The notes under the pieces are model-generated. The model worked only from the letters and a program-made list of their open reading frames with translations, had not been told where the DNA came from and ran no database searches. A stretch of 64,000 nt of DNA, from the NCBI GenBank assembly GCA_050248715.1, contig JBFWRV010000025.1, positions 802 to 64,801 of the forward strand, given 5' to 3'. The position numbers and the translations under genes are program-made. Below are positions 1 through 64,000 of the stretch, one piece after another. The stretch is from Hyphomicrobiaceae bacterium. Its GTDB lineage: Bacteria; Pseudomonadota; Alphaproteobacteria; Rhizobiales; Hyphomicrobiaceae. The first letter of the stretch is position 1; each line of letters opens with the position of its first letter.

Positions 1-961
1 GGGATCCGGCGCGCTCGAGCCCGGCCCAGCCCTGTTGGAGACGGGGCGGCGCATCGGCTTTCCCGTGCTGGTAAAGGCCGCGGGCGGCGGCGGCGGCATC
101 GGCATGCTGCCCGCGCACAGCGAGGAGGAGCTGCTGCCTGCGGCCGAGCGCGCCGGCACGCTGGCGCGACGGTTCTTCGGTTCCGGACTGATCTACCTGG
201 AGCGCCTCCTCGACCGGCCCCGGCACATCGAGATCCAGATACTGGGCGATAGGCACGGTAACGCCATGCACGTATTTGAGCGCGAATGCTCGATCCAGCG
301 GCGCCACCAGAAGGTGATCGAGGAGGCGCCGGCGCCGGGCCTCGCCAGGGACCGCATCGACGGCCTTGCGGCATCTACCGCGACCAAGCTGGCCGCGGGC
401 GGCTACGACAGCCTCGGCACGGTCGAGATGCTCATGGACGCCAACGGCAATTTCAGCTTTCTCGAGATGAACACGAGGCTCCAGGTCGAGCACGGCGTGA
501 CCGAGGAGATCACGGGCCTCGACCTGGTGCAGGCTCAGATTCGCGCTGCGGCCGGGGAACGGCTGAGCCAGATCGTCGCTGTTCCGGCCGCAATCAGCGG
601 GCACGCCATCCAGGCGCGGATCTACGCGGAGGACCCGGTGCGGTTTCTCCCCTCACCCGGGCGGCTGGAGGTGTTCTGCCCGCCGGCGTGCGGCGCGCGT
701 GTGGAAACGGGCTACCGGGAAGGTATGGACGTCACGCCCCACTACGATCCGCTCCTGGCCAAGGTGATCGTGCACCGGTCCGACCGAGAGCAGGCCCGGG
801 TAGCGCTAATGGAGGCCCTGCAGCAGTTTGCGGTTGCGGGCGTGAAGACGAACATTGCGGCGCTGTTGAAGGTGCTGGACTGCGATGAGTTCAAAGCCGG
901 CAGGGCCGACACGCAGTTCTTGAGCAGAGGCGTGGCCAAGAAGGGCGGTGATGCCCGGTGA
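1..961 (+). CDS. Biotin carboxylase (ATP-grasp carboxylase subunit), 5' end outside window
   Basis: Frame 2 is open from the window edge. It carries GFPVLVKAAGGGGGIGM (glycine-rich ATP-grasp loop), FLEMNTRLQVEHGVTE and a biotin-carboxylase C-terminal domain. The stop overlaps the next start (GTGA). Confidence 0.85.
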   Translation, partial: GSGALEPGPALLETGRRIGFPVLVKAAGGGGGIGMLPAHSEEELLPAAERAGTLARRFFGSGLIYLERLLDRPRHIEIQILGDRHGNAMHVFERECSIQRRHQKVIEEAPAPGLARDRIDGLAASTATKLAAGGYDSLGTVEMLMDANGNFSFLEMNTRLQVEHGVTEEITGLDLVQAQIRAAAGERLSQIVAVPAAISGHAIQARIYAEDPVRFLPSPGRLEVFCPPACGARVETGYREGMDVTPHYDPLLAKVIVHRSDREQARVALMEALQQFAVAGVKTNIAALLKVLDCDEFKAGRADTQFLSRGVAKKGGDAR

Positions 962-1203
962 GAAAAGTAGCGAGGCTGGTTGTGGCAGACATCGAATTGA
1001 AGACGGAAGTGACCGGATCAGTCTGGAAAATCGTCGCCGCCGTGGGGCAGAAGCTGGAGGACGGTGACACCGTGATGATCATCGAATCGATGAAGATGGA
1101 GATACCGGTCATCGCCGAGACGGGCGGCACCATCAGCCGACTGCTGGTGGAGGAGAAGACGCCGGTCAGCGAAGGCCAGACCGTTGCCATCCTTGTCGGG
1201 TAG
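958..1203 (+). CDS. Biotinyl-domain carrier protein (BCCP-like, 81 aa)
   Basis: IESMKMEIPV biotin-attachment motif. The GTG start overlaps the upstream stop. Confidence 0.8.
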   Translation: MRKVARLVVADIELKTEVTGSVWKIVAAVGQKLEDGDTVMIIESMKMEIPVIAETGGTISRLLVEEKTPVSEGQTVAILVG

Positions 1204-1381
1204 CGGCGCGGCCGCACATCGTGCGACGACGGAACAGCGGGCATAGCCGATCCGGCGAGGAGCCGTGCTGCCCGGCATGACAAGGAAGGAGTCGCGTGGC
1301 CCTGCGAGCGGGCCGGCCTGAGTTCTGGACGTGAACTTTCAGGAAATGTCCATTCGGCCCGATCCGGAACGTTGATGTTGA

Positions 1382-1573
1382 CCTGTTCTCCTCCTCGAGC
1401 TGGCGCAGCCGCTTCATCTCCGACGGCATCAGCCCGCCGTACGTCTGGCGCCAGCGATAGTACGTTTGGATCGAGATCCCCGCTTTGCGGCACGTGTCCT
1501 CGACCGACACCCCGTCGTCGGCCTGCTTCAGGATGAACGCGATCTGCTGCTCGGTGAACTTCGACTTCCGCAT
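1382..1573 (-). mobile_element. IS3-family transposase OrfA remnant (first ~64 aa only, OrfB absent)
   Basis: MRKSKFTEQQIAFILKQADDGVSVEDTCRKAGISIQTYYRWRQTYGGLMPSEMKRLRQLEEENR is a typical IS3/IS911-type HTH OrfA N-terminus. Similarity stops abruptly after LEEENR and no integrase-core ORF follows. Confidence 0.75.
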
Positions 1574-1957
1574 CGGCGAGCTCCCTCATAGCCACCCGAA
1601 TCAGACGCCGATTTTCTCACATTGGATGGTCCAGTTTGCCGGGCTCAGCACACCACTTCCGTTCGGTGCGATCAACGGACCCGCGGGGGCAGCAACCTGA
1701 CCTCCGATCTCATCTGCTTCGTGTGGAGCGACGTGGCGCAGAAGTGCCGCCGTCGATCCCCTGGTTTTGCCTGATTTCTGAGCTTCGGCCCGGGTGCTAG
1801 GCCTTGACAGCAACGTCGCTTGCTTGATGCGACGGCTGGGCCACCGGACGGTGGTCGGCAGGGTGCCGGCAGTCAAATTATTGCCCCCTGTCGCGCTCCG
1901 CAGCGAATACGCAGCAGATCATTTCGCCAGGTTGGCCACAATGATGTGGAGGATTGC

Positions 1958-2710
1958 ATGCAACGATCCCTAGCGGGTTTCGCCGTGCTCAGCTTCAGTC
2001 TCGTCGCTTCGCTGCCGGCGAGCGCGCAGACCGTCGGCACTGGTGGGCCGGGCCCAGTCACGGCCATCGACATCGTGCTTGAGCCCGATGCGACGATGGT
2101 CAAGCACGCCGAGGCCGCCAACCAGCGCCTACTCAAGGATTTCCCCAAAGGCTTCGCCTTGGACAAGACGCATCACCCGCACATCTCGTGTCTGCAGCGG
2201 TACGTCAGAACCGCGGACCTCAACGAGGTCTACGAGGCCGTCGCCAAAGTGCTGGCGGAGGAGAAGCCGACCACCTGGAAGCTGAAGGCATACAAATACT
2301 ACTACATACCCTGGAAGGAGACCGGTCTTGCCGGGATCGTGATTGAGCCCACCGCCGACCTCATCAGATACCAGCAGAAGCTGATTGATGCCGTCGCACC
2401 GTTCACCGTAAAGACGGGCACCGCGGCGGCGTTCGTCACCACAAAGGAAGATCCCGACATCAATCAACCGACTATTGATTACGTCGCGAGCTTCGTGCCG
2501 GATGAAACAGGCAACAAGTTCAACCCGCACGTGACGATCGGCCTTGCCGACCAGGACTACCTGAAGAAGATGCTCGACGAGAAGTTCGAGTCGTTCAACT
2601 TCTCGCCCGTAGGAGCATCGGTATTCCATCTCGGGAACTTCGGAACGGCGCGCACCCGGCTCAAGAATTGGGAGCTGAGGCCTGAAGCAGGTTCGCGGGC
2701 ACTGCAATGA
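1958..2710 (+). CDS. Secreted 2H phosphoesterase superfamily protein (LigT/cyclic phosphodiesterase-like)
   Basis: GGAGG lies 6 nt upstream of the ATG. Signal peptide MQRSLAGFAVLSFSLVASLPASA|QT. Two H-x-S/T motifs are present: HPHISCL at residue ~75 and NPHVTIG at ~191. Confidence 0.6.
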   Translation: MQRSLAGFAVLSFSLVASLPASAQTVGTGGPGPVTAIDIVLEPDATMVKHAEAANQRLLKDFPKGFALDKTHHPHISCLQRYVRTADLNEVYEAVAKVLAEEKPTTWKLKAYKYYYIPWKETGLAGIVIEPTADLIRYQQKLIDAVAPFTVKTGTAAAFVTTKEDPDINQPTIDYVASFVPDETGNKFNPHVTIGLADQDYLKKMLDEKFESFNFSPVGASVFHLGNFGTARTRLKNWELRPEAGSRALQ

Positions 2711-2903
2711 GCGGGCCCAGCAGCTGCTGACCCTGCAAGTCCGGCCGGGATCGGAGCGGTAGGAGCTGTCGGCTCCAGGTCGAGAGCGGGTTTGGCAGGC
2801 TTGCCGCCGGAACGCCCGTTCGTATTTCGACAACAGCAGAACTCACGCTCAGCCGGCCACTTCCGTTTGGTGCCAGGCAAATGTCTTTGCGGGTCGAGCC
2901 AGC

Positions 2904-3551
2904 CTATTTGCTGGTGCCGTCCAGATAGTCGAAAGCAAGGTGGAGCATAGACCTCAAGCCGATCATCAGCCCAGCCTCGTCGATCCGGAACCGCGGCGAG
3001 TGGTTCGGTGCGGCCCTCAGCGGAGGCGTGTCGGGCGCGGTGACGCCAACGAAGAAATACAGACCTGGCACCTGTCGGGCAAAGAACGAAAAGTCCTCCG
3101 AGCCAGTGACGCGAGGCGCCTCCAACAACCTGCCGGTGCCCGTGGCGCGCTTGAGAGTCGGGACCATGCGCTGTGTCAGTGGGATATTGTTCACCACCGG
3201 GATATACCCATCCATTCTCCACTCGACTTCGGCCTCGGCACCGCCGCTCTTGGGGCCTGGTTTGCCGCCTTTGAGAATGGCGACGACGCCCGTCTTCGCC
3301 ACCTTCTCGTGCACCTCGTAACCGAGCCGCTTCAGATGCTCCGCCACGAGCGATGATGTTCGCACCTCTCGATTGCCCAGCTCGGGGTTCTGGTGGATAT
3401 CGCGCCTCCGCGCGATCATTTGGCCCTCGATCGCCTTGGCCTCTCGCTCTATCGTATCGGCTACGCCCTGACCTGCAGCCGATAGCGTAGCCGCGGCAAG
3501 GAAGGCGGCTGTCACGAGGCCGAGCTTTCCGAAAGTGCGGGCAAGGTTCAC
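2904..3551 (-). pseudogene. M20D amidohydrolase (hippurate-hydrolase type) with in-frame loss of the catalytic core
   Basis: The N-terminal IHQNPELGNRE...VVAILKGGKPGPK is joined directly to the C-terminal ...GYIPVVNNIPLT...TGSEDFSFFARQVPGLYFFVGV...APNHSPRF. The region that normally carries the metal-binding HACGHD segment is missing. About 215 aa remain, versus the ~390-430 aa I recall as typical. Confidence 0.6.
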
Positions 3552-3842
3552 GGCATTTCTCCCAAAGTGCCACCCTCGTGCCGGGATGTCCGTTTCCGCC
3601 CAACTACCGAGGCAGCTGTATAAAACGCCGAAATTTCCAGCTGGGAGGCAGCATTGCCGGTGCTTCGCCATCCGTCGCGACAAGCTCGTTGCCAACGACA
3701 TCGCGTCGCCCGGCCCCGCATCGATCCGCGCCCGGTTGCGCTTTCATGAGCCCACGGCATAGTTGGCAAACGGGGCTATGCGGCAGAACCGCGGGGTTGA
3801 GCGAAGCGGCAAGCTACAAGCGCACCGCTCCGCCCAACACGC

Positions 3843-4103
3843 TCAAGCGCGCTTGAGCAATCCCACGACGAACAGGACAATAATGGCGCCGATCGCCGCA
3901 TTGATGACCTCGGCGACGTAGGTGCCGCCGATGTAGATGCCAAGGCCGGGCAGCAGCCAACCGGCAACGAACGCGCCGACGATGCCCACGATGATGTTGC
4001 CTATCAGGCCGAACCCACCCCCACGCATGAGCTGGCCGGCCAGCCAACCTGCGATCGCACCGATGATGAGAAAGATGATGAGAGCCTGAGCGTCCATTCG
4101 CAT
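3843..4103 (-). CDS. GlsB/YeaQ/YmgE transglycosylase-associated membrane protein
   Basis: 86 aa of glycine-zipper TM segments (IIGAIAGWLAGQLMRGGGFGLIGNIIVGIVGAFVAGWL). The rest of the 377-aa ORF is an upstream artefact. Confidence 0.8.
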   Translation of the reverse strand: MRMDAQALIIFLIIGAIAGWLAGQLMRGGGFGLIGNIIVGIVGAFVAGWLLPGLGIYIGGTYVAEVINAAIGAIIVLFVVGLLKRA

Positions 4104-4380
4104 GACGTCGCTCCTTCCCCATGGGCCGCAAGCATGTTGGGTCGCCCTGGCGCCAGGCGGCCCGCTTGACTGGCGCCGGGGCGGCTCCGCGATTCGTGAG
4201 GTTATCGCTTTTGCTTGGGCCCTACCACAACAGCGACGACGTCGGAGGGATAACGTGTTGCAGTACCGCACACTTCTGCGCTGCAGCATCCTGGCGTCCA
4301 TGCTAGGGTTTTGCGGCAGGTCGAAGGGCTGATGCCCCGGGGACAGCGGCACTGCGCCATAGGCAGGGGGAGAGATTGTC

Positions 4381-4641
4381 ATGGACCCAGTTGCGACCGC
4401 GTTGGTGCTCGCCGGCTTGGTGCTGCTCGGCTTCGTCCTATTTGTCCTGGTCTTCCGCTGGGTCTGGAACCGCACCGTACCGGCCGTGTTCGGTCTGCGG
4501 GAGATCACCTTCTGGCAGGCCGTCGGCCTCCTGTTCCTCGCCACGGTTCTGACCGGCGGGCATCGCGTCGTCACCACCGATATCACCAACCTGCCGAAGC
4601 GACTGGGGCCGTCGCCGGTGACGCTGGTGCCGAACGGTTGA
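4381..4641 (+). CDS. Small membrane protein, unknown function
   Basis: GGGGGAGAG Shine-Dalgarno upstream and two predicted TM helices. It lies just upstream of the CoA-transferase gene. Confidence 0.45.
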   Translation: MDPVATALVLAGLVLLGFVLFVLVFRWVWNRTVPAVFGLREITFWQAVGLLFLATVLTGGHRVVTTDITNLPKRLGPSPVTLVPNG

Positions 4642-4666
4642 TTTCTTGTCACGGGAAGGAGGGCAA

Positions 4667-5851
4667 ATGCCAGGCGTGCTCGAAGGCATCCGGGTGCTCG
4701 ATTTCGGGCGCTATATCGCCGGACCCTATTGTGGAGCCTTGCTCGCCGAGCAGGGCGCCGAGGTGATCCGCATCGAGAAGCGGCAGGGCAGCGAGGACCG
4801 CTATCAGGCGCCGGTGGCCGCGACGGGTGAGGGCGCGCTCTTCCTGCAGATGAACCGCAACAAGCTCGGGCTGACCCTCGATCCGATGCTGCCCGAAGGG
4901 CAGGAGGTCGTGCGCAGGCTCGTCGCCACTGCCGACGTCGTCGTCGCCAACCTTCCCCCGCAGACGCTCGAGGCAATGAAGCTCGACTATGCGAGCCTGA
5001 AGGCGGTCAAGCCGGACATCATCCTCACCACGGTCACGGCCTACGGTCGTGGTGGACCCTACAGCGAGCGGGTGGGTTTCGACGGCATCGGCCAGGTCAT
5101 GTCGGGTGCCGTCTACATGACGGGCACCGAGGATCAACCCTATCGCGCGCAGGTTCCCTGGGTGGATTTCGGCACGGCGCTGCACTGCGCCTTCGGCACC
5201 ATGGCTGCGCTGATGGCGCGCAAGGTCACCGGCAAGGGGCAGTGGGTGGAGGGCGCTCTGCTCGCCACTGCGGTCACGCTCGGCAACGCGCTTCTGATCG
5301 AGCAGGCCGTGATTGCGCCCAACCGCGTGCCGACAGGCAACCGGGGGCAGACGGCGGCGCCGGTCGACATCTTCCGCACCAAGGACGGCTGGATCCTGGC
5401 GCAGGTCATCGGCGATCCCCTCTATCGGCGCTGGGCCAGGCTGATGGGCGAGGAGCACTGGCTCACCGATCCGCGCTTCAAGGATGACATCTCCCGCGGC
5501 GACAACGGCGAGGTCATCAGCGAACGCATGGGCCGCTGGTGCGCCGAGCGGACGACGGCGGAGGCCCTGGAGATCCTGGCCAAGGCCAAGATTCCCTCCG
5601 GCCCCGTGCTGAAGCCGCAGCAGACGCTCGATGATCCCCACATCAAGGCGATGGGCTTCTTCCAGCCGATCGAGTTTCCGGGCGTGCCCAAGCCGGCGCC
5701 GATCGCCAAGGTCCCGGTCTGGCTGTCGGAGACGCCTGGCTCGATCCGCCGGCGCGCACCGACGCTCGGCGAGCACACCAACCAGATCCTGGCCGAGCTC
5801 GGCTACGACAAGAAGGCGATCGCCAAGCTGCGCGACAAGGGCGTGATCTAG
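4667..5851 (+). CDS. Family III CoA-transferase (CaiB/BaiF)
   Basis: MPGVLEGIRVLDFGRYIAGPYCGALLAEQGAEVIRIE N-terminus and GGAAGGAGGG RBS. Confidence 0.9.
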   Translation: MPGVLEGIRVLDFGRYIAGPYCGALLAEQGAEVIRIEKRQGSEDRYQAPVAATGEGALFLQMNRNKLGLTLDPMLPEGQEVVRRLVATADVVVANLPPQTLEAMKLDYASLKAVKPDIILTTVTAYGRGGPYSERVGFDGIGQVMSGAVYMTGTEDQPYRAQVPWVDFGTALHCAFGTMAALMARKVTGKGQWVEGALLATAVTLGNALLIEQAVIAPNRVPTGNRGQTAAPVDIFRTKDGWILAQVIGDPLYRRWARLMGEEHWLTDPRFKDDISRGDNGEVISERMGRWCAERTTAEALEILAKAKIPSGPVLKPQQTLDDPHIKAMGFFQPIEFPGVPKPAPIAKVPVWLSETPGSIRRRAPTLGEHTNQILAELGYDKKAIAKLRDKGVI

Positions 5852-5875
5852 GAAGCCCGAGGTCTGTTTCCTGGC

Positions 5876-5914
5876 ACCCCCACCCCCGCCCCCTCCCCGC
5901 AAGGGGGAGGGGAG
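5876..5914. repeat. GC-rich hairpin repeat (family C: CCCCTCCCC-GCAA-GGGGAGGGG)
   Basis: Perfect 9-bp stem. The same motif recurs at 45142, 47664, 55828 and 58361. Confidence 0.8.
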
Positions 5915-5941
5915 TACCGCTCAACGACAGGCCGGGCACGC

Positions 5942-7102
5942 ATGACCGAACCGATTGCCGCAGACAGTTTTCCCTACCTCGGCGAGGAGCACACGATGCT
6001 CCGCCACACGCTGCGGCGCTTCATCGCCGACCGCGTGCAGCCCTTCGCCGACGCCTGGGAGCAGCAGGGCTTCGTGCCGCGCGAGACCTTGCGCGAGATG
6101 GGCGCGCTCGGCCTCTTCGGCATGCGCTACGCACCCGAATATGGCGGCAGCGGCCTCGATACGCTCGCCAACGCCGTGCTCGCCGAGGAGCTGGGGCGCT
6201 CGACGTACGGGGGCTTCGCCGTCACGGTGCTCGTGCACACCGACATGGCCTCGCCGCATCTCTACAACGCCGGCACGCGCGAGCAGCTCGAGCGCTGGAT
6301 GCCCGACATCACCGCCGGCCGCAGGATCACCGCTGTCGCCATGACGGAAGCCGATGCCGGCTCCGACCTCGCCTCCATGCGCACCAGCGCCCGCAAGGTC
6401 GACGGCGGCTACGTTATCAACGGCGCCAAGATGTTCATCACCAACGGCGTGCACGGCGACCTCACTTTCGTCGCTGCCAAGTCGGGCGAGTCGGGCCGCA
6501 ACCGGCAGATGACGATGTTCGCCGTGGAGAAGGGAACACCCGGCTTCCGAGTAGCCCGCGCGCTCAAGAAGCAGGGGTGGCTCTCGAGCGACACGGCCGA
6601 GCTGGTGTTCGAGGACTGCTTCGTGCCGGAGGCGAACCTGCTGGGCCAGGAGGGCCAGGGCTTCTATGCGCTGGTCAAGAACCTGCAGAACGAGCGCATC
6701 GTGCTATCGGCCCAGGCGCTGGGCGAGGCCATGAAGGCGATCGAGCTGACGCTCGACTGGGTCAAGCAGCGCCGCGCGTTCGGGGCACCGCTGTGGGACA
6801 AGCAGGTGATCCGGCAGCGGCTGTCGATGCGGCTTGCCGAGGTCGAGGCGGCGCGCGCGCTCCTCTACAACACGGCCTGGCGCGACACGCGCAACGAGAA
6901 CGTCGTCAAAGAGGTGTCGATGCTGAAGGCGCTGGCGGGCACGCTCGTCAACGCCGTTATGTACGACTGCCTGCAGTTCCACGGCGGTATGGGCTACATG
7001 CGCGAGAGTGCGATCGAGCGCATGGCCCGCGACGCGCGCGTGCAGGCGATCGGCGGCGGCGCCACCGAGGTGATGCTGGACGAGGTGGCGAAGCGGATTT
7101 GA
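5942..7102 (+). CDS. Acyl-CoA dehydrogenase
   Basis: Full-length ACAD architecture with LQFHGGMGYMRES...RDARV and an LQNERIVLSAQALG helix-G Glu. Confidence 0.9.
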   Translation: MTEPIAADSFPYLGEEHTMLRHTLRRFIADRVQPFADAWEQQGFVPRETLREMGALGLFGMRYAPEYGGSGLDTLANAVLAEELGRSTYGGFAVTVLVHTDMASPHLYNAGTREQLERWMPDITAGRRITAVAMTEADAGSDLASMRTSARKVDGGYVINGAKMFITNGVHGDLTFVAAKSGESGRNRQMTMFAVEKGTPGFRVARALKKQGWLSSDTAELVFEDCFVPEANLLGQEGQGFYALVKNLQNERIVLSAQALGEAMKAIELTLDWVKQRRAFGAPLWDKQVIRQRLSMRLAEVEAARALLYNTAWRDTRNENVVKEVSMLKALAGTLVNAVMYDCLQFHGGMGYMRESAIERMARDARVQAIGGGATEVMLDEVAKRI

Positions 7103-7138
7103 GCGCGGTGGATTCGTGACGCTGAAAGCCTGCCAGTT

Positions 7139-7246
7139 GTCATGCCGGCCGAGGGCGACAGCCCGAGAGCCGGCGCCCAGGGGGTCAGCAGGCTGCGCGC
7201 AGCTCTGGGTTCCGGATATTTCGCTGACGCGAAATTCCGGAATGAC
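7139..7246. repeat. REP/MITE-like palindromic element, family A (GTCATxCCGG...CCGGAATGAC)
   Basis: Terminal inverted repeats, internal CCCAGGG/CTGGGTTCCGGATATTTCGC...GCGAAATTCCGG. Confidence 0.8.
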
Positions 7247-7279
7247 AACGAAGGTCCTTAGCCTTTGCGCGTGATGGTA

Positions 7280-7825
7280 TCAGTAGCCGAGCCAGGCTTC
7301 GAGCGGGCCCTTGGGCAGCGGCACAAGAAACCACTTCTCGAACATCAGGAACAGCACGAAGGGCACTGCGACGCCGACCGCGGCGGCCTTGAACGGGTTC
7401 TCGCGTCCGATCACTACCATGAACAGGAAGATGAAGATGGCGGAGGCGACGTAGATGCCAACGCCCGGGACGTCGAGGGGGCCAACCGAAATGCCGCCGA
7501 TCAGCCCGACGTAGACGATGGCAGGGATAAGCACGGCCAGCACCCGGCCGAATGGCTGCGCCGAGACGAAGACCTCGCCTGAGCCGCGTCCGCGCAGAAG
7601 CGCGCTGAAGAGGTTCACCAGGCTCGCCAGTCCCAGGATGATGGCGATGTAGAACGGGAAATAGCCGGGGGCCGGCCCTTCGCCCTCGCGCCAGTTGAAC
7701 CCGAGGCGGGTGCTGTCGAGGATGACCACCGCGCACGCGGCCAGCAGCAGCAGGGCGACCACAATATCGACCGTCCGGGTCGTCACCAGGGGGCGGCTGT
7801 TCTCGGCGCCGTCGTTGTCGTGCAT
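7280..7825 (-). CDS. tctB: Tripartite tricarboxylate transporter small membrane subunit
   Basis: 181 aa with four TM segments, in a TctB-like context next to tctC and tctA. Confidence 0.75.
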   Translation of the reverse strand: MHDNDGAENSRPLVTTRTVDIVVALLLLAACAVVILDSTRLGFNWREGEGPAPGYFPFYIAIILGLASLVNLFSALLRGRGSGEVFVSAQPFGRVLAVLIPAIVYVGLIGGISVGPLDVPGVGIYVASAIFIFLFMVVIGRENPFKAAAVGVAVPFVLFLMFEKWFLVPLPKGPLEAWLGY

Positions 7826-7925
7826 GGGGATCGCCCTGTTGAGCAGCCCGCGGGCTTGCGCCCGCCGGGCCTTTGGGTTCCGGAGGGCCGGCTCGCCGGC
7901 CCTCGTTCAGTCCATCGCGCCGGGC

Positions 7926-8963
7926 CTACTTGCCGGCGGCAAGGAAGCCCGCCTCCTTCATCAGGTTGTAGTGGTGCTTGTCGGCCGCGGCGACCCAGGT
8001 CTTGTACTCGTCGCCCGACATGAAGGTCTGGTTGAAGGCGCCACCCTCCATGAACTTCTTCCAATCGTCCGTTGCCATCACCTTCTTGAACAGATCGACG
8101 TAGAAGGCGACGTGCTCGGGCTTGACGCCCGGCGCCATGAAGATGCCGCGCAGCATCTGGTACTCGGTGTCGACGCCGGCTTCCTTGCACGTGGGAATGT
8201 CGGACCACGCCATGTCGGCCGTCACCTTGGACGTGTAGACGCTACGCTTCGCATCGAACAGGCACAGCGGTCGCAGCGCCCCGGCCTTCCACTGCGAGAC
8301 CGCTTCGATGGGGTTGTTGACGCTCGAGTTGACGTGCTTGCCGACGAGCTGCGTGGCTACCGTGCCGCCGCCGCCGTAGGGAACGTAGGTGAACTTCTTC
8401 GGCGCGGTGAGCTTCTCCAGCGCCGCCGTGATGATCTGGTCCTCCTGCTTGGACCCGGTGCCGCCCATCTTGAAGGTCTTGTCGTCGCCGGCCTTTACCG
8501 CGTCGATGTAGTCCTTGGCGGTCCTGTAGGGCGTGTCGGCGGGCACCCAGAGGACGAACTGATCGAGCGCCAGCATGGCGACGGGGGTCAAGTCCTTCCA
8601 GCTGACCGGCACGCCGGTGGCGTAGGGCGTGGTGAAGAGGTTCGACAGGGTGATGATGATGACGTGCGGGTCGCCCGCCGACTTCTTGACCTCGAGGAAC
8701 CCTTCCGCGCCCGCGCCGCCGCCCTTGTTGAGTGTGATGATCGGCTGCTTCATCAGGTTGTTCTTGGCCGCCACGCCCTGAATGAAGCGCGCCATCTGAT
8801 CGGCACCGCCGCCGGTGCCGGCGGGAATGACGAACTGAACCGGTTTCGTGGGCTCCCACGCCTGAGCGCCGGCGGCCGTTGCAACCAGCGTCGTGGCCGC
8901 GGCCAAGGCTGCCGCGCCCGCGATCCCTCGTCCCACCCGAGCCGTTAAAGACTTGCCCTGCAT
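7926..8963 (-). CDS. tctC: Tripartite tricarboxylate transporter periplasmic binding protein (Bug/TctC family)
   Basis: Signal peptide ...AAALAAATTLVATAAGAQA. Bug-family core PGGGADQMARF...GGTGSKQEDQI. AAGGAGGAAACG precedes the ATG at 8963. Confidence 0.85.
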   Translation of the reverse strand: MQGKSLTARVGRGIAGAAALAAATTLVATAAGAQAWEPTKPVQFVIPAGTGGGADQMARFIQGVAAKNNLMKQPIITLNKGGGAGAEGFLEVKKSAGDPHVIIITLSNLFTTPYATGVPVSWKDLTPVAMLALDQFVLWVPADTPYRTAKDYIDAVKAGDDKTFKMGGTGSKQEDQIITAALEKLTAPKKFTYVPYGGGGTVATQLVGKHVNSSVNNPIEAVSQWKAGALRPLCLFDAKRSVYTSKVTADMAWSDIPTCKEAGVDTEYQMLRGIFMAPGVKPEHVAFYVDLFKKVMATDDWKKFMEGGAFNQTFMSGDEYKTWVAAADKHHYNLMKEAGFLAAGK

Positions 8964-9005
8964 CGTTTCCTCCTTCTGCTTCTTGCTTGAAAGCATGATG
9001 CTCAC

Positions 9006-10550
9006 TCATCCGTTGCGATCGACGGCAGCGGCTCCGGCCGATGCCGCGACCGGCGCGCGCCGCGCGGCGCGCTTGTCCAAGGCCCACGTGAAGTGCGGCC
9101 AGAGCAGCAAGATGACGCCGAGCGTCATGATCGAGCCGACCAGCCAGTTCGACCAGAAGATCGCGAGGCTGCCCTGGGAGCCCAGCATGGCCTGCCGGAA
9201 AGCCTCCTCGGCCTTGTCACCCAGCACGATCGCCAGCACCAGGGGCGGCAGCGGATAGCCGAGCTTCTGGAATACATAGCCGATGACGCCGAAGCCCAGC
9301 ATCATCCATACGTCGAACATGGAGTTGTGCACGGTGTAGGCGCCGACCGCGCAGATGACGAGGATGATCGGCGCGATGATCGAAAACGGCACGCGCAGGA
9401 TCGCGGCGAACAGCGGCACGCAGGTGAGCACCACGAACAGCCCGGCGATGTTGCCGAGGTACATGGAGGCGATCAGTCCCCAGACGAAGTCCTTCTGCTC
9501 GACGAACAGCATGGGGCCGGGCTGCAGGCCCCAGATCATGAGGCCGCCGAGCAGCACGGCCGCCGTCGGCGAGCCGGGGATGCCGAGCGTCAGCATGGGC
9601 AGCAGGGCGCTGGTGCCGGCGGCGTGGGCCGCCGTCTCGGGCGCGACCACGCCCTCGATCTCGCCCTTGCCGAAGTTGTCGCCGCGCCTGGAGAAGCGCT
9701 TGGCGAGGCCGTAGCTCATGAAGGAGGCCGGCGTGGCGCCGCCGGGTGTGATGCCCATCCAGCAGCCGATGATGCAGCTGCGGATCGAGGTCACCCAGTA
9801 ATTCAACAGCTGCTTCCAGGTCTGCAGGACGGCGTTGAGTCGGATCTTGGCGCTGTTGCCGGAAAACTTGAGGCCGCTTTCCATCGACGCCAGAATCTCG
9901 CCGATGCCGAACAGGCCGATCACGGCAATCAGGAAGTCGAAGCCGACCAGCAGCTGGTCGTAGCCGAACGTCATCCTGAGCGTGCCTGTCATCTTGTCGA
10001 GCCCGACGGACGCGAGGGCGAACCCCAGGCACATGGAAGCCAGCACCTTGAACGGCGAGCCGCGGCCCATGCCGACGAAGCTTGCGAACGTCAGGAAGAA
10101 CACGGAGAAGAATTCGGCGGGCCCGAACTGCAGGGCGAACTTGGCGATCAGGGGCGCCAGGAAGGTGATCAGAATCACCGCCACCAGGGCACCGACGAAC
10201 GAGGAGGTGAAGGCCGCCGTCAGCGCCTCGTCGGCGCGGCCCTTCTGCGCCATGGGGTGGCCGTCGAAGGTGGTGGCAACCGACCACGGCTCGCCCGGTA
10301 TGTTGAACAGAATTGAGGTGATGGCGCCGCCGAACAATGCGCCCCAGTAGATGCAGGAAAGCATGATGATGGCGGAAGTCGGCGGCATGGTGAACGTGAG
10401 CGGCAGCAGGATCGCCACTCCGTTGGCCCCGCCAAGGCCCGGCAGAACGCCGATGATGACGCCGAGCAGAATGCCGACCATCATCAAGGCCAGGTTGTAC
10501 CAGGACAGCGCGACTTTGAAGCCGCCGATCAGCGAGCCAATTTCTTCCAC
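9006..10550 (-). CDS. tctA: Tripartite tricarboxylate transporter large permease
   Basis: 514-aa polytopic protein with TctA-type motifs (GVLPGLGGANGVAILLP, GIPGSPTAAVLLG). GTG start. Confidence 0.9.
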   Translation of the reverse strand: MEEIGSLIGGFKVALSWYNLALMMVGILLGVIIGVLPGLGGANGVAILLPLTFTMPPTSAIIMLSCIYWGALFGGAITSILFNIPGEPWSVATTFDGHPMAQKGRADEALTAAFTSSFVGALVAVILITFLAPLIAKFALQFGPAEFFSVFFLTFASFVGMGRGSPFKVLASMCLGFALASVGLDKMTGTLRMTFGYDQLLVGFDFLIAVIGLFGIGEILASMESGLKFSGNSAKIRLNAVLQTWKQLLNYWVTSIRSCIIGCWMGITPGGATPASFMSYGLAKRFSRRGDNFGKGEIEGVVAPETAAHAAGTSALLPMLTLGIPGSPTAAVLLGGLMIWGLQPGPMLFVEQKDFVWGLIASMYLGNIAGLFVVLTCVPLFAAILRVPFSIIAPIILVICAVGAYTVHNSMFDVWMMLGFGVIGYVFQKLGYPLPPLVLAIVLGDKAEEAFRQAMLGSQGSLAIFWSNWLVGSIMTLGVILLLWPHFTWALDKRAARRAPVAASAGAAAVDRNG

Positions 10551-10638
10551 GGAGCCCCCTCTGGCCTACGAAGCGTTTCCTCGCGCGGTGGTGGGACCTA
10601 TGACCCGCAGCCTGTGTCCGGCTGTCGCCCCGCATTCT

Positions 10639-10648
10639 TGGTATACCA
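10639..10648. promoter_or_regulatory. Candidate GntR-family operator, perfect palindrome TGGTATACCA (site 1)
   Basis: Lies 89 nt upstream of the tctA start in an AT-richer spacer. An identical 10-mer is at 10779. Confidence 0.5.
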
Positions 10649-10778
10649 TGTGCCAATTGTGAGATCAGCGCAATACGTCACTTTCCTCAGATTCGTAGTA
10701 TGTGCAATTTTCGCTTCTGTCGACTCTCAGGAGGGGGAGTATAAATTTCGCCGGAATGTCTTGCCCAACTCTGGCGTA

Positions 10779-10788
10779 TGGTATACCA
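10779..10788. promoter_or_regulatory. Candidate GntR-family operator, perfect palindrome TGGTATACCA (site 2)
   Basis: Ends 24 nt upstream of the ATG of the GntR gene and fits the GT-N-AC core of GntR/FadR operators. Confidence 0.5.
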
Positions 10789-10812
10789 GAATCCAGGTTC
10801 AGCCGTAACGCG

Positions 10813-11520
10813 ATGTATGAGGCGCACGTGGCCGACGCCGATACACAGCTCAAGATTGCGCCGATCGGTGAGGGCCTGAGTCTCAAGGCACGTGCCTACG
10901 AGGCGCTCAAGACGGCCATCCTGAACATGAACATCTACGCCGACGATGCCCAGCTGCGTCTCGACGAGCGCGACCTTTCCCAGCGCTTCGGCGTCAGCCG
11001 GACACCGCTACGCGAGGCGCTTGCCCAGCTCGATCAGGAAGGACTGGTCAGGATTGTCGCGCGGCGCGGCATCTTCATCGTGCGCAAGACCAAGGCCGAG
11101 ATCCTGGACATGATCACGGTTTGGGCGGCGCTGGAGAGCATGGCGGCAAGGCTCGCGACCGAGCACGCGGACGCCGGCGAGATCGCCCGCCTGCACGCCC
11201 TGGTCGACCAGTTCTCGCAAGACGAGGTCGCCCGCAACATGGGCGAGTACTCCGAGGCCAACATCAAATTCCATCAGGCGATCATCGGTCTCGGCAAATG
11301 CCCGCTGATTGTGGAGATCAGCAACGGGCTCTTCTTCCACATGCGCGCTATCCGACAGCGGACCATCTTCGAGCAGGATCGGGCCCGGCGCTCGATCGTC
11401 GATCACAAGGAGATCGTGAGCGCGCTCGAAGCGCGAGACACCGAGCGGGCGGAGCGCCTCGTGCGCGAGCACACGCTGCGTCTGCGCGAGCACGTCGAGC
11501 GCTACGTGGAAATCGACTAG
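10813..11520 (+). CDS. GntR family transcriptional regulator (FadR/FCD subfamily)
   Basis: N-terminal wHTH (LDERDLSQRFGVSRTPLREALAQLDQEGLVRIVARRGIFIV) plus a C-terminal FCD-type helical domain. Confidence 0.85.
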   Translation: MYEAHVADADTQLKIAPIGEGLSLKARAYEALKTAILNMNIYADDAQLRLDERDLSQRFGVSRTPLREALAQLDQEGLVRIVARRGIFIVRKTKAEILDMITVWAALESMAARLATEHADAGEIARLHALVDQFSQDEVARNMGEYSEANIKFHQAIIGLGKCPLIVEISNGLFFHMRAIRQRTIFEQDRARRSIVDHKEIVSALEARDTERAERLVREHTLRLREHVERYVEID

Positions 11521-11665
11521 TCGGGGCAGAGGGCGAGCCGCATTTTCGGGAGCGAGGACGGTCAAGCCATGGCACCGGATTCGGCAGAAAAATCAGTGGT
11601 CAGAGATCCTTAGCGCGAGACAGGGCGCTAGCGTCCACACAGTGAAATTTGAGTGAGGGAGTGAA

Positions 11666-13402
11666 ATGTCGGCAACAGCACAAAGTATCGGCCCAAGCGC
11701 AACCGCAGGAGAGCGGGAGCTGACAGACGGGTTCCACCTCATCATCGATGCACTCAAGCTTAACGGCCTTACGACGATCTACGGAGTGCCGGGCATTCCG
11801 ATCACGGACTTCGGCCGCATGGCGCAGGCAGCGGGCATCCGTGTGCTCTCGTTCCGCCATGAGCAGAATGCCGGCTACGCCGCCTCGATCGCAGGTTTCC
11901 TGACGAAGAAGCCGGGCATCTGCCTCACGGTGTCTGCACCAGGCTTCCTCAACGGCTTGACCGCGCTGGCTCACGCCACCACGAACTGCTTCCCGATGAT
12001 CCTGATCTCCGGTTCGTCCGAGCGCGAGATCGTGGACTTGCAGCAGGGCGACTACGAGGAGATGGACCAGCTCGCCGTCGCCAAGCCGCTGTGCAAGGCC
12101 GCCTTCCGCGTGCTGCATGCGCAGGACATCGGCATCGGTCTGGCGCGCGCCATCCGGGCGGCGGTGTCAGGCCGGCCGGGCGGCGTCTATCTCGACCTGC
12201 CGGCCAAGCTGTTCGGCCAGGTGATGGACGCGGAGGCCGGCAGGAAGTCGCTCGTGAAGGTGATCGATGCGGCGCCCGCGCAAATCCCGGCACCCGATGC
12301 GGTGAAGCGCGCGCTCGATGTGCTCAAGGGCGCGCGGCGTCCCCTGATCATCCTCGGCAAGGGCGCGGCCTACGCGCAGGCCGACGGGGCCATACGCAGC
12401 CTGGTCGAGAAGAGCGGCATTCCCTTCTTGCCCATGAGCATGGGCAAAGGCCTGCTCCCCGACACGCATCCGCTCTGTGCCGGCGCGGCACGCTCCACCG
12501 TGCTGAGGGACAGCGACGTCGTCATGCTGATCGGGGCGCGCCTCAACTGGTTGCTCTCGCACGGCAAGGGCAAGAGCTGGGGCAGCGCCCCGAAGAAGTT
12601 CATCCAGATCGATATCGAGCCGAAGGAGATGGATTCCAACGTCGAGATCGCCGCGCCGGTCGTGGGCGACATCGGCTCCTGCGCGGGCGCGCTGCTCTCC
12701 GCCATGGGCGACAAGTGGCCGGCGGCCCCCGCCGACTGGGTCGGGGCGGTGGCCAGCAAGCGCGAGGAGAACGTGGCGAAGATGGCGCCGCGGCTGATGA
12801 ACAACAACTCGCCGATGGACTATCACGGCGCGCTCGGTGTCCTGCGCAGCGTCATCAAGGAGCGGCCCGATGCCATCCTGGTGAACGAGGGCGCCAACAC
12901 GCTCGATCTCGCGCGCGGCATCATCGACGTCTACCAGCCGAGGAAGCGCATCGACGTCGGCACCTGGGGCATCATGGGCATCGGCATGGGCTACGCCATC
13001 GCCGCCGCGGTGGAGACCGGAAAGCCGGTGCTCGCGGTGGAGGGCGACAGCGCCTTCGGCTTTTCCGGCATGGAGATCGAGACCATCTGCCGGTACAAAC
13101 TCCCCGTTTGCGTCGTCGTCTTCAACAACGACGGCATCTATCGCGGCACCGACGTCAACACGGCGAGCTCTGATCCGGCGACGACGGTGTTCGTCAAGGG
13201 GGCTCGCTACGACAGGATCATCGAAGCCTTCGGCGGGATCGGGGTCAATGCAACGTCCCCCGACGAGCTGCGGCGCGCGGTGAATCAGGCCATGGAGTCG
13301 GGCAAGCCGACTCTGATCAACGCCGTCATCGATCCGGCGGCCGGCAGCGAAAGCGGCCGCATCGGCAATCTCAATCCGCAAAGCGCGCTGAAGAAGAAAT
13401 AG
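11666..13402 (+). CDS. oxc: Oxalyl-CoA decarboxylase (ThDP-dependent)
   Basis: Colinear with the Oxalobacter Oxc as I recall it: [97 protein letters not shown]. Confidence 0.93.
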
Positions 13403-13412
13403 GGAGCGAGCA

Positions 13413-14684
13413 ATGAAAGCCCTGGAAGGCGTCAAGATCCTGGACTTCACGCACGTGCAGTCGGGACCGACGTGCACGCAGCTGCTGGCCTGGTTCGGCG
13501 CCGACGTGATCAAGGTGGAGCGGCCCGGCGTCGGCGATATCACGCGCGGCCAGCTGCAGGACGTGAAAGGCGCGGATTCGCTCTACTTCACGATGCTGAA
13601 CCACAACAAGCGCTCCATCACCATCGACAGCAAGAACAAGAAGGGGATGGAAATCCTGGAGCGCCTGGTGAAGACGTGCGACGTGCTGGTGGAAAACTTC
13701 GCGCCGGGTGCGCTCGATCGCATGGGGCTGACGTGGGAGCGCATCCAGCAGCTCAACCCGCGCATGATCTACGCGTCCGTGAAGGGTTTCGGCCCAGGCC
13801 CCTACGAGGACTGCAAGGTCTATGAGAACGTGGCGCAGTGTACGGGCGGCGCTGCATCCACCACGGGTTTCCGCGACGGTCCGCCGCTCGTTACCGGCGC
13901 CCAGATCGGAGACAGCGGCACGGGTTTGCACCTGGCGCTCGGCATCGTCACGGCGCTCTATCACCGCACCATGAGCGGCAAGGGTCAGCGCGTGAGCTGC
14001 GCCATGCAGGACGGCGTGCTCAATCTCGCGCGCGTCAAGATGCGCGACCAGCAGCGCCTCGCGCACGGGCCGCTCACCGAGTACAGCCAGTACGGGGAGG
14101 GCATCCCCTTCGGCAAGGCCGTGCCGCGCGCCGGCAACGATTCAGGCGGCGGCCAGCCCGGGCGCATCCTCAAGTGCAAGGGCTGGGAGAGCGATCCCGA
14201 CGCCTACATCTACTTCATCACCCAGGCGCCCGTATGGGAGGCGATCTGCGACGTGATCGGCGAGCCCGGCTGGAAGACGCATCCCGACTACGCCAAGCCG
14301 CCCGCGCGCCTGCCGAGGCTCAACGAGATCTTCGCCCGCATCGAGCAGTGGACTATGACCAAGGACAAGTTCGAGGCCATGGAGATCCTCAACAAGTACG
14401 ACATCCCCTGCGGGCCGATCCTGTCGATGAAGGAGCTCAGCGAGGACAAGTCGCTGCTTGCCACCGGCACGATGGTGGAGGTGGACCATCCCACGCGCGG
14501 CAAGTATCTGTCGGTCGGCAATCCCATCAAGCTGTCGGCCTCGGCGTCGGACGTGAAGCGCTCTCCGCTGCTCGGCGAGCACACCGACGAGGTACTGCGC
14601 GAGCTCGGATATTCAGCCGACGAGATCGCGGGCCTGGCGTCAGCCGGCGCGACCGCCGTGGTCAAGAAGCAGGCGGCGGAGTAA
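13413..14684 (+). CDS. frc: Formyl-CoA:oxalate CoA-transferase
   Basis: [77 protein letters not shown]. There is a 10-nt gap after oxc. Confidence 0.93.
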
Positions 14685-14696
14685 TCAGCTGGCGTG

Positions 14697-14812
14697 GACC
14701 CCGCCTTCGCGGGGTGACGTCGTGCTTGCGCAGACACGCGTCCACCCAAGGTGGAGTAGGGGATTGCAATGAGCTGACGTGTATCCCCGCCCTCGCGGGG
14801 GATGACGTCGGT
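14697..14812. repeat. Two hairpin repeats, family E (CCCCGCCxTCGCGGGG-(A)TGACGTCG)
   Basis: Copies at 14699-14722 and 14783-14810 inside the frc/formyltransferase spacer. A related hairpin is at 38306. Confidence 0.7.
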
Positions 14813-14839
14813 GCCAGGGATGGGTTTGGAGTGAGAGAC

Positions 14840-15769
14840 ATGCGTATCGTGGTGCACGGCCAGCAGGCGTTCGGTAAGGCGGTGCTGGAGGCGCTGCTCA
14901 AGCGCGGCGAGAATGTCGTCGCCGTCTACGTGGCGCCGGAGAAGCCCGGCGCGAAGGCCGATCCGCTGAAGGAGGCGGCGTTGGCAGCCAAATTGCCGGT
15001 CTACCAGCCGGCATCCTATCGCAAGCCCGAGGTGTGGGCCGAGTTCAAGGCGCTCAAGCCCGACCTGCAGGTGATGGCCTTCGTCACGCTGTTCGTGCCG
15101 GAGGAGTTCCTCAACATCCCCGCCCACGGCTCGATCCAGTATCACCCCTCGCTGCTGCCGGCCTATCGCGGCGCCAGCGCCATCAACTGGCCGATCATCA
15201 AGGGCGAAAAGGAAACCGGACTGTCGATCTTCTGGCCCGACAACGGCCTCGATACCGGCGACGTGCTCGTGCAGAAGAAGACGCCCATCTCCGACACGGA
15301 CACGCTGGGCACCGTCTACTTCGATCGCCTGTTCCCAATGGGTGTGGAGGCGATGCTGGAATCGGTCGACCTGGTGAAGGCCGGCAAGGCGCCGCGCATC
15401 AAGCAGGACGAGTCCAAGGCCACCTACGAGGGCCGCTGCGGCCCCGAGAATGCCAGGATCGACTGGGGCAAGCCGTGGGAGCAGATCGACCGGTTGATCC
15501 GCGGCTGCAATCCCGCGCCCGGTGCCTGGACGACGCTCGAGGGCAAGCAGCTCAAGATATTCGACGTGAAGCCACTGCCGGCGAAGGACCCCAAGGGCAT
15601 CGGCGGCAAGCTCGGCGAGATCGTCGCGGTGGAGGCTGACGGCTTCACGGTCGTCTGCGCTGACGGCCGCTTCAAAATCTCCCGCGTGCAACCCGCCGAC
15701 GGCAAGAAGATCGAGGCCGGCGAGTGGGCGAAGTCGGCGAGCCTCGCCGTCGGCGCGCGCTTCGGCTGA
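14840..15769 (+). CDS. Stand-alone formyltransferase-fold protein resembling the N-terminal hydrolase domain of 10-formyl-THF dehydrogenase
   Basis: [50 protein letters not shown] and [39 protein letters not shown]. The ATG at 14840 is the first sensible start; the upstream part of the 643-aa ORF is an out-of-frame readthrough of frc. Confidence 0.85.
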   Translation: [309 protein letters not shown]

Positions 15770-15856
15770 CGCCCACGTCTTCCAATTCACTACGAGAGCC
15801 GAGCGGCCCCAGCCGCTGGTACGCTGAAGTTCAACCGCAACAATCGGATAGTCGTC

Positions 15857-17554
15857 ATGCCCGCCTCGCAGCATCAACAGCCGAAATCCGACATCGAGAT
15901 TGCCCAGGCCGCCAGGATGCGGCCGATCGTGGACATCGCGCGCGAGAAGCTCGGCATCGCCGCGGAGAACCTGCAGCCCTACGGCCACTACAAGGCCAAG
16001 GTGTCCATGGACTACGTCAAATCGCTCAAGGGCAAGAAGGACGGCAAGCTGATCCTGGTGACGGCGATCTCGCCGACCCCGGCCGGCGAAGGCAAGACCA
16101 CGACGACGGTGGGCCTCACGGACGCGCTCAACGTCATCGGCAAGAAGGCGATGATGTGCCTGCGCGAGCCCTCGCTCGGGCCCTGCTTCGGCGTAAAGGG
16201 CGGCGCGGCGGGCGGCGGCTATGCCCAGGTCGTGCCGATGGAGGACATCAACCTCCACTTCACCGGCGACTTCCATGCCATTACCTCCGCGCACAACCTG
16301 CTCGCGGCGCTGGTGGACAATCACATCTACTGGGGCAATGCGCTGGGGCTCGACTCCCGCCGCGTTGCCTGGCGGCGCGTGATGGACATGAACGACCGCG
16401 CGCTGCGCGAGATCGTGTGCTCGCTTGGCGGCGTCGCCAACGGCTATCCGCGCGAAGCGGGCTTCGACATCACGGTGGCCTCCGAGGTGATGGCGATCTT
16501 CTGCCTCGCCCGGGATCTCGAGGATCTCAAGACGCGGCTCGGCAACATCATCGTCGGCTACACGCGTGACCGCAAACCCGTGCGTGCGAAGGAGCTCAAC
16601 GCGCATGGCGCCATGACGGCGCTGCTGAAGGATGCGATTGCGCCGAACCTCGTGCAGACGCTGGAAGGCACGCCCGCGTTCATTCACGGCGGCCCCTTCG
16701 CCAACATCGCGCATGGCTGCAACTCGGTGTCCGCCACCGCGACGGCGCTGAAGCTTGCCGACTATGTGGTCACGGAGGCCGGCTTCGGCGCCGACCTCGG
16801 CGCGGAGAAATTCCTGGACATCAAGTGCCGCAAGGCCGGCCTCAAGCCCGACTGTGTCGTCGTCGTCGCCACCATCCGCGCGCTCAAAATGCACGGCGGC
16901 GTCAAGAAGGAGGACTTGAAGAAGGAGAACCTCAAGGCGCTGGAAGCGGGCATGTCCAACCTGCAGCGCCACATCGAGAACATCAAGAAGTTCGGCCTGC
17001 CCGCGGTCGTGTCGATCAACCGCTTCTCGGCCGACACGGATGCCGAGATCGCGCTGGTGAAGGAGAGGTGCAAGTCGCTGGGCGTGGAGGCGCTGATGGC
17101 CGATCACTGGGCCATGGGCGGGGAGGGCGCGGCGGATGTTGCGCGCGCGGTCGTCAAGGTGATCGACGAGGGCAAGGCCAATCTGAAGCTGCTCTATGCC
17201 GACGACATGCCGCTGTTCGACAAGGTGCGCACGATCGCCAAGGAGATCTACCGCGCCGACGATGCCACGGCCGACAAGTCGGTGAAGGACCAGCTCAAGG
17301 CGTGGGAGGACATGGGCTTCGGCGAGCTGCCGGTCTGCATCGCCAAGACGCAGTATTCCTTCTCGACCAATCCCGATGCAAAGGGGGCGCCCACGGGCTT
17401 CAACATCCCGGTGCGGGAGGTGCGCCTGTCCGCGGGGGCGGAGTTCATCGTCGCGATCTGCGGTGAGATCATGACCATGCCCGGCCTGCCCAAGGTGCCG
17501 TCCGCCGATTCGATCGACGTCAACGCCGAAGGCAAGATCGTCGGGCTGTTCTGA
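15857..17554 (+). CDS. fhs: Formate--tetrahydrofolate ligase
   Basis: 565 aa with [19 protein letters not shown]-loop, [15 protein letters not shown] and [18 protein letters not shown]. Confidence 0.93.
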
Positions 17555-17560
17555 GCTGCT

Positions 17561-17670
17561 GTCATCCCGGACGCGCGCGGCGCGTATCCGGGACCCAGGG
17601 CAACGAGGAATGCGCGGCGTTTGTGGTCCCTGGGTTCCGGCTCTCGCGCTCCGCGCTCAGCCGGAATGAC
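17561..17670. repeat. REP/MITE-like element, family A
   Basis: GTCATCCCGG...GGGACCCAGGG...CCCTGGGTTCCGG...CCGGAATGAC. Confidence 0.8.
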
Positions 17671-17720
17671 AACCTGCATTGTGCGCGCGCGCTGTTGCGG
17701 GTTGTGCGTGGGCATCGCGC

Positions 17721-17805
17721 GTAGGGTGCAAAAGCGCAGCGCATTGCGCCGATCTGCCGGCGTTTCGGCGCAATGCGGCTTCGCCTTTTGCGCCCTCGGG
17801 CGTAA
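17721..17805. repeat. Palindromic repeat, family B (GTAGGGTGCAAAAGCGnAGCGCATTGCGCC / inverse)
   Basis: Two inverted arms. Single or double arms recur at 23418, 48903, 49999 and 52875. Confidence 0.75.
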
Positions 17806-17845
17806 GCAGGTTGCGGCGCGCCCGCAGCCATTCCATAAGAATCCC

Positions 17846-19687
17846 GTGGCGGCAGATTCTTCAGCTTCGGGCGCGCATGGGGGCCTCGACGCGGCGCGTC
17901 GGGTGCTGCGAGATACGTTCGGCCACGCGGAGTTTCGTGGCCTGCAGGCCGGCGTGATCGGCGAGGTGCTGGCCGGGCGCAGTGCGCTCGCGGTGCTCCC
18001 GACGGGTGGCGGCAAGAGCCTGTGCTACCAGATCCCATCGCTGGTGCGGGCGGGCGTCGGCCTCGTGGTCTCGCCGCTGATCGCGCTCATGTCGGATCAG
18101 GTGGCGGCCCTGCAGCAGTCGGGCGTGGCGGCCGAGAAGCTCGACTCCAGCATCGGCTTCGACGAGCGCGACTTCATCTGGCACCGCATCGGCGAAGGGA
18201 CGCTTGATCTGCTCTATCTTTCGCCCGAAGGCCTGATGCAGCCGGCGATGCTGGAGCGCCTGGCCCGCGTGCCGCTGGCGCTGGTGGCCATCGATGAGGC
18301 GCACTGCGTCAGCCAATGGGGCCACGACTTCCGCCCCGAGTATCGCATGCTCGGTCGTCTTGCCGAGGTGTTCCCGCAAGCGCCTCGTCTCGCCGTCACC
18401 GCGACGGCCGACGCGCGCACGCGCGAGGATATCCGCGCGGAGCTCAAACTAGGCGGCGCGCGGGAGTTCGTGGACAGCTTCGCGCGGCCCGAGATCGCCC
18501 TGTCGGCGGAGCGCAAGCGCGGCAAGGGCCACTCCCGCGTGCTGGAGCTGGTGGCCGAGCGTCCCAGGCGTTCCGGCGTCGTTTACGCAGGCTCGCGCGA
18601 CGGAGTGGAGAAACTGGCCGAGTCGCTGGTTGCCGCAGGGGTGCCCGCGCTCGCCTATCATGCCGGCCTCGACAAGGGCGTGCGCGCGGAGCGGCTGGAG
18701 CACTACCTGGAAGCGGACGCGGCGGTGATGGTCGCCACCATCGCCTTCGGCATGGGCGTCGACAAGCCTGATGTGCGCTATGTCATCCACGCCGATCCGC
18801 CGGCCTCGATCGAGGCCTACTGGCAGGAGATCGGCCGCGCGGGGCGCGACGGCGCGCCCGCCGAGGGCATCACGCTCTATTCTTCGGCCGACCTCGCCTG
18901 GGCGCTCCGGCGCATCGATAGCCGTGACATCGACGGCAAGGTCAAGGGCGTGCAGGTGCGCAAGGTGCGCCAGCTCTACAATATGCTGGACGGCACGGGA
19001 TGCCGCGCGGGTGCGGTGCGGCGCTACTTCGGCGAGGCCGACGTCGCCGCGTGCGGGCAGTGCGACCTCTGCCTGAGCCTGCCCGCGGCGGCGGACGCGA
19101 CGGAAGCCGCGCAGAAGGCGCTCTCGGCCGTGCACCGCCTCGGTGGCCGGTTCGGGCGCGGGCGCGTCATCGACCATCTGCTCGGCAAGTCGACGGACGT
19201 GCCGGCCGCGGAGATGGGGATGTCGACCTTCGGCATCGGCCGCGAGTTCAGCGCCGCGGGCTGGCGCGATCTGCTGGACCAGCTCCTGTTCGAGGGCCTG
19301 CTGCGCGAGGATCCCAACGACGGCCGGCCGCTGATCGGGCTCGGCGAGGCCGAGGATGTGCGTGCCGTCTATCGCGGGGAGCGTCGCGTCGCCATGCGCC
19401 AGATGGCCGAGGCCAGCAAGACGCCGCGGGCGCGCAAGCGCGGCGGCGAGCGGCTCGGCGTGGAGCTGGCGGACGCGGCGCTTTTCGAAGCCCTGCGCGC
19501 GTGGCGGCGCGACCGCGCGGCCGAGCAGCACGTGCCGCCATACGTCATTTTTCACGACATCACGCTCTCGGCCATCGCGCGACAACGTCCTCTCAGCGCG
19601 GACGCGCTGGCCAAGGTGAGCGGCGTCGGGCAGAGGAAACTCGAACGCTATGGTGCCGACGTCCTGCAGATCGTGCGCGCAAGCTGA
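17846..19687 (+). CDS. recQ: ATP-dependent DNA helicase RecQ
   Basis: FGHAEFRGLQAGVI, LPTGGGKSLCYQIP, DEAHCVSQWGHDFRPEY, Zn-finger CGQCDLC and a C-terminal HRDC domain. The start is uncertain: no in-frame ATG follows the repeats, so I propose the GTG at 17846. Confidence 0.85.
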   Translation: MAADSSASGAHGGLDAARRVLRDTFGHAEFRGLQAGVIGEVLAGRSALAVLPTGGGKSLCYQIPSLVRAGVGLVVSPLIALMSDQVAALQQSGVAAEKLDSSIGFDERDFIWHRIGEGTLDLLYLSPEGLMQPAMLERLARVPLALVAIDEAHCVSQWGHDFRPEYRMLGRLAEVFPQAPRLAVTATADARTREDIRAELKLGGAREFVDSFARPEIALSAERKRGKGHSRVLELVAERPRRSGVVYAGSRDGVEKLAESLVAAGVPALAYHAGLDKGVRAERLEHYLEADAAVMVATIAFGMGVDKPDVRYVIHADPPASIEAYWQEIGRAGRDGAPAEGITLYSSADLAWALRRIDSRDIDGKVKGVQVRKVRQLYNMLDGTGCRAGAVRRYFGEADVAACGQCDLCLSLPAAADATEAAQKALSAVHRLGGRFGRGRVIDHLLGKSTDVPAAEMGMSTFGIGREFSAAGWRDLLDQLLFEGLLREDPNDGRPLIGLGEAEDVRAVYRGERRVAMRQMAEASKTPRARKRGGERLGVELADAALFEALRAWRRDRAAEQHVPPYVIFHDITLSAIARQRPLSADALAKVSGVGQRKLERYGADVLQIVRAS

Positions 19688-19706
19688 ACGAGGCGGCAGC
19701 TGCCCT

Positions 19707-19820
19707 GTCATGCCGGAATTTCGCAGCAGCGAAATATCCGGCACCCAGAGCCGACGCTTCCGGCCGGCTCCATGTGGCTCTGGTTCCCCGATATTCGCCT
19801 TCGGCGAATTCCGGGATGAT
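19707..19820. repeat. REP/MITE-like element, family A
   Basis: GTCATGCCGGAATTTCGC...GCGAAATATCCGG...CCGGGATGAT. Confidence 0.75.
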
Positions 19821-19843
19821 GGGGAGCAGGCTGGCAGATGGGG

Positions 19844-20143
19844 TCAGTCCTGGCACGGGCGGCCGCCGGCCGTGCAGGTGTATTGCCCGTCCTCCTGCGT
19901 GCAGCGATAGCTTGCGTCCTGTGCCTTGTTGTAATCGGCATACGATGCGCCGAGCGTGGGCATGGCGCGAACCTTGGCGCGCCAGTTGCCGCGGGCTTTG
20001 GCCTTGGCCAGAACCTCGAACCGCGACGGGTCGCCGCGCGCGCTGACGGCCTCGGCCGCGCATGTGGCGGCCCACGCCGGCGCACGCGGCACCAGCAGGA
20101 TCAGCAGCAGGCCGAGGGAAAGTGTGAACGGGATTGCAGGCAT
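19844..20143 (-). CDS. Small secreted Cys-containing protein, unknown function
   Basis: Signal peptide MPAIPFTLSLGLLLILLVPRAPAWA. The mature ~74 aa carry a C...GD...AKAKA...W...Y.D.N.A...Y.C...C...PC pattern shared with 23610-24140. Confidence 0.55.
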   Translation of the reverse strand: MPAIPFTLSLGLLLILLVPRAPAWAATCAAEAVSARGDPSRFEVLAKAKARGNWRAKVRAMPTLGASYADYNKAQDASYRCTQEDGQYTCTAGGRPCQD

Positions 20144-20241
20144 GCGCGGGCCATTGGTTGTGCATCGGGCAGCGGAACGATACGACTTCGCTGGCAGGGC
20201 GCCTAGGGCGGCCGGACACATGCGGCCGAAAGGAGCAGGCG

Positions 20242-20892
20242 ATGAGTGCATCCGATGATGTTCTTGAGAGATTCAAGGGGCTCGCCACGCCGACCATTGC
20301 CAATGCGCTGGACGACGTGGGGTTCGAGGGCGTGCTCGTCGGCCTGACCCAGATGGTACCCGGCACGCGCTGCATCGGCCGTGCCGTGACCGTGCGTGAG
20401 ATCACGGGACGGCGCGGCGATTTCACCTCCGCGGACTTCAAGGTCGGCCAGATCATCGACGCGGCCAGAGCCGGTGACGTGCTCGTCATCGACAACGGCG
20501 GACACTGCGTCTCGACCTTCGGCGGGCTTGCCACCCTGGCGGCCAAGCTCAAGGGTGTCGCGGGCCTCGTGGCCGATACCGGCGTGCGCGACCGCGAGGA
20601 GATGATCGAGCACCAGTTTCCCGTTTTCGCCCGCCACATGACGCCCCTGACGGGGCGCTCGCGTCTGGCGATCGCGGCCATCAACGAGCCGGTGAGCTGC
20701 GGTGGCGTGCGCGTGCGGCCGGGCGACGTGATCGTCGCGGACGGTTCGGGCGTCGTTTGTGTGCCGGCCGAGCATGCCGCCGAGGTTGCGCGGCTGGCGC
20801 TCGGCTACGCCAACGACGACGCCGCGGCGGCGGTCGAACTCGCCAAGGGACTGACCTTCAGCGCTGCGATGGCCAAGTTCGCACGCATCTGA
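20242..20892 (+). CDS. RraA-family protein (putative 4-hydroxy-4-methyl-2-oxoglutarate aldolase/oxaloacetate decarboxylase type)
   Basis: PTIANALDDVG, GRAVTVREI, GDVLVIDNGG, FGGLATLAAKLKGVAGLVADTGVRD. AGGAGCAGG RBS. Confidence 0.8.
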   Translation: MSASDDVLERFKGLATPTIANALDDVGFEGVLVGLTQMVPGTRCIGRAVTVREITGRRGDFTSADFKVGQIIDAARAGDVLVIDNGGHCVSTFGGLATLAAKLKGVAGLVADTGVRDREEMIEHQFPVFARHMTPLTGRSRLAIAAINEPVSCGGVRVRPGDVIVADGSGVVCVPAEHAAEVARLALGYANDDAAAAVELAKGLTFSAAMAKFARI

Positions 20893-20918
20893 GCCGGACG
20901 AGGCGCGGAAAACCACGC

Positions 20919-22214
20919 GTGAAACACCCCGCCGGCCAGGATGACGGGTTGAAGGCCGAGGAGGCCGGGCGCTCGTTTCTCACGACGCTGGTGACGCTCA
21001 CCTTCGTCATGAATCTCATCGCGCGCGGAGTGCCCGAGACGTTCGCGGTGTTCCTGCTGCCAGTGCAGCAGGGTCTCGGCGTCTCGCGCTCCAGTATCAC
21101 GCTCACGTACTCCGTCTACATGCTCGCCTACGGGTTCTCGGGGCCCCTGGCCGGTCAGCTGATCGACCGCGGCGGCGCGCGCGCCGCCTACGGCTTCGGA
21201 CTTGCGTGCCTGGGGCTCGGCTACTTCCTGGCAGGCTTCTCGACCGAGCTGTGGCACTACATGCTGACCGTCGGCTTCCTCGGCGGGCTCGGCGCCGCCG
21301 CTCTCGGCATGATCGCGGCCTCCGCGCTGCTGAGCCGCTGGTTCACCAGCCGCATCGGCTCGATCATGTCCCTGCCTTACGCCGCGATCGGCGCCGGCAT
21401 GCTGGTGCTGCCGCCGCTGACCCAGATGCTGCTCGGCGTCTATGACTGGCGTGTCACGCACATGATCCTCGGCGTCGGCGTCCTGGCGCTGCTGCCTTTG
21501 GTGATGCTGCTGCCGCTCGGCCGCATCTCGGCGGGTTCAAAGGCGTGGCGGGCGCTGCGCATCAGCGCGTCAGGTGCGCCCACGAACCCCTGGACGATCG
21601 CGGCGACGTTGCGCACCAGCGCGTTCTGGGGCCTTTTCCTCGCCTATCTCTCCACGGCCGTGGCTGCCTACAGCGTCGTGCCCCATTCGGTTGCCTACCT
21701 GGTCGAGCAGGGCTTCGACCGGCAGCTGGCGGCGAATGCCTTTGGCCTCGCCGGCATGCTCTCGGCGGTCGGCATCGTCGCCGTGGGATGGCTCTCGGAC
21801 CGCTTCGGCCGCCGGCAGACGGCGACGCTCACGTACCTGTCGACCATTACAGGCATCGCCGCGCTGTCTCTCATTTCGATCTGGCCGTCGCTGGCGCTCG
21901 TCTACATGTTCGTTCTCTTCTTCGGCCTCGTGCAGGGTGCACGTGGGCCCATCATCGTCGCCATGGTGGCACGGATGTTTCCGGGCGGGGTCGGGGTGGT
22001 TTACGGGACGCTGTCGGTCGCGCAGGGTGTGGGTGCGGCGTTCGGATCGTGGGCCTCGGGGCTGCTCTACGAGCTGACCGGGAACTACAGGGCGTCGTTC
22101 ATGCTGGCCATCTGCGGGGCGCTGGTCGGGCTTTCCTCGTTCTGGCTCGTCCGCAGCCTGCGCGAGGAGCGGGTGGCGGCGCTGCCCGCCTCCGAGCCGG
22201 CGCGAGCACCGTGA
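20919..22214 (+). CDS. MFS transporter
   Basis: 12-TM profile, with a DRGGAR-type loop after TM2 and DRFGRR after TM8. A GTG start at 20919 is proposed. Confidence 0.8.
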   Translation: MKHPAGQDDGLKAEEAGRSFLTTLVTLTFVMNLIARGVPETFAVFLLPVQQGLGVSRSSITLTYSVYMLAYGFSGPLAGQLIDRGGARAAYGFGLACLGLGYFLAGFSTELWHYMLTVGFLGGLGAAALGMIAASALLSRWFTSRIGSIMSLPYAAIGAGMLVLPPLTQMLLGVYDWRVTHMILGVGVLALLPLVMLLPLGRISAGSKAWRALRISASGAPTNPWTIAATLRTSAFWGLFLAYLSTAVAAYSVVPHSVAYLVEQGFDRQLAANAFGLAGMLSAVGIVAVGWLSDRFGRRQTATLTYLSTITGIAALSLISIWPSLALVYMFVLFFGLVQGARGPIIVAMVARMFPGGVGVVYGTLSVAQGVGAAFGSWASGLLYELTGNYRASFMLAICGALVGLSSFWLVRSLREERVAALPASEPARAP

Positions 22215-22263
22215 AGACTGCACGGGCAGGCTGGCGAACGCCGGGACGAGCCGGTGGATGCGT

Positions 22264-22291
22264 GCCTGGGTCCGGCCTTCGCCGGGATGAC
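22264..22291. repeat. Half element of repeat family A
   Basis: CCTGGGTCCGGCCTTCGCCGGGATGAC. Confidence 0.55.
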
Positions 22292-22375
22292 GTTGGTTGA
22301 TGGCGCGTGCGGTGCTGCGACGTCGTTCTGGCGGAGGCCGGAATCCCGCACACTGGGCAAGGGAGCTCTGCTGCA

Positions 22376-23401
22376 ATGGTCCAACACCGCATCGCTCTCG
22401 TCGGCCTCGGCATGGCCGTGACGCCGCACGCCAAGAGCCTCGTCGACCTGGCTGATCGCGCCGAGGTCGTGCGCGCCATCAGCCCGAGCGCGGGACGGCG
22501 GGAGGCCTTCGGCGCCCGCTTTCCGTTTCCGGTCGCTGACAGCCTGGCCGCCGTGCTGGAAGACGCGAGCATCGATGCGGTGGCCGTGCTGACGCCGCCG
22601 AGCACTCATCTCGAGATCGTCACGGCCCTGGCGCGCGCGGGCAAGCACGTGCTGCTGGAGAAGCCGCTCGATGTGTCCACGGCACGGGCCGAGCAGCTGG
22701 TGGCCGCCTGTCGCGATGCCGGCGTCGTGCTCGGCGTCGTGCTGCAGCATCGCTTCAAGCCGGCGGCCGAGCGGCTTGCCGGCATCCTGCGTGCGGGCGA
22801 ACTCGGCGAGATCGTCAACTGCTCCACCAGCATTCGCCTGTGGCGCCCGCAGAGCTATTACGAGGAGCCCGGCCGCGGCACGCGGGCCCGCGACGGCGGG
22901 GGCGTGCTGCTGACGCAGGGCATCCACACGCTCGACCTGATGCTCAGCCTCTCCGGCCCCGTGGCGGAGGTCGTCGGCTACGCGCGCACCTCGCCGGTGC
23001 ATCGCATGGAGACCGAGGACCTCGTGTGCGCCGCGGTGCGCTTTGCCGACGGCGCCGTCGGGGTCATCGACGCCACCACGGCCGCCTTTCCCGGCGCCCC
23101 CGAGCGCATCGAGCTGATCGGTACGAAGGGTACGGCGTCATTGGCAGGCACGGCGCTGGCGGTGCACTTTCATGATGGACGCCGCGTGGCGGTCGAGGCC
23201 GACGCATCTCCCGGCGGAACCGGCGCCGACCCGATGGCCTTTCCGCACGACTATCATCTGGGGGTCTGGCGCGACTTCCTCGACGCCATCGATGCCGGCC
23301 GTCTCCCGCGGGTCTGCGGGGAGGAAGCGCTCAAGGTGCACCGCCTGATCGATGCGCTGCTGGAGGCGGGAGCGAGCGGGCGCGAGGCCGAAGTGCGCTG
23401 A
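22376..23401 (+). CDS. Gfo/Idh/MocA family NAD(P)-dependent oxidoreductase
   Basis: IALVGLGMAVTPHAKSL Rossmann N-terminus and a GKHVLLEKPL motif. Confidence 0.85.
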   Translation: MVQHRIALVGLGMAVTPHAKSLVDLADRAEVVRAISPSAGRREAFGARFPFPVADSLAAVLEDASIDAVAVLTPPSTHLEIVTALARAGKHVLLEKPLDVSTARAEQLVAACRDAGVVLGVVLQHRFKPAAERLAGILRAGELGEIVNCSTSIRLWRPQSYYEEPGRGTRARDGGGVLLTQGIHTLDLMLSLSGPVAEVVGYARTSPVHRMETEDLVCAAVRFADGAVGVIDATTAAFPGAPERIELIGTKGTASLAGTALAVHFHDGRRVAVEADASPGGTGADPMAFPHDYHLGVWRDFLDAIDAGRLPRVCGEEALKVHRLIDALLEAGASGREAEVR

Positions 23402-23417
23402 CGCCCGTGCTGGGGTG

Positions 23418-23454
23418 GTAGGGCGCCAATGCGGATTCGCCTTTTGCGCCCCAC
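23418..23454. repeat. Single arm of repeat family B
   Basis: GTAGGGCGCCAATGCGGATTCGCCTTTTGCGCCCCAC. A family D motif (CCTTCGACAAGCTCAGGACG) follows at 23541-23567. Confidence 0.65.
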
Positions 23455-23609
23455 GCGCTGTACCCGGCCCAACATCTCGACCGAGCCCGACCACGACCCA
23501 GTGCCGACGAGCCTGTCGAAGCACGGCCGGCACGCGCGGCCCGTCCTTCGACAAGCTCAGGACGACGATCGGCAGGGCGAGGGCGTGCAGGACGAGGGTG
23601 AGCCCCGCT

Positions 23610-24140
23610 TTACTTCTCGCTCACCTCGCGCGGGGGATGGCAGGGCTGTGCCTCGACCTCGCAGCGCGTGAAGGTCTGGCCCAGCGTCGTCACCCCGCCC
23701 TCCTTGATCGAGGAGCGCGAGCACGTGTAGTTGACGTGGCGGGCGTTGTTGAGGTCCATGAACTTCTCGCCCAGGTGGAAGCGGATCGTGCCGGCCCACG
23801 AATCGTTGGCGGCCTTCTTGGCGCCGTCGAGGGTCAGATGTTGATCGCCCACGGCCCGTCGCATTTCGCGGCAGGTGGGTCCGTCCTCGTACCCCTCGCG
23901 GCGAACATAGCTGTAGACGCGAGTTCTGCTGTGGGGCCGCGCGGCCTGTCGCGGGCGGTAGCAGCGGCCGTCGCTGCGGCAGTAAACACGCGCATAGTGC
24001 GGTCTGCCGTCGCGATGGGTGCCGACGCGGCGGACCTCCCAGTTGCCCGATTCGGTGCTTTGCGCCGGCTCCGGCAGGAGCAATGCCGCCACTGCGGCAG
24101 CCACCAACCAAGCCGTGCGTTCCCAACCCCTGCGTGTCAT
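23610..24140 (-). CDS. Secreted Cys-containing protein, unknown function (paralogous C-terminal module to 19844-20143)
   Basis: Signal-like MTRRGWERTAWLVAAAVAALLLPEPAQS. C-terminal TCREMRRAVGDQ...GAKKAANDSW...FMDLNNARHVNYTC...RCEVEAQPC. Confidence 0.55.
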   Translation of the reverse strand: MTRRGWERTAWLVAAAVAALLLPEPAQSTESGNWEVRRVGTHRDGRPHYARVYCRSDGRCYRPRQAARPHSRTRVYSYVRREGYEDGPTCREMRRAVGDQHLTLDGAKKAANDSWAGTIRFHLGEKFMDLNNARHVNYTCSRSSIKEGGVTTLGQTFTRCEVEAQPCHPPREVSEK

Positions 24141-24429
24141 GTGTGCCCTCCACGCTCCCAACGGTGCATGCGGGGCGGATGCTATACAATTCGAGAGTCG
24201 TCTCAACCGACTGCCCCCGCAATCCACAGGAGACACGCGTGTCTGGCGCCGCGAGAGGCGTTCCCGCCACGATGCCGCCGATTTGCGTGGAAAGGCGGGC
24301 CAATTCAGCGAAGTCATTGCGACGCGCGGGGCTGCGTCGCCGGGCCCGCATAGGCGGCAGCCTCTGTCGCGTTGCCGCCCGGCGCGAGCGATGCTTTCAT
24401 TGGCCGACACGCACGCCGGGGACTCCTCC

Positions 24430-26571
24430 ATGCCTGATCTTGGCGCCTTGCTTTGGCCGCGCACGGTTGCGCTCATCGGCGCGTCGGCAGATGCGGAGAG
24501 CCTGCGCGGTCGGATCTTCAACGTCATGCGGGGCCACGCGTTTGCCGGCACGCTCTATCCCGTGAGCCGCAGCAGCGCCGAGGTGCTGGGCGTCAAGGCC
24601 TACCCCTCCGTTGCCGACCTGCCGCAACCGGCCGATCTCGCCGTCATCATCATCCCCGCGGAGCACGTGCCGGCGGAGCTGGAGCGCTGCGGCAAGGCGG
24701 GCGTGCGCTCGGCGGTGATCCTGAGCTCGGGGTTCGCGGAGGCCTCGGGCGACTCAGGGACGAGCCTGCAGGCCGAGATCCGTGCCGTGGCCAGGCGCTA
24801 CGATATGGCCGTGTCAGGCCCGAACTCGGAGGGCTTCGCCAACATCGCCGCCAACCTGTGCCCGACCTTCAGCCCGGCCATGGAGGCGAGCGAGCGTCCG
24901 CTGGTGCCGGCAGGCCGCCCGCGCCGGCAGATGGCGGTGGCGGCGCAGAGCGGCGGTATGGGCTTTGCCTTCTTCGACCACGGCCGCGCCAAGGAGCTGT
25001 CGTTCCGCTACATCGTAACGACCGGCAACGAGGCATGCCTCGAGGCGCTCGACTTCGCCGAGTTCATCATCGACGAGGGCAAGACCGATGCGCTGCTTCT
25101 GCTGCTCGAGGACGTCAAGACGCCCGAGACGTTCCGGCGCGTTGCCGAGAAGGCGCTGAAGGCCGGCACGCCTCTCATCGTCAACAAGATCGGCCAGTCG
25201 GATGCGGGCGTGCGCGCGGCAGCCTCCCATACGGCCGCGCTCGCCGGCGCCTACCGCGCCTACCAGGCGATGTTTGCGCGCTACGGCATCATCGAGGGCG
25301 GCGATATCTCGGAGATGGTCGACATGGCCGCCGGCTTCCTGGCCTGGCGCGACAGGCTGCCGCTGGGGCGGCGGGTCGGCATCTGCACGGCCTCGGGTGG
25401 CGGCGGGGGCTGGATGGCGGACGCCTGCACGGCCGCGGGGCTGGAGGTTCCCGTGCTCGATGACGCAACACGCCGCCGCATCGACGAGCATCTGCCGTCC
25501 TATGGCACCTCGCAGAACCCCGTCGATGCCACGGCGCAGGCCGTCTCCAGGATCGGCTATGCGGGCCTCGCCCGGCTGATGCTCCCTTCGCCCGAGATCG
25601 ACGGCATCGTCGTGGTCATGACGGGACGCAACGCACACAACCTGGAGCGCCAGAAGGAAGCCCTGTCCAGCCTCGCCGAGACCGCGGAGAAGCCAATCCT
25701 GATGTGGAGCTACACGCTACCGGCGCAGCGCTCGGTGCAGATCGTCGGCGAGGCCGGCTACCCCCTCTATACCGACATCGGTAATTGCGCGCGCACCATG
25801 CGGGCGATGGCGGACCACCGCGCCGTGCGCGAGCGCTTCCTGCGTCCAATCGAGGTCACGAGCCGATACGCCGCGGACAAGGAGACGGCGCAGCGGCTCC
25901 TGGCGGTGGCCGGGCCGGCGCTCAGCGAGTGGGAGGCGCGGCCCATCCTCGCCGCCTACGGCATCGGCACGAATTCGGCCGGCACGCTGGCGACCTCGGC
26001 GGCGTCGGCAAGTGCGGCGGCCGAGGCCATCGGCGGCCCTGTTGCGCTCAAGGTGCAGTCGCCCGACATCCTGCACAAGACGGAAGCCCAGGCCGTGACG
26101 CTGAACGTGCCACCCCGGGACGTCGCCGCCGGCTACGAGCGCGTGCTGGCCAATGCACGCCGACATGTGCCCGGCGCGCGCATCCCGGGCGTGCTGGTGC
26201 AGCCGATGGCGCCCTCCGGGCGCGAGGTGATCCTCGGCATCAAACGCGACGCCACGTTCGGCCCGTTGCTGATGGTGGGGCTCGGCGGCGTCGCGGTGGA
26301 GGTGCTGAAGGACGTGGCCCTGGCGCCGGTGCCGCTGAGCACCGCCGAAGCAGGCGCGCTTGTTGCGCAACTCAAGGGCGCGGCCTTGCTCGAGGCGCAT
26401 CGCGGCGCGCCACCGGCCGATGTCGATGCCCTGGTCGAGCTGATGGTCCGGCTTGGCCGCTTCGCCGCCGACCATGCCGAGACGGTCGCCGAGATCGATC
26501 TCAACCCTGTGCTGGTGCACGCGAAGGGCAAGGGCGTGTCGGTCGTGGATGCCTTGATCTTGAAGGGGTAG
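24430..26571 (+). CDS. ADP-forming acyl-CoA synthetase (fused CoA-binding/ligase-CoA + ATP-grasp domains)
   Basis: VALIGAS...YPVS CoA-binding N-terminus, GPNSEGF, and a C-terminal ATP-grasp_5-like part (ALKVQSPDILHKTEA). 713 aa from the ATG at 24430. Confidence 0.85.
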   Translation: MPDLGALLWPRTVALIGASADAESLRGRIFNVMRGHAFAGTLYPVSRSSAEVLGVKAYPSVADLPQPADLAVIIIPAEHVPAELERCGKAGVRSAVILSSGFAEASGDSGTSLQAEIRAVARRYDMAVSGPNSEGFANIAANLCPTFSPAMEASERPLVPAGRPRRQMAVAAQSGGMGFAFFDHGRAKELSFRYIVTTGNEACLEALDFAEFIIDEGKTDALLLLLEDVKTPETFRRVAEKALKAGTPLIVNKIGQSDAGVRAAASHTAALAGAYRAYQAMFARYGIIEGGDISEMVDMAAGFLAWRDRLPLGRRVGICTASGGGGGWMADACTAAGLEVPVLDDATRRRIDEHLPSYGTSQNPVDATAQAVSRIGYAGLARLMLPSPEIDGIVVVMTGRNAHNLERQKEALSSLAETAEKPILMWSYTLPAQRSVQIVGEAGYPLYTDIGNCARTMRAMADHRAVRERFLRPIEVTSRYAADKETAQRLLAVAGPALSEWEARPILAAYGIGTNSAGTLATSAASASAAAEAIGGPVALKVQSPDILHKTEAQAVTLNVPPRDVAAGYERVLANARRHVPGARIPGVLVQPMAPSGREVILGIKRDATFGPLLMVGLGGVAVEVLKDVALAPVPLSTAEAGALVAQLKGAALLEAHRGAPPADVDALVELMVRLGRFAADHAETVAEIDLNPVLVHAKGKGVSVVDALILKG

Positions 26572-26778
26572 GGCCCGCAGTCGACCTGCGGTCATCGCGG
26601 CGGTTGTCTCCGGAAACTGAATTTGCCATCGCGCCAAGCGCCGGCGATCTCGGATGGGTGGATCGCAGTCACACACCGGCAGGAATCCGGTTATCCACAA
26701 TTAAGTGCCCCTCGGGACGCTTGCAGCCCGAATCACTTTCGACCCTGCACGAAGTGGGGGAAGTCCGAGGGTCGGTGA

Positions 26779-27603
26779 ATGAGCTTACGGCAACCGGTTG
26801 TGGCGCTCGTGCTGTTGTGTCTTGGCGGATGTGCGGCGGCGGAGCGTACGGTGTCCGCCTTTTTCCCAGATCGATTTCCGGGGTTGCCGATGCTGGCGCT
26901 GGAGCCGGCGCAGCCGGATCCGACGACCGAGCGCGCCCCTTCTGCCCGACCCAAGGTGGTCAAGCCGCCGAGGCCCGAGCCGGTTCTCGCGCGGGCGGCC
27001 GCGCCGGTGCTGCCGGCCTGGAGCATCCCGGCACCCAAGCCCCAGCGCATGCTGCAGTACGGACTGTCGCCAAGCGAGCTGTTCAAGGCGCTGAACCCGT
27101 CCGTCTACACGGTCGCGGTGGTCGGGCAGGCGGCTCGCTCCCAGGGTTCCGCCGTCGCCATATCGGCAAGGGAAGCCGTGACGAACTGCCATGTCGTTTC
27201 GCCCGGCGGGGCGATCACGCTGCTCAACGGTGCGGTGTCCCTCAGGGCCGAAGTGGTGGGCGCGGATCTTGCGACGGATCGCTGCTACCTGAGGGCACTG
27301 GATGGCGAGTTGCAGCCGGTCCCGGGCTTCCGCGACTACTCCGGCCTGGTGGTCGGCGAGACCGTCTACACGATCGGGTCGCCCAAGGGGCTCGTCAACA
27401 CGCTGGGCTCGGGTCTCCTGTCGGGGCTCAGGATCTCGGAGGACAAGATCGCCTACATCCAGATCACCGCGCCCGTGTCGGCCGGCTCGTCGGGTGGCGG
27501 ACTGTTCGATGATCGCGGCAACCTGATCGGCATCACGACCTTCACGATCAAGGACTCGCAGAACCTGAACTTCGCCATCGCGGCCTCACAGTTCTGGGAG
27601 TGA
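26779..27603 (+). CDS. Lipoprotein trypsin-like serine protease (S1C-like, no PDZ)
   Basis: Lipobox LLCLGGC. Catalytic triad context TNCHVV / ATDRCYL / SAGSSGGGLFD. Confidence 0.8.
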   Translation: MSLRQPVVALVLLCLGGCAAAERTVSAFFPDRFPGLPMLALEPAQPDPTTERAPSARPKVVKPPRPEPVLARAAAPVLPAWSIPAPKPQRMLQYGLSPSELFKALNPSVYTVAVVGQAARSQGSAVAISAREAVTNCHVVSPGGAITLLNGAVSLRAEVVGADLATDRCYLRALDGELQPVPGFRDYSGLVVGETVYTIGSPKGLVNTLGSGLLSGLRISEDKIAYIQITAPVSAGSSGGGLFDDRGNLIGITTFTIKDSQNLNFAIAASQFWE

Positions 27604-27843
27604 CCGGTCGACGGACAGACCGACAACCCGGTAGGTCTTGATGAGGCGGCGATCATCCTCCGGGAAGGAAGAGATTTCGGGCGATTCGAACAAGACAATG
27701 CTTGCCAAGATGTGCTGTGGGGTTTGAGAGCTCGATCGATTGCTGAAGAATCATCCGCCTTCCGAATCCAACTGCTGGGTCGGGGAGGTGGGCACGCATT
27801 CTGCTGAGCTCCCTCTTCGCCTTGTCAAGGTCATGCCGGCGCA

Positions 27844-29463
27844 TCATCCCAGGCCGTCGAGAGCCAGCACCTCCTCGCGCAGCTCGCGCTTCATGACCTT
27901 GCCATTGGCGTTGCGGGGCAGGGGATCGCGGCGGAAGCTGAAGGTGTCGGGCACTTTGTAGTCGGCGAGCGACGCGGCGCAGTGCTGCGCCAGGTCCGCG
28001 CCCGTGATGCCGTTGCGCCTGAGGCTCACAACGGCGTGCGCTCGTTCACCCAGAACGGGGCAGGGTTTCGCCACCACGGCGGCCTCGACCACGTCGGCGT
28101 GGGCCATCAGCACGTTCTCGACCTCGATGGTGTAGATCTTGTAGCCGCCGCGGTTGATCATGTCCTTCTTGCGGTCGAACACGCGCACGAAGCCGTCCGC
28201 GTCGACCGAACCGATGTCGCCGGAGCGCCAGTAGCCCGCGATGAAGCTCTCGGTGGTGGCCTGCGGGTTGTTCCAGTAGCCGCTGACGACCATGGGACCC
28301 CTGAGCCACAGCTCGCCCTCCGCGCCGTGCGGCACCTCGCGTCCCGCTTCGTCCATCGCCAGCACCTCGCCGCACGGCACCGCGATGCCGACGCTGTCGA
28401 GGCGTCGGGCGGTCTCGGAGGGTGGCATCATCGTCGCGGGCGACGTGGTCTCGGTCGCGCCGTAGGCGTTCATCAGGCGCAGGCCGGGAAGCCTTTGCGC
28501 CAGGCGCTCGATGGTGGCGGTCGGCATGGGCGCACCGCCGAACACACCGAGCCGCCAGGCGGAGAGGTCGGCCGTGGCAAAGCGCGGCTCGAGCAGGCAG
28601 AGATTGTACATGGCCGGCACGAGCAGGGCATGCGTGGCTCTCTCGCGCTCGGACAGCTCGAGATAGGCCGCAGCCTTGAACGACGGCATGACGATGAGGG
28701 TGCCGGCGGCGCACACCATGGCCGCGATCAGGGCGATCACGCCGGTGACGTGGCTCATCGGCACGGCGACGATGGCACGGTCGCGAGGGCTCAGGCCCAT
28801 GCAGTGCTTGTAGTGCAGGGCGGAGTGGCAGATGCCGAGATGCGTCAGCATTGCCCCTTTGGGCCGTCCGGTGGTGCCGGAGGTGTAGAGGATGACGGCG
28901 GTATCCTCCTCGCCCACCGGGGCGGTGCCGGCGGCAGAGGGGCCGAATGCGAGCAAGCCGTCGAGCCCCCCGCGGGCTGCCCCCGGTTGCACGGCGATCC
29001 GGTGCGCGAGCGCCGGCACGGCGTGTTGCGGCGGCAGACGGTCGGCGAGGTCGGCGTCGTGCACGAGCACCTTGGCCCCGCAATGCTCCAGCATGTAGGC
29101 GAGACCCGGCGTCTGCTCGCGGATGCTGATCGGCACGGCAATGGCGCCAAGCCGGAGCGCGGCGAACAGCACGACGGGAAACGCGACATCGTTGCCGAGC
29201 AGGAGGGCCACGCGGTCGCCCCGGCCGACGCCCAGCGCATCGAGACCGCCGGCGCATTGCGATACGAGGTCGGCGAAGCCGGCATATGTAAGGCGCGCGT
29301 TTCCGCTGACGATCGCCTCGCCGTCGGGATTGGAGGCCAGCGCCTGCTCGAGCAGCGCGTAGGCCGACCGCGGCCGGTCGATAAAGCAGCGCACGACCCG
29401 CCCGTCGAAATGCGCCTCCGAGCGCATCGGCGGCACCGAACCGAGCCAAATGGAAGGCTGCAT
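27844..29463 (-). CDS. AMP-dependent acyl-CoA ligase
   Basis: ILYTSGTTGRPKGAMLTH (AMP-binding P-loop), GYWRSGD, NANGKVMKRELR. AAGGAG RBS. Confidence 0.9.
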   Translation of the reverse strand: MQPSIWLGSVPPMRSEAHFDGRVVRCFIDRPRSAYALLEQALASNPDGEAIVSGNARLTYAGFADLVSQCAGGLDALGVGRGDRVALLLGNDVAFPVVLFAALRLGAIAVPISIREQTPGLAYMLEHCGAKVLVHDADLADRLPPQHAVPALAHRIAVQPGAARGGLDGLLAFGPSAAGTAPVGEEDTAVILYTSGTTGRPKGAMLTHLGICHSALHYKHCMGLSPRDRAIVAVPMSHVTGVIALIAAMVCAAGTLIVMPSFKAAAYLELSERERATHALLVPAMYNLCLLEPRFATADLSAWRLGVFGGAPMPTATIERLAQRLPGLRLMNAYGATETTSPATMMPPSETARRLDSVGIAVPCGEVLAMDEAGREVPHGAEGELWLRGPMVVSGYWNNPQATTESFIAGYWRSGDIGSVDADGFVRVFDRKKDMINRGGYKIYTIEVENVLMAHADVVEAAVVAKPCPVLGERAHAVVSLRRNGITGADLAQHCAASLADYKVPDTFSFRRDPLPRNANGKVMKRELREEVLALDGLG

Positions 29464-29597
29464 TGGGCTCCTTTCGCGCGCCCGCCCTGCGGTCGTTAGG
29501 CACTCGGCGCGGTCGCCTCCGAATGGTCGATTGACTTCTTTTCACGCCTCATCGAGACTTGAACCAACAATACAACACCACTGTCGGGAGGAAATGA

Positions 29598-30809
29598 ATG
29601 ATCGACTACATGCCTGTTGCTGCGCGCAGGCTGGGGGCAATGGCTGCCCTCGGGGCGCTTTTGATCGGCGGCCCTGCCGCGGCTCAGAACACCATCAAAG
29701 TCGGCGTGCCCATGCCGCTCTCCGGGCCTGCCGCCCTCTACGGCGAGCCCGCGGTCAAGGGCGCGCGCATGTTCGTCGACGAGATCAACGCGGCGGGCGG
29801 CGTGCTCGGCAAGAAGATCGAACTCGTCGTGCGTGACAGCAAGGCTTCGGCCGACGAGGCGGTGCGCGTCTCGCGCGAGATGATCCTCAAGGAGGAGGTG
29901 CAGTTTCTGGTGGGCACGCTGACGTCGGCGGAAGGCCCGGCGGTGTCCACGATCGCCAAGGAGAACAAGATCGTCTTAATTGCGCCGATCCCCAAGACCG
30001 ACCAGCTGACCGCGCCTAAGAACCTGCATCCGTACGTGTTCCGCACCGCGGCCAACACGACCATGGAGGGGCGCTCGGCGGCCGAGATCGTCGCAAGCTG
30101 GAAGAACGTCAAGAAGGTCGCGACCATCGCGCATGACTATGCCTACGGGCAGGACGTGGCCAAGGCGTTCGTCGACCACGTCAAGAAGCTGCGTCCGGAC
30201 ATCGAGGTGGTGGACCAGCAGTGGCCCAAGCTCGGCGAGGCCGACTACACGCCCTTCATCAACGCGCAGATGGCCAAGAAGCCCGAAGCCGTGTTCTCGG
30301 CGATGTGGGGCGGCCACTTCGTCACCTGGGCGAAGCAGGCCAAGCCGCTCGGCTTCTTCGAGCTGGTGCAGAACCGCGTCGTCAACGGCGGCGAGGCGGG
30401 CTCCGTGGAGGCCACGCGCGCGCTCGGACCCGACTATCCGTTCGGCATCTATGGCAACAGCTACGACATCGCCGACTACGCCGGACAGCCCGATGCGCAC
30501 AAGAAGTATATCGATCGCGTCAAGGCCTACACGAAGGAGGATCCTCCTTCGACGTGGCCGCTGACGGTGTATGTGGCCATGCAGTTCCTGGTCGAGGGCA
30601 TCAAGAAGGCCAACTCGGTCGACAGCGACAAGGTCGCCAAGGCATTGCTCGACCTGACGATCGACACACCGTTCGGCAAGCAGACGCTGCGCGCCAAGGA
30701 CCATCAGGCCGATCGCGGCCAGTTCTACGGCAAGATGGTGAAGGGCCCGGCCGGCAACGCCATCATGACGGACGTGAAGTACGTCGATCCCAAGCCGTTC
30801 ATGGATTGA
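29598..30809 (+). CDS. ABC transporter substrate-binding protein (LivK/branched-chain amino acid family fold)
   Basis: Signal peptide ...LLIGGPAAAQN and a type I PBP core (IKVGVPMPLSGPAALYGEP). Confidence 0.85.
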   Translation: MIDYMPVAARRLGAMAALGALLIGGPAAAQNTIKVGVPMPLSGPAALYGEPAVKGARMFVDEINAAGGVLGKKIELVVRDSKASADEAVRVSREMILKEEVQFLVGTLTSAEGPAVSTIAKENKIVLIAPIPKTDQLTAPKNLHPYVFRTAANTTMEGRSAAEIVASWKNVKKVATIAHDYAYGQDVAKAFVDHVKKLRPDIEVVDQQWPKLGEADYTPFINAQMAKKPEAVFSAMWGGHFVTWAKQAKPLGFFELVQNRVVNGGEAGSVEATRALGPDYPFGIYGNSYDIADYAGQPDAHKKYIDRVKAYTKEDPPSTWPLTVYVAMQFLVEGIKKANSVDSDKVAKALLDLTIDTPFGKQTLRAKDHQADRGQFYGKMVKGPAGNAIMTDVKYVDPKPFMD

Positions 30810-30929
30810 CGCTCTCGCTTCGAACTGAGGCGCCGCCCCGGATCGTGGGCGGCGCTTCTGTCCGCGCTCTTATCTCTTGGAGTACGCCTTTGACGTGCCG
30901 CACGGAGTCTGCGCTCGGGGGGGCGTGGC

Positions 30930-31823
30930 ATGAGTGAGTTGCTCGACCCGGTGTTTCTGCTGGGCCAGCTGCGTTCGGGCCTCACCACCGCAATGTTTCT
31001 TTTCCTCATCGCGTCGGGCCTGTCGCTCATCTTCGGCGTCTTGAAGATCATCAACTTCGCGCACGGCTCCCTCTACATGATCGGGGCCTATATCTCCTGG
31101 AACATGACGCTCATCCTCGGCAAAACCTCGCTCGGGTTCCTGGGCGCAGTCGCGGTAGCCTCGGTGAGCGTCGCCATTCTCGGCGGCCTCGTGGAGCGCT
31201 TTCTCCTGCGCTACATGTACAAGCGCGCGGAGCTCTACAAGCTCCTCTTCACCTACGCGCTCGTGCTGATCTTCTCGGATGCCTGCAAGTTCATCTGGGG
31301 CACGCAGCCGCACTCGGTGTCGCGGCCGCCGATCCTGTCGGGCAGCTTCGACCTGCTGGGCGTGCGCTTTCCTCACTACGACCTTTTCATCATCGTGCTG
31401 GGCCCGCTGATCGCGCTGGGCTTCTGGGTGCTGCTCAACCGCACGAGCTTCGGGCGCATCATTCGTGCGGCAGCGCTCGATCGCGAAATGGTGGGCGCGC
31501 TTGGCACCAACGTGTCGGGTCTCTACCTCGCCATGTTCGTGCTGGCATCGTTCCTCGCCGGGTTGTCGGGCGCGCTGGTCTCGCCGATCAAGAGCGTGGT
31601 GCCCGGCATGGACGTGGAGATCATCATCGAGGCCTTCATCGTCGTGGTCATCGGCGGGCTGGGCTCGCTGTGGGGCACGCTGCTCGGCTCCTTGATCTAT
31701 GGCCTCACCCTGGCGTTCGGCATCCTCATCTTCCCGCGCTTCTCCATCTTCGCGGCTTTCGTGATCATGGTCGTCGTGCTGATCGTGCGGCCGTGGGGCC
31801 TGATGGGGAGGCCGGTGAAGTGA
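30930..31823 (+). CDS. ABC transporter permease (LivH-type)
   Basis: INFAHGSLYMIGAY and 297 aa of TM segments. Confidence 0.85.
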   Translation: MSELLDPVFLLGQLRSGLTTAMFLFLIASGLSLIFGVLKIINFAHGSLYMIGAYISWNMTLILGKTSLGFLGAVAVASVSVAILGGLVERFLLRYMYKRAELYKLLFTYALVLIFSDACKFIWGTQPHSVSRPPILSGSFDLLGVRFPHYDLFIIVLGPLIALGFWVLLNRTSFGRIIRAAALDREMVGALGTNVSGLYLAMFVLASFLAGLSGALVSPIKSVVPGMDVEIIIEAFIVVVIGGLGSLWGTLLGSLIYGLTLAFGILIFPRFSIFAAFVIMVVVLIVRPWGLMGRPVK

Positions 31824-32797
31824 GCCTGCCAAAGCGTATCCCTTGGACGCTGGTGCTGTTCCTGGTCGGGCTGTTCATTCCCGTGCTGGGGTCCCGCTAC
31901 TACACGTTCCTGGCGACCGACATCCTCATCTTCGCCATGTTCGCGACCAGCCTCAACCTGCTGCTGGGCGTGAGCGGTCTGGTGCCCTTCGGGCATGCCG
32001 CCTACTTCGGCATCGGCGCCTACGTGTGCGCGATCTTCATGAAGGACCTGAGCGTGCCGTTCCTGGCGGCGTGGCTCGCGGGCGGTCTCGGCGGGGCACT
32101 CTTTGCCGCGATCTTCGGCTTCTTCTGCGTGCGGCTCACGTCCGTCTACTTCTCGATGCTGACGATGGCGTTTGCGCAGATCGTCTGGGCCATCTGCTTC
32201 AAATGGAACGACGTCACCGGCGGCGAGCAGGGCTACCCCAACGTGCCGATGCCGAGCATGGCGTGGCTCGAATGGATCCCCTGGGTCGGGGACCTGAGGA
32301 TCGACCACAAGTTCTACTATCTGACGCTGATCCTGGTCGCGCTGTCGATGGCTGCCATGCGCCGTATCGTGAACTCCCCGTTCGGGCGCATCCTGACGAC
32401 GGTGCGTGACAATGCCGAGCGTGCCACCTTCATCGGCATCGACGTGCGCCGCTACAGGCTGATCGTCTTCTCGCTGGCCGGCGGCTTCGCCGGGCTGGCA
32501 GGCGGCCTGTTCGGCATCTTCAACCGCGGCGTGTTCCCTGATTTCGCCTACTGGCCGAAATCTGCCGAGGTGCTGATCATGACCATCCTCGGCGGCATCC
32601 ACCATTTCTGGGGCCCCTCGGTCGGCGCCGCCATCATCATCCTGCTCAACCAGTACATCGTTTCCTACACGGAGTTCTGGCCGTTCTTCCTGGGCACGAT
32701 CCTGCTCGTGCTGCTGTTCGTGTTTCCGGGCGGCGTGGCGGGCGCGTTCGCCATGCTGGTTCGCGGCGTGCGGTCCATTGTCGGAGGGCGCGGCTGA
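31820..32797 (+). CDS. ABC transporter permease (LivM-type)
   Basis: The GTG start overlaps the livH-type stop (GTGA). GLVPFGHAAYFGIGAY motif. Confidence 0.8.
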   Translation: MSLPKRIPWTLVLFLVGLFIPVLGSRYYTFLATDILIFAMFATSLNLLLGVSGLVPFGHAAYFGIGAYVCAIFMKDLSVPFLAAWLAGGLGGALFAAIFGFFCVRLTSVYFSMLTMAFAQIVWAICFKWNDVTGGEQGYPNVPMPSMAWLEWIPWVGDLRIDHKFYYLTLILVALSMAAMRRIVNSPFGRILTTVRDNAERATFIGIDVRRYRLIVFSLAGGFAGLAGGLFGIFNRGVFPDFAYWPKSAEVLIMTILGGIHHFWGPSVGAAIIILLNQYIVSYTEFWPFFLGTILLVLLFVFPGGVAGAFAMLVRGVRSIVGGRG

Positions 32798-33537
32798 TGC
32801 TCGAGTGCCGCAACCTGCGCAAGACCTTCTCCGGCTTCGTCGCCACCGACGACGTGAGCCTCAGCGCGGAAACGAAACGCACCACGGCCGTGATCGGCCC
32901 CAACGGGGCCGGCAAGTCGACGCTCTTCAACCTGATCACCGGACACCTGCAGCCCGACAGCGGCGAGGTGTTCCTCGAAGGCCGCGACATCACCGGGATC
33001 GCCCCGCACAAGATCTGCGGGCTCGGCATCGCCCGTTCGTTCCAGCGCACCAACATCTTCGCCAAGCTGACCGTGTACGAGAACATCCAGGCGGCCTTCA
33101 TCGCCCACGGCGGCCGCGGCTACGACATGTGGGGCGTGTCCGAGCGCCTGTTCCGCGACGAAACCGAGCAGATGATCGAGCATCTGGCGCTGCAGGGCAT
33201 TGCCGGCACGATCGCCGGGGAGATCAGCCACGGCGCGCAGAAGCAGGTGGAACTCGGCATCGCGCTCGCGGGCAATCCGCGCATGCTGCTGCTGGACGAG
33301 CCGACCGCGGGCATGAGCGCGCAGGAGACGCACGAGAGCATCGCCCTGCTGGACCGCATCGCCAAGGAGCGGGGGCTGACGCTGCTCTTCACCGAGCACG
33401 ACATGGACGTCGTCTTCTCCATCGCGCACACCATCGCCGTTCTGCACCAGGGCCGAATCATCGCCGTCGGCGCTCCCGACGATGTCCGCCGCAACGAGGA
33501 GGTACGCCGCGTCTATCTCGGGGGAGGCAAGCATTGA
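32797..33537 (+). CDS. ABC transporter ATP-binding protein (LivG-type)
   Basis: Walker A GPNGAGKST, signature ISHGAQKQVELG, Walker B LLLDEPTAG. Confidence 0.9.
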   Translation: MLECRNLRKTFSGFVATDDVSLSAETKRTTAVIGPNGAGKSTLFNLITGHLQPDSGEVFLEGRDITGIAPHKICGLGIARSFQRTNIFAKLTVYENIQAAFIAHGGRGYDMWGVSERLFRDETEQMIEHLALQGIAGTIAGEISHGAQKQVELGIALAGNPRMLLLDEPTAGMSAQETHESIALLDRIAKERGLTLLFTEHDMDVVFSIAHTIAVLHQGRIIAVGAPDDVRRNEEVRRVYLGGGKH

Positions 33538-34241
33538 CGCCGCTCCTGGAAGTCGACGGCATCCATACCGCCTACGGCACCAGCCGCGTGCTGTTCGGGA
33601 TATCGCTCGACATCAGGCCCGGCGAGTGCGTCTGCCTGCTCGGCCGCAACGGCGTCGGCAAGACCACGACGATGCGCTCGATCATGGGGCTGACGCCGCC
33701 CTCGCAGGGCCGCGTGCGTTTCAAGGGCGAGGACATCACCGGCTCTCCGCCATACCGGCTCGCGCGCCGAGGCATCGGCTACGTCCCTGAGGACCGGCGC
33801 ATCTTCGCCGAGCTGACCGTCTGGGAGAACCTCGACGTCGCCGCCCGTTCCGCCGAGCGCGGGGGGCGCTGGACCGCGCAGACCGTGACGGAGCTCTTCC
33901 CCAAGCTCGGCGAGCTGCGCGACCGCATGGGCGGCGTGCTCTCGGGCGGTGAGCAGCAGATGTTGACGATCGCTCGCACGCTGATGGGCAACCCCGAGCT
34001 GCTGCTGCTCGACGAGCCTTCCGAAGGCCTGGCGCCCGTGATCGTCGAGAGCCTTCTGGCCCAGGTGCAGCGGTTGAAGGGCGAAGGGCTGACGATCCTG
34101 CTCGCCGAGCAGGGTGTCGAGTTCTCGCTTGCGCTCGCCGACCGGGTGTATGTTCTGGAGAAGGGCGCGGTGCGCTTCTCGGGTCAGGCGGCCGAGCTTC
34201 GCGACGACGCAGCCTTGCGCAACAAGCTGCTCGCCCTCTAG
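33534..34241 (+). CDS. ABC transporter ATP-binding protein (LivF-type)
   Basis: The TTG start overlaps the upstream stop. GRNGVGKTT, LSGGEQQML, LLLDEPSEGL. Confidence 0.85.
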   Translation: MTPLLEVDGIHTAYGTSRVLFGISLDIRPGECVCLLGRNGVGKTTTMRSIMGLTPPSQGRVRFKGEDITGSPPYRLARRGIGYVPEDRRIFAELTVWENLDVAARSAERGGRWTAQTVTELFPKLGELRDRMGGVLSGGEQQMLTIARTLMGNPELLLLDEPSEGLAPVIVESLLAQVQRLKGEGLTILLAEQGVEFSLALADRVYVLEKGAVRFSGQAAELRDDAALRNKLLAL

Positions 34242-34259
34242 GAAAAGCAGGAGGAAACG

Positions 34260-34487
34260 ATGCCGTTCGTGAACATCCGTATTCTGAAGGGCCACCCGCA
34301 GGAGCGCAAGGACGAGATCGCGCGCCGCGTCACCGAGACCATCTGCGACGTGACGAAACTGCCCAAGGAAGCCGTCTGGGTCGTCTTCGAGGATGTGCCC
34401 GGCGACGACTGGTACGTCGGGCCGTCGCGAGTGAGCGACCTGCAGAAGAAAGCCCAGGCGGGGGCGCAAGCGGGTTCAAAGTCGTGA
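34260..34487 (+). CDS. 4-oxalocrotonate tautomerase family protein
   Basis: MPFVNIRILKG with catalytic Pro1; 75 aa. Confidence 0.8.
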   Translation: MPFVNIRILKGHPQERKDEIARRVTETICDVTKLPKEAVWVVFEDVPGDDWYVGPSRVSDLQKKAQAGAQAGSKS

Positions 34488-35377
34488 GCGGCGTCGAGGT
34501 CCGCGACAAGCGGTTCGAGAGCGTGGTCGGCGGCTCGGTTGCGTTCGAGAAGCTGGCCACCGGCTGCATCTTCACGGAGGGGCCGCTGTGGCACCGGCGC
34601 GAGAAGTATCTGCTCTTCAGCGACATGCCGGGAGACCACCTGCGCCGCTGGAGCGAGAAGGACGGCGTCACCACCTTCCGCAAGCCCTGCAACAAGTCGA
34701 ACGGCCTCGCCTGGGACCTGCAGGGCCGGCTGCTCGCCTGCGAGCACGCCTCGAGCCACCTCACGCGCACGGAGCCTGACGGGCGCATCACCGTGCTCGC
34801 CAGCCATCACGAGGGCAAGGAGCTGAACAGCCCCAACGACCTTGCGGTGAAGAGCGACGGCGCCATCTATTTCTCCGACCCGAGCTACGGGCGGATGGAG
34901 CACTTCGGGCGGCCGCGCGAGCCGCAGCTGGCCTTCCGTGGCGTCTATCGCCTCAGCCCCGACGGCAGAACGCTGACGCTGCTTGCCAGCGACTTCGGGC
35001 AGCCCAACGGCGTGTGCTTCTCGCGCGATGAGAGGACGCTGTTCGTCAACGATACGGAGAAGCAGCACATCCGCGCCTTCGACGTGCAGGCGGACGGCTC
35101 CGTCGCCAACAGCCGGGTATGGGCGAAGACCGTCGGCGAGGGCGCCGGCGCGCCGGACGGCATGAAGATCGACAGCGCCGGCAACCTCTATTCCTGCGGC
35201 CCCGGCGGCATCCACGTGTTCGCGCCGGATGCCACGTGCCTCGGGGTCATCCAGGTGCCGGAGTACACCTCCAATTTCTGCTGGGGCGACGACGATCTCA
35301 AGAGCTTGTTCATCACGGCGTCGACCTCGGTCTACCGCATCCGGGTCGCGACTCCGGGCACGGCGCAGATGCGCTAG
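34484..35377 (+). CDS. SMP-30/gluconolactonase/LRE family protein
   Basis: EGPLWHRREKYLLFSDMPGD, NSPNDLAVKSDGAIYFSDP, PNGVCFSRDERTLFVNDT, PDGMKIDSAGNLY. Confidence 0.85.
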   Translation: MSGVEVRDKRFESVVGGSVAFEKLATGCIFTEGPLWHRREKYLLFSDMPGDHLRRWSEKDGVTTFRKPCNKSNGLAWDLQGRLLACEHASSHLTRTEPDGRITVLASHHEGKELNSPNDLAVKSDGAIYFSDPSYGRMEHFGRPREPQLAFRGVYRLSPDGRTLTLLASDFGQPNGVCFSRDERTLFVNDTEKQHIRAFDVQADGSVANSRVWAKTVGEGAGAPDGMKIDSAGNLYSCGPGGIHVFAPDATCLGVIQVPEYTSNFCWGDDDLKSLFITASTSVYRIRVATPGTAQMR

Positions 35378-35469
35378 CGCGCTTTCCACTTGATCTGGAT
35401 CGCGCCAGCCAGATCGCATGGGGTCTGCGCTTGAGCCCAAGGTGCGCGCCGCGAACAACCTCCCGCAAC

Positions 35470-35677
35470 GTCATCCCGGCGCCGCGAGGGCCTGAAAGGG
35501 CCGAGCGGGACGAGGCCGGGACCCATGCGCCTGGCATCCTGCCCTTCGATCGGACAGCAAGCGCGACGGCTCGGGTGCTGCGATGCACGAAGATGAAGGC
35601 GAGAGCTTGCTTCGAGGTGCATGGGTCCCCGCCTGGTCCCGCTTGCTCGCTTCGCTTGCAAGCGGCGCCGGGATGAC
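35470..35677. repeat. Long (208 bp) family-A-type element bounded by GTCATCCCGG / CCGGGATGAC
   Basis: Terminal inverted repeats with internal GGGACCCATG...CATGGGTCCCC palindrome. Confidence 0.65.
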
Positions 35678-35805
35678 GCAAAGGAAGCGATCCTAGGTGC
35701 AGGCAAGCGCCGGGATGGCGGCCGGTGTCATCATGTGAATCACACCTCGCCAGTGCCGGTTGCCTGGAACGGGGATCTCAGCAAGCGAACAAGGGGACAA
35801 TTCGC

Positions 35806-36576
35806 ATGTACAAGCCCTTTGATCTCACCGGAAAGGTTGCCCTGGTGACGGGCGGCAACAGCGGCATCGGCCTCGGCATGGCGCGCGCGGTTGCGGAGGC
35901 AGGTGCCGACGTGGCGATCTGGGGCACCAATGCGGCCAAGAACGCGGCGGCAGAGGCGGAGCTTGCCAACAGCGGGCGCAAGGTACGCGCGTTCGCCTGC
36001 GACGTCTCCGACGAGAAGGCGGTGGAAGCGGCGTTCGCGGAGACGCTGCGCGTCTTTTCGCGCGTCGACGGTTGCTTTGCCAATGCGGGCGTCAGCGGGC
36101 GCGGCACCAAGTCGTTCCTGGAGATGAGCGGCGAGGAATGGCATCGCGTGCTGAAGGTGAACCTCGACGGCGCCTTCTACACGTTCCGCGCCGCGGCCCG
36201 GCACATGGTGGAACGGGGCGGCGGGGGCGTGCTGGTCGGCACGGCCTCGCTGGCGGCGATCGAGGGCGCTCCGCGCAGCGAGCACTATGCAGCGACCAAG
36301 GGCGGCATGATCTCGATGATCCGCGCGCTCGCGGTGGAGTTCGCCCGGCACGGCGTGCGCGCCAATGCCATCCTGCCCGGCTGGATCGAGACCGACATGA
36401 CCGCCAACGCCATCGGCAACGCGAAATTCTCCGGCAACGTGCTGCCGCGCATCCCCGTGCGCCGCTGGGGCACGGGCGACGACTTCGGCGGCATCGCCGT
36501 GTACCTGATGAGTTCTGCTTCCGCCTATCACACCGGCGATACGTTCCTGATCGACGGGGGCTACGCCCTGTTCTGA
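35806..36576 (+). CDS. SDR family oxidoreductase
   Basis: TGGNSGIGLGMA cofactor motif, NAGV, and YAATKGG catalytic YxxxK. Confidence 0.9.
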   Translation: MYKPFDLTGKVALVTGGNSGIGLGMARAVAEAGADVAIWGTNAAKNAAAEAELANSGRKVRAFACDVSDEKAVEAAFAETLRVFSRVDGCFANAGVSGRGTKSFLEMSGEEWHRVLKVNLDGAFYTFRAAARHMVERGGGGVLVGTASLAAIEGAPRSEHYAATKGGMISMIRALAVEFARHGVRANAILPGWIETDMTANAIGNAKFSGNVLPRIPVRRWGTGDDFGGIAVYLMSSASAYHTGDTFLIDGGYALF

Positions 36577-36600
36577 TCAGCGCGGCCTGGTTGCCTTCCT

Positions 36601-36759
36601 CCGCCCTCGTGGTGCGCCCGCCCCTCGTGGTGAGCTTGTCGAACCACGAGGCCACCGGCGGTGCCTCCCATCCGCCCTTCGACAGGCTCAGGGCGTTGTC
36701 GTGCTCGTGGTGAGCCCGGCTCGCTCTCGTGGTGCGCCTACCTCCCCTCCGGGGGGAGG
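36601..36759. repeat. Family D repeat block (4x CTCGTGGTG, CCTTCGACAGGCTCAGGGCG) ending in hairpin CCTCCCC-TCCGG-GGGGAGG
   Basis: CTCGTGGTG occurs at 36606, 36624, 36704 and 36726, and the hairpin is at 36741-36759. The block lies between the convergent SDR and TenA genes. Confidence 0.7.
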
Positions 36760-36775
36760 CGCGTCGGGCCGGCCC

Positions 36776-37447
36776 TTAAGGCGAGCGGCCCACGCGCCAG
36801 CCCATCTCCCAGAAATCCGCCTCGAGGCGGGTGGCCTCGCGGAAGATGGCGATGAGCTCGGCTTCGCGGGCAGGCGTGGCGTAGCGTTCGGCGAGGCGGT
36901 CGAGGTGATCGCGGGCGTTCGCTGCGACTTGCTGGTAGGCGTCGCCGGCGTACTCGGCGATCCAGACGCGATAGGGATTGGCCGGGTCTAGCGCGTTGGG
37001 ATGCCCCGCCAGCCGCGCCGCGATCTCCGCGTAGCCGATGACGCATGGCGCCAGCGCAACCTTCAGCGCCAGCAGGTCGCCGCGCATGCCCGCATCCAGC
37101 ACATAGCGCGTATAGGCCAGCATCTCCGGGGCGGGCTGCGCCCGCTCGAGGCCGTCGCGGGAAAGGCCCCAGCCCGCGCACAGTTTCACGTGCAGGTCCA
37201 TCTCGACGTCGAGAATGGCCGACAGCCCACCCGCGCCTTCGCGCATGTCGGCCAGGCTCGGCGACTTGTAGACGGCCAGCGCGTAGGCGCGGGCGAACTC
37301 GATGAGGAACAGGTAATCCTGCACGAGGTAGTGGCGGAAGGCAGATTGGCCGAGCGAGCCGTCGGCCATCGCATCGGTGAAGGGGTGATGGGTGTAGGCA
37401 TCCCAGTCGTCCGGTGCCGCTGTCTTCAATCTCGCAAAGAAGCTCAT
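36776..37447 (-). CDS. tenA: TenA family protein (aminopyrimidine aminohydrolase/thiaminase II)
   Basis: HPFTDAMADGSL, FRHYLVQDYLFLIEFARAYALAV. Confidence 0.8.
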   Translation of the reverse strand: MSFFARLKTAAPDDWDAYTHHPFTDAMADGSLGQSAFRHYLVQDYLFLIEFARAYALAVYKSPSLADMREGAGGLSAILDVEMDLHVKLCAGWGLSRDGLERAQPAPEMLAYTRYVLDAGMRGDLLALKVALAPCVIGYAEIAARLAGHPNALDPANPYRVWIAEYAGDAYQQVAANARDHLDRLAERYATPAREAELIAIFREATRLEADFWEMGWRVGRSP

Positions 37448-37523
37448 CGTCTCCTCCCGGCCCCGCGCATGCGCTCGACAGTCGAGCGAATCTTGGTTAG
37501 GCGCTTGGCGGTCTGGGGGCCAA

Positions 37524-38228
37524 TTGGAATCAACCCTCTACCTGCCGGTCAAGCGCTTCCTCGAAAAGATGGGCTTCGAGGTCAAGGGCGAGATTTGCGG
37601 CTGCGACCTGGTCGCCCTGCGCGGGGGCGAGCCGGCGGCGGTCGTGATCGGTGAGCTCAAGCTGTCCTTCACGCTCGATTTGGTGCTGCAGGCCGTCGAC
37701 CGGACCGCGGCCAGCGACGAGGTCTGGCTGGCGGTGCGCGCCTCGCGGCGCGGCCGCGGGCGCGAGAGTGATGCCCGCGTCAAGAAGCTGTGCCGCTTCC
37801 TGGGCTTCGGCCTTCTCGCCGTCACCGCCACGGGCAAGGTGGAGGTGATCGTCGAGCCCGTGCCCTGGCGGCCGCGGCGGGACGCCAAGCGCCGCTCCAG
37901 GATCGTCGACGAGCATCGCAGGCGCCAGGGCGATCCCGCATCGGGTGGCAGCACACGGCTGCCCATCATGACCGCCTACCGCCAGCAGGCCCTGGCCTGC
38001 GCGGCGGCGCTGGCTGAGGCGCCGGCCCGGCCCCGCGAGCTGAAGATTAATGTGCCGGATGCGCCGAAAATCCTGCTCAGGAATGTCTACGGCTGGTTCG
38101 TGCGCGTCGAGCGCGGCGTCTACGCGCTGTCGGATGCCGGCAAGGCCGCCCTGGTGCGCTGGAAGTCGCACCTGCCGGCGCCCGCGGATCGGGATGCCGC
38201 CAGCCCCGTCCTTCTTCCGGCCGAGTGA
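37524..38228 (+). CDS. Conserved hypothetical protein with PD-(D/E)xK-like N-terminal motif and C-terminal winged-helix-like region
   Basis: TTG start. ...GCD28LVAL-x12-VIGE44LK46LSF fits D-x(n)-E-x-K. The C-terminal part reads NVYGWFVRVERGVYALSDAG. I recall this family as DUF2161 but cannot verify it. Confidence 0.6.
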   Translation: MESTLYLPVKRFLEKMGFEVKGEICGCDLVALRGGEPAAVVIGELKLSFTLDLVLQAVDRTAASDEVWLAVRASRRGRGRESDARVKKLCRFLGFGLLAVTATGKVEVIVEPVPWRPRRDAKRRSRIVDEHRRRQGDPASGGSTRLPIMTAYRQQALACAAALAEAPARPRELKINVPDAPKILLRNVYGWFVRVERGVYALSDAGKAALVRWKSHLPAPADRDAASPVLLPAE

Positions 38229-38305
38229 TGCCGCCGTTCAAAAGAGCGCGGCCGAACCACCGCGTCACACCCCGGGGCCTTACCTGACCTCTGATAGTGC
38301 GGCAA

Positions 38306-38330
38306 CGTCATCTCCGCGGAGGCGGAGACC
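38306..38330. repeat. Family E-like hairpin (CGTCATCTCCGCGGAGGCGGAGACC)
   Basis: Stem TCTCCGC/GCGGAGA. Confidence 0.5.
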
Positions 38331-38493
38331 CACGCCAGTCTCCATTTGCAGGATGAGCGTTGCGCGGATGCCCGCCGTGCCGGAGGCACGTCTTCGACGT
38401 GATGTGGGCATGACGTCCGTCATGAGGCAACGGGCCAAGAGACGGCGCTTGCTGATTGGGCGGATCGCAGTGCAGCCCGCTTCAGGTGGACCA

Positions 38494-40197
38494 TCAGCCA
38501 CGGATCAGATCGGCGATGCGCTCGGCCAGCATCAGGGTCGGCGTGTTGGTGTTGGCGCGCGGAATGGTGGGCATGAGCGAGGCATCGCAGACGCGCAAGC
38601 CTTCGAGTCCGTGCACCTTGCCGGCGCCGTCGCTCACCGCGAGGGGATCGCCGGCCGCGCCCATGCGGCAGGTGCCCGAGGCGTGCCACACGCCACCCAC
38701 GGAGGAGCCGATGAAGCGCGTCAGCGCGGCGTCGTCGGCGAGCAGGTGGTCGAGCCGCAGGCCGAGCGTCACGACGCTGTGGATCAGCCAGGGGCGCAGG
38801 CCGCCCGCGTGGTCCAGCATGGCCGCGAGCAGCCGCCGCTGGGTCGCGTTGAGTGCACCCGGGCCGGCAAGCCGCGCCACGCGCTCCGAGTAGCTGGTCG
38901 GGAATGCCGGGCCGCATTGGCGCCGCATCAGCGGGTCGGTGAGCAGCTTGGCGCCCAGCCGGAAGCCGGCTTTCAGCCGCTCCATGTCGCGCCAGTCGGA
39001 CAGCAGGCGGAAGTCGACCAGGGGCTCCTCGCGCGCGTCGCTGGAGCGCAGGCTGACGCTGCCGCGCGAATAGGATTTGTTGACCCAGATGAACAGGGTG
39101 CCGACGCGCTGGCCCACCTCGTGCCAGCCCGAGCGGGCGATCATGGCGAGATGCATGTCGCCTTCCGGCGAATCGGCGATTCCCGATGAGAAGCGCAGGA
39201 TGGCGTGATCGTGATGCTCGTTGAGGTCCGTGAGCCGGAACGCAGGTGGCAGATAGGTGGAGACCGCGGTCGAGGGATGCTCCATCAGGTTGCGGCCGAC
39301 GCCGGCCAGCGCGGCAACGACCGGAATATCCAGGCGCTGCAGATCCGCTGCTGGGCCGACCCCGCTGCGCATCAGCAGCGCCGGGGTATGGATCGCGCCG
39401 CAGCTGACGATGGTTTCGCCGGCCGTGAGCGTCATGGCTCCGCCGGCGCGGCCATTGGCCGGGACGACGACGGCGCCCGTGCAGCGCAGGCCGTCGAACA
39501 CCAGCCGCTCGGCCATCAGGTCGGTGCGCACCTCGAGATTGGGGCGCTGCCGCACCTCGGGCGTGAGATAGACGATCGACGCCGGCACCCGCTCGCCCGC
39601 GTCGCTCGTGGCGATGGCGCCGACGTAGACGCCGTCGGTCCATTCGCCGTTCTGGTCTGGCTTTGCGGGATGGCCGCGCGCCACCAGCGTCTCGCACAGC
39701 GCCTTCACGAACGGGGACATGCGTTCGGGCTTGATGCGCCGGATCGGAATGGGGCCGCTGCGACCGTGGTAATGGGGATCGTCAAAGTCGCAGTCGCGTT
39801 CGAGCTTGCGGAAGTAGGGCAGGGCGGCGTCCCAGGACCAGCCCGCGGCGCCCAGCGCGCCCCACTCGTCGTAGTCGCCGGGGGCGCCGCGGTTGGCCAC
39901 CATGGCGTTGACCGCCGAGCCGCCGCCGAGCACCCGGCCCTGCTCGTAGCGGCGCGGCGCGCGGCTGTCGGTGTTGCCGAGGGGCGCCCCCATGTAGGCG
40001 GTGAGCGCGCCCCAGATGTTGTCGGGATCGAGAAAGGCGCGACCGGGATAGCGGGTGCGGATCGTGTCCGGCATGGTCTCGGGCGTCAGGTCGCGCCCCG
40101 CCTCGACGAGGGTGACCTTGTTGCGAGGATTTTCCGACAGGCGCGCGGCCAGGACGCAGCCGGCGGAGCCGCCGCCGAGCACAAGGTAGTCTTGCAT
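38494..40197 (-). CDS. GMC family oxidoreductase (choline-dehydrogenase-like flavoprotein)
   Basis: DYLVLGGGSAGCVLAARLSE FAD motif, GGGSAVNAM, and C-terminal HASGTCRMG. Confidence 0.9.
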   Translation of the reverse strand: MQDYLVLGGGSAGCVLAARLSENPRNKVTLVEAGRDLTPETMPDTIRTRYPGRAFLDPDNIWGALTAYMGAPLGNTDSRAPRRYEQGRVLGGGSAVNAMVANRGAPGDYDEWGALGAAGWSWDAALPYFRKLERDCDFDDPHYHGRSGPIPIRRIKPERMSPFVKALCETLVARGHPAKPDQNGEWTDGVYVGAIATSDAGERVPASIVYLTPEVRQRPNLEVRTDLMAERLVFDGLRCTGAVVVPANGRAGGAMTLTAGETIVSCGAIHTPALLMRSGVGPAADLQRLDIPVVAALAGVGRNLMEHPSTAVSTYLPPAFRLTDLNEHHDHAILRFSSGIADSPEGDMHLAMIARSGWHEVGQRVGTLFIWVNKSYSRGSVSLRSSDAREEPLVDFRLLSDWRDMERLKAGFRLGAKLLTDPLMRRQCGPAFPTSYSERVARLAGPGALNATQRRLLAAMLDHAGGLRPWLIHSVVTLGLRLDHLLADDAALTRFIGSSVGGVWHASGTCRMGAAGDPLAVSDGAGKVHGLEGLRVCDASLMPTIPRANTNTPTLMLAERIADLIRG

Positions 40198-40409
40198 AAG
40201 AGTCGTCTTTTTTGAGCGTTTCGATCCCTGCCCGCATGATCTGCGGAATTGCCGCGGCTGGCAACGATCCCGCGAGGGAACCTCACGCCGTCACGCTCGT
40301 TCACAGGTTGGCGAGACTACTGCAACTCGTGGGGTGGGTGTCCTACATGAAGGGGGGCAGAGGGTCAGATTCCCAGAGACGATCTCCGCGACGGTAGAGA
40401 GCGTTGAAC

Positions 40410-40550
40410 ATGCTGGACAAAATCTCATCGGAACTGCGCGAGATCGTGTGGCTCGCTTCCGTCGTCGGTGGTCTGTCGATCGTGGGCGTGTCACTCGCCC
40501 TGGTGGCGGCTTTCGCTGTGGAGCGCCTTTCCGTCATCCCGCACGTCTGA
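40410..40550 (+). CDS. Possible 46-aa single-TM peptide
   Basis: MLDKISSELREIVWLASVVGGLSIVGVSLALVAAFAVERLSVIPHV has one clear TM helix but no convincing RBS. Confidence 0.25.
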   Translation: MLDKISSELREIVWLASVVGGLSIVGVSLALVAAFAVERLSVIPHV

Positions 40551-40739
40551 CGTCGCGCGACGGCGCGGCGCGTGGACCTGATCCCCCGCCAGGAACGCCA
40601 CCGGACACTCAGATCGCCTTTTCGCGTGTGAGGATCGCTGCCCCCCAGGGGGCAGATGCGCGGCATGGGCTGTTGGCGCGGGGCCCGCCTCGCACCATAG
40701 TTGCCGCGAACGACCTGGAGCGAACCCGCGGAGCATGAC

Positions 40740-41681
40740 ATGGCAAGCTTGGCCGCCTTCGGGCTGGACGTCGGCATCTACGGCGCCACGGCCGAGCCCG
40801 AGACGATCCTGCGGCTCGCCCGGCATGCGGAGGAGGCCGGCTTCGACTCGATCTGGCTTGCCGATCACGTGGTCTTCCCCGTCTCGTATGCCTCGCGCTA
40901 CCCCTACAGCGCCGGCGGCGCCTTCCCGGCGCAACTGTCCGAGCCCTTGATGGAGCCGATCGCCACCATGGGCGTGCTCGTCGGCGCCACGCGGCGCGTC
41001 CGCATCGGCACGGCCGTCCTGGTGATGCCCTACCGCAATCCCCTGCTGCTTGCGCGCATGCTGGTGACGCTCGACCGCTTCTCCGGCGGCCGCATCGTGC
41101 TGGGCGCCGGGGTGGGCTGGCTGGAGGAGGAGTTCAAGGCTCTCGACAGCTTCGACTTCAAGAAGCGCGGCCGCGTGACCGACGAGTATATCGAGATCTT
41201 CAAGGCCATCTCGGCCGGCGGCGAGGTCGGCTATCAGGGCGAGACCTACGCCTTCGAGCCCGTTTACTCGTCGCCCGGTTCGGTGCAGCGCCCGCATCCG
41301 CCAATCCTGATCGGTGGCATTGCCGACGCCGCGCTGCGCCGTGTCGTGCGTCACGGCGACGGATGGCTCGCCGTGTTTGCGCCGCCGGCAGCCTTGCCGG
41401 AGCGCCTGGGCGTGCTGCGCCGCCTTGCCGAGGAGGCCGGGCGGCCGTTCCGAAATCTCTCGCTCATCTACAAGCTGTTTCTCCAGATCGGCGAGGCGAA
41501 GCGGGGCCCCGATGGCGCACGGGAGACCGGCACCGGCTCGGCCGCCGACATCGCCGACGACGTGCGCCGGCTGTTCGACCTCGGCTTCCAAAAGATCATC
41601 GTGCGCTGCCGCGGGGCCAGCGCGGCCGACGTGATGGACCAGGTTGCGCGCTTTTCCGACACGGTGTTGCCGGCGGTGTAG
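40740..41681 (+). CDS. Luciferase-like (LLM class) flavin/F420-type oxidoreductase
   Basis: AEEAGFDSIWLADHVVFP, RIGTAVLVMPYRNP, RIVLGAGVGWLEEEF. Confidence 0.85.
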   Translation: MASLAAFGLDVGIYGATAEPETILRLARHAEEAGFDSIWLADHVVFPVSYASRYPYSAGGAFPAQLSEPLMEPIATMGVLVGATRRVRIGTAVLVMPYRNPLLLARMLVTLDRFSGGRIVLGAGVGWLEEEFKALDSFDFKKRGRVTDEYIEIFKAISAGGEVGYQGETYAFEPVYSSPGSVQRPHPPILIGGIADAALRRVVRHGDGWLAVFAPPAALPERLGVLRRLAEEAGRPFRNLSLIYKLFLQIGEAKRGPDGARETGTGSAADIADDVRRLFDLGFQKIIVRCRGASAADVMDQVARFSDTVLPAV

Positions 41682-41698
41682 GCGATGGCTCGCCCGCT

Positions 41699-41825
41699 GT
41701 CCTGCCGGGCAAGGGCGCCAGCCCGAGAGCCGGAGCCCAGGGCAGCACGTGGTGCGCACGGAACGCGCGGTTCCTGGGTTCCGGATATTTCGCTATCGCG
41801 AAATTCCGGAATGACGGCAACCGGA
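41699..41825. repeat. REP/MITE-like element, family A
   Basis: Near-identical core to the 7139 copy (GCCAGCCCGAGAGCCGGAGCCCAGGG ... CCTGGGTTCCGGATATTTCGCTATCGCGAAATTCCGGAATGAC). Confidence 0.8.
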
Positions 41826-41982
41826 GCTGACGCGGAGCCATAACTGAGCTCCCGTTCAACGAAGGCGTTGGGGCCACGCGGTGCGGCTGCGTGAGATGCA
41901 TGCAACGGCTGCAAGAATGCGGTTTGACGCTGGCGTTGCTGCTTAGCACGATGGGGTCAACGACAAACCCAGAGGACGCCCA

Positions 41983-43074
41983 ATGGCCAAGACGAAGTTC
42001 GGCATATTCAGCCTCAGCCAGTTCCCCGATCTCTCCCGTGTGGTGGAGAGCTTCGACGACGATCTCTCCTTCTTCGAGCTGGCGGAGAAGCTGGGCTACG
42101 ACAAGGTCTGGATCGCCGAGCATCTCTTCTCCACCTACGGGCTCGTCACCTCGACCCAGGTCTATGCCGCGGCCATCGCCCAGCGCACCAAGAAGCTGCG
42201 CATCGGCATGGCCGTGTGCGCGATTCCCTTCAACCATCCCTTGCGCACCGCCTCCGACTTCGCCCTTGTCGACATCCTCTCGCACGGCCGGCTCGACTTC
42301 GGCGTCGGCCGCGCCTACCAGCCGCACGAGTTCGTCGGCCTCGGCGTGCCCATGGACAAGAGCCGCGAGATGCTGGCCGAAGGCCTCGACATCGTGTTGA
42401 AGTCGTGGACGCAGGAGAAGATCACCTACCAGGGCAAGTTCTGGACCATCCCCGAGCCGGTCGAGGTGCTGCCCAAGCCCGTGCAGCAGCCCTATCCGCC
42501 CGTCTACCAGGCTACCATCAGTCCCGAAAGCTTCGAGCAGGCGGCCAGGGCCGGCATCCACATCCAGATGGCCTCGCCCTTCACCTATCGCACCTACCGC
42601 GAGACGTGGATGGAGGAGCTGGAGAAGAGCTGCCGGCACTACGAAAAGGTGTGCCGCGATCTGGGGCGCGACCCGAATGCGGCGGAGCGCATGCTGCTGC
42701 TGCCGTTCTTTGTGCACGAGGACGGCAAGAAGGCGCAGGAGATCTACAAGAAGCACGTGGAGTGGTTCTACGCCAAGGTGACTGCCAATCAGCTGGCCGG
42801 CGCACCGCAGACGGGCGAGATCAAGGGTTACGAGCTCACGATGCGCGAGGGCAAGAAGACGCGCGAGATGGGCTACCTGTCGTTCGAGAAGCTGCACCAG
42901 TACGGCGCCTGCATCGCCGACGATCCCGAAACCTGCGTCGCCAAGCTCAGGGACATGAAGCGGCGGTTCGGCGTGACCGAGTTCGTGCTGTGGTTCAACA
43001 TCGGCGGCATCGACAAGGCGCACGTGGAGCGCGCCATGAAGCTGGCGGCCGAGAAGGTTCTGCCCAACGTGTAG
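41983..43074 (+). CDS. Luciferase-like (LLM class) flavin-dependent oxidoreductase/monooxygenase
   Basis: LGYDKVWIAEHLFS, RIGMAVCAIPFNHP, GRLDFGVGRAYQPHEF. Confidence 0.85.
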   Translation: MAKTKFGIFSLSQFPDLSRVVESFDDDLSFFELAEKLGYDKVWIAEHLFSTYGLVTSTQVYAAAIAQRTKKLRIGMAVCAIPFNHPLRTASDFALVDILSHGRLDFGVGRAYQPHEFVGLGVPMDKSREMLAEGLDIVLKSWTQEKITYQGKFWTIPEPVEVLPKPVQQPYPPVYQATISPESFEQAARAGIHIQMASPFTYRTYRETWMEELEKSCRHYEKVCRDLGRDPNAAERMLLLPFFVHEDGKKAQEIYKKHVEWFYAKVTANQLAGAPQTGEIKGYELTMREGKKTREMGYLSFEKLHQYGACIADDPETCVAKLRDMKRRFGVTEFVLWFNIGGIDKAHVERAMKLAAEKVLPNV

Positions 43075-43398
43075 GCAGTGCAGGGGGGGCCAGCCCGTTT
43101 CGCATGCGGGTGCGTCGCCCCTGCGCATTGCCAGCGGCGGGCCGACCGTCCCATTCGACGAACCAGGCGCCATCTCCGCGAAGGGGGAGATCGGCGCAAC
43201 TCGAGGTAGTTTGGCCTTTGCATGGTGCGGATGCCAGCTGCGAGCGTTGCGTGCGAATGGGCTGCGGGGCGGCCCGGTGCGCTCTGCTTCCCTGTCCGGG
43301 AAAAAGGCGTAATCTGACCGACGAGGGGTTCTTCCAGGGCCTGAAGCGGGAGCATTTCTGCCCCGCCAGCCGCCACCCCGACAAACCGGAGGAAGCGT

Positions 43399-45057
43399 AT
43401 GGGCAAGATCGACGGCGCCACCTTGATGGCGAAGAGCCTGAAGCAGCAGGGCGTGGACTATATGTTCGGCATCGTCGGCTTCCCGGTGCAGCCGATTGCC
43501 GCCGCGGCGCAGAAGGCCGGCATCAAGTACATCGGCATGCGCAACGAGCAGGCGGCCTCCTATGCGGCGCAGGCCGCGGGCTACCTCACCGGCCGCCCCG
43601 GCGCCTGCCTCGTGGTGTCCGGCCCCGGTGTCGTGCACGGCCTCGCGGGTCTCGCCAACGCACAGCAGAACTGCTGGCCGATGATCCTGATCGGCGGCGC
43701 CTCGCCCACCTACCAGAACGCCATGGGCGGCTTCCAGGAGGAGCGGCAGGTGCAGATCGCCTCGCCGTTCTGCAAGTTCGCGCACGCGGTGGAGCACACG
43801 AACCGTATCCCCTTCTATGTCGAGCTGGCCGTGCGCCAGTCGATATACGGCCGTCCCGGCGCCAGCTACCTCGACATGCCCGATGACATCATCCAGGGCC
43901 AGGTGGACGAGGAGAAGGTACCGATCCTGCCCAAGTGCCCCGAGCCGCCACGCACGCAGGCGATGCCGGAGGACGTGGATAAGGCTCTGAACGCCCTGCA
44001 GTCGGCCGAGCGACCGCTGGTGATCGTCGGCAAGGGCATGGCCTGGTCGCGCGCGGAGGACGAGGTGCGCGCGTTCATCGAGCGCACGCGCCTGCCGTTC
44101 CTGGCGTCTCCCATGGGCAAGGGCGTGCTCGACGACAACCATCCGCTTTCGGTCGGTGCCGCGCGCAGCCACGCGCTGAAAGAAGCCGACGTGATCTTCG
44201 TGATGGGCGCGCGGCTCAACTGGATCATGCACTACGGCCAGCCGCCGCGTTTCAACAAGAACGTGCGCGTGGTGCAGCTCGACATCGCGCCCGAGGCGAT
44301 CGGCAACAACGTGCCGACGGAAGTGGCGCTGGTGGGCGACGGCAAGGCCATCGTGGGCCAGCTCAACAAGGCATTGCAGAGCCGGCAGTGGTTCTATCCG
44401 GCCGACACGCCCTGGCACACCGCCATCAAGCAGAAGGCGGCCGACAACGCCAAGTCGATCCAGCCCATGATCGACGACAACTCGACGCCGACCAACTACT
44501 ACCGCGCGTTGAAGGACATCCGCGCCTGGGCACCGGCCAACGCCGTCATCATCGGCGAGGGTGCCAACACCATGGACATCGGCCGCACGCAGCTGCCGAA
44601 TGCCGCGCCGCGCCTGCGCCTCGACGCCGGCACCTATGGCACCATGGGGATCGGCATGGGGTTCGCCATCGCCGCGGCGGTGGTGCATCCCGACAAGCCG
44701 ATCATCTCGGTCTCGGGCGACAGCGCGCTCGGCTTCTCCGGCATGGAGATCGAGACGGCATGCCGCTACCGGCTGCCCGTGAAGGTCGTGGTGCTCAACA
44801 ACGGCGGCATCGGCAGCGGCGTGGAGGAGCTGCCCGCCAACCGCTTCGACAGCCCGCCGCGCACTCTGACCGTCGGCGCCCGCTACGACCGCATGATGGA
44901 AGCCTTCGGCGGCAAGGGCTGGTACATCGAGGATCCCAAGCACCTGCGCGCGGCCCTCGACGAGGCCATGAACTTCAAAGGTCCGGCGCTGGTGAACGTG
45001 AAGCTCCACCCCGACGCCACCCGCAAGCCGCAGGAGTTCCGCTGGCTGACGACGTAA
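43399..45057 (+). CDS. ThDP-dependent Oxc-family enzyme, 2-hydroxyacyl-CoA lyase-like paralogue
   Basis: Same fold order as oxc ([64 protein letters not shown]), but GGFQEERQ replaces the Oxc GDYEEMDQ segment. Confidence 0.85.
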   Translation: MGKIDGATLMAKSLKQQGVDYMFGIVGFPVQPIAAAAQKAGIKYIGMRNEQAASYAAQAAGYLTGRPGACLVVSGPGVVHGLAGLANAQQNCWPMILIGGASPTYQNAMGGFQEERQVQIASPFCKFAHAVEHTNRIPFYVELAVRQSIYGRPGASYLDMPDDIIQGQVDEEKVPILPKCPEPPRTQAMPEDVDKALNALQSAERPLVIVGKGMAWSRAEDEVRAFIERTRLPFLASPMGKGVLDDNHPLSVGAARSHALKEADVIFVMGARLNWIMHYGQPPRFNKNVRVVQLDIAPEAIGNNVPTEVALVGDGKAIVGQLNKALQSRQWFYPADTPWHTAIKQKAADNAKSIQPMIDDNSTPTNYYRALKDIRAWAPANAVIIGEGANTMDIGRTQLPNAAPRLRLDAGTYGTMGIGMGFAIAAAVVHPDKPIISVSGDSALGFSGMEIETACRYRLPVKVVVLNNGGIGSGVEELPANRFDSPPRTLTVGARYDRMMEAFGGKGWYIEDPKHLRAALDEAMNFKGPALVNVKLHPDATRKPQEFRWLTT

Positions 45058-45141
45058 GGCGCAGCGGGCGCGTCGGCCTTGGCCTCTCTTAACGGGGAGA
45101 GGTAGGGTCGGGAAAGGCTCCCGCCCTCAGCTCTTGGTTTA

Positions 45142-45230
45142 CCCCCCACCCCCGACCCCTCCCCGCAAGGGGGAGGGGAGGCCGGCGCCTGGATTGCGGA
45201 TATTTCGCTGACGCGAAATTCCGGAATGAC
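45142..45230. repeat. Composite: family C hairpin (45142-45180) + half family A element (45188-45230)
   Basis: CCCCTCCCCGCAAGGGGGAGGGG followed by GGATATTTCGCTGACGCGAAATTCCGGAATGAC. Confidence 0.75.
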
Positions 45231-45233
45231 AGC

Positions 45234-46133
45234 TCAGTCCAGCTCCAGGCCGTCCATGCCGGAGTTCTTGCGCACCTTGGCGAGCATGGCGCGCACCTGG
45301 GCGCCGGCTTCGGCGGGCTCGGCGACCTGCTTCACCTCGGCGCCGCGGCGCCAGCCCTCGCATACGGCGATGCGGCCGAAGCCCGCCTGGATGACGCGTC
45401 CCGTGATGTCCTGCGCCTCCTCGCTCGCCAGGTAGACGACCGTCGGCGAGACCCACTTGGGATCGCGCATGGCGCGCTCCTCGTCGGTGATCTGGCGCAG
45501 GCCCTCGGTCATGCGCGTCTGCGCGGAAGGAGAGATGGCGTTGACGGTGACGCCGTAGCGGCGCAGCTCGCGTGCGGCGATGATGGTGAAGGCAGCGATG
45601 CCGGCCTTGGCGGCGCCGTAGTTGGTCTGGCCGATGTTGCCGTAGATGCCCGACGTCGAACTCGTGTTGATGATGCGGCCCTTGACCGGCCCGCCGATCT
45701 TCTTGCTCTCGTCGCGCCAGTAGGCGGCAGCGTGGCGGGAGGGCGCGAACGTGCCCTTAAGGTGCACCTGGATCACCGCGTCCCACTCCGCCTCGTCCAT
45801 ATTGGCGAGCATGCGGTCGCGCAGGATGCCGGCGTTGTTGATGAGGATGTCGAGCCTGCCGAAGCGGGCGATGGCGGCGTCGACCATGGCCTTGGCGCCC
45901 TTCCAGCTGCTCACGTCCTCGCCATTGGTCATGGCCTCGCCGCCGGCCTTCTCGATCAGGGCGACCACCTCGTTGGCGGGCGACGCGTCCCGGCCCGAGC
46001 CGTCGAGACCGGCGCCGATGTCATTGACTACGACCTTGGCGCCGTGGGCTGCGAGCAGCAGCGCGTGCTCGCGCCCCAGCCCCCGTCCCGCACCCGTGAC
46101 AATTGCAACCCGTCCCTCGCACAAGCGACCCAT
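45234..46133 (-). CDS. SDR, MFE-2/(R)-3-hydroxyacyl-CoA dehydrogenase-like
   Basis: VTGAGRGLGREHAL, NNAGILRDRML, YGAAKAG. The ATG at 46133 comes after the upstream artefact. Confidence 0.85.
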   Translation of the reverse strand: MGRLCEGRVAIVTGAGRGLGREHALLLAAHGAKVVVNDIGAGLDGSGRDASPANEVVALIEKAGGEAMTNGEDVSSWKGAKAMVDAAIARFGRLDILINNAGILRDRMLANMDEAEWDAVIQVHLKGTFAPSRHAAAYWRDESKKIGGPVKGRIINTSSTSGIYGNIGQTNYGAAKAGIAAFTIIAARELRRYGVTVNAISPSAQTRMTEGLRQITDEERAMRDPKWVSPTVVYLASEEAQDITGRVIQAGFGRIAVCEGWRRGAEVKQVAEPAEAGAQVRAMLAKVRKNSGMDGLELD

Positions 46134-46372
46134 GGCACGCGCCTCCCGACTAGCTCTTGTGCTTTCAGTTTGTTTCGCGCGGCGATCCCGCGCAAGATAG
46201 GGCGACCACATCGTAAGGAGAAAGCCCCGTGGCCGAGGGGCGTGACCGCTGTTTGCCTTGAGGCGGGTACAGGAGCTTGCGGAGGGTGGATGGTCGCGGC
46301 AAACCCGACCGTGACACGTTCCGGACTGATCGCACCAGCGGGAGCACAAGGACCGCATGCAGGGGGATGCCG

Positions 46373-47554
46373 ATGAGCTATGACGCACCGTTCGCCGGGT
46401 TGAAGGTGATCGACCTGAGCCAGGGTGTGGCCGGTCCCTACTGCGGCATGCTGCTGGCCCAGCACGGCGCCGATGTCATCAAGGTGGAGCCCACGGGCGA
46501 GGGCGACTGGGCGCGCATGCTGGGGCGCCGCTATAGCGGTCACAGCGCCTACTCGATCCCCACCAACCTCGGCAAGCGTTCGATAGCGCTCGACCTGAAG
46601 GCGGCCGAGGGCAAGGAGGTGCTGTGGCGGCTGATCGCCGGTGCCGACGTCCTGCTCGAGGGCTTCCGTCCGGGCGTGCTCGACAAGCTGGGCTTCGGCT
46701 ACGCCGCGGTCTCTCAGCGCCAGCCGCGTATGCTTTATCTCTCCGTGTCGGGCTTCGGCCAGACCGGCCCGTTCGTCGGCCGTCCTGCCATGGACCCGGT
46801 GCTGCAGGCGTTCACCGGCCTGATGATGGACAACAAGGGCGAGGACGGCATTCCCCATCGCGTGCCGTTCGTCGTGATCGACATGTCGACCGCGCTCTAC
46901 GCGTTTCAGGCACTGTCCGCCGCCCTCTATGCCCGCCGCGACGAGACGCGGGGCAGGCACATTGCGGTCAGCCTTCTTGAGGCGGCGAGCGCGGTGCAGG
47001 TGATCCGGATGCTGATGGTGTACCTCGAGGGGGAGCAGGTCAGGCGCTCGATGCCGAGCGGCGTGTTCAGGACCGCCGACGGTTGGCTGCAGTTCCTGGT
47101 GGTGCGCCAGGACAGCTGGGTGAAGTTCTGCCGCATCGTTCTGGAAACGCCGGAGCTTGCCGCCGATCCGCGCTTTGCCGACGACGAGGGGCGCATGAGC
47201 AACGAGGCGGCGCTGATGGGCATCGTTCGCCCGGCGATCGCGACCCGGCCGACGGCCTACTGGGCCGAACGCCTCACCGAGGCCGACATCATGCACGAGC
47301 GGTTGAACGGCTTTCGCGAGTTCCTGCGCCAGCCGCAGGCGGAGGCGATCAATCTCGTGAGCTGGCTGCAGCCCGGCACGCCCGAGCCCATCCCCATTCC
47401 CAACATCGCGGGGCTCGTGCCGTTCGCCGCGGGCACGCCGCGCGGCACCACGCCCGTCCTCGGCCAGCACACGCGCGAGGTGCTCGGCGAGCACGGGTTC
47501 GCTGCTGCGGACATCGCCGGGCTCATCGCGCGCAAGGTCGTGGCGCAGGCGTAG
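46373..47554 (+). CDS. Family III CoA-transferase / alpha-methylacyl-CoA racemase superfamily protein
   Basis: [46 protein letters not shown]. Confidence 0.88.
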   Translation: MSYDAPFAGLKVIDLSQGVAGPYCGMLLAQHGADVIKVEPTGEGDWARMLGRRYSGHSAYSIPTNLGKRSIALDLKAAEGKEVLWRLIAGADVLLEGFRPGVLDKLGFGYAAVSQRQPRMLYLSVSGFGQTGPFVGRPAMDPVLQAFTGLMMDNKGEDGIPHRVPFVVIDMSTALYAFQALSAALYARRDETRGRHIAVSLLEAASAVQVIRMLMVYLEGEQVRRSMPSGVFRTADGWLQFLVVRQDSWVKFCRIVLETPELAADPRFADDEGRMSNEAALMGIVRPAIATRPTAYWAERLTEADIMHERLNGFREFLRQPQAEAINLVSWLQPGTPEPIPIPNIAGLVPFAAGTPRGTTPVLGQHTREVLGEHGFAAADIAGLIARKVVAQA

Positions 47555-47559
47555 CAGGC

Positions 47560-47646
47560 GTAGGTTGGGTCGAGCGGCAGCGACGACCCAACGCAAGTCG
47601 CGATCTCAACAAGTGTTGGGTCTGCGCTTCGCTTGACCCAACCTAC
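47560..47646. repeat. Palindromic repeat, family F (GTAGGTTGGGTC...GACCCAACCTAC)
   Basis: Two inverted arms, related in design to family B. Confidence 0.7.
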
Positions 47647-47663
47647 GGCTCAGCGCGGGATTC

Positions 47664-47699
47664 TCACCCCACCCCTATCCCTCCCCGTCAAGGGGAGGG
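47664..47699. repeat. Family C hairpin (CCCTCCCC-GTCA-AGGGGAGGG)
   Basis: Lies between the convergent CoA-transferase and hydrolase genes. Confidence 0.7.
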
Positions 47700-47722
47700 C
47701 ATCGCGTGCTGCAATCGCCTGC

Positions 47723-48880
47723 CTAGCTCTGACTGGCCCTGCGCAGAAATTCGAGCAGCAGGCGCGTGGTGGCCTCGGGCTGCTCCTGCTGCACCCAGTG
47801 GCCGGCGCCGTCGACGAGGTGGCAGGCGAGCATGCGCGTGCACGCCGTCCCCTGCATGCGCTCGAAAGCGCCGGGAGCCTGGTATACGCCCCAGTCGCTC
47901 TTGCCGGCGATGAAGCAGGAGGGCTGATCGATGGTCCGGCCGGCGAATACCTGCAGCTCGCTATCGAACAGGCCTGTGGTGCGCGTGCGATACCATTGCA
48001 GGCCGCCCTGGAAGCCCGTGCGGGTGTATTCCGCCCCGTACACGGCAAGCTCCGCCTCCGTGAGCCACCGGCAGGCCGCGATCTCGGCCGGGCTCGGCAT
48101 GTGCGGGGCCACCGTCTCCGCCATGGTCTGGCCCAGCTCCATGACGTAGTAGGTGGGCATCTTCGCAAGCTCGCCAGCTCTCCAACCCTCGAGCCCGTGG
48201 GGCGTGTTGGCTTTCCAGTCCGCGCTCTTGTGGTGGTAGTAGGCGCGCAGGAAGGCGTGGATGCCCTGCGCGCATTGCGTCATGTCGGTGTTGGCCGGCC
48301 GCGTCGAGTAGTACCAGTGGTAGTGCTTGCGCGGCGGGTTGAGCGCGGCGAGATCGGCGTGGACGTCGCGAGGGGCAGCCCTGGGCTTTGCCGGCGTGTC
48401 GGCGGTATCGAAGGGGATTGCGGGCGGCCCGGCGAACGGCGCGCTCATCAGAGTGACGGTGCGAAACACGTCCGGCCGGACCAGGGCGCACCACGCGGCA
48501 ACGGGCGAGCCGTAGTCGTGCCCGACGACGCCTGCCACCGAGCGATAGCCCAGCGCCGAGACGAGACCAAGCACGTCGCGGATCACGTTGAGCATACGGA
48601 ATGGGAAGAGGTCGCCGTCGTAGTCGGCCGTCCATCCGGTGGTGCGACCGTAGCCGCGCAGGTCCGGCGCGACGACGTGATAGCCGGCGGCCGCCAGAGG
48701 GACCATGACCCGGCGCCAGCTGTAGGCGAGCTCTGGAAAGCCGTGCAGGAGCAGCAGGCACGGGCGGCCCTTCTGCTCGAACCCCGCCTCCAGAACGTGC
48801 ATGCGGAGGCCGTTGGAGTTGTCGACGAAGCGCGCTCGGATGCCGGCCGGCAGCGTGGGCGTGGTGAGCGGTTCGATCAT
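47723..48880 (-). CDS. Alpha/beta hydrolase, epoxide-hydrolase type
   Basis: HGFPELAYSWRR oxyanion/HGxP motif and VVGHDYGS with an Asp nucleophile. Confidence 0.85.
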   Translation of the reverse strand: MIEPLTTPTLPAGIRARFVDNSNGLRMHVLEAGFEQKGRPCLLLLHGFPELAYSWRRVMVPLAAAGYHVVAPDLRGYGRTTGWTADYDGDLFPFRMLNVIRDVLGLVSALGYRSVAGVVGHDYGSPVAAWCALVRPDVFRTVTLMSAPFAGPPAIPFDTADTPAKPRAAPRDVHADLAALNPPRKHYHWYYSTRPANTDMTQCAQGIHAFLRAYYHHKSADWKANTPHGLEGWRAGELAKMPTYYVMELGQTMAETVAPHMPSPAEIAACRWLTEAELAVYGAEYTRTGFQGGLQWYRTRTTGLFDSELQVFAGRTIDQPSCFIAGKSDWGVYQAPGAFERMQGTACTRMLACHLVDGAGHWVQQEQPEATTRLLLEFLRRASQS

Positions 48881-48902
48881 TTCGACCTCCGGGCCTGCGA
48901 GG

Positions 48903-48982
48903 ATAGGGCGCAAAAGGCGAAGCCGCATTGCGCCGATAGGACCGGTGTTATCGGTGCCATGCACTTCGCTCTTGCACCCCAC
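48903..48982. repeat. Palindromic repeat, family B (two arms)
   Basis: ATAGGGCGCAAAAGGCGAAGCCGCATTGCGCCGAT ... ATCGGTGCCATGCACTTCGCTCTTGCACCCCAC. Confidence 0.75.
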
Positions 48983-48983
48983 G

Positions 48984-49847
48984 TCAACCGAGCGTCGCGC
49001 TTGCTTGCATGGCGATGGTGCCGCCAGGTGTCACGGCCCATACCTCGCAGGCTGCGCCGCTCTCAGTCGGCCGCCCCACCAGGTCAAAGGGTGCGCCTTC
49101 GAACAGCGGCGCGCGGGCGCGCATGCTGAAGGTGCGGATCGTGCGCCCGGGATTGTTGTCGCGCACGAAGTTGATCAGGCAGGTCTGGGTGAAGGGGCCG
49201 TGCACGACAAGGCCCGGATAGCCCTCCACCTCCATCGTGTAGGGGCGGTCGTAGTGAATGCGGTGCGGGTTGCCGGTCAGCGCCGAGAAGCGGAACAGCG
49301 CCACCGGCCCTGCCGTGATCGTGCGCCGCCAGGGCAATCCGGCGGGCACCTCCTCGCGCCTGGGGATGCCGCTCTTGGCGCCCGGCTTCACCTCCTCGCG
49401 GAATACGGTGTCTGTCTCCTCAGTGATGGCGAGGCCTCGCGGTGTCGAGATGCGTCTTGTCTGCGTGGTGAGGATCAGCGTGCCCGTGCTGCCGTCGCGC
49501 ACCTGCAGGTCGGTCAGCTCGATCTCGCGGCGCATCCGGTCGCCGACGACGAGTGGCTCATGGAACGTGAAGCGCGTTCCGGCATACATGCGCCGCGGCA
49601 GGGGCATTTGCGGCAGCACGCCGGCGCCTGTCGCGGTGCCGTCCGGGCCGAGCGAGGCAGTCGGGGCGGTCGAGAGGAAATAACCGATGTGCCAGCCGGG
49701 CGGGATCGGCTGCCCGTCGCCGGGTGCCGCCTCGGGGCGGTCGAAGGTGGCGACGAGCGCCTTGAGCGGTGCCTGCGTCGCCACGTCCTCGTCGCTGATC
49801 CTGGTGCCGATATGCCGGCGCAGGCTGGCGATATCGATGGCCGTCAT
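48984..49847 (-). CDS. MaoC-like double hot-dog (R)-specific enoyl-CoA hydratase/dehydratase
   Basis: PPGWHIGYF in the N-terminal FAS1-dehydratase-like half. The C-terminal MaoC half reads NPHRIHYDRPYTMEVEGYPGLVVHGPF. Confidence 0.8.
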   Translation of the reverse strand: MTAIDIASLRRHIGTRISDEDVATQAPLKALVATFDRPEAAPGDGQPIPPGWHIGYFLSTAPTASLGPDGTATGAGVLPQMPLPRRMYAGTRFTFHEPLVVGDRMRREIELTDLQVRDGSTGTLILTTQTRRISTPRGLAITEETDTVFREEVKPGAKSGIPRREEVPAGLPWRRTITAGPVALFRFSALTGNPHRIHYDRPYTMEVEGYPGLVVHGPFTQTCLINFVRDNNPGRTIRTFSMRARAPLFEGAPFDLVGRPTESGAACEVWAVTPGGTIAMQASATLG

Positions 49848-49875
49848 GGTTTGATCCTCTTGCTGCATGCGGGGT

Positions 49876-49989
49876 GTCATTCCGGCCGAGCGCGAGGCGC
49901 TTGAGCCGGAACCCAGGGCCACGAACAGCGTGCCGCCACCCAAGGCCCTGGGTCCCGGATATTTCGCTTGCGCGAAATTCCGGGATGAC
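49876..49989. repeat. REP/MITE-like element, family A
   Basis: GTCATTCCGG...GGAACCCAGGGCC...GGCCCTGGGTCCCGGATATTTCGC...GCGAAATTCCGGGATGAC. Confidence 0.8.
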
Positions 49990-49998
49990 AACGGTCGC

Positions 49999-50031
49999 AT
50001 CGGTGCAATGCGCTTCGCTTTTGCACCCTAC
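49999..50031. repeat. Single arm of repeat family B, overlapping the stop codon of the next gene
   Basis: ATCGGTGCAATGCGCTTCGCTTTTGCACCCTAC. The CTA at 50028-50030 is the TAG stop of the ACAD on the minus strand. Confidence 0.7.
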
Positions 50032-51266
50032 TTCTTCTTGCCCGTCGGCAACTTGTTGAAGGGCGCATCCTTGTCGACGCGCACGTCGGCGGGCAGGCCC
50101 AGCACGCGCTCGGCGATGATGTTGCGCATGATCTCGTCCGAGCCGCCGGCGATGCGCGAGGAGGGCGAGGTCATCAGGGTCTGCTGGAAGACCGCGGAGA
50201 TCGGGGCCACGTCCGGATCGGTGAGCACGCCGCCCTGCTCCATCAGGTCCATGGCGAAGGCGGCGATGCTCTGCAGCTTGGAGCCGTTCACGAGCTTCCC
50301 GATCGAGGATTCCGGCCCCGGGGTGTCGCCGCGCGATAGCGCCGTCATGGTGCGGAAGTGCGAATACTTGAGCCCCTGGGTCGAGACATACCAGTCGGCC
50401 AGCTTGTCGCGCACGCCATCGTTCTTGATGGCGGGGCCGTCGTCGAGCTCGATCCGGCGCGCCAGCTCGAAGATGTCCTCCACGCCCACGCTCATGCGCC
50501 CGCCGATGGTATAGCGCTCGTTCATCAGCGTGGTGAGCGAGACCTTCCAGCCGTCGCCCGGTAGCCCAAGCCGCTGGCTGTCGGGAATGCGCACGTCGGT
50601 GAAGAAGACCTCGTTGAAATGGGACTGGCCGGAGATCTGCTTGATCGGCCGGATCTCGATGCCGGGCGACTTCATGTCGAGGAAGAAGTAGGTCAGGCCC
50701 TTGTGCTTGGGCGCGGAGAAATCACTGCGCGTCACCAGCACGCCGTAGTCGCAGTAGTGCGCCCCGGAGGTCCAGGTCTTCTGGCCATTAATGACCCAGT
50801 CGTCGCCGTCGCGCTCGGCCCGTGTCCTGAGGCCGGCAAGGTCGGAGCCGGCGGCTGACTCGGAGAAGAGCTGGCACCACACCTCCTCGCCGCGCAGCGC
50901 CTTCCTTGCGTAGCGGTCGCGATGGGCCTGGGTGCCCCAGGTGCAGAGCGTGGGAATGCACATGCCGAGGCCGATGTCGAACAGGCCGCGCGGCACGGCA
51001 CACTTGGCCTCCTCCTGGTCGTAGATCACCTGCTGGATGGCGGTGCCGCCGCGCCCGCCCCAATCCTTCGACCAGGTGATGCCGGCATAGCCCGCGTCCG
51101 CCTTCAGCGCCTGCCAGTCCTTGGCCCACTGGCGGAACTTCGGGTCCTCGTTGCCGGCGCGATAGACCATGCCGGAGCCTGGCTCGCGACGCTTGGCGTT
51201 CTTGTCGAGGAAGGCGCGGGCGCCGGCGCGGAACTCGGCTTCCTCGGGGGTGTCTTCGAAGTCCAT
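50028..51266 (-). CDS. Acyl-CoA dehydrogenase (likely catalytic subunit of a tandem pair)
   Basis: 412 aa with LMNERYTIGG helix-G Glu and GGSDEIMRNIIAERVLGLP. Confidence 0.88.
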   Translation of the reverse strand: MDFEDTPEEAEFRAGARAFLDKNAKRREPGSGMVYRAGNEDPKFRQWAKDWQALKADAGYAGITWSKDWGGRGGTAIQQVIYDQEEAKCAVPRGLFDIGLGMCIPTLCTWGTQAHRDRYARKALRGEEVWCQLFSESAAGSDLAGLRTRAERDGDDWVINGQKTWTSGAHYCDYGVLVTRSDFSAPKHKGLTYFFLDMKSPGIEIRPIKQISGQSHFNEVFFTDVRIPDSQRLGLPGDGWKVSLTTLMNERYTIGGRMSVGVEDIFELARRIELDDGPAIKNDGVRDKLADWYVSTQGLKYSHFRTMTALSRGDTPGPESSIGKLVNGSKLQSIAAFAMDLMEQGGVLTDPDVAPISAVFQQTLMTSPSSRIAGGSDEIMRNIIAERVLGLPADVRVDKDAPFNKLPTGKKK

Positions 51267-51276
51267 GGTGCCCTCC

Positions 51277-52392
51277 CTAGAGCGGGGCGTTGGCGGTTTC
51301 GAGCTGGGTGATCAGGCGGTCCTTCCAGTGGCGTGTGCTGCCGAGCGTGAGGGAGAGCAGCTTGGCGCGGCGGTAGTAGAGGTGACAGTCGAACTCCCAG
51401 GTAAAGCCCATGCCGCCGTGCACCTGGATGTTCTCCTTCGCTGCCAGGAAGAACGCGTCGCCGGCGCAGATGCGGGCGGAGGCGGCGGCCACGGGGAGCT
51501 CCGGGGCGTCGCGCTCCAGCGCCCAGGCGCCATAGTAGGCATTGGAGCGGGCAAGCTCGGTCGCGACATAGACATCGGCGAGCTTATGCTTGATGGCCTG
51601 GAACGAGCCGATCGGGCGGCCGAAGGCGTAGCGCTCGAGCGCATAGTCGCGCGCGCTCTCGAGGCAGCGCTGCGCGCCGCCCACCTGCTCGAAGGCGAAG
51701 AGCACCGCGGCGCGGTCCTGCACGCGCTTGAGCAGGGCTTCCCCGCCGCCGGGCGCGCCGAGCGCCTCGGCGGGCGTGTTGGCGAAGCTGACGCGGGCGT
51801 GCGAGCGGCTGGGGTCGATCGTTTCGACGGGCTCGCGCGTGACGTCGGGAGCCTTCAGGTCGACGAGGGCAAGCGCCAGGCCGCGATCGCCCTGTGCGAC
51901 GACGACGGCGAAGTCGGCCACGTCGCCGTCGGGCACGGGAAGCTTCTCGCCGTTCAGCGCGCCGCCGCGAAAGGTCGTACGCAGCTTGCGGATGTCGGCC
52001 CTGCCGGGCCCCTCGGCGAGCGCCAGCGTGCCGATCGCCTCGCCGCTCGCGAGCTTCGGAAGCCACATCTTCTTCTGTACCTCGCTGCCGCCGGCGATGA
52101 TGGCCTCGGTGGCGAGGTAGACGGAAGAGGAGAAGGGTAGAGGCGCCAGCGATGCGCCCAGCTCCTCGGCCAGCACGCAAAGGCCGAGATGGCCGAGGCC
52201 GGCGCCGCCATGCTCCTCCGGAATTGCCGCCGCGGTCCAGCCCATGGCGGCAATCTCCTTCCAGAGCGCCTTGTCGTAGGGCTCCGGCCCTTCGAGGATG
52301 CGCCGCACCGTTGCCGGAGGGCTCTTCTCGCGCAGGAACCGGCGCGCCTGCTCGCGCAGCTCTTTCAGGTCATCGCTGAAATCGAAGTTCAT
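51277..52392 (-). CDS. Acyl-CoA dehydrogenase family protein (possible non-catalytic partner)
   Basis: 371 aa with IQVHGGMGFTWEFDCHLYYRRAK. There is a 10-nt gap to the downstream ACAD. Confidence 0.85.
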   Translation of the reverse strand: MNFDFSDDLKELREQARRFLREKSPPATVRRILEGPEPYDKALWKEIAAMGWTAAAIPEEHGGAGLGHLGLCVLAEELGASLAPLPFSSSVYLATEAIIAGGSEVQKKMWLPKLASGEAIGTLALAEGPGRADIRKLRTTFRGGALNGEKLPVPDGDVADFAVVVAQGDRGLALALVDLKAPDVTREPVETIDPSRSHARVSFANTPAEALGAPGGGEALLKRVQDRAAVLFAFEQVGGAQRCLESARDYALERYAFGRPIGSFQAIKHKLADVYVATELARSNAYYGAWALERDAPELPVAAASARICAGDAFFLAAKENIQVHGGMGFTWEFDCHLYYRRAKLLSLTLGSTRHWKDRLITQLETANAPL

Positions 52393-52648
52393 GGGCCAGT
52401 GCGTTCCCTTCGTGCCGCATCGTTGTGCGGGTCGTTCGCGCGGCCCCGTGGGATGCGTGCAGCACGAGCTTAGTGCAATTCCGTGGGCGGGCGAAAGCAC
52501 GAATCACCTGGCGCGCGATACGCCACCGGCCGCGCCTTGGATCGACACAATCAGCGAACGGTTTTGCCAACCCGGCTATCCGAGGGTTGGAAGAAGAAGA
52601 ATGCTACCCTAAATTTGGACGTACGAGCCGCACCGGCGAGGCCCGCCC

Positions 52649-52867
52649 ATGATCGTCATTTCCAGGAACGGCAAGACCACGGTCATCACGGGATGGCGGG
52701 CGTGGCTGATCGGCGCCGCCGCGGTTCTCCTTATCACGGTCGTTCTGGCGCTGATGTTCGTCCTGGTACTCGGCGCTGCTGTCACGCTCACCCTCGTCCT
52801 CTCGATTGCCGTGCCCGTGGCGATCGGCGTGGCACTCATAGCCTCCGTGTTCCGGCCACGGGCGTAG
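52649..52867 (+). CDS. Small membrane protein, unknown function
   Basis: 72 aa with two TM helices (WLIGAAAVLLITVVLALMFVLVL / LVLSIAVPVAIGVALIASVF). Confidence 0.4.
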   Translation: MIVISRNGKTTVITGWRAWLIGAAAVLLITVVLALMFVLVLGAAVTLTLVLSIAVPVAIGVALIASVFRPRA

Positions 52868-52874
52868 ATTGGCC

Positions 52875-52954
52875 GTAGGGCGCAACAAAACCCAAGCCGT
52901 ATGCGCCGAAACGACGCTCGCCACAGCGCAATGCGCTCCGCTTTTGCGCCCCAC
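52875..52954. repeat. Palindromic repeat, family B
   Basis: GTAGGGCGCAAC...GCGCAATGCGCTCCGCTTTTGCGCCCCAC. Confidence 0.7.
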
Positions 52955-52967
52955 GGTTGCCGCTCCG

Positions 52968-53717
52968 TCACTTCGCGTCGTGAAAGATGATGCCGAGCGT
53001 GTGCCGCGTGCCGAAGCGCAGGCGGCTCACACCGTGCCGCATGGTGACGCGATAGACGCCGCGCGTGCCTGCCACGGGTCGGTGATGGACCGGGAAGATC
53101 ACGCCCTCACCCTGGGTCAACGGCACCACCTCCGCGCGCGACTGCATGCGCGGACGCTGCTCGGTCAGCACGAACTCGCCGCCGGCGAAGTCGGTGCCCG
53201 GCTCGGACAGCAGGAACGCCACCTGCAGGGGAAACACGTGTGCGCCGTAGAGGTCCTGGTGCAGGCAATTGTAGTCGCCGGGGCCGTACTGCAGCAGCAG
53301 CGGCGTCGGTTTCGTCTGGCCCGCAGCGTGGCAGCGCGCAAGAAAGGCCGAATGCTCGTCGGGATAGCGCACATCGATGCGCATCGCCTCGTTCCAGCGG
53401 TTGGCGATGCGGGCGAGCGGCGGATAGAGCGCCTCGCGCAGGGCGGCGATTGCGTCGGGCAGCGGATAGGCGAAGTATTTGTATTCGCCGCGCCCGAAGC
53501 CGTGGCGCGCCATGCTGATGCGGCTGCGGAAAAGCCTTTCGGAGGCGTAGCTGGCCGCCAGGCGGGCACATGCGTCCTCGGTCAGCACGCGTCCCGTAAC
53601 CGCGCAGCCGTGTGCGTCGAGGTCGGCCGCAAGCCCGTCCCAGTCGAGTGCCGCGATCCGGCCGCTGATCGGGGAGGATGATTTCGCGTCCGCACGCTCT
53701 GCCCGCATTGCACGCAT
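52968..53717 (-). CDS. 2OG-Fe(II) oxygenase family protein
   Basis: H-x-D in NCLHQDLYG, distal His in TMRHGVSRL, and a double-stranded beta-helix core (GGEFVLTEQ). Confidence 0.75.
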   Translation of the reverse strand: MRAMRAERADAKSSSPISGRIAALDWDGLAADLDAHGCAVTGRVLTEDACARLAASYASERLFRSRISMARHGFGRGEYKYFAYPLPDAIAALREALYPPLARIANRWNEAMRIDVRYPDEHSAFLARCHAAGQTKPTPLLLQYGPGDYNCLHQDLYGAHVFPLQVAFLLSEPGTDFAGGEFVLTEQRPRMQSRAEVVPLTQGEGVIFPVHHRPVAGTRGVYRVTMRHGVSRLRFGTRHTLGIIFHDAK

Positions 53718-53976
53718 GGAATTGCTCCTATGCCCGTGACCAAGGCCCGCCGCGGTTCGGCGGGTAGGGAGCGTCACTCCCCTTGCCTGTCCAGGCTCTC
53801 TTGCTCGCAGATCGCGCAGCGCCGGGCCACCCGGAACCTGCTCGGGGTCCGGCCCTGTCGCCCCCGGGATACCAAGTGTCGCATAGGCAACGAGCTGTAT
53901 CCCATGCGGGGGGCATCGCGTATCCGCGAGAAATCCCGTAGCCTGAGTGCAGCCATCGACTTGAAAGGAGAACTGG

Positions 53977-54801
53977 ATGCGGATTTCCAAGTTACTCGCT
54001 GCGTCGCTTCTTACCGCTGTCGCGGGAGCTTTTGCGCTCGGCGTGCCGGCGCGGGCCGACGTGCTCGCCGATATCAAGAAGCGCGGCACCCTCATCGTCG
54101 GCGTGAAGCCCGACTACAAGCCGTTCGGGTTCCGCGATCCCTCGGGCGGCCTCATCGGGCTCGAGCCCGATCTTGCCGCCGACGTTGCCAAGAAGCTCGG
54201 CGTTAAGCTCGAGCTGGTGCCGGTGCTCTCCGCCAACCGCATGGAATTCCTGAACCAGGGCAAGATCGACCTGATGATCGCCACCATGTCCGACAAGCCG
54301 GATCGCCGCAAGGTCGTGCAGGTGATAGAGCCGCTCTACTACTCGGACGCCGTCAACATCCTTCTCAGGAAGGACGCGCCGGTGAAGAGCTGGGAGGACC
54401 TGAAGGGCAAGAAGCTGTGCGGCACCACGGGCGCCTTCTACAACAAGGACGTGGCGCAGAAATACGGGCCCGAGATCGCCTCCTTCGACGGCTCGGAAAA
54501 GCCGCTGCTCGCGCTCAAGAACAACGACTGCATCGGCTACCTCTATGACCAGACCTTCATCGCCGGGAAGCTGACCGACGACGACTGGAAGGGCGGCTAC
54601 CACATGCCGCTGACGGGCATCATGGAGACGCCCTGGGCCATCGCCGTGAAGCTGGGCGAGACCAACCTCCAGAAGTTCATGGTGGACGTGCACAAGGACT
54701 GGCTGAAGTCGGGCCGCATCGTCGAGCTGGAGAAGAAGTGGGGCGTGCCGCCCACCGACTACGCCAAGCGGATGCACGAGAAAGCCAAGAGCGGCAGTTG
54801 A
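53977..54801 (+). CDS. Amino-acid ABC transporter substrate-binding protein (family 3)
   Basis: Signal peptide MRISKLLAASLLTAVAGAFALGVPARA, then GTLIVGVKPDYKPFGFRD. Confidence 0.88.
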   Translation: MRISKLLAASLLTAVAGAFALGVPARADVLADIKKRGTLIVGVKPDYKPFGFRDPSGGLIGLEPDLAADVAKKLGVKLELVPVLSANRMEFLNQGKIDLMIATMSDKPDRRKVVQVIEPLYYSDAVNILLRKDAPVKSWEDLKGKKLCGTTGAFYNKDVAQKYGPEIASFDGSEKPLLALKNNDCIGYLYDQTFIAGKLTDDDWKGGYHMPLTGIMETPWAIAVKLGETNLQKFMVDVHKDWLKSGRIVELEKKWGVPPTDYAKRMHEKAKSGS

Positions 54802-55009
54802 CCTGATCGATGCCGGGCGGCGCGCGTGCGCGCCCCCGGGGTTCGCATCGGGTTCCTGCGCAGGCGGGAATCCATGCCATTCTGCGGGTGCGCCCGAGGC
54901 AGAGTTGCGTAGATTCCCGCCTTCGTGCTGGAAGCGCCTCTTCGAAGTGGAAGCGCCTCTTCGACACGACACGACGCGGCAATGATGGAGGGGGGACCGC
55001 GATTCGCGC

Positions 55010-55768
55010 ATGCAGCCGATCTACGACTGGTTCCGCGAGTTCTACGAGCGGACCGGCATCAATCTCACCTTCATCTACGATGATTTCGACCGCGCCCGCA
55101 TCATCAAGGGCTTTTTTCTGACGCTCGAGCTGTCGGTCGTCACCGTGATCCTCTCCATCCTGGTGGGGATCGCCGGCGCGTGGCTGCAGGGATCGAGGCT
55201 CGTGTGGATCCGGCGCATCGTCGCGGCGTTCATATCGCTCTTCCGCAACACGCCGCCGCTGGTGCAGATCTACTTCTTCTACTTCGGGCTCGGCTATCTT
55301 CTGCCGCGCATTCCCGACGGCTCGGGCGCCATGATCCCGATGATCTCCAACGTGCAGTGGGCGATCATCTCGCTGTCGCTGTTCGCCGGCGCCTTCAACA
55401 TCGAGATCTTCCGCTCCGGCATCGAGGCCATCCCCAAGTCGACGGTGGAGGCCGCGACGGCCTTCGGATTTTCGCGCTGGCAGACCTACCGCCTCGTCGT
55501 GCTGCCGATGGCGATCCGCATCTGCCTGCCGGCGCTCGGCAACAACCTCGTCAACCTCGTCAAGACCACCAACCTCGCCTACGCCATCGCCGTGCCGGAA
55601 CTGCTCTACGTCTCGAAGCAGATCTGGTCGGATTCCACCAACGTGCGCGAGATGATGCTGTTCGTGCTGTTCGCCTACCTGGCCCTGGTGTTCGCCCTCG
55701 TCGCCCTCCTCAATGCCATCGAGCGTCGCCTGGCCGTTCCGGGCTTCGGCCAGCAGGGAGGGCACTGA
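55010..55768 (+). CDS. Amino-acid ABC transporter permease (His/Glu/Gln/Arg/opine family)
   Basis: FRNTPPLVQIYFFYFG and EAATAFGFSRWQTYRLVVLP (EAA loop). Confidence 0.88.
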   Translation: MQPIYDWFREFYERTGINLTFIYDDFDRARIIKGFFLTLELSVVTVILSILVGIAGAWLQGSRLVWIRRIVAAFISLFRNTPPLVQIYFFYFGLGYLLPRIPDGSGAMIPMISNVQWAIISLSLFAGAFNIEIFRSGIEAIPKSTVEAATAFGFSRWQTYRLVVLPMAIRICLPALGNNLVNLVKTTNLAYAIAVPELLYVSKQIWSDSTNVREMMLFVLFAYLALVFALVALLNAIERRLAVPGFGQQGGH

Positions 55769-55769
55769 C

Positions 55770-56765
55770 ATGCTGCGCTACCGCGACGCCTTCACGCTGC
55801 CGGCGCTGCTCTCGGCGCCTGCAGCTTCCCCTCCCCCTGGTGGGGGTGACCGGTCGGGCTCGCGGCAGACACCCCCACCGAGACGCGCCGAAGGAGTTGG
55901 CGCCGCAGCGATCGCCCCTGATTCCGCCCACCCCTGCAAGGCGGCGCCAACTCCTGGCGCGTCTTCCTTCCCTCTCCAGGGGGAGGGGAGACATTTCAGC
56001 TTCCTTTTGGTGTCGGCTTTATTCGCCCTCATCGTGGCCATTACCGCTACGGTGGCGGTTGCGCAGCAGCCCGCATCCGCAAAGGCTTCCGCGCTGGAGG
56101 TCTTGATCCGCTGGGCACCGCTGCTGCTGTGGGGCTTCGGCTTCAACATACTGATCTCGGTGATGGCGATGGCGATCGGCACAGTGGCCGGCGTACCCGT
56201 CGGCATCGCCCAGCTTTCTCCCTTGGCGCCGTTGCGGATCGTGGCGCGCATCGCAACACAGCTCTTCCGCAATTCGCCGTGGCTGGTGCTGCTGTTCCTG
56301 TGCGTGTTCCTGATCCCGTTCGAGATTCGCATCTTCGATCTTCGCATCCCCTTCCCCGACTGGGCCAAGGCAACCATGGGCTTCGCCCTGCCGGTGATGG
56401 CCAACACCTCCGAGATCACCCGCGGAGCCATCCAGTCGGTGGCGACGGGGCAATGGGACAGCGCCCGTGCTCTGGGCCTCTCCAGGCGGCAGGCCCTCCA
56501 CCTCGTGATTTTGCCGCAATGCGTCAAGCGCATGCTGCCGCCCTGGATGAACCTCTACTCGCTGATCGCCATGTCGACGGTGAATGCATCGATCGTGGGA
56601 GTGAACGAGATGATCACGCTCACCTCGCAGGTGCATGCGGCGGAAGGCTCGCGCCCCGAGCTGCTGGCTCCGCTTTACGCTTTCGCGCTGGCGTGCTTCT
56701 TCATCTACTGTTACCCGATCGGCAAGTGGACACAGGCGCTGGAGCGCAGGTATCAGATCACGTGA
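55770..56765 (+). CDS. Amino-acid ABC transporter permease carrying a repeat-derived insertion near its 5' end (alternative start TTG 56007/GTG 56010)
   Basis: The ATG at 55770 is translationally coupled (CTGACATG) with GGGAGGG 8 nt upstream. The permease core is [11 protein letters not shown] and [19 protein letters not shown]. Codons ~20-75 are the family C repeat. Confidence 0.75.
55828..55990. repeat. Compound family C palindromic element (163 bp) lying inside the open frame of the permease gene
   Basis: The outer stem is CCCCTCCCCCTGG / CCAGGGGGAGGGG and the inner stem is GGAGTTGGCGCCGC / GCGGCGCCAACTCC. Confidence 0.8.
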
Positions 56766-56776
56766 GGCAGCATCGC

Positions 56777-58030
56777 ATGCGCCGTTTTTCTCTAGGCACG
56801 CTGCTGTCGGAGGGATTCAAGGGCCACCAAGGCTGGGAGCGCCAGTGGCGCTCGCCCGAGCCCAAGCCCGCCTACGATGCCGTGATCGTGGGCGGGGGCG
56901 GGCATGGTCTCGCCACAGCCTACTACCTGGCCAAGGAGCACGGGCTCGCCAACGTGGCCGTGCTCGAGAAAGGTTGGATCGGCGGCGGCAACACCGGGCG
57001 CAACACCACCATCATCCGCTCGAACTACCTGCAGGAGGAGAGCGCCGCCATCTACGAGCACGCCGTGAAGCTCTGGGAAGGGTTGTCGCGCGAGCTCAAC
57101 TACAACGTGATGTTTTCGCAGCGCGGCGTGATGATGCTGGCGCACAATACGCACGACGTGCAAAGCCTGAAGCGGCACGTCTACGCCAATCGGCTCGCCG
57201 GCATCGACAACGAGTGGCTGACGCCAGATGAGGCCAAGAGGTTCTGCCCGCCGCTCAATACCTCGCCCGATATCCGCTATCCCGTCGTCGGCGCCGCCTT
57301 GCAGCGTCGCGGGGGCGTGGCGCGCCACGATGCGGTGGCCTGGGGTTATGCCCGCGCCGCCGATGCGCTGGGCGTCGACATCATCGAGAACTGCGAGGTT
57401 CTGGGATTCAGGCGCGATGCGGGCGGGGCGGTCGCGGGGGTGGAGACGACGAAAGGCGCGATCGCGGCGACGCGCGTGGGCGTTGTGGCGGCCGGCCATA
57501 CCAGCGTGGTGATGGCGCGCGCGGGCTTGAGGATGCCGCTGGAGAGCTTTCCCTTGCAGGCGCTCGTGTCCGAGCCCATCAAGCCGGTGTTTCCGTGCGT
57601 CGTGATGTCCAATACGGTGCACGCCTATATCAGCCAGTCCGATAAGGGCGAGCTGGTCATCGGCGCCGGCACGGATCAGTACGTCTCCTACAGCCAGCGC
57701 GGCGGACTGCATATCGCCACCCACACGCTGGAGGCGATCTGCGAGCTCTTCCCGCAGTTCTCCCGCCTCCGGATGCTGCGCAACTGGGGCGGCATCGTCG
57801 ACGTCACGCCCGACCGCTCGCCCATCATCGGGCACACGCCCATCGAGGGGCTGTTCGTGAACTGCGGCTGGGGGACCGGCGGGTTCAAGGCGACGCCGGG
57901 ATCGGGTCACGTATTCGCGCACACCATCGCGAGGGGCGAACCGCACGCCATCAACGCGCCCTTCACCCTCGATCGTTTCCGCACCGGCCACCTCATCGAT
58001 GAGGCCGCGGCCGCGGCGGTGGCGCACTGA
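56777..58030 (+). CDS. soxB: Sarcosine oxidase subunit beta
   Basis: [41 protein letters not shown]...[11 protein letters not shown]. Confidence 0.92.
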
Positions 58031-58040
58031 AGGTATTCGC

Positions 58041-58331
58041 ATGCTGCTTATCGACTGCCCATACTGCGGCCCGCGCCCGGAGATCGAGTTTCGCTGCGGC
58101 GGCGAGGCGCATATCGCCCGCCCGCCCGAGCCCGGCACGATCGGCGATGCGGCCTGGGGAGAATTCCTCTTCTACCGCACGAGCCCAAAGGGGGTGCATG
58201 CCGAGCGCTGGGTGCATGTCCATGGCTGCCGGCAGTGGTTCAACGCTCTGCGCGACACGGTGAGCGACAGGGTCATCGCTACCTATGCCATGGGGGAGCC
58301 GCGGCCTGTTATCTCGGAGGCACAGCGGTGA
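58041..58331 (+). CDS. soxD: Sarcosine oxidase subunit delta
   Basis: MLLIDCPYCGPRPEIEFRCGGEAHIARP...HGCRQWFN zinc-ribbon type. Confidence 0.9.
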   Translation: MLLIDCPYCGPRPEIEFRCGGEAHIARPPEPGTIGDAAWGEFLFYRTSPKGVHAERWVHVHGCRQWFNALRDTVSDRVIATYAMGEPRPVISEAQR

Positions 58332-58360
58332 GTGGTGCGTGCGGAAGGCTTGCGTCGGGC

Positions 58361-58446
58361 TCCTCCCTCTCCCTCCCACACGAGGGGGGAGGGCAGCACA
58401 TAGCGATTACCGTTCCCCTTGTGGGGAGGGGAGGAGGGTGGGGGGA
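58361..58446. repeat. Family C GC-rich hairpins in the soxD-soxA spacer
   Basis: CCCTCCCACACGAGGGGGGAGGG and CCCCTTGTGGGGAGGGGAGGAGGGTGGGGGG. Confidence 0.75.
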
Positions 58447-58503
58447 ATCCCGGCACTCGATTGAGGGCGGGGTTCCGCCCAACCCTCGCTGAAGGGTCCG
58501 GGC

Positions 58504-61485
58504 ATGGCGCAAACGCATCGTCTCGCCAAGGGCGGCCGGATCGATCGGGGACGGCCCGTTGCGCTGCGCTTCAACGGACAGGCGGTCGACGCCTTCGTCG
58601 GCGACACGGCGGCCTCCGCGCTGCTCGCCAACGGCATCCACTTCGTCGGCCGTTCCTTCAAATATCACCGCCCGCGCGGGATCTTCAGCCACGGCGCGGA
58701 GGAGGCGAACGCCCTCTTCACCGTGGACCGCGGCGATGGCCGCGCCGAGCCGAACAATCGCGCCAGCGCCATCGAAGCCGTCGACGGTTTCCACATCCGC
58801 TCGCAGCATCACTGGCCGTCGCTCGGCTTCGACCTGGGCGCGGTCAACAATGCGCTGTCGCCGCTGTTTCCGGCCGGCTTCTACTACAAGACCTTCATGT
58901 GGCCGCCGGCGTTCTGGCGCCGCCTCTACGAGCCCGCCATTCGGGCCGCCGCAGGCCTCGGCCGCGCGCCGAGGATCGCCGATCCCGACCGCTACGCCCA
59001 TCGTTACGCACACTGCGATGTGCTCGTGGTCGGCGCCGGCCCGGCCGGGCTGGCGGCGGCGCTGGCAGCATCCGAGGGCGGCAAGCGCGTCATCCTCGCC
59101 GACGAGCAGGCCGAGATGGGCGGCGCGCTGTTGCACGACGTGACGTCGGCGATCGATGATCGTCCGGCGTGGGATTGGCTGGCGGATGCCCTGGCGAAGC
59201 TGGCCGCGCGCGCCACCGTCAGCCTGCTGCCGCGCACCACCGCCTTCGGCCTCTACAATCACAACCATGCAGGCCTCGTCGAGCGCCTGACCGATCACCT
59301 GGGCGAGCCCCCGAGCGGGCTGCCGCGCGAGCGCCTGTGGCAGGTGCGCGCGCGCAGCATCGTGCTGGCGACGGGTGCGCACGAGCGCCCGCTGCTGTTT
59401 CCCGGCAACGACCGCCCCGGCATCATGCTGGCCGAAAGCTTGCGTGCCTTTGCCAACCGCTATGCCGTGCTGCCGGGACGAAGGGTGGTGATCGTCACGA
59501 CGGGCGCCTCGGCTTACACCGTGGCGCTCGATCTGGTGGCGGCCGGCGCCGCCGTCAGCGTCGTCGACCTGCGCCGGCAGGAAGAATGCGCTACCGAGGT
59601 TGCCGTGTTGCGCGATACCGGCTGCGAGGTGCTGGCTGGGCATGCCGTGATCGGGTCACTGGGATGCAAGCGCGTGCGCGGGCTCGTCGTCGCCCCCTTC
59701 GACGGCACGGGCGTGAGGGGCGCGCGCCGAACCCTGCCGTGCGACTGCGTGGGCCTCTCCGGCGGCTGGACGCCGGCCGTGCACCTCCACGCGCAGCTCA
59801 ACAAGCTTGCCTTCGACGCGGGGATCGATGCATTCGTGCCGGGCCCTGGGGGGCCTGGCCTGAGCTCGGTGGGGGCCGCTTGTGGCAGCTACCAGCTCGC
59901 GGCCTGCCTCACCGAAGGCTGGCAGGCGGGCGCGGCGGCGGCCCAGGTGCCCGAACGCAGCTTCGCCGCCAGTGCCTCGAGAACCGGGTTCCGGCCGGTG
60001 CGGACAGTGCCGACAACGGGGCGGCGGAGACAGGCCAAGGCGTTCGTCGATTGGCAGAACGACGTTACCCAGCGCGATATTGCCCTCGCCGTGCGCGAGG
60101 GTTTCACCGCCATCGAGCATGTGAAGCGCTACACCACCACGGGCATGGCCACCGACCAGGGCAAGACCTCCAACATGAACGCCCTGGGGCTGGTGGCCGA
60201 TATCGTCGGCAAGCCGGTGCCCGAGGTCGGCACCACGACCTACCGCCCGCCCTATACGCCCGTGACGTTCGGGGCGCTCGCCGGCCCCAGCCGCGGCGAT
60301 CTGCTCGATCCCGTGCGCACACCCCCCACGCACAGCTGGGCCCTCGCGCACGGCGCCATGTTCGAGGACGTCGGGCAATGGAAGCGGGCGCTCTGCTTTC
60401 CCCGCGCCGGCGAGGACATGGCGGCGGCGGTCGACCGCGAGTGCCTGGCCGTCCGCTCGGGCGTCGGCATGCTCGATGCATCGACGCTGGGAAAGATCGA
60501 GGTCGTCGGCCCGGACGCGGCGGAATTCCTCGACCGCATCTACACGGGCTCCATGAGCCGGTTGGCGTCCGGCCGCTGCCGCTACGGTCTGATGCTGAGG
60601 GAGGACGGCTACATCTTCGACGACGGCGTCGTCGCCCGCCTCGGCTTCGGCCGCTTCCATCTGACGACGACGACCGGCGGCGCCGCCCGTGTCCTGCAGC
60701 ACATGGAGGACTATCTGCAGACCGAGTGGCCGCAGCTGCGCGTGCACCTCACCTCGACCACGGAGCAATATGCGGTGATCGCCCTGCAGGGGCCGCGGTC
60801 GCGCAATCTTCTGGCGTCGCTGGTCGAGGGCATCGACCTTTCCAACGAAGCATTCCCGCACATGTCGGTGCGCTCGGGCACGATCTGTGGCGTGAGGGGG
60901 CGGCTGTTTTGCGTCTCCTTCACGGGGGAGGCCGGTTACGAAATCAATGTTCCGGCCGACTTCGGCCTGCCGCTCTGGGAACGGCTGATGGAACGCGGCA
61001 GGGCGCTTGGCATCACGCCCTACGGCACCGAGGCCATGCATGTGCTGCGCGCCGAGAAGGGCTTCATCATCGTCGGCCAGGAGACCGACGGTACCGTGAC
61101 GCCGCACGATGTGGGCCTCGGCGGGCTCGTCGCGTCATCCAAGGCCGATTTCGTCGGCTGCCGGTCGCTGAAGCGGGCGGATGTCGTCGCCGCCGGACGC
61201 AAGCAGCTTGTGGGCCTCCTGACCGAACTACCGGAGGAGGTGATCGAGGAAGGTGCCCAGATCGTCGCCGATCCGGAGGAGCCTATCCCCATGCGTGCGC
61301 TGGGGCATGTCACGTCGAGCTACTGGAGCGCTGCCTGCCGACACTCCATCGCTCTGGCGCTCATTGCCGACGGGCGCTCCATGATCGACGGCTGGTTGCA
61401 TGTCACGACGCGCCAGGGCTTCACCAAGGTGCTCGTGACCGAGCCGGTGTTTCATGATCGCGCGGGAGGCCGCGTGCATGCCTGA
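58504..61485 (+). CDS. soxA: Sarcosine oxidase subunit alpha
   Basis: 993 aa with DVLVVGAGPAGLAAAL and a C-terminal GcvT-like folate-binding domain (GMLDASTLGKIEVVGPDA). Confidence 0.92.
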   Translation: MAQTHRLAKGGRIDRGRPVALRFNGQAVDAFVGDTAASALLANGIHFVGRSFKYHRPRGIFSHGAEEANALFTVDRGDGRAEPNNRASAIEAVDGFHIRSQHHWPSLGFDLGAVNNALSPLFPAGFYYKTFMWPPAFWRRLYEPAIRAAAGLGRAPRIADPDRYAHRYAHCDVLVVGAGPAGLAAALAASEGGKRVILADEQAEMGGALLHDVTSAIDDRPAWDWLADALAKLAARATVSLLPRTTAFGLYNHNHAGLVERLTDHLGEPPSGLPRERLWQVRARSIVLATGAHERPLLFPGNDRPGIMLAESLRAFANRYAVLPGRRVVIVTTGASAYTVALDLVAAGAAVSVVDLRRQEECATEVAVLRDTGCEVLAGHAVIGSLGCKRVRGLVVAPFDGTGVRGARRTLPCDCVGLSGGWTPAVHLHAQLNKLAFDAGIDAFVPGPGGPGLSSVGAACGSYQLAACLTEGWQAGAAAAQVPERSFAASASRTGFRPVRTVPTTGRRRQAKAFVDWQNDVTQRDIALAVREGFTAIEHVKRYTTTGMATDQGKTSNMNALGLVADIVGKPVPEVGTTTYRPPYTPVTFGALAGPSRGDLLDPVRTPPTHSWALAHGAMFEDVGQWKRALCFPRAGEDMAAAVDRECLAVRSGVGMLDASTLGKIEVVGPDAAEFLDRIYTGSMSRLASGRCRYGLMLREDGYIFDDGVVARLGFGRFHLTTTTGGAARVLQHMEDYLQTEWPQLRVHLTSTTEQYAVIALQGPRSRNLLASLVEGIDLSNEAFPHMSVRSGTICGVRGRLFCVSFTGEAGYEINVPADFGLPLWERLMERGRALGITPYGTEAMHVLRAEKGFIIVGQETDGTVTPHDVGLGGLVASSKADFVGCRSLKRADVVAAGRKQLVGLLTELPEEVIEEGAQIVADPEEPIPMRALGHVTSSYWSAACRHSIALALIADGRSMIDGWLHVTTRQGFTKVLVTEPVFHDRAGGRVHA

Positions 61486-62059
61486 AACCGTCCTTTCGCG
61501 CCGCGCCGCGCTGTCGGCGATCAATGAGGAGGAAGCTGCGCACGCCCGCTCCGATGGCGTCGCCGTGCGCGTGCTGGCGCCGATCACGCGGCTTTCGCTG
61601 CGCATGGCGCCGGCCCTGGCGGCACAGGTCGCCGACGTGGCGGGCCTAGCCCTCGACCTCCCCATCAACCGCCGCCGCGAACAAGCCGGGCGTTCGGTTC
61701 TTCGACTTGGTCCCGACGAGTGGCTGCTGTGCGGACCTGAAGGCGAGGCGGACGACTGGTCGCGCGCCGTCGCGGCGGGGCTGGCGGGTCTCTCCCATTC
61801 CCTGGTCGACGTGAGCCATGCCTACGTGACGTTTGCCGTCGCGGGAGCCAAGGCCGCGGAGGCCATCAACGCCGGCTGCGCCCTCGACTTGCGGCCGCAG
61901 GTGTTCCAGGCCGGCCATGCAACGCGAACTTTGCTGGGCAAGGCCGAGATCATTCTGGCGCGGCCCGGCGAGGCGCGGGCCTTCGAGATCACCTGCGCCC
62001 GCTCGTACGCCGCCTATGTCCGCGACTTCCTGCGCGAGGCGGCGAGCGGGGCCGGCTAG
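61478..62059 (+). CDS. soxG: Sarcosine oxidase subunit gamma
   Basis: The ATG overlaps the soxA stop (ATGCCTGA). Size and position are typical of soxG. Confidence 0.8.
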   Translation: MPETVLSRRAALSAINEEEAAHARSDGVAVRVLAPITRLSLRMAPALAAQVADVAGLALDLPINRRREQAGRSVLRLGPDEWLLCGPEGEADDWSRAVAAGLAGLSHSLVDVSHAYVTFAVAGAKAAEAINAGCALDLRPQVFQAGHATRTLLGKAEIILARPGEARAFEITCARSYAAYVRDFLREAASGAG

Positions 62060-62141
62060 CGTCCTGATCGCAAAATTCGTCGCAAGGGCGGCCAGGGCGG
62101 GCGAATTCCGCAATCTGAAGGGCACGGCGGAGCATCCTCTT

Positions 62142-62254
62142 GTCATCCCGGCCGGAGCGCGAAGCGCGCAGAGCCGGGACCCAGGGCCACAAGCACCATT
62201 GTTCTCCGCGGCCCTGGGTCCCGGATCTTCGCCTTCGGCGAATTCCGGGATGAC
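62142..62254. repeat. REP/MITE-like element, family A
   Basis: GTCATCCCGG...GGGACCCAGGGCC...GGCCCTGGGTCCCGGATCTTCGCCTTCGGCGAATTCCGGGATGAC. Confidence 0.8.
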
Positions 62255-62373
62255 AGTGAGGAGAGTTGATCGGAGTTTACTCGAGCGACTCCAGTGCGCA
62301 TGGGGCTGCGGGTTGCGGCGATCGGCGGAATGGCGCAAAGCTCGGACCACCCAACAAGCTGCGGACGCCGATC

Positions 62374-63846
62374 ATGGGTAAGACGTCGAACGACAGGCAG
62401 ACGCTGACGCCACAGACCGCGGTCGACCGCCTCGATGCGATCTATTCCGGCTCGTGCGCGGCGCTGTCGCGCGCGCTGGATCGCTACCTGGCGACGCGCA
62501 AGCCTCCGACCGCCAAGGAGCGCGCAGCTTTCCGCTACCCGCTCCTGCGCGTGGTCTGCCGCCAGATCGGCGCGGCGGCTCGATCACGTCGGGCCTATGC
62601 GAAGTTCCAGCGGCCGGGGGTCTACACCACCACGGTCACGCATCCCCGCCACTTCCGCCGCTACCTGCTGGAGCAGCTCGAGCCGCTGGTTGCCGAGTAC
62701 GACGCCGAGATCAGCGTCGACCTGAGCGGCCAGGAGATTCCCTACCCTTACGTGGTCGAGCGCGTGGAGGACATCGCCAAGGGGGGCGTGACCGCCGGCG
62801 AATTGGCGCGCCACTTCCCGACGCCGCTGCTCTCACTTGTCGGCGACGAGGTGGCGGACGGCCAGATGGAGGTGCCCGAGGGCGAGCCGCGGCCGCTTTC
62901 GCTCTTCGACGCCGTGCGCGTCGACTACTCGCTGCGGCGGCTCGTGCACTACACCGGCAGCGACTGGCGCAACGTGCAGCAGTGGATCCTGCTCACCAAC
63001 TATCATCGCTACGTCGACCAGTTCGTGCGCTGGGGGTTGGCGCGGCTCGCCGAGAATGGTGGTCCCTACGAGCGCCTGGTGCTGCCGGGCGGTGCCGAGA
63101 TCGGCCGCGGCCTGACCGCCGACAAGTCCGAGAGCATCATCGCGGCGAGCCCCTGGCACCGCTTCCAGATGCCGGCCTATCACCTGGCCGCCGCCGACGG
63201 CCAGGGCGTGACACTCGTCAACATCGGCATCGGGCCCTCCAATGCCAAGAACATCACGGACCATCTGGCCGTGCTCCGTCCCAACTGCTGGCTGATGGTC
63301 GGGCATTGCGGGGGCTTGCGGCAGTCGCAGCAGATCGGCGACTACGTGCTGGCGCACGCCTACCTGCGCCAGGACGGCATTCTCGATGCCCTGGTGCCGC
63401 CGGACGTGCCGATCCCCGCGCTCGCCGAGGTGCAGATCGCGCTGCAGGACGCCGCCGCCCTGGTGACCGGCGAAGAGGAGGACGTCCTGAAGCAGCGGCT
63501 GAGGACGGGGACCGTCGTCACCAACGACGACCGCAACTGGGAGCTGCGCTACACGCTGGAGAAGCAGCGCATCAATCTCTCCCGCGCGATTGCCGTCGAC
63601 ATGGAGAGCGGCACGGTGGCCGCCAACGGCTACCGTCTGCGCGTGCCCTACGGCACGCTGCTGTGCGTTTCCGACAAGCCCCTGCACGGTGAGATCAAGC
63701 TGCCGGGCGCCGCCAACGCCTTCTACGAGAGCGCCGTGGCGCAGCACCTGCGGATCGGCCTCAAGACGCTCGACCTGCTGCGCGAGCGCCGCGACACGCT
63801 GCATTCGCGCAAGCTGCGCTCCGTCGACGAGCCGCCGTTCCGCTGA
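62374..63846 (+). CDS. amn: AMP nucleosidase
   Basis: 490 aa with a C-terminal PNP/UDP-phosphorylase-type domain (VNIGIGPSNAKNITDHLAVLRPNCWLMVGHCGGL, AVDMESG). Confidence 0.88.
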   Translation: MGKTSNDRQTLTPQTAVDRLDAIYSGSCAALSRALDRYLATRKPPTAKERAAFRYPLLRVVCRQIGAAARSRRAYAKFQRPGVYTTTVTHPRHFRRYLLEQLEPLVAEYDAEISVDLSGQEIPYPYVVERVEDIAKGGVTAGELARHFPTPLLSLVGDEVADGQMEVPEGEPRPLSLFDAVRVDYSLRRLVHYTGSDWRNVQQWILLTNYHRYVDQFVRWGLARLAENGGPYERLVLPGGAEIGRGLTADKSESIIAASPWHRFQMPAYHLAAADGQGVTLVNIGIGPSNAKNITDHLAVLRPNCWLMVGHCGGLRQSQQIGDYVLAHAYLRQDGILDALVPPDVPIPALAEVQIALQDAAALVTGEEEDVLKQRLRTGTVVTNDDRNWELRYTLEKQRINLSRAIAVDMESGTVAANGYRLRVPYGTLLCVSDKPLHGEIKLPGAANAFYESAVAQHLRIGLKTLDLLRERRDTLHSRKLRSVDEPPFR

Positions 63847-63856
63847 AGTTGCATTT

Positions 63857-63973
63857 GTTATCCCGGAATTCGCGTCAGCCCTCGGGCTTGTCCCGAGGGT
63901 CAGCGAATATCCAGGACCCGGGAGCGGCTGGCCCTGGGTCCCGGATCGTCGCTCTCGCGACGTCCGGGATGAC
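63857..63973. repeat. REP/MITE-like element, family A
   Basis: GTTATCCCGGAATTCGC...GCGAATATCCAGGACCCGGG...CCCTGGGTCCCGG...CCGGGATGAC. Confidence 0.75.
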
Positions 63974-64000
63974 AATGGCATTTCCTTCAAAGCCCGCGCG

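What the first reader, a model, noticed from the sequence alone, without database searches (positions are those of the whole stretch)
11666..17554. Stand-alone ALDH1L1-N-terminal-type formyltransferase between frc and fhs: candidate formyl-CoA <-> 10-formyl-THF shuttle
Seen: oxc, frc, a 309-aa formyltransferase-fold gene (14840-15769) and fhs are co-directional, with 10-, 155- and 87-nt spacers. The core motifs of the 309-aa protein are [46 protein letters not shown] and GKAPRIKQDESKATYEGRCGPENARIDWGKPWEQIDRLIRGCNPAPGAWT. As far as I recall, these follow the hydrolase domain of eukaryotic 10-formyl-THF dehydrogenase (...[20 protein letters not shown]...IFWADDGLDTGD...; ...EGATYEG...[25 protein letters not shown]) much more closely than they follow Met-tRNA formyltransferase. 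The catalytic His (HPS) and Asp (DTGD) are retained.

Established: in ALDH1L1 the formyl group leaves this domain on the thiol of a 4'-phosphopantetheine arm. Formyl-CoA is chemically the same thing, a formyl-phosphopantetheine thioester.

Inference: the protein could catalyse formyl-CoA + THF <-> 10-formyl-THF + CoA. Formyl units from oxalyl-CoA decarboxylation, or from the HACL-like enzyme at 43399, would then enter the THF C1 pool without the ATP that Fhs spends. The alternative is a plain 10-formyl-THF hydrolase acting as a relief valve opposite Fhs. I know of no characterised enzyme for the first reaction.
Basis: partly seen in the sequence, partly recalled or inferred. Interest (0 to 1): 0.7.

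Follow-up and report, generated by a model that had tools for sequence, protein, structure and literature searches.

The report
Formyl-THF/formyl-CoA transferase in oxalate operon
A gene routinely mislabelled "methionyl-tRNA formyltransferase" sits between the formyl-CoA transferase and formate-THF ligase genes of a soil bacterium's oxalate operon, and most likely moves formyl groups between tetrahydrofolate and coenzyme A; that reaction is already known from two other settings but has not been described in oxalate breakdown.

Summary
In detail: oxc (11666-13402), frc (13413-14684), a 309-aa formyltransferase (FT, 14840-15769) and fhs (15857-17554) are co-directional with 10-, 155- and 87-nt spacers.

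**What the FT is**
- It is not a bona fide Fmt. It scores 179 against the TIGR00460 cutoff of 201.5, lacks the Fmt loop-1 insertion and lacks the catalytic Asn.
- It belongs to a bacterial clade that also contains the eukaryotic ALDH1L1 N-terminal domain (42% identity, against 31-34% to Fmt).

**Linkage**
- frc lies directly upstream of the FT in at least 8 of 21 sequence clusters. The upstream ThDP enzyme is Oxc in some and an HACL-like enzyme in others.
- fhs follows mainly when frc is present.

- The reaction is characterised: 10-formyl-THF + CoA gives formyl-CoA with LctF (2025), and the same step is proposed for HypX (2019).
- The "ATP saving" does not survive the stoichiometry, because Frc needs every formyl-CoA to activate the next oxalate.

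**Best reading:** a reversible 10-formyl-THF:CoA formyltransferase. With Fhs it most plausibly primes or replenishes formyl-CoA for the Oxc/Frc cycle. The direction is unproven and nothing has been tested biochemically.

It is a new variant of a known kind, of moderate to high interest.

The parts
9049..10550 (-). TctA-type subunit of a tripartite tricarboxylate transporter, divergent from the operon (candidate oxalate/dicarboxylate uptake)
   Evidence: Pfam TctA on the called gene L081:1-1502, window offset 9048. TctCBA genes also flank the same operon in L082 and L089.
10828..11520 (+). GntR/FCD-family transcriptional regulator directly upstream of oxc
   Evidence: Pfam GntR + FCD on L081:1780-2472. 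The same regulator type precedes oxc in the La 6 plasmid, the Kiloniellales MAG and L092.
11666..13402 (+). oxc, oxalyl-CoA decarboxylase (makes formyl-CoA + CO2)
   Evidence: TIGR03254 1020.6 bits against cutoff 739.4.
13413..14684 (+). [quoted passage not shown]
   Evidence: TIGR03253 714.9 bits against cutoff 504.2.
14685..14839 (+). frc-FT spacer with two copies of a GC-rich hairpin CCCCGCC(T/C)TCGCGGGG (14699-14714, 14785-14800); REP-like, no T-tract
   Evidence: Sequence. There are 3 matches in the window against 0.12 expected. The same motif occurs on either strand in intergenic spacers of related operons. No terminator-like site on the + strand.
14840..15769 (+). Stand-alone ALDH1L1-Nt-like formyltransferase (FT), proposed 10-formyl-THF:CoA formyltransferase
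   Evidence: Pfam Formyl_trans_N + C. Below the Fmt cutoff. Nt-FDH is the best PDB hit by sequence and by fold. AF2 pLDDT 93.9. Clade placement. frc linkage across clades.
15857..17554 (+). fhs, formate--tetrahydrofolate ligase (ATP-dependent 10-formyl-THF synthesis from formate)
   Evidence: NF010030 949 bits against cutoff 652.

Best explanation
The 309-aa protein is a stand-alone member of the ALDH1L1-N-terminal-like branch of the Fmt-fold formyltransferases. It most likely catalyses the reversible reaction 10-formyl-THF + CoA-SH <-> THF + formyl-CoA, using the conserved His102/Ser104/Asp138 site to move the formyl group between N10 of folate and a phosphopantetheine thiol.

In this operon it connects the formyl-CoA pool handled by Oxc and Frc with the THF C1 pool fed by Fhs. 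The physiological direction I favour runs as follows:
1. Fhs makes 10-formyl-THF from the abundant product formate plus ATP.
2. FT passes the formyl group to CoA.
3. Frc uses that formyl-CoA to activate oxalate.

Together this amounts to an ATP-driven starter and anaplerotic route for the autocatalytic Oxc/Frc cycle. It would replace thioester lost by formyl-CoA hydrolysis or by withdrawal of oxalyl-CoA for assimilation.

**Shown:** fold, clade, conserved catalytic residues, absence of Fmt-specific features, and conserved gene linkage.
**Inferred:** the CoA substrate and the direction.

Sub-probabilities: formyl transfer between THF and CoA about 0.6. Within that, priming direction about 0.35, draining direction about 0.2, truly bidirectional or undecided for the rest.
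For: **1. Not Fmt**
- TIGR00460 scores 179.1, below the 201.5 cutoff.
- There is a 5-6 residue deletion in Fmt loop 1, and Asn108 is replaced by Gln.
- The FT is 31% identical to an alphaproteobacterial Fmt that sits in a def-fmt-truA context.
- The homologue in La 6 is annotated fmt_2, implying a second copy.

**2. Clade**
- The NJ tree and bit scores put it with the ALDH1L1 N-terminal domains, apart from Fmt.
- Nt-FDH is the top hit by sequence and by Foldseek.

**3. Thiol acceptors in characterised relatives**
- ALDH1L1 uses a 4'-phosphopantetheine thiol, and its isolated domain needs beta-mercaptoethanol (PMC8748788, PMC4388273).
- HypX uses CoA (PMC6802093).
- LctF uses CoA, shown in vitro (PMC11730586).
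- A clade member (P0228) lies between hypE and a crotonase gene, which looks like a split HypX-like pair.

**4. Linkage to formyl-CoA enzymes**
- In the first 80 genome loci (Xanthobacteraceae-type MAGs) the order oxc-frc-FT-fhs is essentially universal, with 56 of 80 loci holding all four near full length.
- In 87 more diverse loci, frc is immediately upstream in 45 of 78 evaluable, often with a 0-8 nt gap.
- frc is upstream in at least 8 of 21 clusters at 65% identity.
- The upstream ThDP enzyme is Oxc in some loci and an HACL-like lyase in others, so the common denominator is formyl-CoA rather than oxalate.
- The full GntR-oxc-frc-FT-fhs arrangement recurs in Rhodobacterales (47% identity) and Kiloniellales (56%).

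**5. Direction**
- fhs follows the FT in 24 of 39 loci when frc is upstream, against 2 of 31 when it is not.
- A steady-state balance shows that formyl-CoA input must equal any drain of oxalyl-CoA or formyl-CoA (inference).
- The need for a priming enzyme is established for E. coli YfdE (PMC3720670).
Against: - There is no biochemical or genetic evidence for this protein or for any close homologue.
- As far as I know, thioester hydrolysis is more exergonic than 10-formyl-THF hydrolysis, so THF to CoA transfer is probably uphill and would need pulling by Frc/Oxc.
- Many oxalotrophs (E. coli, Oxalobacter) manage without such a gene.
- About half of the sequence clusters in the wider clade are not next to frc and have heterogeneous neighbours, so CoA need not be the acceptor throughout the family.
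- The canonical HypX N-domain is only a distant relative (52 bits).
- No FT-Frc fusion was found.
Confidence: 0.55

Rival explanations
1. One reading: FT drains formyl-CoA into the folate pool (formyl-CoA + THF -> 10-formyl-THF + CoA), so that C1 units from Oxc or an HACL-like lyase enter the THF pathway without passing through free formate and Fhs.
For: - The structural and linkage evidence is the same as for the best explanation.
- This direction is probably the thermodynamically favoured one (own knowledge).
- In La 6 and Kiloniellales the operon lies among serine-cycle-type genes (glyA2, ppc, sucCD/mtk-like, a ketopantoate-reductase-like gene), so 10-formyl-THF is wanted for assimilation.
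- Other possible oxalate-activating enzymes exist in the window: an ADP-forming acyl-CoA synthetase at 24019-26571 and extra family III CoA-transferases.
Against: - With Frc as the oxalate activator, every formyl-CoA is needed to make the next oxalyl-CoA. Diverting it requires an independent activation, itself ATP-equivalent, so the proposed ATP saving vanishes (inference).
- fhs in the same operon would then be a parallel rather than a coupled activity.
- All characterised relatives run THF to thiol (PMC11730586, PMC6802093, PMC8748788).
Confidence: 0.2
2. A thiol-assisted 10-formyl-THF hydrolase (a stand-alone Nt-FDH/PurU analogue) that releases formate and regenerates free THF, acting as a relief valve for the folate pool when formate floods the cell.
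For: - The closest solved relatives are named hydrolase domains, and the hydrolysis-relevant residues are all conserved (PMC4388273).
- Members of the wider clade occur without frc.
Against: - Co-transcription with Fhs would create a futile ATP-consuming cycle (inference).
- The Nt-FDH "hydrolase" itself depends on a thiol, and the 4'-PP arm is the physiological acceptor (PMC4388273, PMC8748788).
- Hydrolysis does not explain the tight, often translationally coupled frc-FT adjacency across clades.
- It lacks the ACT domain/PurN-like architecture of PurU.
Confidence: 0.1
3. A second Met-tRNA formyltransferase, or an N-formyltransferase acting on some amine (sugar nucleotide, amino acid), recruited to the operon because 10-formyl-THF is plentiful during growth on oxalate.
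For: - Public annotation calls it methionyl-tRNA formyltransferase.
- The two-domain Fmt architecture and high fold similarity to Fmt are there (TM about 0.9).
- TIGR00460 is the best NCBIfam hit.
Against: - The score is below the Fmt cutoff.
- The loop-1 insertion that Fmt uses for tRNA recognition is deleted, and the catalytic Asn typical of amine formyltransferases is absent (the roles of these features are from my own knowledge of Fmt/PurN).
- It is never found next to def. The def-fmt fusions and the def-fmt context fall in the other clade.
- No sugar-nucleotide or amine-pathway genes are nearby.
Confidence: 0.07
4. A formyl transferase whose thiol acceptor is not free CoA but a protein-bound 4'-phosphopantetheine or the Frc enzyme itself, that is, a channelled complex with Frc.
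For: - ALDH1L1 uses a carrier-domain 4'-PP (PMC8748788).
- frc-FT genes are often overlapping or 0-8 nt apart, which suggests stoichiometric co-production.
Against: No carrier-protein gene lies in or near any of the operons inspected. HypX and LctF use free or bound CoA.
Confidence: 0.05

Closest known systems
N-terminal (hydrolase) domain of eukaryotic 10-formyl-THF dehydrogenase ALDH1L1/FDH (PDB 2bw0, 1s3i, 4qpd)
   Same: - It is the best sequence and fold match (220 bits; Foldseek E 2e-36; 42% identity over the whole length).
- It has the same two-subdomain architecture.
- It shares the loop-1 deletion, the HPSLLP, SAINW and GLDTGD motifs, and the absence of the catalytic Asn.
- All key residues (F89, H106, S108, R114, D138, D142, Y200) are conserved.
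- It removes formyl from 10-formyl-THF onto a phosphopantetheine thiol.
   Different: - The window protein is stand-alone, with no fused carrier or aldehyde dehydrogenase domain and none nearby.
- It is bacterial and embedded in an oxalate/formyl-CoA operon.
- It carries a clade-wide Cys200 where ALDH1L1 has Gln.
- The presumed thiol is free CoA, and the formyl group is not oxidised to CO2.
LctF, 10-formyl-THF:CoA formyltransferase of lactacystin biosynthesis (Streptomyces lactacystinicus; PMC11730586)
   Same: It is a stand-alone Fmt-like protein (about 32% identical to Fmt, according to the paper). It was shown in vitro to make formyl-CoA from 10-formyl-THF + CoA, the very reaction proposed here.
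   Different: It belongs to secondary metabolism, supplying a PKS loading module, and is not linked to frc/oxc/fhs.
HypX/HoxX N-terminal domain (CO ligand synthesis for [NiFe]-hydrogenase; PDB 6j0p; PMC6802093)
   Same: It has the Fmt-like fold, binds THF, and has conserved His and Asp. It is proposed to transfer formyl from 10-formyl-THF to CoA. A member of the present clade (P0228) sits in a hypD-hypE-FT-crotonase arrangement.
   Different: It is only distantly related by sequence (52 bits). It is fused to a crotonase-like decarbonylase domain with CoA held as a prosthetic group, and it uses Asp instead of Ser in the triad.
Methionyl-tRNA formyltransferase Fmt (TIGR00460)
   Same: It has the same Pfam domains and fold (TM about 0.9), the same folate donor and the same His/Asp pair. 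This is the current public annotation.
   Different: The window protein scores below the family cutoff, lacks the loop-1 insertion and the Asn, has no def neighbour, falls in a separate clade, and is a second copy in the genome (fmt_2 in La 6).
YfdE, acetyl-CoA:oxalate CoA-transferase (primer of the E. coli Oxc/Frc cycle; PMC3720670)
   Same: It is a functional analogy only: a dedicated enzyme in an oxc/frc locus that supplies the first thioester to an otherwise autocatalytic cycle.
   Different: It is an unrelated fold (family III CoA-transferase). It draws on acetyl-CoA rather than on the folate C1 pool or formate + ATP.

Membership tests
Methionyl-tRNA formyltransferase (Fmt, TIGR00460) | Whole-protein score at or above the curated equivalog cutoff | tested here: not met
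   179.1 bits against the 201.5 cutoff.
Methionyl-tRNA formyltransferase (Fmt, TIGR00460) | Loop-1 insertion in the N-domain with basic residues that contacts the initiator tRNA acceptor stem (E. coli PDRPAGRGKKLMPSPV; role from my own knowledge of the 2FMT complex) | tested here: not met
   The alignment shows a 5-6 residue deletion (PEKPGA------KADPL), shared with ALDH1L1 and La 6 fmt_2.
Methionyl-tRNA formyltransferase (Fmt, TIGR00460) | Asn-His-Asp catalytic set (E. coli N108/H110/D146) | tested here: not met
   His102 and Asp138 are present, but the Asn position is Gln100 (Ile in ALDH1L1; Gln/Cys across the clade).
Methionyl-tRNA formyltransferase (Fmt, TIGR00460) | def-fmt genomic neighbourhood, single essential copy | tested here: not met
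   The gene sits between frc and fhs. S. meliloti fmt lies in def-fmt-truA. def-fmt fusions fall in the Fmt clade. The La 6 homologue is fmt_2. The presence of the true fmt in this particular genome was not checked.
Methionyl-tRNA formyltransferase (Fmt, TIGR00460) | Formylation of Met-tRNAfMet | not testable with these tools
   Needs an enzyme assay or complementation.
ALDH1L1/FDH N-terminal domain type (thiol-directed 10-formyl-THF deformylase) | Closest relative by sequence and fold; Formyl_trans_N + Formyl_trans_C architecture | tested here: met
   - 2bw0 220 bits against Fmt 167 bits.
- Foldseek top five hits are all Nt-FDH.
- ALDH1L1 is nested in the same NJ clade.
ALDH1L1/FDH N-terminal domain type (thiol-directed 10-formyl-THF deformylase) | Key residues Phe89, His106, Ser108, Arg114, Asp138, Asp142, Tyr200 (PMC4388273) | tested here: met
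   F85, H102, S104, R110, D134, D138, Y196 are all conserved.
ALDH1L1/FDH N-terminal domain type (thiol-directed 10-formyl-THF deformylase) | Fusion to a 4'-PP carrier domain and an aldehyde dehydrogenase domain | tested here: not met
   The protein is 309 aa with only the two formyltransferase domains. No ACP or ALDH gene is in the neighbourhood.
ALDH1L1/FDH N-terminal domain type (thiol-directed 10-formyl-THF deformylase) | Thiol-dependent removal of formyl from 10-formyl-THF | not testable with these tools
   Needs an assay with or without CoA, pantetheine or beta-mercaptoethanol.
10-formyl-THF:CoA formyltransferases (LctF; HypX N-domain) | Formation of formyl-CoA from 10-formyl-THF + CoA | not testable with these tools
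   Inferred only, from linkage to frc/oxc/HACL-like genes.
10-formyl-THF:CoA formyltransferases (LctF; HypX N-domain) | Sequence relationship to a characterised member | tested here: inconclusive
   HypX (6j1h) matches at only 52 bits, E 4e-13, and Foldseek gives E 5e-20, TM 0.69. The LctF sequence is not held.
10-formyl-THF:CoA formyltransferases (LctF; HypX N-domain) | Partner that consumes or produces formyl-CoA encoded next to it | tested here: met
   frc is immediately upstream in 45 of 78 diverse loci and in nearly all loci of the window's own clade. A clade member sits next to a crotonase in a hyp cluster.
PurU (formyl-THF hydrolase) | N-terminal ACT domain + PurN-like catalytic domain | tested here: not met
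   No ACT domain. PurN model 58.9 bits against the 150 cutoff. The Fmt-type C-terminal domain is present.
ArnA N-terminal formyltransferase | Score at the ArnA equivalog cutoff, fused decarboxylase domain, arn operon | tested here: not met
   NF005998 143.6 bits against the 777 cutoff. There is no fused domain and no arn genes nearby.

The most novel reading that the evidence does not exclude
Fhs, FT and Frc together form a folate-mediated, ATP-driven route from formate to formyl-CoA to oxalyl-CoA, in effect a natural two-enzyme "formyl-CoA synthetase". This route starts and replenishes the autocatalytic Oxc/Frc cycle, and it makes net withdrawal of oxalyl-CoA for assimilation stoichiometrically possible. 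The same ALDH1L1-like enzyme type also serves HACL-like lyase/Frc systems and a split HypX-like CO-forming pair. That would make the bacterial clade the general bridge between the folate and CoA C1 pools, and the ancestor-type of the ALDH1L1 N-terminal domain.
Probability: 0.3. Interest if true: 0.75.

Novelty: new variant of a known kind. Interest (0 to 1): 0.6.

Why it matters
- **Annotation.** Thousands of soil and marine sequences (8000 or more hits in the protein collection; clusters with hundreds to thousands of members) are annotated as Met-tRNA formyltransferase and would need re-naming.
- **Oxalate breakdown.** Oxalotrophy models treat Oxc/Frc as self-sufficient. A folate-linked source or sink of formyl-CoA would explain how the cycle is started, and how it stays balanced when oxalyl-CoA is reduced to glyoxylate. 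That affects estimates of oxalate turnover in soils.
- **Engineering.** Synthetic C1 pathways built on formyl-CoA (HACL/Oxc carboligation) lack a good natural formate-to-formyl-CoA route. Fhs + FT would be one.
- **Evolution.** It gives a bacterial context for the origin of the ALDH1L1 N-terminal domain.

Tried and rejected
- **Riboswitch or attenuator in the 155-nt frc-FT spacer.** No Rfam family matched (only a chance snoRNA hit at E 0.46), and there is no + strand terminator-like site. The two GC hairpins recur on either strand in other intergenic spacers of related operons, so I read them as REP-like elements, not regulators.
- **Rosetta-stone fusions of FT with Frc, Fhs or CoA-binding domains.** None were found among the long representatives. 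They are def-fmt, GT2-FT (Arn-like) or truncated ALDH1L1.
- **Fold search as a discriminator.** Nt-FDH ranks first by E-value, but Fmt has equal or higher TM-scores. Fold alone cannot separate the families.
- **Cys200 as a marker of the frc-linked subgroup.** It is conserved in almost the whole bacterial clade regardless of context, so it is not a specificity marker.
- **Literature.** I found no paper describing a formyltransferase in oxc/frc/fhs clusters. The library is partial. The key M. extorquens oxalate paper (Schneider 2012) did not appear in the results, and I did not read it.
- **LctF sequence.** Not obtainable.
- **Conservation of FT relative to its neighbours.** FT has a median 90% identity, against frc 80%, fhs 83% and oxc 87%. 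The loci were selected by FT similarity, so the comparison is biased and I give it little weight.

Full report
**1. The observation**

All are on the + strand, with spacers of 10, 155 and 87 nt.

The flanking genes pass their curated equivalog cutoffs by wide margins:

| Gene | Model | Score (bits) | Cutoff |
|---|---|---|---|
| oxc | TIGR03254 | 1020 | 739 |
| frc | TIGR03253 | 715 | 504 |
| fhs | NF010030 | 949 | 652 |

The FT carries Pfam Formyl_trans_N and Formyl_trans_C. The two quoted peptide stretches are present verbatim.

No terminator-like site on the + strand and no Rfam family lies inside the cluster. Upstream are a GntR/FCD regulator and, divergently, a TctA-type transporter gene. 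Downstream comes an unrelated recQ. The unit is therefore GntR | oxc-frc-FT-fhs.

The window matches contig JBFWYH010000047.1 of assembly GCA_050186605.1. The nearest relatives are Xanthobacteraceae/Pseudolabrys-type soil MAGs.

**2. What the protein is**

- Against all PDB sequences, the best matches are the hydrolase domains of human, rat and zebrafish 10-formyl-THF dehydrogenase (ALDH1L1/FDH): 213-220 bits, E about 1e-63. Fmt scores 142-167 bits, ArnA about 115-121 and HypX about 52.
- By BLASTP the FT is 42% identical to human ALDH1L1-Nt over its whole length, 34% to E. coli Fmt and 31% to S. meliloti Fmt.
- It misses the curated Fmt cutoff, at 179.1 against 201.5.
- An exhaustive search of 1.8 billion cluster representatives, followed by scoring against references and an NJ tree, shows a clade distinct from Fmt. 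That clade contains the window protein, other bacterial proteins at 35-50% identity, and, nested within it, the eukaryotic ALDH1L1 N-terminal domains.

Residue-level comparison agrees.
- The FT shares with ALDH1L1 a 5-6-residue deletion in the Fmt loop-1 insertion. E. coli has PDRPAGRGKKLMPSPV; the FT has PEKPGA--KADPL.
- It also shares the HPSLLP, SAINW and GLDTGD motifs.
- The catalytic Asn of Fmt/PurN is replaced (Gln100 here, Ile104 in ALDH1L1).
- All residues singled out in the zebrafish Nt-FDH structures are conserved: Phe89, His106, Ser108, Arg114, Asp138, Asp142 and Tyr200 (PMC4388273).

An AlphaFold model is confident (pLDDT 93.9). Its best Foldseek matches are Nt-FDH structures, although Fmt structures superpose equally well. 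Fold alone does not discriminate.

A real alphaproteobacterial fmt lies in def-fmt-truA. def-fmt fusions fall in the Fmt clade. The homologue in Paracoccaceae strain La 6 is labelled fmt_2. The public annotation "methionyl-tRNA formyltransferase" is therefore very probably wrong.

**3. Is the linkage conserved?**

Yes, and the core of it is frc.
- In 80 species-level genomes of the window's own clade (86-95% identity), the order oxc-frc-FT-fhs is found wherever the contig allows. In 56 of 80 loci all four genes are near full length.
- On a plasmid of the marine Rhodobacterales strain La 6 (47% identity) the same regulator-oxc-frc-FT-fhs string is present. It is followed by a universal-stress protein, Tct transporter genes, a ketopantoate-reductase-like gene and glyA2, with ppc and sucCD-like genes upstream.
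- A Kiloniellales MAG (56%) has the same arrangement.

A metagenome scan plus individual look-ups gave 87 further loci at 44-92% identity.
- A bona fide frc lies immediately upstream in 45 of 78 evaluable loci, and in 19 of 25 in the 50-56% identity bin. The gap is often 0-8 nt.
- Grouping all FT sequences at 65% identity gives 21 clusters. At least 8 of them contain frc-FT pairs. A ninth has a CoA-transferase C-terminus 16 nt upstream on a short contig.

The ThDP enzyme in front of frc varies.
- It is true Oxc in some loci (L152: 995 bits).
- It is a PRK05858/2-hydroxyacyl-CoA-lyase-like enzyme in others (L137, L092).
- What stays constant is an enzyme pair that makes and uses formyl-CoA, not oxalate as such.

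fhs follows the FT in 24 of 39 loci with frc upstream, but in only 2 of 31 without it. One large clade has oxc-frc-FT and then unrelated signalling genes.

The remaining clusters are orphans with heterogeneous neighbours: MFS, GST, a luciferase-like oxidoreductase, formylglutamate amidohydrolase, SHMT.

**4. What is already known**

That is no longer so.
- LctF, a stand-alone Fmt-like protein of the lactacystin cluster, was shown by LC-MS to form formyl-CoA from 10-formyl-THF and CoA (PMC11730586).
- The isolated Nt-FDH "hydrolase" needs beta-mercaptoethanol. In the full enzyme the 4'-phosphopantetheine thiol takes the formyl group (PMC4388273, PMC8748788).

Every characterised relative thus hands the formyl group to a pantetheine-type thiol.

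A by-product of the context survey fits this. Clade member P0228 scores 195 bits against Nt-FDH, about 100 against Fmt and 63 against HypX. It lies in hypD-hypE-FT-crotonase with gaps of 2-9 nt, a split HypX-like pair built from an ALDH1L1-like protein.

I found no paper that mentions a formyltransferase in oxc/frc/fhs clusters. The library is incomplete.

**5. Mechanism and direction**

The best-supported reading is a reversible 10-formyl-THF:CoA formyltransferase. The reaction chemistry is inferred from homology and gene linkage only.

- Frc consumes one formyl-CoA for each oxalate it activates, and Oxc returns one.
- If flux f leaves formyl-CoA for THF and flux r leaves oxalyl-CoA for assimilation, an independent oxalate activation of r + f is required. 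That also costs an ATP equivalent.
- Conversely, if oxalyl-CoA is withdrawn, or formyl-CoA hydrolyses, the cycle runs down unless formyl-CoA is fed in at the same rate. The cycle also cannot start from zero.

A dedicated primer is known in E. coli: YfdE, which draws on acetyl-CoA (PMC3720670). Fhs + FT would provide formate + ATP + CoA -> formyl-CoA with THF as a catalytic carrier. That explains why a dedicated fhs rides with frc-FT. In operons without fhs, the housekeeping 10-formyl-THF pool could serve as donor.

Against this:
- Transfer from THF to CoA is probably thermodynamically uphill (own knowledge), so it would have to be pulled by Frc/Oxc.
- The serine-cycle-type neighbours in La 6 and Kiloniellales are also compatible with the draining direction.

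I therefore give about 0.6 to the THF/CoA formyl transfer. Within that I favour priming (about 0.35) over draining (about 0.2).

The other readings rank lower.
- A plain hydrolase would form a futile cycle with Fhs, and it does not explain the frc coupling.
- A second Fmt or an amine formyltransferase is contradicted by the missing Fmt features.

**6. Verdict**

The functional idea is plausible in kind, but it is not new as a reaction, and its energetic rationale is flawed.

What appears to be new is the setting: a widespread, mis-annotated ALDH1L1-like enzyme wired to formyl-CoA transferase in primary catabolism. It would have a possible role as the folate-linked starter or balancer of the oxalate cycle. 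This is a new variant of a known kind. It is testable with simple assays (formyl-CoA LC-MS, coupled Fhs/FT/Frc reconstitution, deletion lag phenotype).

Noticed in passing
L173:3-2968 (Logan SRR12113385 contig): hypD (C-terminal end), hypE (TIGR02124, 323 bits), an ALDH1L1-Nt-like formyltransferase (P0228, 291 aa) and a crotonase-family gene follow each other with gaps of 2-9 nt. This looks like a split HypX analogue whose formyltransferase half is much closer to Nt-FDH (195 bits) than to the canonical HypX N-domain (63 bits).
   Followed up: partly
window 15437-15439 (Cys200 of the FT), and the FT genes of L001-L170: A Cys in the YEGRC loop is conserved in 149 of 155 bacterial clade members, whatever the gene context. 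ALDH1L1 has Gln and Fmt has Leu/Ile at this position. It lies between the residues that touch the folate glutamate tail in zebrafish Nt-FDH. Its role is unknown.
   Followed up: partly
L092:2863-4620, L137:2823-4526, L093 about 2961-4580: In some frc-FT(-fhs) operons the ThDP enzyme upstream is not Oxc. It is a PRK05858/2-hydroxyacyl-CoA-lyase-like protein (24-27% identical to the window Oxc). This suggests a different formyl-CoA-releasing substrate with the same downstream module.
   Followed up: partly
L138:3601-9715: A family III CoA-transferase only 34% identical to Frc is followed directly by an FT. After that come three ORFs resembling benzoyl-CoA reductase/2-hydroxyacyl-CoA dehydratase subunits (double-cubane type). 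This looks like an anaerobic-type context for the same formyltransferase.
   Followed up: no
window 40701-47554: A second Oxc/HACL-like ThDP enzyme lies at 43399-45057. It is 41% identical to oxc, passes NF006721 (577 bits against 557) and fails TIGR03254 (534 against 739). It is flanked by two luciferase-like oxidoreductases (40701-41681, 41983-43074) and a family III CoA-transferase (46277-47554). This is another possible formyl-CoA source in the same genome.
   Followed up: partly
window 24019-26571 and 4646-7102: An ADP-forming acyl-CoA synthetase (850-aa ORF; best partial hits are 4-hydroxybutyrate/acetate-CoA ligases) lies 6.5 kb downstream of fhs. A further family III CoA-transferase (31% to Frc) plus an acyl-CoA dehydrogenase lie upstream. 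Both are candidates for alternative acid activation, and they matter for the direction argument.
   Followed up: no
window 14699-14714 and 14785-14800; also L014, L026, L078 and other loci: Two copies of the GC-rich palindrome CCCCGCC(T/C)TCGCGGGG, each followed by TGACGTCG, sit in the frc-FT spacer. The same motif occurs on either strand in other intergenic spacers of related operons (oxc-frc, FT-fhs). They are REP-like elements without a T-tract.
   Followed up: partly
L088:7488-13916: In a Gammaproteobacteria MAG the FT (59% identity) is preceded by a 4HBT-family thioesterase and followed by an MmgE/PrpD protein, GFA and a class II aldolase. A true oxc (77%) lies 3 kb downstream, but no frc is in range.
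   Followed up: no
window 20757-22214: An MFS transporter with weak similarity to lactate and oxalate/formate antiporter families (TIGR00890, 98 bits, below cutoff) lies about 3 kb downstream of the operon, after recQ and an RraA-like gene.
   Followed up: no
window 1-9048: The public contig that carries the identical FT protein (JBFWYH010000047.1, 47.3 kb) starts at window position 9049. The first about 9 kb of the 64-kb window are not on that record, so the window comes from another assembly or version, or is joined.
   Followed up: no

Follow-up and report, generated by a model that had tools for sequence, protein, structure and literature searches.

The 13-kb stretch at 40740-53717 of the window (the whole stretch of DNA analysed, 64,000 nucleotides) probably consists of four units that were inherited independently and became neighbours in a single lineage, with REP-like repeats between them, rather than being one pathway. 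The units would be the LLM1-LLM2 pair, a solitary HACL, a beta-oxidation-type module and a PF09859 protein. The clustering of six of the ten genes would then reflect common descent from one conserved module, not chance. All 10 ORFs that a sequence-only reading had placed within these 13 kb are present at its coordinates and with the folds it gave them, as seen by ORF check and Pfam (Bac_luciferase twice, three ThDP domains, adh_short, CoA_transf_3, Abhydrolase_1, FAS1_DH_region and ACAD twice). The repeat elements it saw between genes are likewise there, as REP-like palindromes filling most of the intergenic gaps. The ten genes make up at least five transcription units, one more than its minimum of four. 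The features are as follows.

40740..41681, + strand: LLM1, luciferase-like oxidoreductase of the TIGR03619 (F420_Rv2161c) family (PF00296)
41983..43074, + strand: LLM2, luciferase/alkanal-monooxygenase-like flavin oxidoreductase (PF00296)
43399..45057, + strand: predicted RuHACL-type 2-hydroxyacyl-CoA lyase/synthase (HACL), ThDP-dependent, releasing formyl-CoA (three ThDP domains)
45234..46133, - strand: MFE-2-type (3R)-hydroxyacyl-CoA dehydrogenase (SDR), conserved-module member
46134..46372, no strand: divergent intergenic region, 239 bp, where relatives have thiolase-like and DUF35 genes (L116/L117 comparison)
46373..47554, + strand: family III CoA-transferase, CaiB/YfdE/SUGCT-like (PF02515), conserved-module member
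47723..48880, - strand: epoxide-hydrolase-type alpha/beta hydrolase, final gene of the ACADb-ACADa-MaoC-hydrolase operon
48984..49847, - strand: double hot-dog MaoC-type hydratase, itaconyl-CoA-hydratase-like (PF13452)
50028..51266, - strand: ACAD large subunit (ACADa), ChsE4/PimC-like, of a presumed heteromeric acyl-CoA dehydrogenase (PDB, pimC_large)
51277..52392, - strand: ACAD small subunit (ACADb), ChsE5/PimD/IpdE2-like (partner-chain PDB matches)
52968..53717, - strand: PF09859 (Oxygenase-NA) protein
11657-13402: oxc, genuine, passes TIGR03254
13392-14684: frc, genuine
15770-17554: fhs, genuine

In L083, a locus of the same species at 95% DNA identity, all genes are intact with dN/dS of 0.03-0.15 (0.03 for HACL, 0.13 for LLM1), and all ten genes are under purifying selection. 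Proximity itself is weak evidence of a link; the arrangement is also kept in L083, the only other strain available.

We compared the region with more than 100 related loci, each viewed 10 kb either side of the query gene. HACL-centred synteny covered 80 species-level loci, many of them from related species, so that counts are not independent events: MaoC, PF09859 and fhs each occur in 0/80. ACAD-family genes make up ~1% of the genes flanking HACL in these loci, which is roughly the chance share. The genes around HACL vary among the 80 species, and even the nearest HACLs (90-91% identity; L081, L082 and L001) have neighbours entirely different from the window's. The gene set that the sequence-only reading had joined into one alpha-oxidation and R-specific beta-oxidation route thus shows no co-conservation.

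The commonest neighbours of HACL are family III CoA-transferases, found in 29/80 loci and within 5 kb of HACL in 25; CoA_transf_3 is matched by 17 of 115 immediate neighbours. These transferases are Frc-like, with 36-44% identity to the window's Frc and only 27-30% to the 46373 product. A Frc-like family III CoA-transferase is the usual HACL partner in other Alphaproteobacteria. LLM-family genes occur in 12/80 HACL loci, TauD-family dioxygenases in 10/80 and epoxide-hydrolase-type hydrolases in 9-10 of 80. In two loci, L030 and L038, HACL has a comparable set beside it, composed of an SDR, a paralogous ACAD pair (36-39% identity) and a Frc-like transferase, which speaks against the four-unit reading.

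The 43399-45057 product is strongly conserved and is predicted to be a true RuHACL-type 2-hydroxyacyl-CoA lyase, in agreement with its earlier description as HACL-like. Characterised HACL/HACS structures (6xn8 and 8vza/8vzc/8vzf, 848-851 bits) score twice as high as Oxc structures (2c31/2q27/7ayg, 425-434 bits). Residues F112-Q113, G472 and E477 agree with RuHACL at places where Y-E and Tyr stand in the window's Oxc, and the carboxylate-binding residues of Oxc (Tyr120/Glu121/Tyr483 equivalents) are absent; the signature residues were taken from PMC8760513. The protein is only 41% identical to the window's Oxc and, with a score of 534, stays below the cut-off of 739 of the Oxc equivalog TIGR03254, which the window's Oxc passes with 1020. 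A second oxalyl-CoA decarboxylase with no 2-hydroxyacyl-CoA role would agree with its pass on PRK09259 'oxalyl-CoA decarboxylase', a looser NCBIfam model (577 bits vs 557), and with the same label given to its relatives by several sources, but given the equivalog, structure and residue results we regard this identity as extremely improbable. The same holds for an acetolactate-synthase-type enzyme, as scores against those models lie far under the cut-offs.

Six genes of the window, namely those for the SDR and CoA-transferase plus the four of the hydrolase-MaoC-ACADa-ACADb operon, belong to an eight-gene module that recurs elsewhere. In L116 the order is ACADb (87% identity), ACADa (91%), MaoC (83%), hydrolase (84%) and CoA-transferase (88%), then thiolase and DUF35 genes, then SDR (88%), with no HACL in the locus. 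The same or a partial arrangement was found in L084, L086, L090, L091, L094, L097, L098, L109, L117 and L120; in L097, MaoC, hydrolase and CoA-transferase stand alongside an LLM as well as more epoxide hydrolases, a grouping that counts against the four-unit reading. HACL is beside the module in none of the ~12 informative loci, and its adjacency to the module is a single lineage-specific event. ORF lengths in the window match those of the L116 orthologues (SDR 299 aa; CoA-transferase 393 vs 391; hydrolase 385 vs 387; MaoC 287; ACADs 412 and 371), indicating that the start codons of these six genes are right.

Relatives at 83-91% identity also have, within the module, genes for a thiolase of SCP2 type and for a DUF35 protein, ordered in L116 and L117 as CoA-transferase, thiolase (PF22691), DUF35 (zf-ChsH2 + OB_ChsH2_C), then SDR. 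Using these two proteins, tblastn found no homologue of either in the whole window, in line with the earlier remark that the cluster has no thiolase. Comparison of gene order indicates that 46134..46372 is a deletion scar of the module and that the thiolase/DUF35 pair was lost here in the window's lineage. The module genes that remain have stayed under purifying selection, so another part of the genome presumably provides the cleavage step.

The individual module genes mostly bear out their earlier descriptions. For the MFE-2-type SDR, the NNAGILRD motif lies at residues 99-106, YGAAK is present, and the top PDB match is the (3R)-hydroxyacyl-CoA dehydrogenase of C. tropicalis (2et6, E 3e-96), with HSD17B4 1zbq/1gz6 also matching. 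The tandem ACADs resolve into subunits of the heteromeric type, separated by 10 bp: the large one matches Tcur3483 (6wy9) and chain 4x28_A best (pimC_large, 202 bits) and the small one the partner chains Tcur3481 (6wy8_A) and 4x28_D (IpdE2 190 bits, pimD_small 141 bits). The epoxide-hydrolase type of the hydrolase is upheld by its top PDB matches (sEH 6unw, M. tuberculosis EphB 2zjf/2e3j and EphA 5cw2) and by its HGFP, GHDYG and GHW motifs; hydrolases 71-84% identical to it stand next to MaoC in 10 or more loci. Of the proposed transferase/racemase fold the family III part stands, with YfdE 4hl6, formyl-CoA transferase 10uh and SUGCT 9br6 as top matches, but no racemase is among the PDB matches at E <= 1e-30. 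Its orthologues (77-89%) are convergent with MaoC/hydrolase genes in L084, L086, L090, L091, L097, L098, L109, L116 and L117. Likewise, the double hot-dog fold of MaoC holds and a likeness to MFE-2 hydratase-2 does not, the sole significant PDB relatives being itaconyl-CoA hydratases (8khg/8huc, E 2e-47).

The module would be a CoA-transferase-initiated beta-oxidation unit, in which the substrate would be activated via CoA transfer, dehydrogenated by the heteromeric ACAD, hydrated by the itaconyl-CoA-hydratase-like MaoC, oxidised by the (3R)-specific SDR and, in relatives, cleaved by the SCP2-type thiolase with its DUF35 partner.

LLM1 and LLM2 are a separate conserved pair of luciferase-like flavin oxidoreductases, found elsewhere without HACL. 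LLM1 exceeds the TIGR03619 cut-off (230.5 vs 166.9 bits) and its alignment with its orthologue begins at Met14, placing the start at 40740. That orthologue, 71% identical, adjoins an LLM2 orthologue in L121/L122, where HACL is absent. LLM2 matches 7bip, 8cbb (alkanal monooxygenase alpha) and LuxA 1brl best in PDB. At the other end of the region, the PF09859 protein is a neighbour unrelated to the other units, and among MaoC-centred loci its gene occurs only in L083, which is of the same species. The gene described as a 2OG-Fe(II) oxygenase is present; with PF09859 as its sole Pfam match and no NCBIfam match, a PhyH identity is ruled out, as the earlier caveat about PhyH anticipated, and it is not TauD either.

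Could the ten genes still form one route? The oxygenase would make a 2-hydroxyacyl-CoA, HACL would release formyl-CoA and an aldehyde, the R-specific ACAD, MaoC and SDR would process the product, and formyl-CoA would drain to frc and fhs. Every fold lies within 13 kb, the HACL is genuine by sequence, the SDR belongs to the MFE-2 type, the genes oxc, frc and fhs do exist 26-32 kb upstream, and the arrangement is kept in L083 under purifying selection. We nevertheless consider such a route very unlikely: its genes lack co-conservation and are dispersed over several transcription units, the module occurs elsewhere without HACL and with its own thiolase, the MaoC is Ich-like, aldehyde dehydrogenase, ligase and thiolase are absent from the cluster, and the supposed link to fhs has no parallel among HACL loci. 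Equivalents of PhyH and AMACR, two parts of the peroxisomal toolkit, are absent as well.

A partial, lineage-specific coupling of HACL with some immediate neighbours is less improbable, though still unlikely. For example, the 46373 CoA-transferase might load 2-hydroxy acids from formyl-CoA, the hydrolase might supply a diol or hydroxy-acid precursor, and the alkanal-monooxygenase-like LLM2 might take the place of the missing aldehyde dehydrogenase in oxidising the aldehyde that HACL produces. The frequency of family III transferases and LLM-family genes near HACL fits this, as do the solved structures nearest to LLM2 and the LLM2 orthologue (71%) directly downstream of HACL in L030. In 8 genomes the gene immediately upstream of HACL encodes a hydrolase of a subgroup 62-65% identical to the window's, with at least 3 distinct flanking contexts among them, and a ninth genome (L012) has such a gene within 2.3 kb of HACL. 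This indicates that a hydrolase-HACL relationship exists somewhere in the family. The window's own hydrolase, however, belongs to the MaoC-adjacent subgroup, with HACL in 0/5 hydrolase-centred loci; the 46373 orthologues always travel with the MaoC module, not being of the Frc-like type found beside HACL; and an LLM2 orthologue is beside HACL in 1/80 HACL loci, with HACL in 0/4 LLM2-centred loci. The juxtaposition of four units remains our preferred reading.

Bacterial alpha-oxidation around HACL finds some support, in other genomes with a Frc-like transferase and TauD-type dioxygenases. HACL would act at ThDP to convert 2-hydroxyacyl-CoA into formyl-CoA and an aldehyde or ketone with one carbon fewer; such cleavage has been demonstrated for RuHACL, ~73% identical, and is predicted for the window's enzyme. 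The Frc-like transferase as usual partner suggests a CoA-neutral cycle, in which formyl-CoA and a 2-hydroxy acid would yield formate and 2-hydroxyacyl-CoA, then cut by HACL. Such a transferase/HACL cycle would run parallel to the Frc/Oxc cycle of oxalate.

The region between 40740 and 53717 holds ten genes. The window has a G+C content of ~67%, and a codon-position G+C filter leaves a single clear gene per interval over 40.7-53.7 kb. Each of the ten folds named in the sequence-only reading was confirmed by Pfam and NCBIfam, and gene lengths equal those of the orthologues, indicating that the start codons chosen there are right.

Genes of the region, with assignments from Pfam and NCBIfam.
40740-41681, luciferase-like oxidoreductase (LLM1)
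41983-43074, luciferase-like oxidoreductase (LLM2)
43399-45057, three-domain ThDP enzyme (HACL)
45234-46133, minus strand, SDR
46373-47554, family III CoA-transferase (CoAT3)
47723-48880, minus strand, alpha/beta hydrolase
48984-49847, minus strand, FAS1_DH/MaoC-type double hot-dog protein (MaoC)
50028-51266, minus strand, ACAD (ACADa)
51277-52392, minus strand, ACAD (ACADb)
52968-53717, minus strand, Oxygenase-NA protein (PF09859 the sole match)

The repeat elements said to separate these genes were also found: REP-like palindromes lie in nearly all intergenic gaps. Across the window these short repeats fall into at least three families and are mostly intergenic, two of them lying in gaps inside the ACADa-MaoC-hydrolase operon. 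TTCCGGATATTTCGC...GCGAAATTCCGGAATGACA forms the core of one family; two others are CCCCTCCCCGCAAGGGGGAGGGG and GGGCGCAAAAGGCGAAGCCGCATTGCGCC. A promoter and terminator scan was uninformative, with counts equal to the shuffled expectation.

REP-like repeats of the window, in three coordinate groups.
7202-7250, 19706-19788, 41746-41819, 45186-45237, 49945-49993, 62210-62263
5877-5914, 45143-45180, 47665-47702
17721-17796, 48905-48936, 49999-50031, 52926-52955

A metagenome contig of the same species (L083) is collinear with window positions 37.7-60 kb at 94-96% DNA identity. Comparison of the two gives dN/dS values of 0.03-0.15 for every gene of the region, which together with the collinearity indicates that the genes are functional and their arrangement stable within the lineage. 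A small plus-strand ORF at 52649-52867, between ACADb and the PF09859 gene, has a dN/dS of 0.42 and is probably not a gene.

Upstream, a complete oxalate unit occupies 7280-17554, and the frc and fhs genes that the sequence-only reading had placed there are genuine, as is oxc.

Genes of the oxalate unit.
7280-10565, minus strand, TctCBA-type transporter genes
10699-11520, GntR/FCD regulator
11657-13402, true oxc, oxalyl-CoA decarboxylase (Oxc equivalog 1020 bits, cut-off 739)
13392-14684, true frc (Frc equivalog 715 bits, cut-off 504)
15770-17554, fhs

Positions 4622-7102 hold another family III CoA-transferase paired with an ACAD; their scores are succinate-glutarate-transferase-like and acryloyl/glutaryl-CoA-dehydrogenase-like. 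The G/C-rich repeat 5877-5914 falls within the long ORF of this ACAD, whose true start is therefore probably further downstream.

We examined the identity of the ThDP enzyme by domain, structure and residue comparisons. All three of its domains are matched (PF02776, PF00205 and PF02775, that is TPP_enzyme_N, M and C; E 1e-30 to 1e-38). Its PDB scores are 848-851 bits (E ~1e-254) with RuHACL (6XN8) and the lyase/synthase entries 8VZA, 8VZC and 8VZF, 425-434 bits with Oxc, 224 bits with an actinobacterial lyase and at most 198 bits with acetolactate synthases. On the Oxc equivalog TIGR03254 it reaches 534.5 bits, below the cut-off of 739.4, as against 1020.5 for the true Oxc of the window; on NF058623, the model for the actinobacterial 2-hydroxyisobutyryl-CoA lyase, it reaches 290.9 bits, below the cut-off of 600. 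In Oxc, Tyr120, Glu121 and Tyr483 bind the oxalyl carboxylate, and Q113 and E477 have signature roles in RuHACL (PMC8760513). HACL carries F112-Q113, G472 and E477, so that the three Oxc residues are replaced by Phe, Gln and Gly, whereas the window's Oxc has Tyr-Glu and Tyr at the aligned positions. A second Oxc is thus essentially excluded by the failed equivalog, the replaced carboxylate-binding residues and the higher scores of HACL structures. The 43399-45057 product is a real RuHACL-type 2-hydroxyacyl-CoA lyase, as the sequence-only reading had it, with cleavage activity predicted from sequence. A passage of PMC8760513 that cites Chou et al. 2019 states that RuHACL converts 2-hydroxyoctadecanoyl-CoA to heptadecanal and formyl-CoA, and that it condenses formyl-CoA with short aldehydes and ketones.

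When one genome per GTDB species was scanned, at least 569 HACL relatives were found, the best 80 of which (73-90% identical) were analysed with 10 kb of flank on each side; many of these 80 species are related, and counts among them overstate independent events. A tblastn search of the 80 loci with 24 window proteins, counting matches of at least 50% identity, recovered the hydrolase (9 loci), LLM1 (1) and LLM2 (1) and no others. Family-level synteny was then scored by phmmer on the 930 called genes, which would catch non-orthologous replacements. By this measure MaoC, PF09859 and fhs are near HACL in none of the 80 loci, and ACADs occur in 7, making up 1.1% of the genes. LLMs occur in 12 of the 80, GMC oxidoreductases in 5 and family III CoA-transferases in 29, within 5 kb in 25 of them. 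Among the 115 genes immediately next to HACL in these loci, the commonest Pfam match is CoA_transf_3 (17), followed by alpha/beta hydrolases (12), SDRs (7) and D-2-hydroxyacid dehydrogenases (5). The HACL-adjacent transferases are 36-44% identical to the window's Frc and only 27-30% to the 46373 protein, and score 361-389 bits on Frc models, below the cut-offs of 442 and 504. The flanking contexts in which the hydrolase adjoins HACL are of at least three unrelated kinds, and L012 adds a fourth, with the hydrolase 2.3 kb downstream of HACL. Of the best 80 of at least 569 loci, 10 have a TauD-family 2OG dioxygenase no more than 5 kb from HACL; tblastn with the TauD proteins of L053 and L012 found no homologue in the window.

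Around the closest HACLs (91% in L081 and L082, 90% in L001) the contexts are quite different from that of the window, consisting of HACL, DAO, an Frc-like transferase and AA_synth; a context shared with the window, expected for the 91% relatives, was not found. L001 (JBLNBZ010000102.1), whose HACL is the most similar to the window's among the genome-collection matches listed, is labelled a Bacteroidota MAG, and its HACL neighbours are of alphaproteobacterial type, probably a binning error. In six loci (L053 6982-11659, L012 8744-15042, L056, L057, L060 and L062) a TauD-family dioxygenase is divergent from an epoxide-hydrolase-type hydrolase and HACL, and these resemble an alpha-hydroxylation and lyase route more than the window does; the L012 set adds an Frc-like transferase, an MmgE/PrpD protein and a dicarboxylate symporter. 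A conserved protein of ~470-490 aa with no Pfam match lies directly 3' of HACL at L053 11682-13151 and L065 11731-13134.

The genes from the SDR to ACADb behave differently from HACL. A MaoC-centred metagenome scan and hydrolase-centred look-ups revealed a module that is complete in the reference locus L116, an NCBI assembly: ACADb (87% identical to the window), ACADa (91%), MaoC (83%), hydrolase (84%), a convergent CoAT3 (88%), an SCP2-type thiolase (PF22691) with a DUF35 protein, and the SDR (88%). The window is collinear with L116 over the six genes that it retains, at 83-91% protein identity, and ten further loci (L117, L084, L086, L090, L091, L094, L097, L098, L109 and L120) have the arrangement in full or in part. 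Where L116 carries the thiolase-like and DUF35 genes (7937-9524), the window has only 239 bp (46134-46372); tblastn found no homologue of either in the 64-kb window, and the pair is also absent from L083. Despite this absence the remaining module genes are under purifying selection, as measured between the window and L083. HACL is not within reach in L116 or in the ten further loci, and among the informative module loci it appears only in L083. ThDP genes near MaoC (L086) and near the hydrolase (L119) belong to other families, 24-26% identical to HACL; a bridging role of the hydrolase, linking HACL to the module, is weakened, since these ThDP genes are unrelated and none of five hydrolase-centred loci (74-84% identity) has HACL. 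The L086 gene (8243-9973), a benzoylformate-decarboxylase-like enzyme 24% identical to HACL, lies directly 5' of the MaoC orthologue, where the ACAD pair stands in other loci.

The module proteins were compared with solved structures. The SDR, reported to bear the MFE-2-type NNAGILRD motif, does so, and among solved structures it is closest to the C. tropicalis MFE-2 (3R)-hydroxyacyl-CoA dehydrogenase (2et6, E 3e-96) and to HSD17B4. The dehydrogenase half of the proposed MFE-2-type set thus stands; for the hydratase half, itaconyl-CoA hydratases are the only significant solved relatives of MaoC (E 2e-47), with no hydratase-2 among its PDB relatives at E <= 1e-3. The 46373 protein resembles YfdE, Frc and SUGCT; its 21 PDB matches at E <= 1e-30 are all CoA-transferases or uncharacterised CaiB/BaiF-family proteins, with no racemase. 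The two ACADs match different chains of the heteromeric entries 6wy8/6wy9 (Tcur3483, Tcur3481) and 4x28, which we take to be the steroid side-chain dehydrogenase ChsE4-ChsE5, and PimC/PimD weakly. The hydrolase is of epoxide-hydrolase type, as previously assigned, with sEH, EphB and EphA as relatives and HGFP, GHDYG and GHW motifs. Solved relatives of the module thiolase include Ltp2 (6ok1) and the benzoylsuccinyl-CoA thiolase BbsB (7pxp). The predicted order would be family III transferase, heteromeric ACAD, hydratase, (3R)-dehydrogenase, and thiolase with DUF35. By inference only, the substrate would be a substituted dicarboxylic acid or another polar acid, in view of the Ich-like hydratase, of the YfdE/SUGCT-like transferase and of the TctABC or ABC transporters that adjoin the module in relatives. 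The survey thus defines a conserved, uncharacterised eight-gene beta-oxidation-type module of soil bacteria with an epoxide-hydrolase-like protein, the named relatives that carry it being Alphaproteobacteria; the window holds a naturally thiolase-less version that is still under selection.

The genes on either side of HACL and the module were examined likewise. LLM1 passes TIGR03619, an F420-dependent LLM family (230 bits, cut-off 167), and is a putative F420-type enzyme in a window that appears to come from an alphaproteobacterium. The nearest structures of LLM2 are luciferase-like and alkanal monooxygenases. In LLM2-centred look-ups LLM1 and LLM2 (71% and 86%) stand next to each other, with fabA, fur and ykuD alongside and no HACL, while two further LLM2 orthologues stand alone; as none of the four LLM2-centred loci has HACL, LLM2 was rejected as a general HACL partner for aldehyde oxidation. 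A GMC (choline-dehydrogenase-like) gene at 38494-40197 on the minus strand, considered as an MpdB-like diol dehydrogenase feeding HACL, was rejected as integral because it is missing from L083, where ~180 bp replace window positions 38229-40154. Its absence is a strain-level insertion or deletion directly beside LLM1.

The sequence-only reading had joined all ten genes in one alpha-oxidation and R-specific beta-oxidation route, its formyl-CoA passing to frc and fhs upstream. The genes are not co-inherited: neither MaoC nor PF09859 occurs in any of the 80 HACL loci (the best of at least 569), and module loci are without HACL except L083. The peroxisome-like toolkit also lacks its PhyH-type oxygenase, since the 52968-53717 product has no PhyH or TauD match in Pfam. 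We consider the full ten-gene pathway highly improbable, even with HACL and the MFE-2-type dehydrogenase side by side in a stable order. The region is best read as four neighbouring units: the LLM1-LLM2 pair, a solitary HACL, six of the eight genes of the beta-oxidation module, and the PF09859 gene. A lineage-specific partial coupling of HACL with some of its neighbours would draw on three observations, namely a hydrolase subgroup, 62-65% identical to the window's, that is HACL-adjacent elsewhere; a paralogous SDR and ACAD pair that in L030 and L038 adjoins HACL and an Frc-like transferase, with LLM2 also in L030; and a MaoC-hydrolase-CoAT3 core joined to an LLM and further epoxide hydrolases in L097. 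Set beside the HACL-free module loci, such coupling seems unlikely. As four separate units, the apparent toolkit reflects a chance gene order within a single lineage, and the pathway discovery fails; this is worth knowing before investment in transcriptomics or knock-outs.

Proteobacterial HACLs are heavily used in synthetic one-carbon metabolism, and the literature searched describes no native physiological role for RuHACL-type enzymes; the survey of gene contexts is thus a new lead of modest weight, drawn largely from other genomes rather than the window itself. The recurrent Frc-like CoA-transferases, epoxide-hydrolase-type hydrolases and TauD-type dioxygenases offer a context clue to that role. 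Tentatively, and with rather more doubt than belief, RuHACL-type lyases may run an ATP-independent bacterial alpha-oxidation cycle of which the window's HACL is an unlinked member. In such a cycle TauD-type 2OG dioxygenases, epoxide-hydrolase-type enzymes or D-2-hydroxyacid dehydrogenases would supply 2-hydroxy acids, and the formyl-CoA released by HACL would be used by an Frc-like family III transferase to activate the next one. In the window, HACL might be served by a transferase encoded elsewhere, at 46373 or by frc at 13392.

With peroxisomal alpha-oxidation and MFE-2 (PhyH, HACL1, AMACR, MFE-2) the window shares a HACL homologue and an MFE-2-type (3R)-hydroxyacyl-CoA dehydrogenase. It differs in its oxygenase, which is PF09859 and not PhyH, in a hydratase that is Ich-like by PDB similarity, unlike hydratase-2, in a family III protein that is transferase-like by PDB similarity, unlike AMACR, and in genes that are not inherited together.

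The canonical module of the relatives follows the CoA-transferase-initiated logic of the benzylsuccinate Bbs system (BbsEF, G, H, CD, AB) and of steroid side-chain degradation (ChsE/ChsH/Hsd4A/Ltp2), with a family III transferase, a heteromeric ChsE4-ChsE5-like ACAD, a hydratase, an SDR and a thiolase-like protein with DUF35 in common. Its hydratase is of MaoC/Ich type, unlike the crotonase BbsH; the module operon, unlike the Bbs and steroid clusters, also contains an epoxide-hydrolase-type protein, and the window's copy is without the thiolase and DUF35 genes that those have. The itaconate/methylsuccinate cluster (Ict, Ich, Ccl, methylsuccinyl-CoA dehydrogenase; PMC12290011) likewise groups an Ich-like MaoC with a CoA-transferase and an ACAD, Ich being the nearest solved relative of the MaoC protein. 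It differs in having a citramalyl-CoA lyase and an MmgE/PrpD isomerase; by Pfam, none of the ten genes belongs to an (S)-citramalyl-CoA lyase-type family, and the SDR and, in relatives, the thiolase stand instead, which would mean that a secondary 3-hydroxyl is oxidised and thiolysis follows, not lyase cleavage.

HACL itself aligns over its full length with RuHACL (Rhodospirillales bacterium URHD0017, 6XN8) and the HACS entries 8VZA-8VZK, with about three quarters of residues identical, and shares with RuHACL Q113, E477 and a short C-terminus. With the actinobacterial 2-hydroxyisobutyryl-CoA lyase (AcHACL, 7PT1) it would share the reaction class, 2-hydroxyacyl-CoA to formyl-CoA and a carbonyl compound; the two are distant (E 2e-65 to 7pt1), and HACL, at 552 aa against the 612-residue deposited chain, is without the extended C-terminal lid. 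From Oxc it differs in its replaced carboxylate-binding residues and in being only 41% identical to the window's own copy, while sharing with the Frc/Oxc system (O. formigenes; the window's oxc and frc) the ThDP fold and the formyl-CoA product. Unlike in about one third of related genomes, the window's HACL has no adjoining Frc-like transferase; in those other genomes the pairing of the ThDP enzyme with a recurrent Frc-like family III partner suggests, from gene context, a formyl-CoA-recycling cycle analogous to that of Frc and Oxc.
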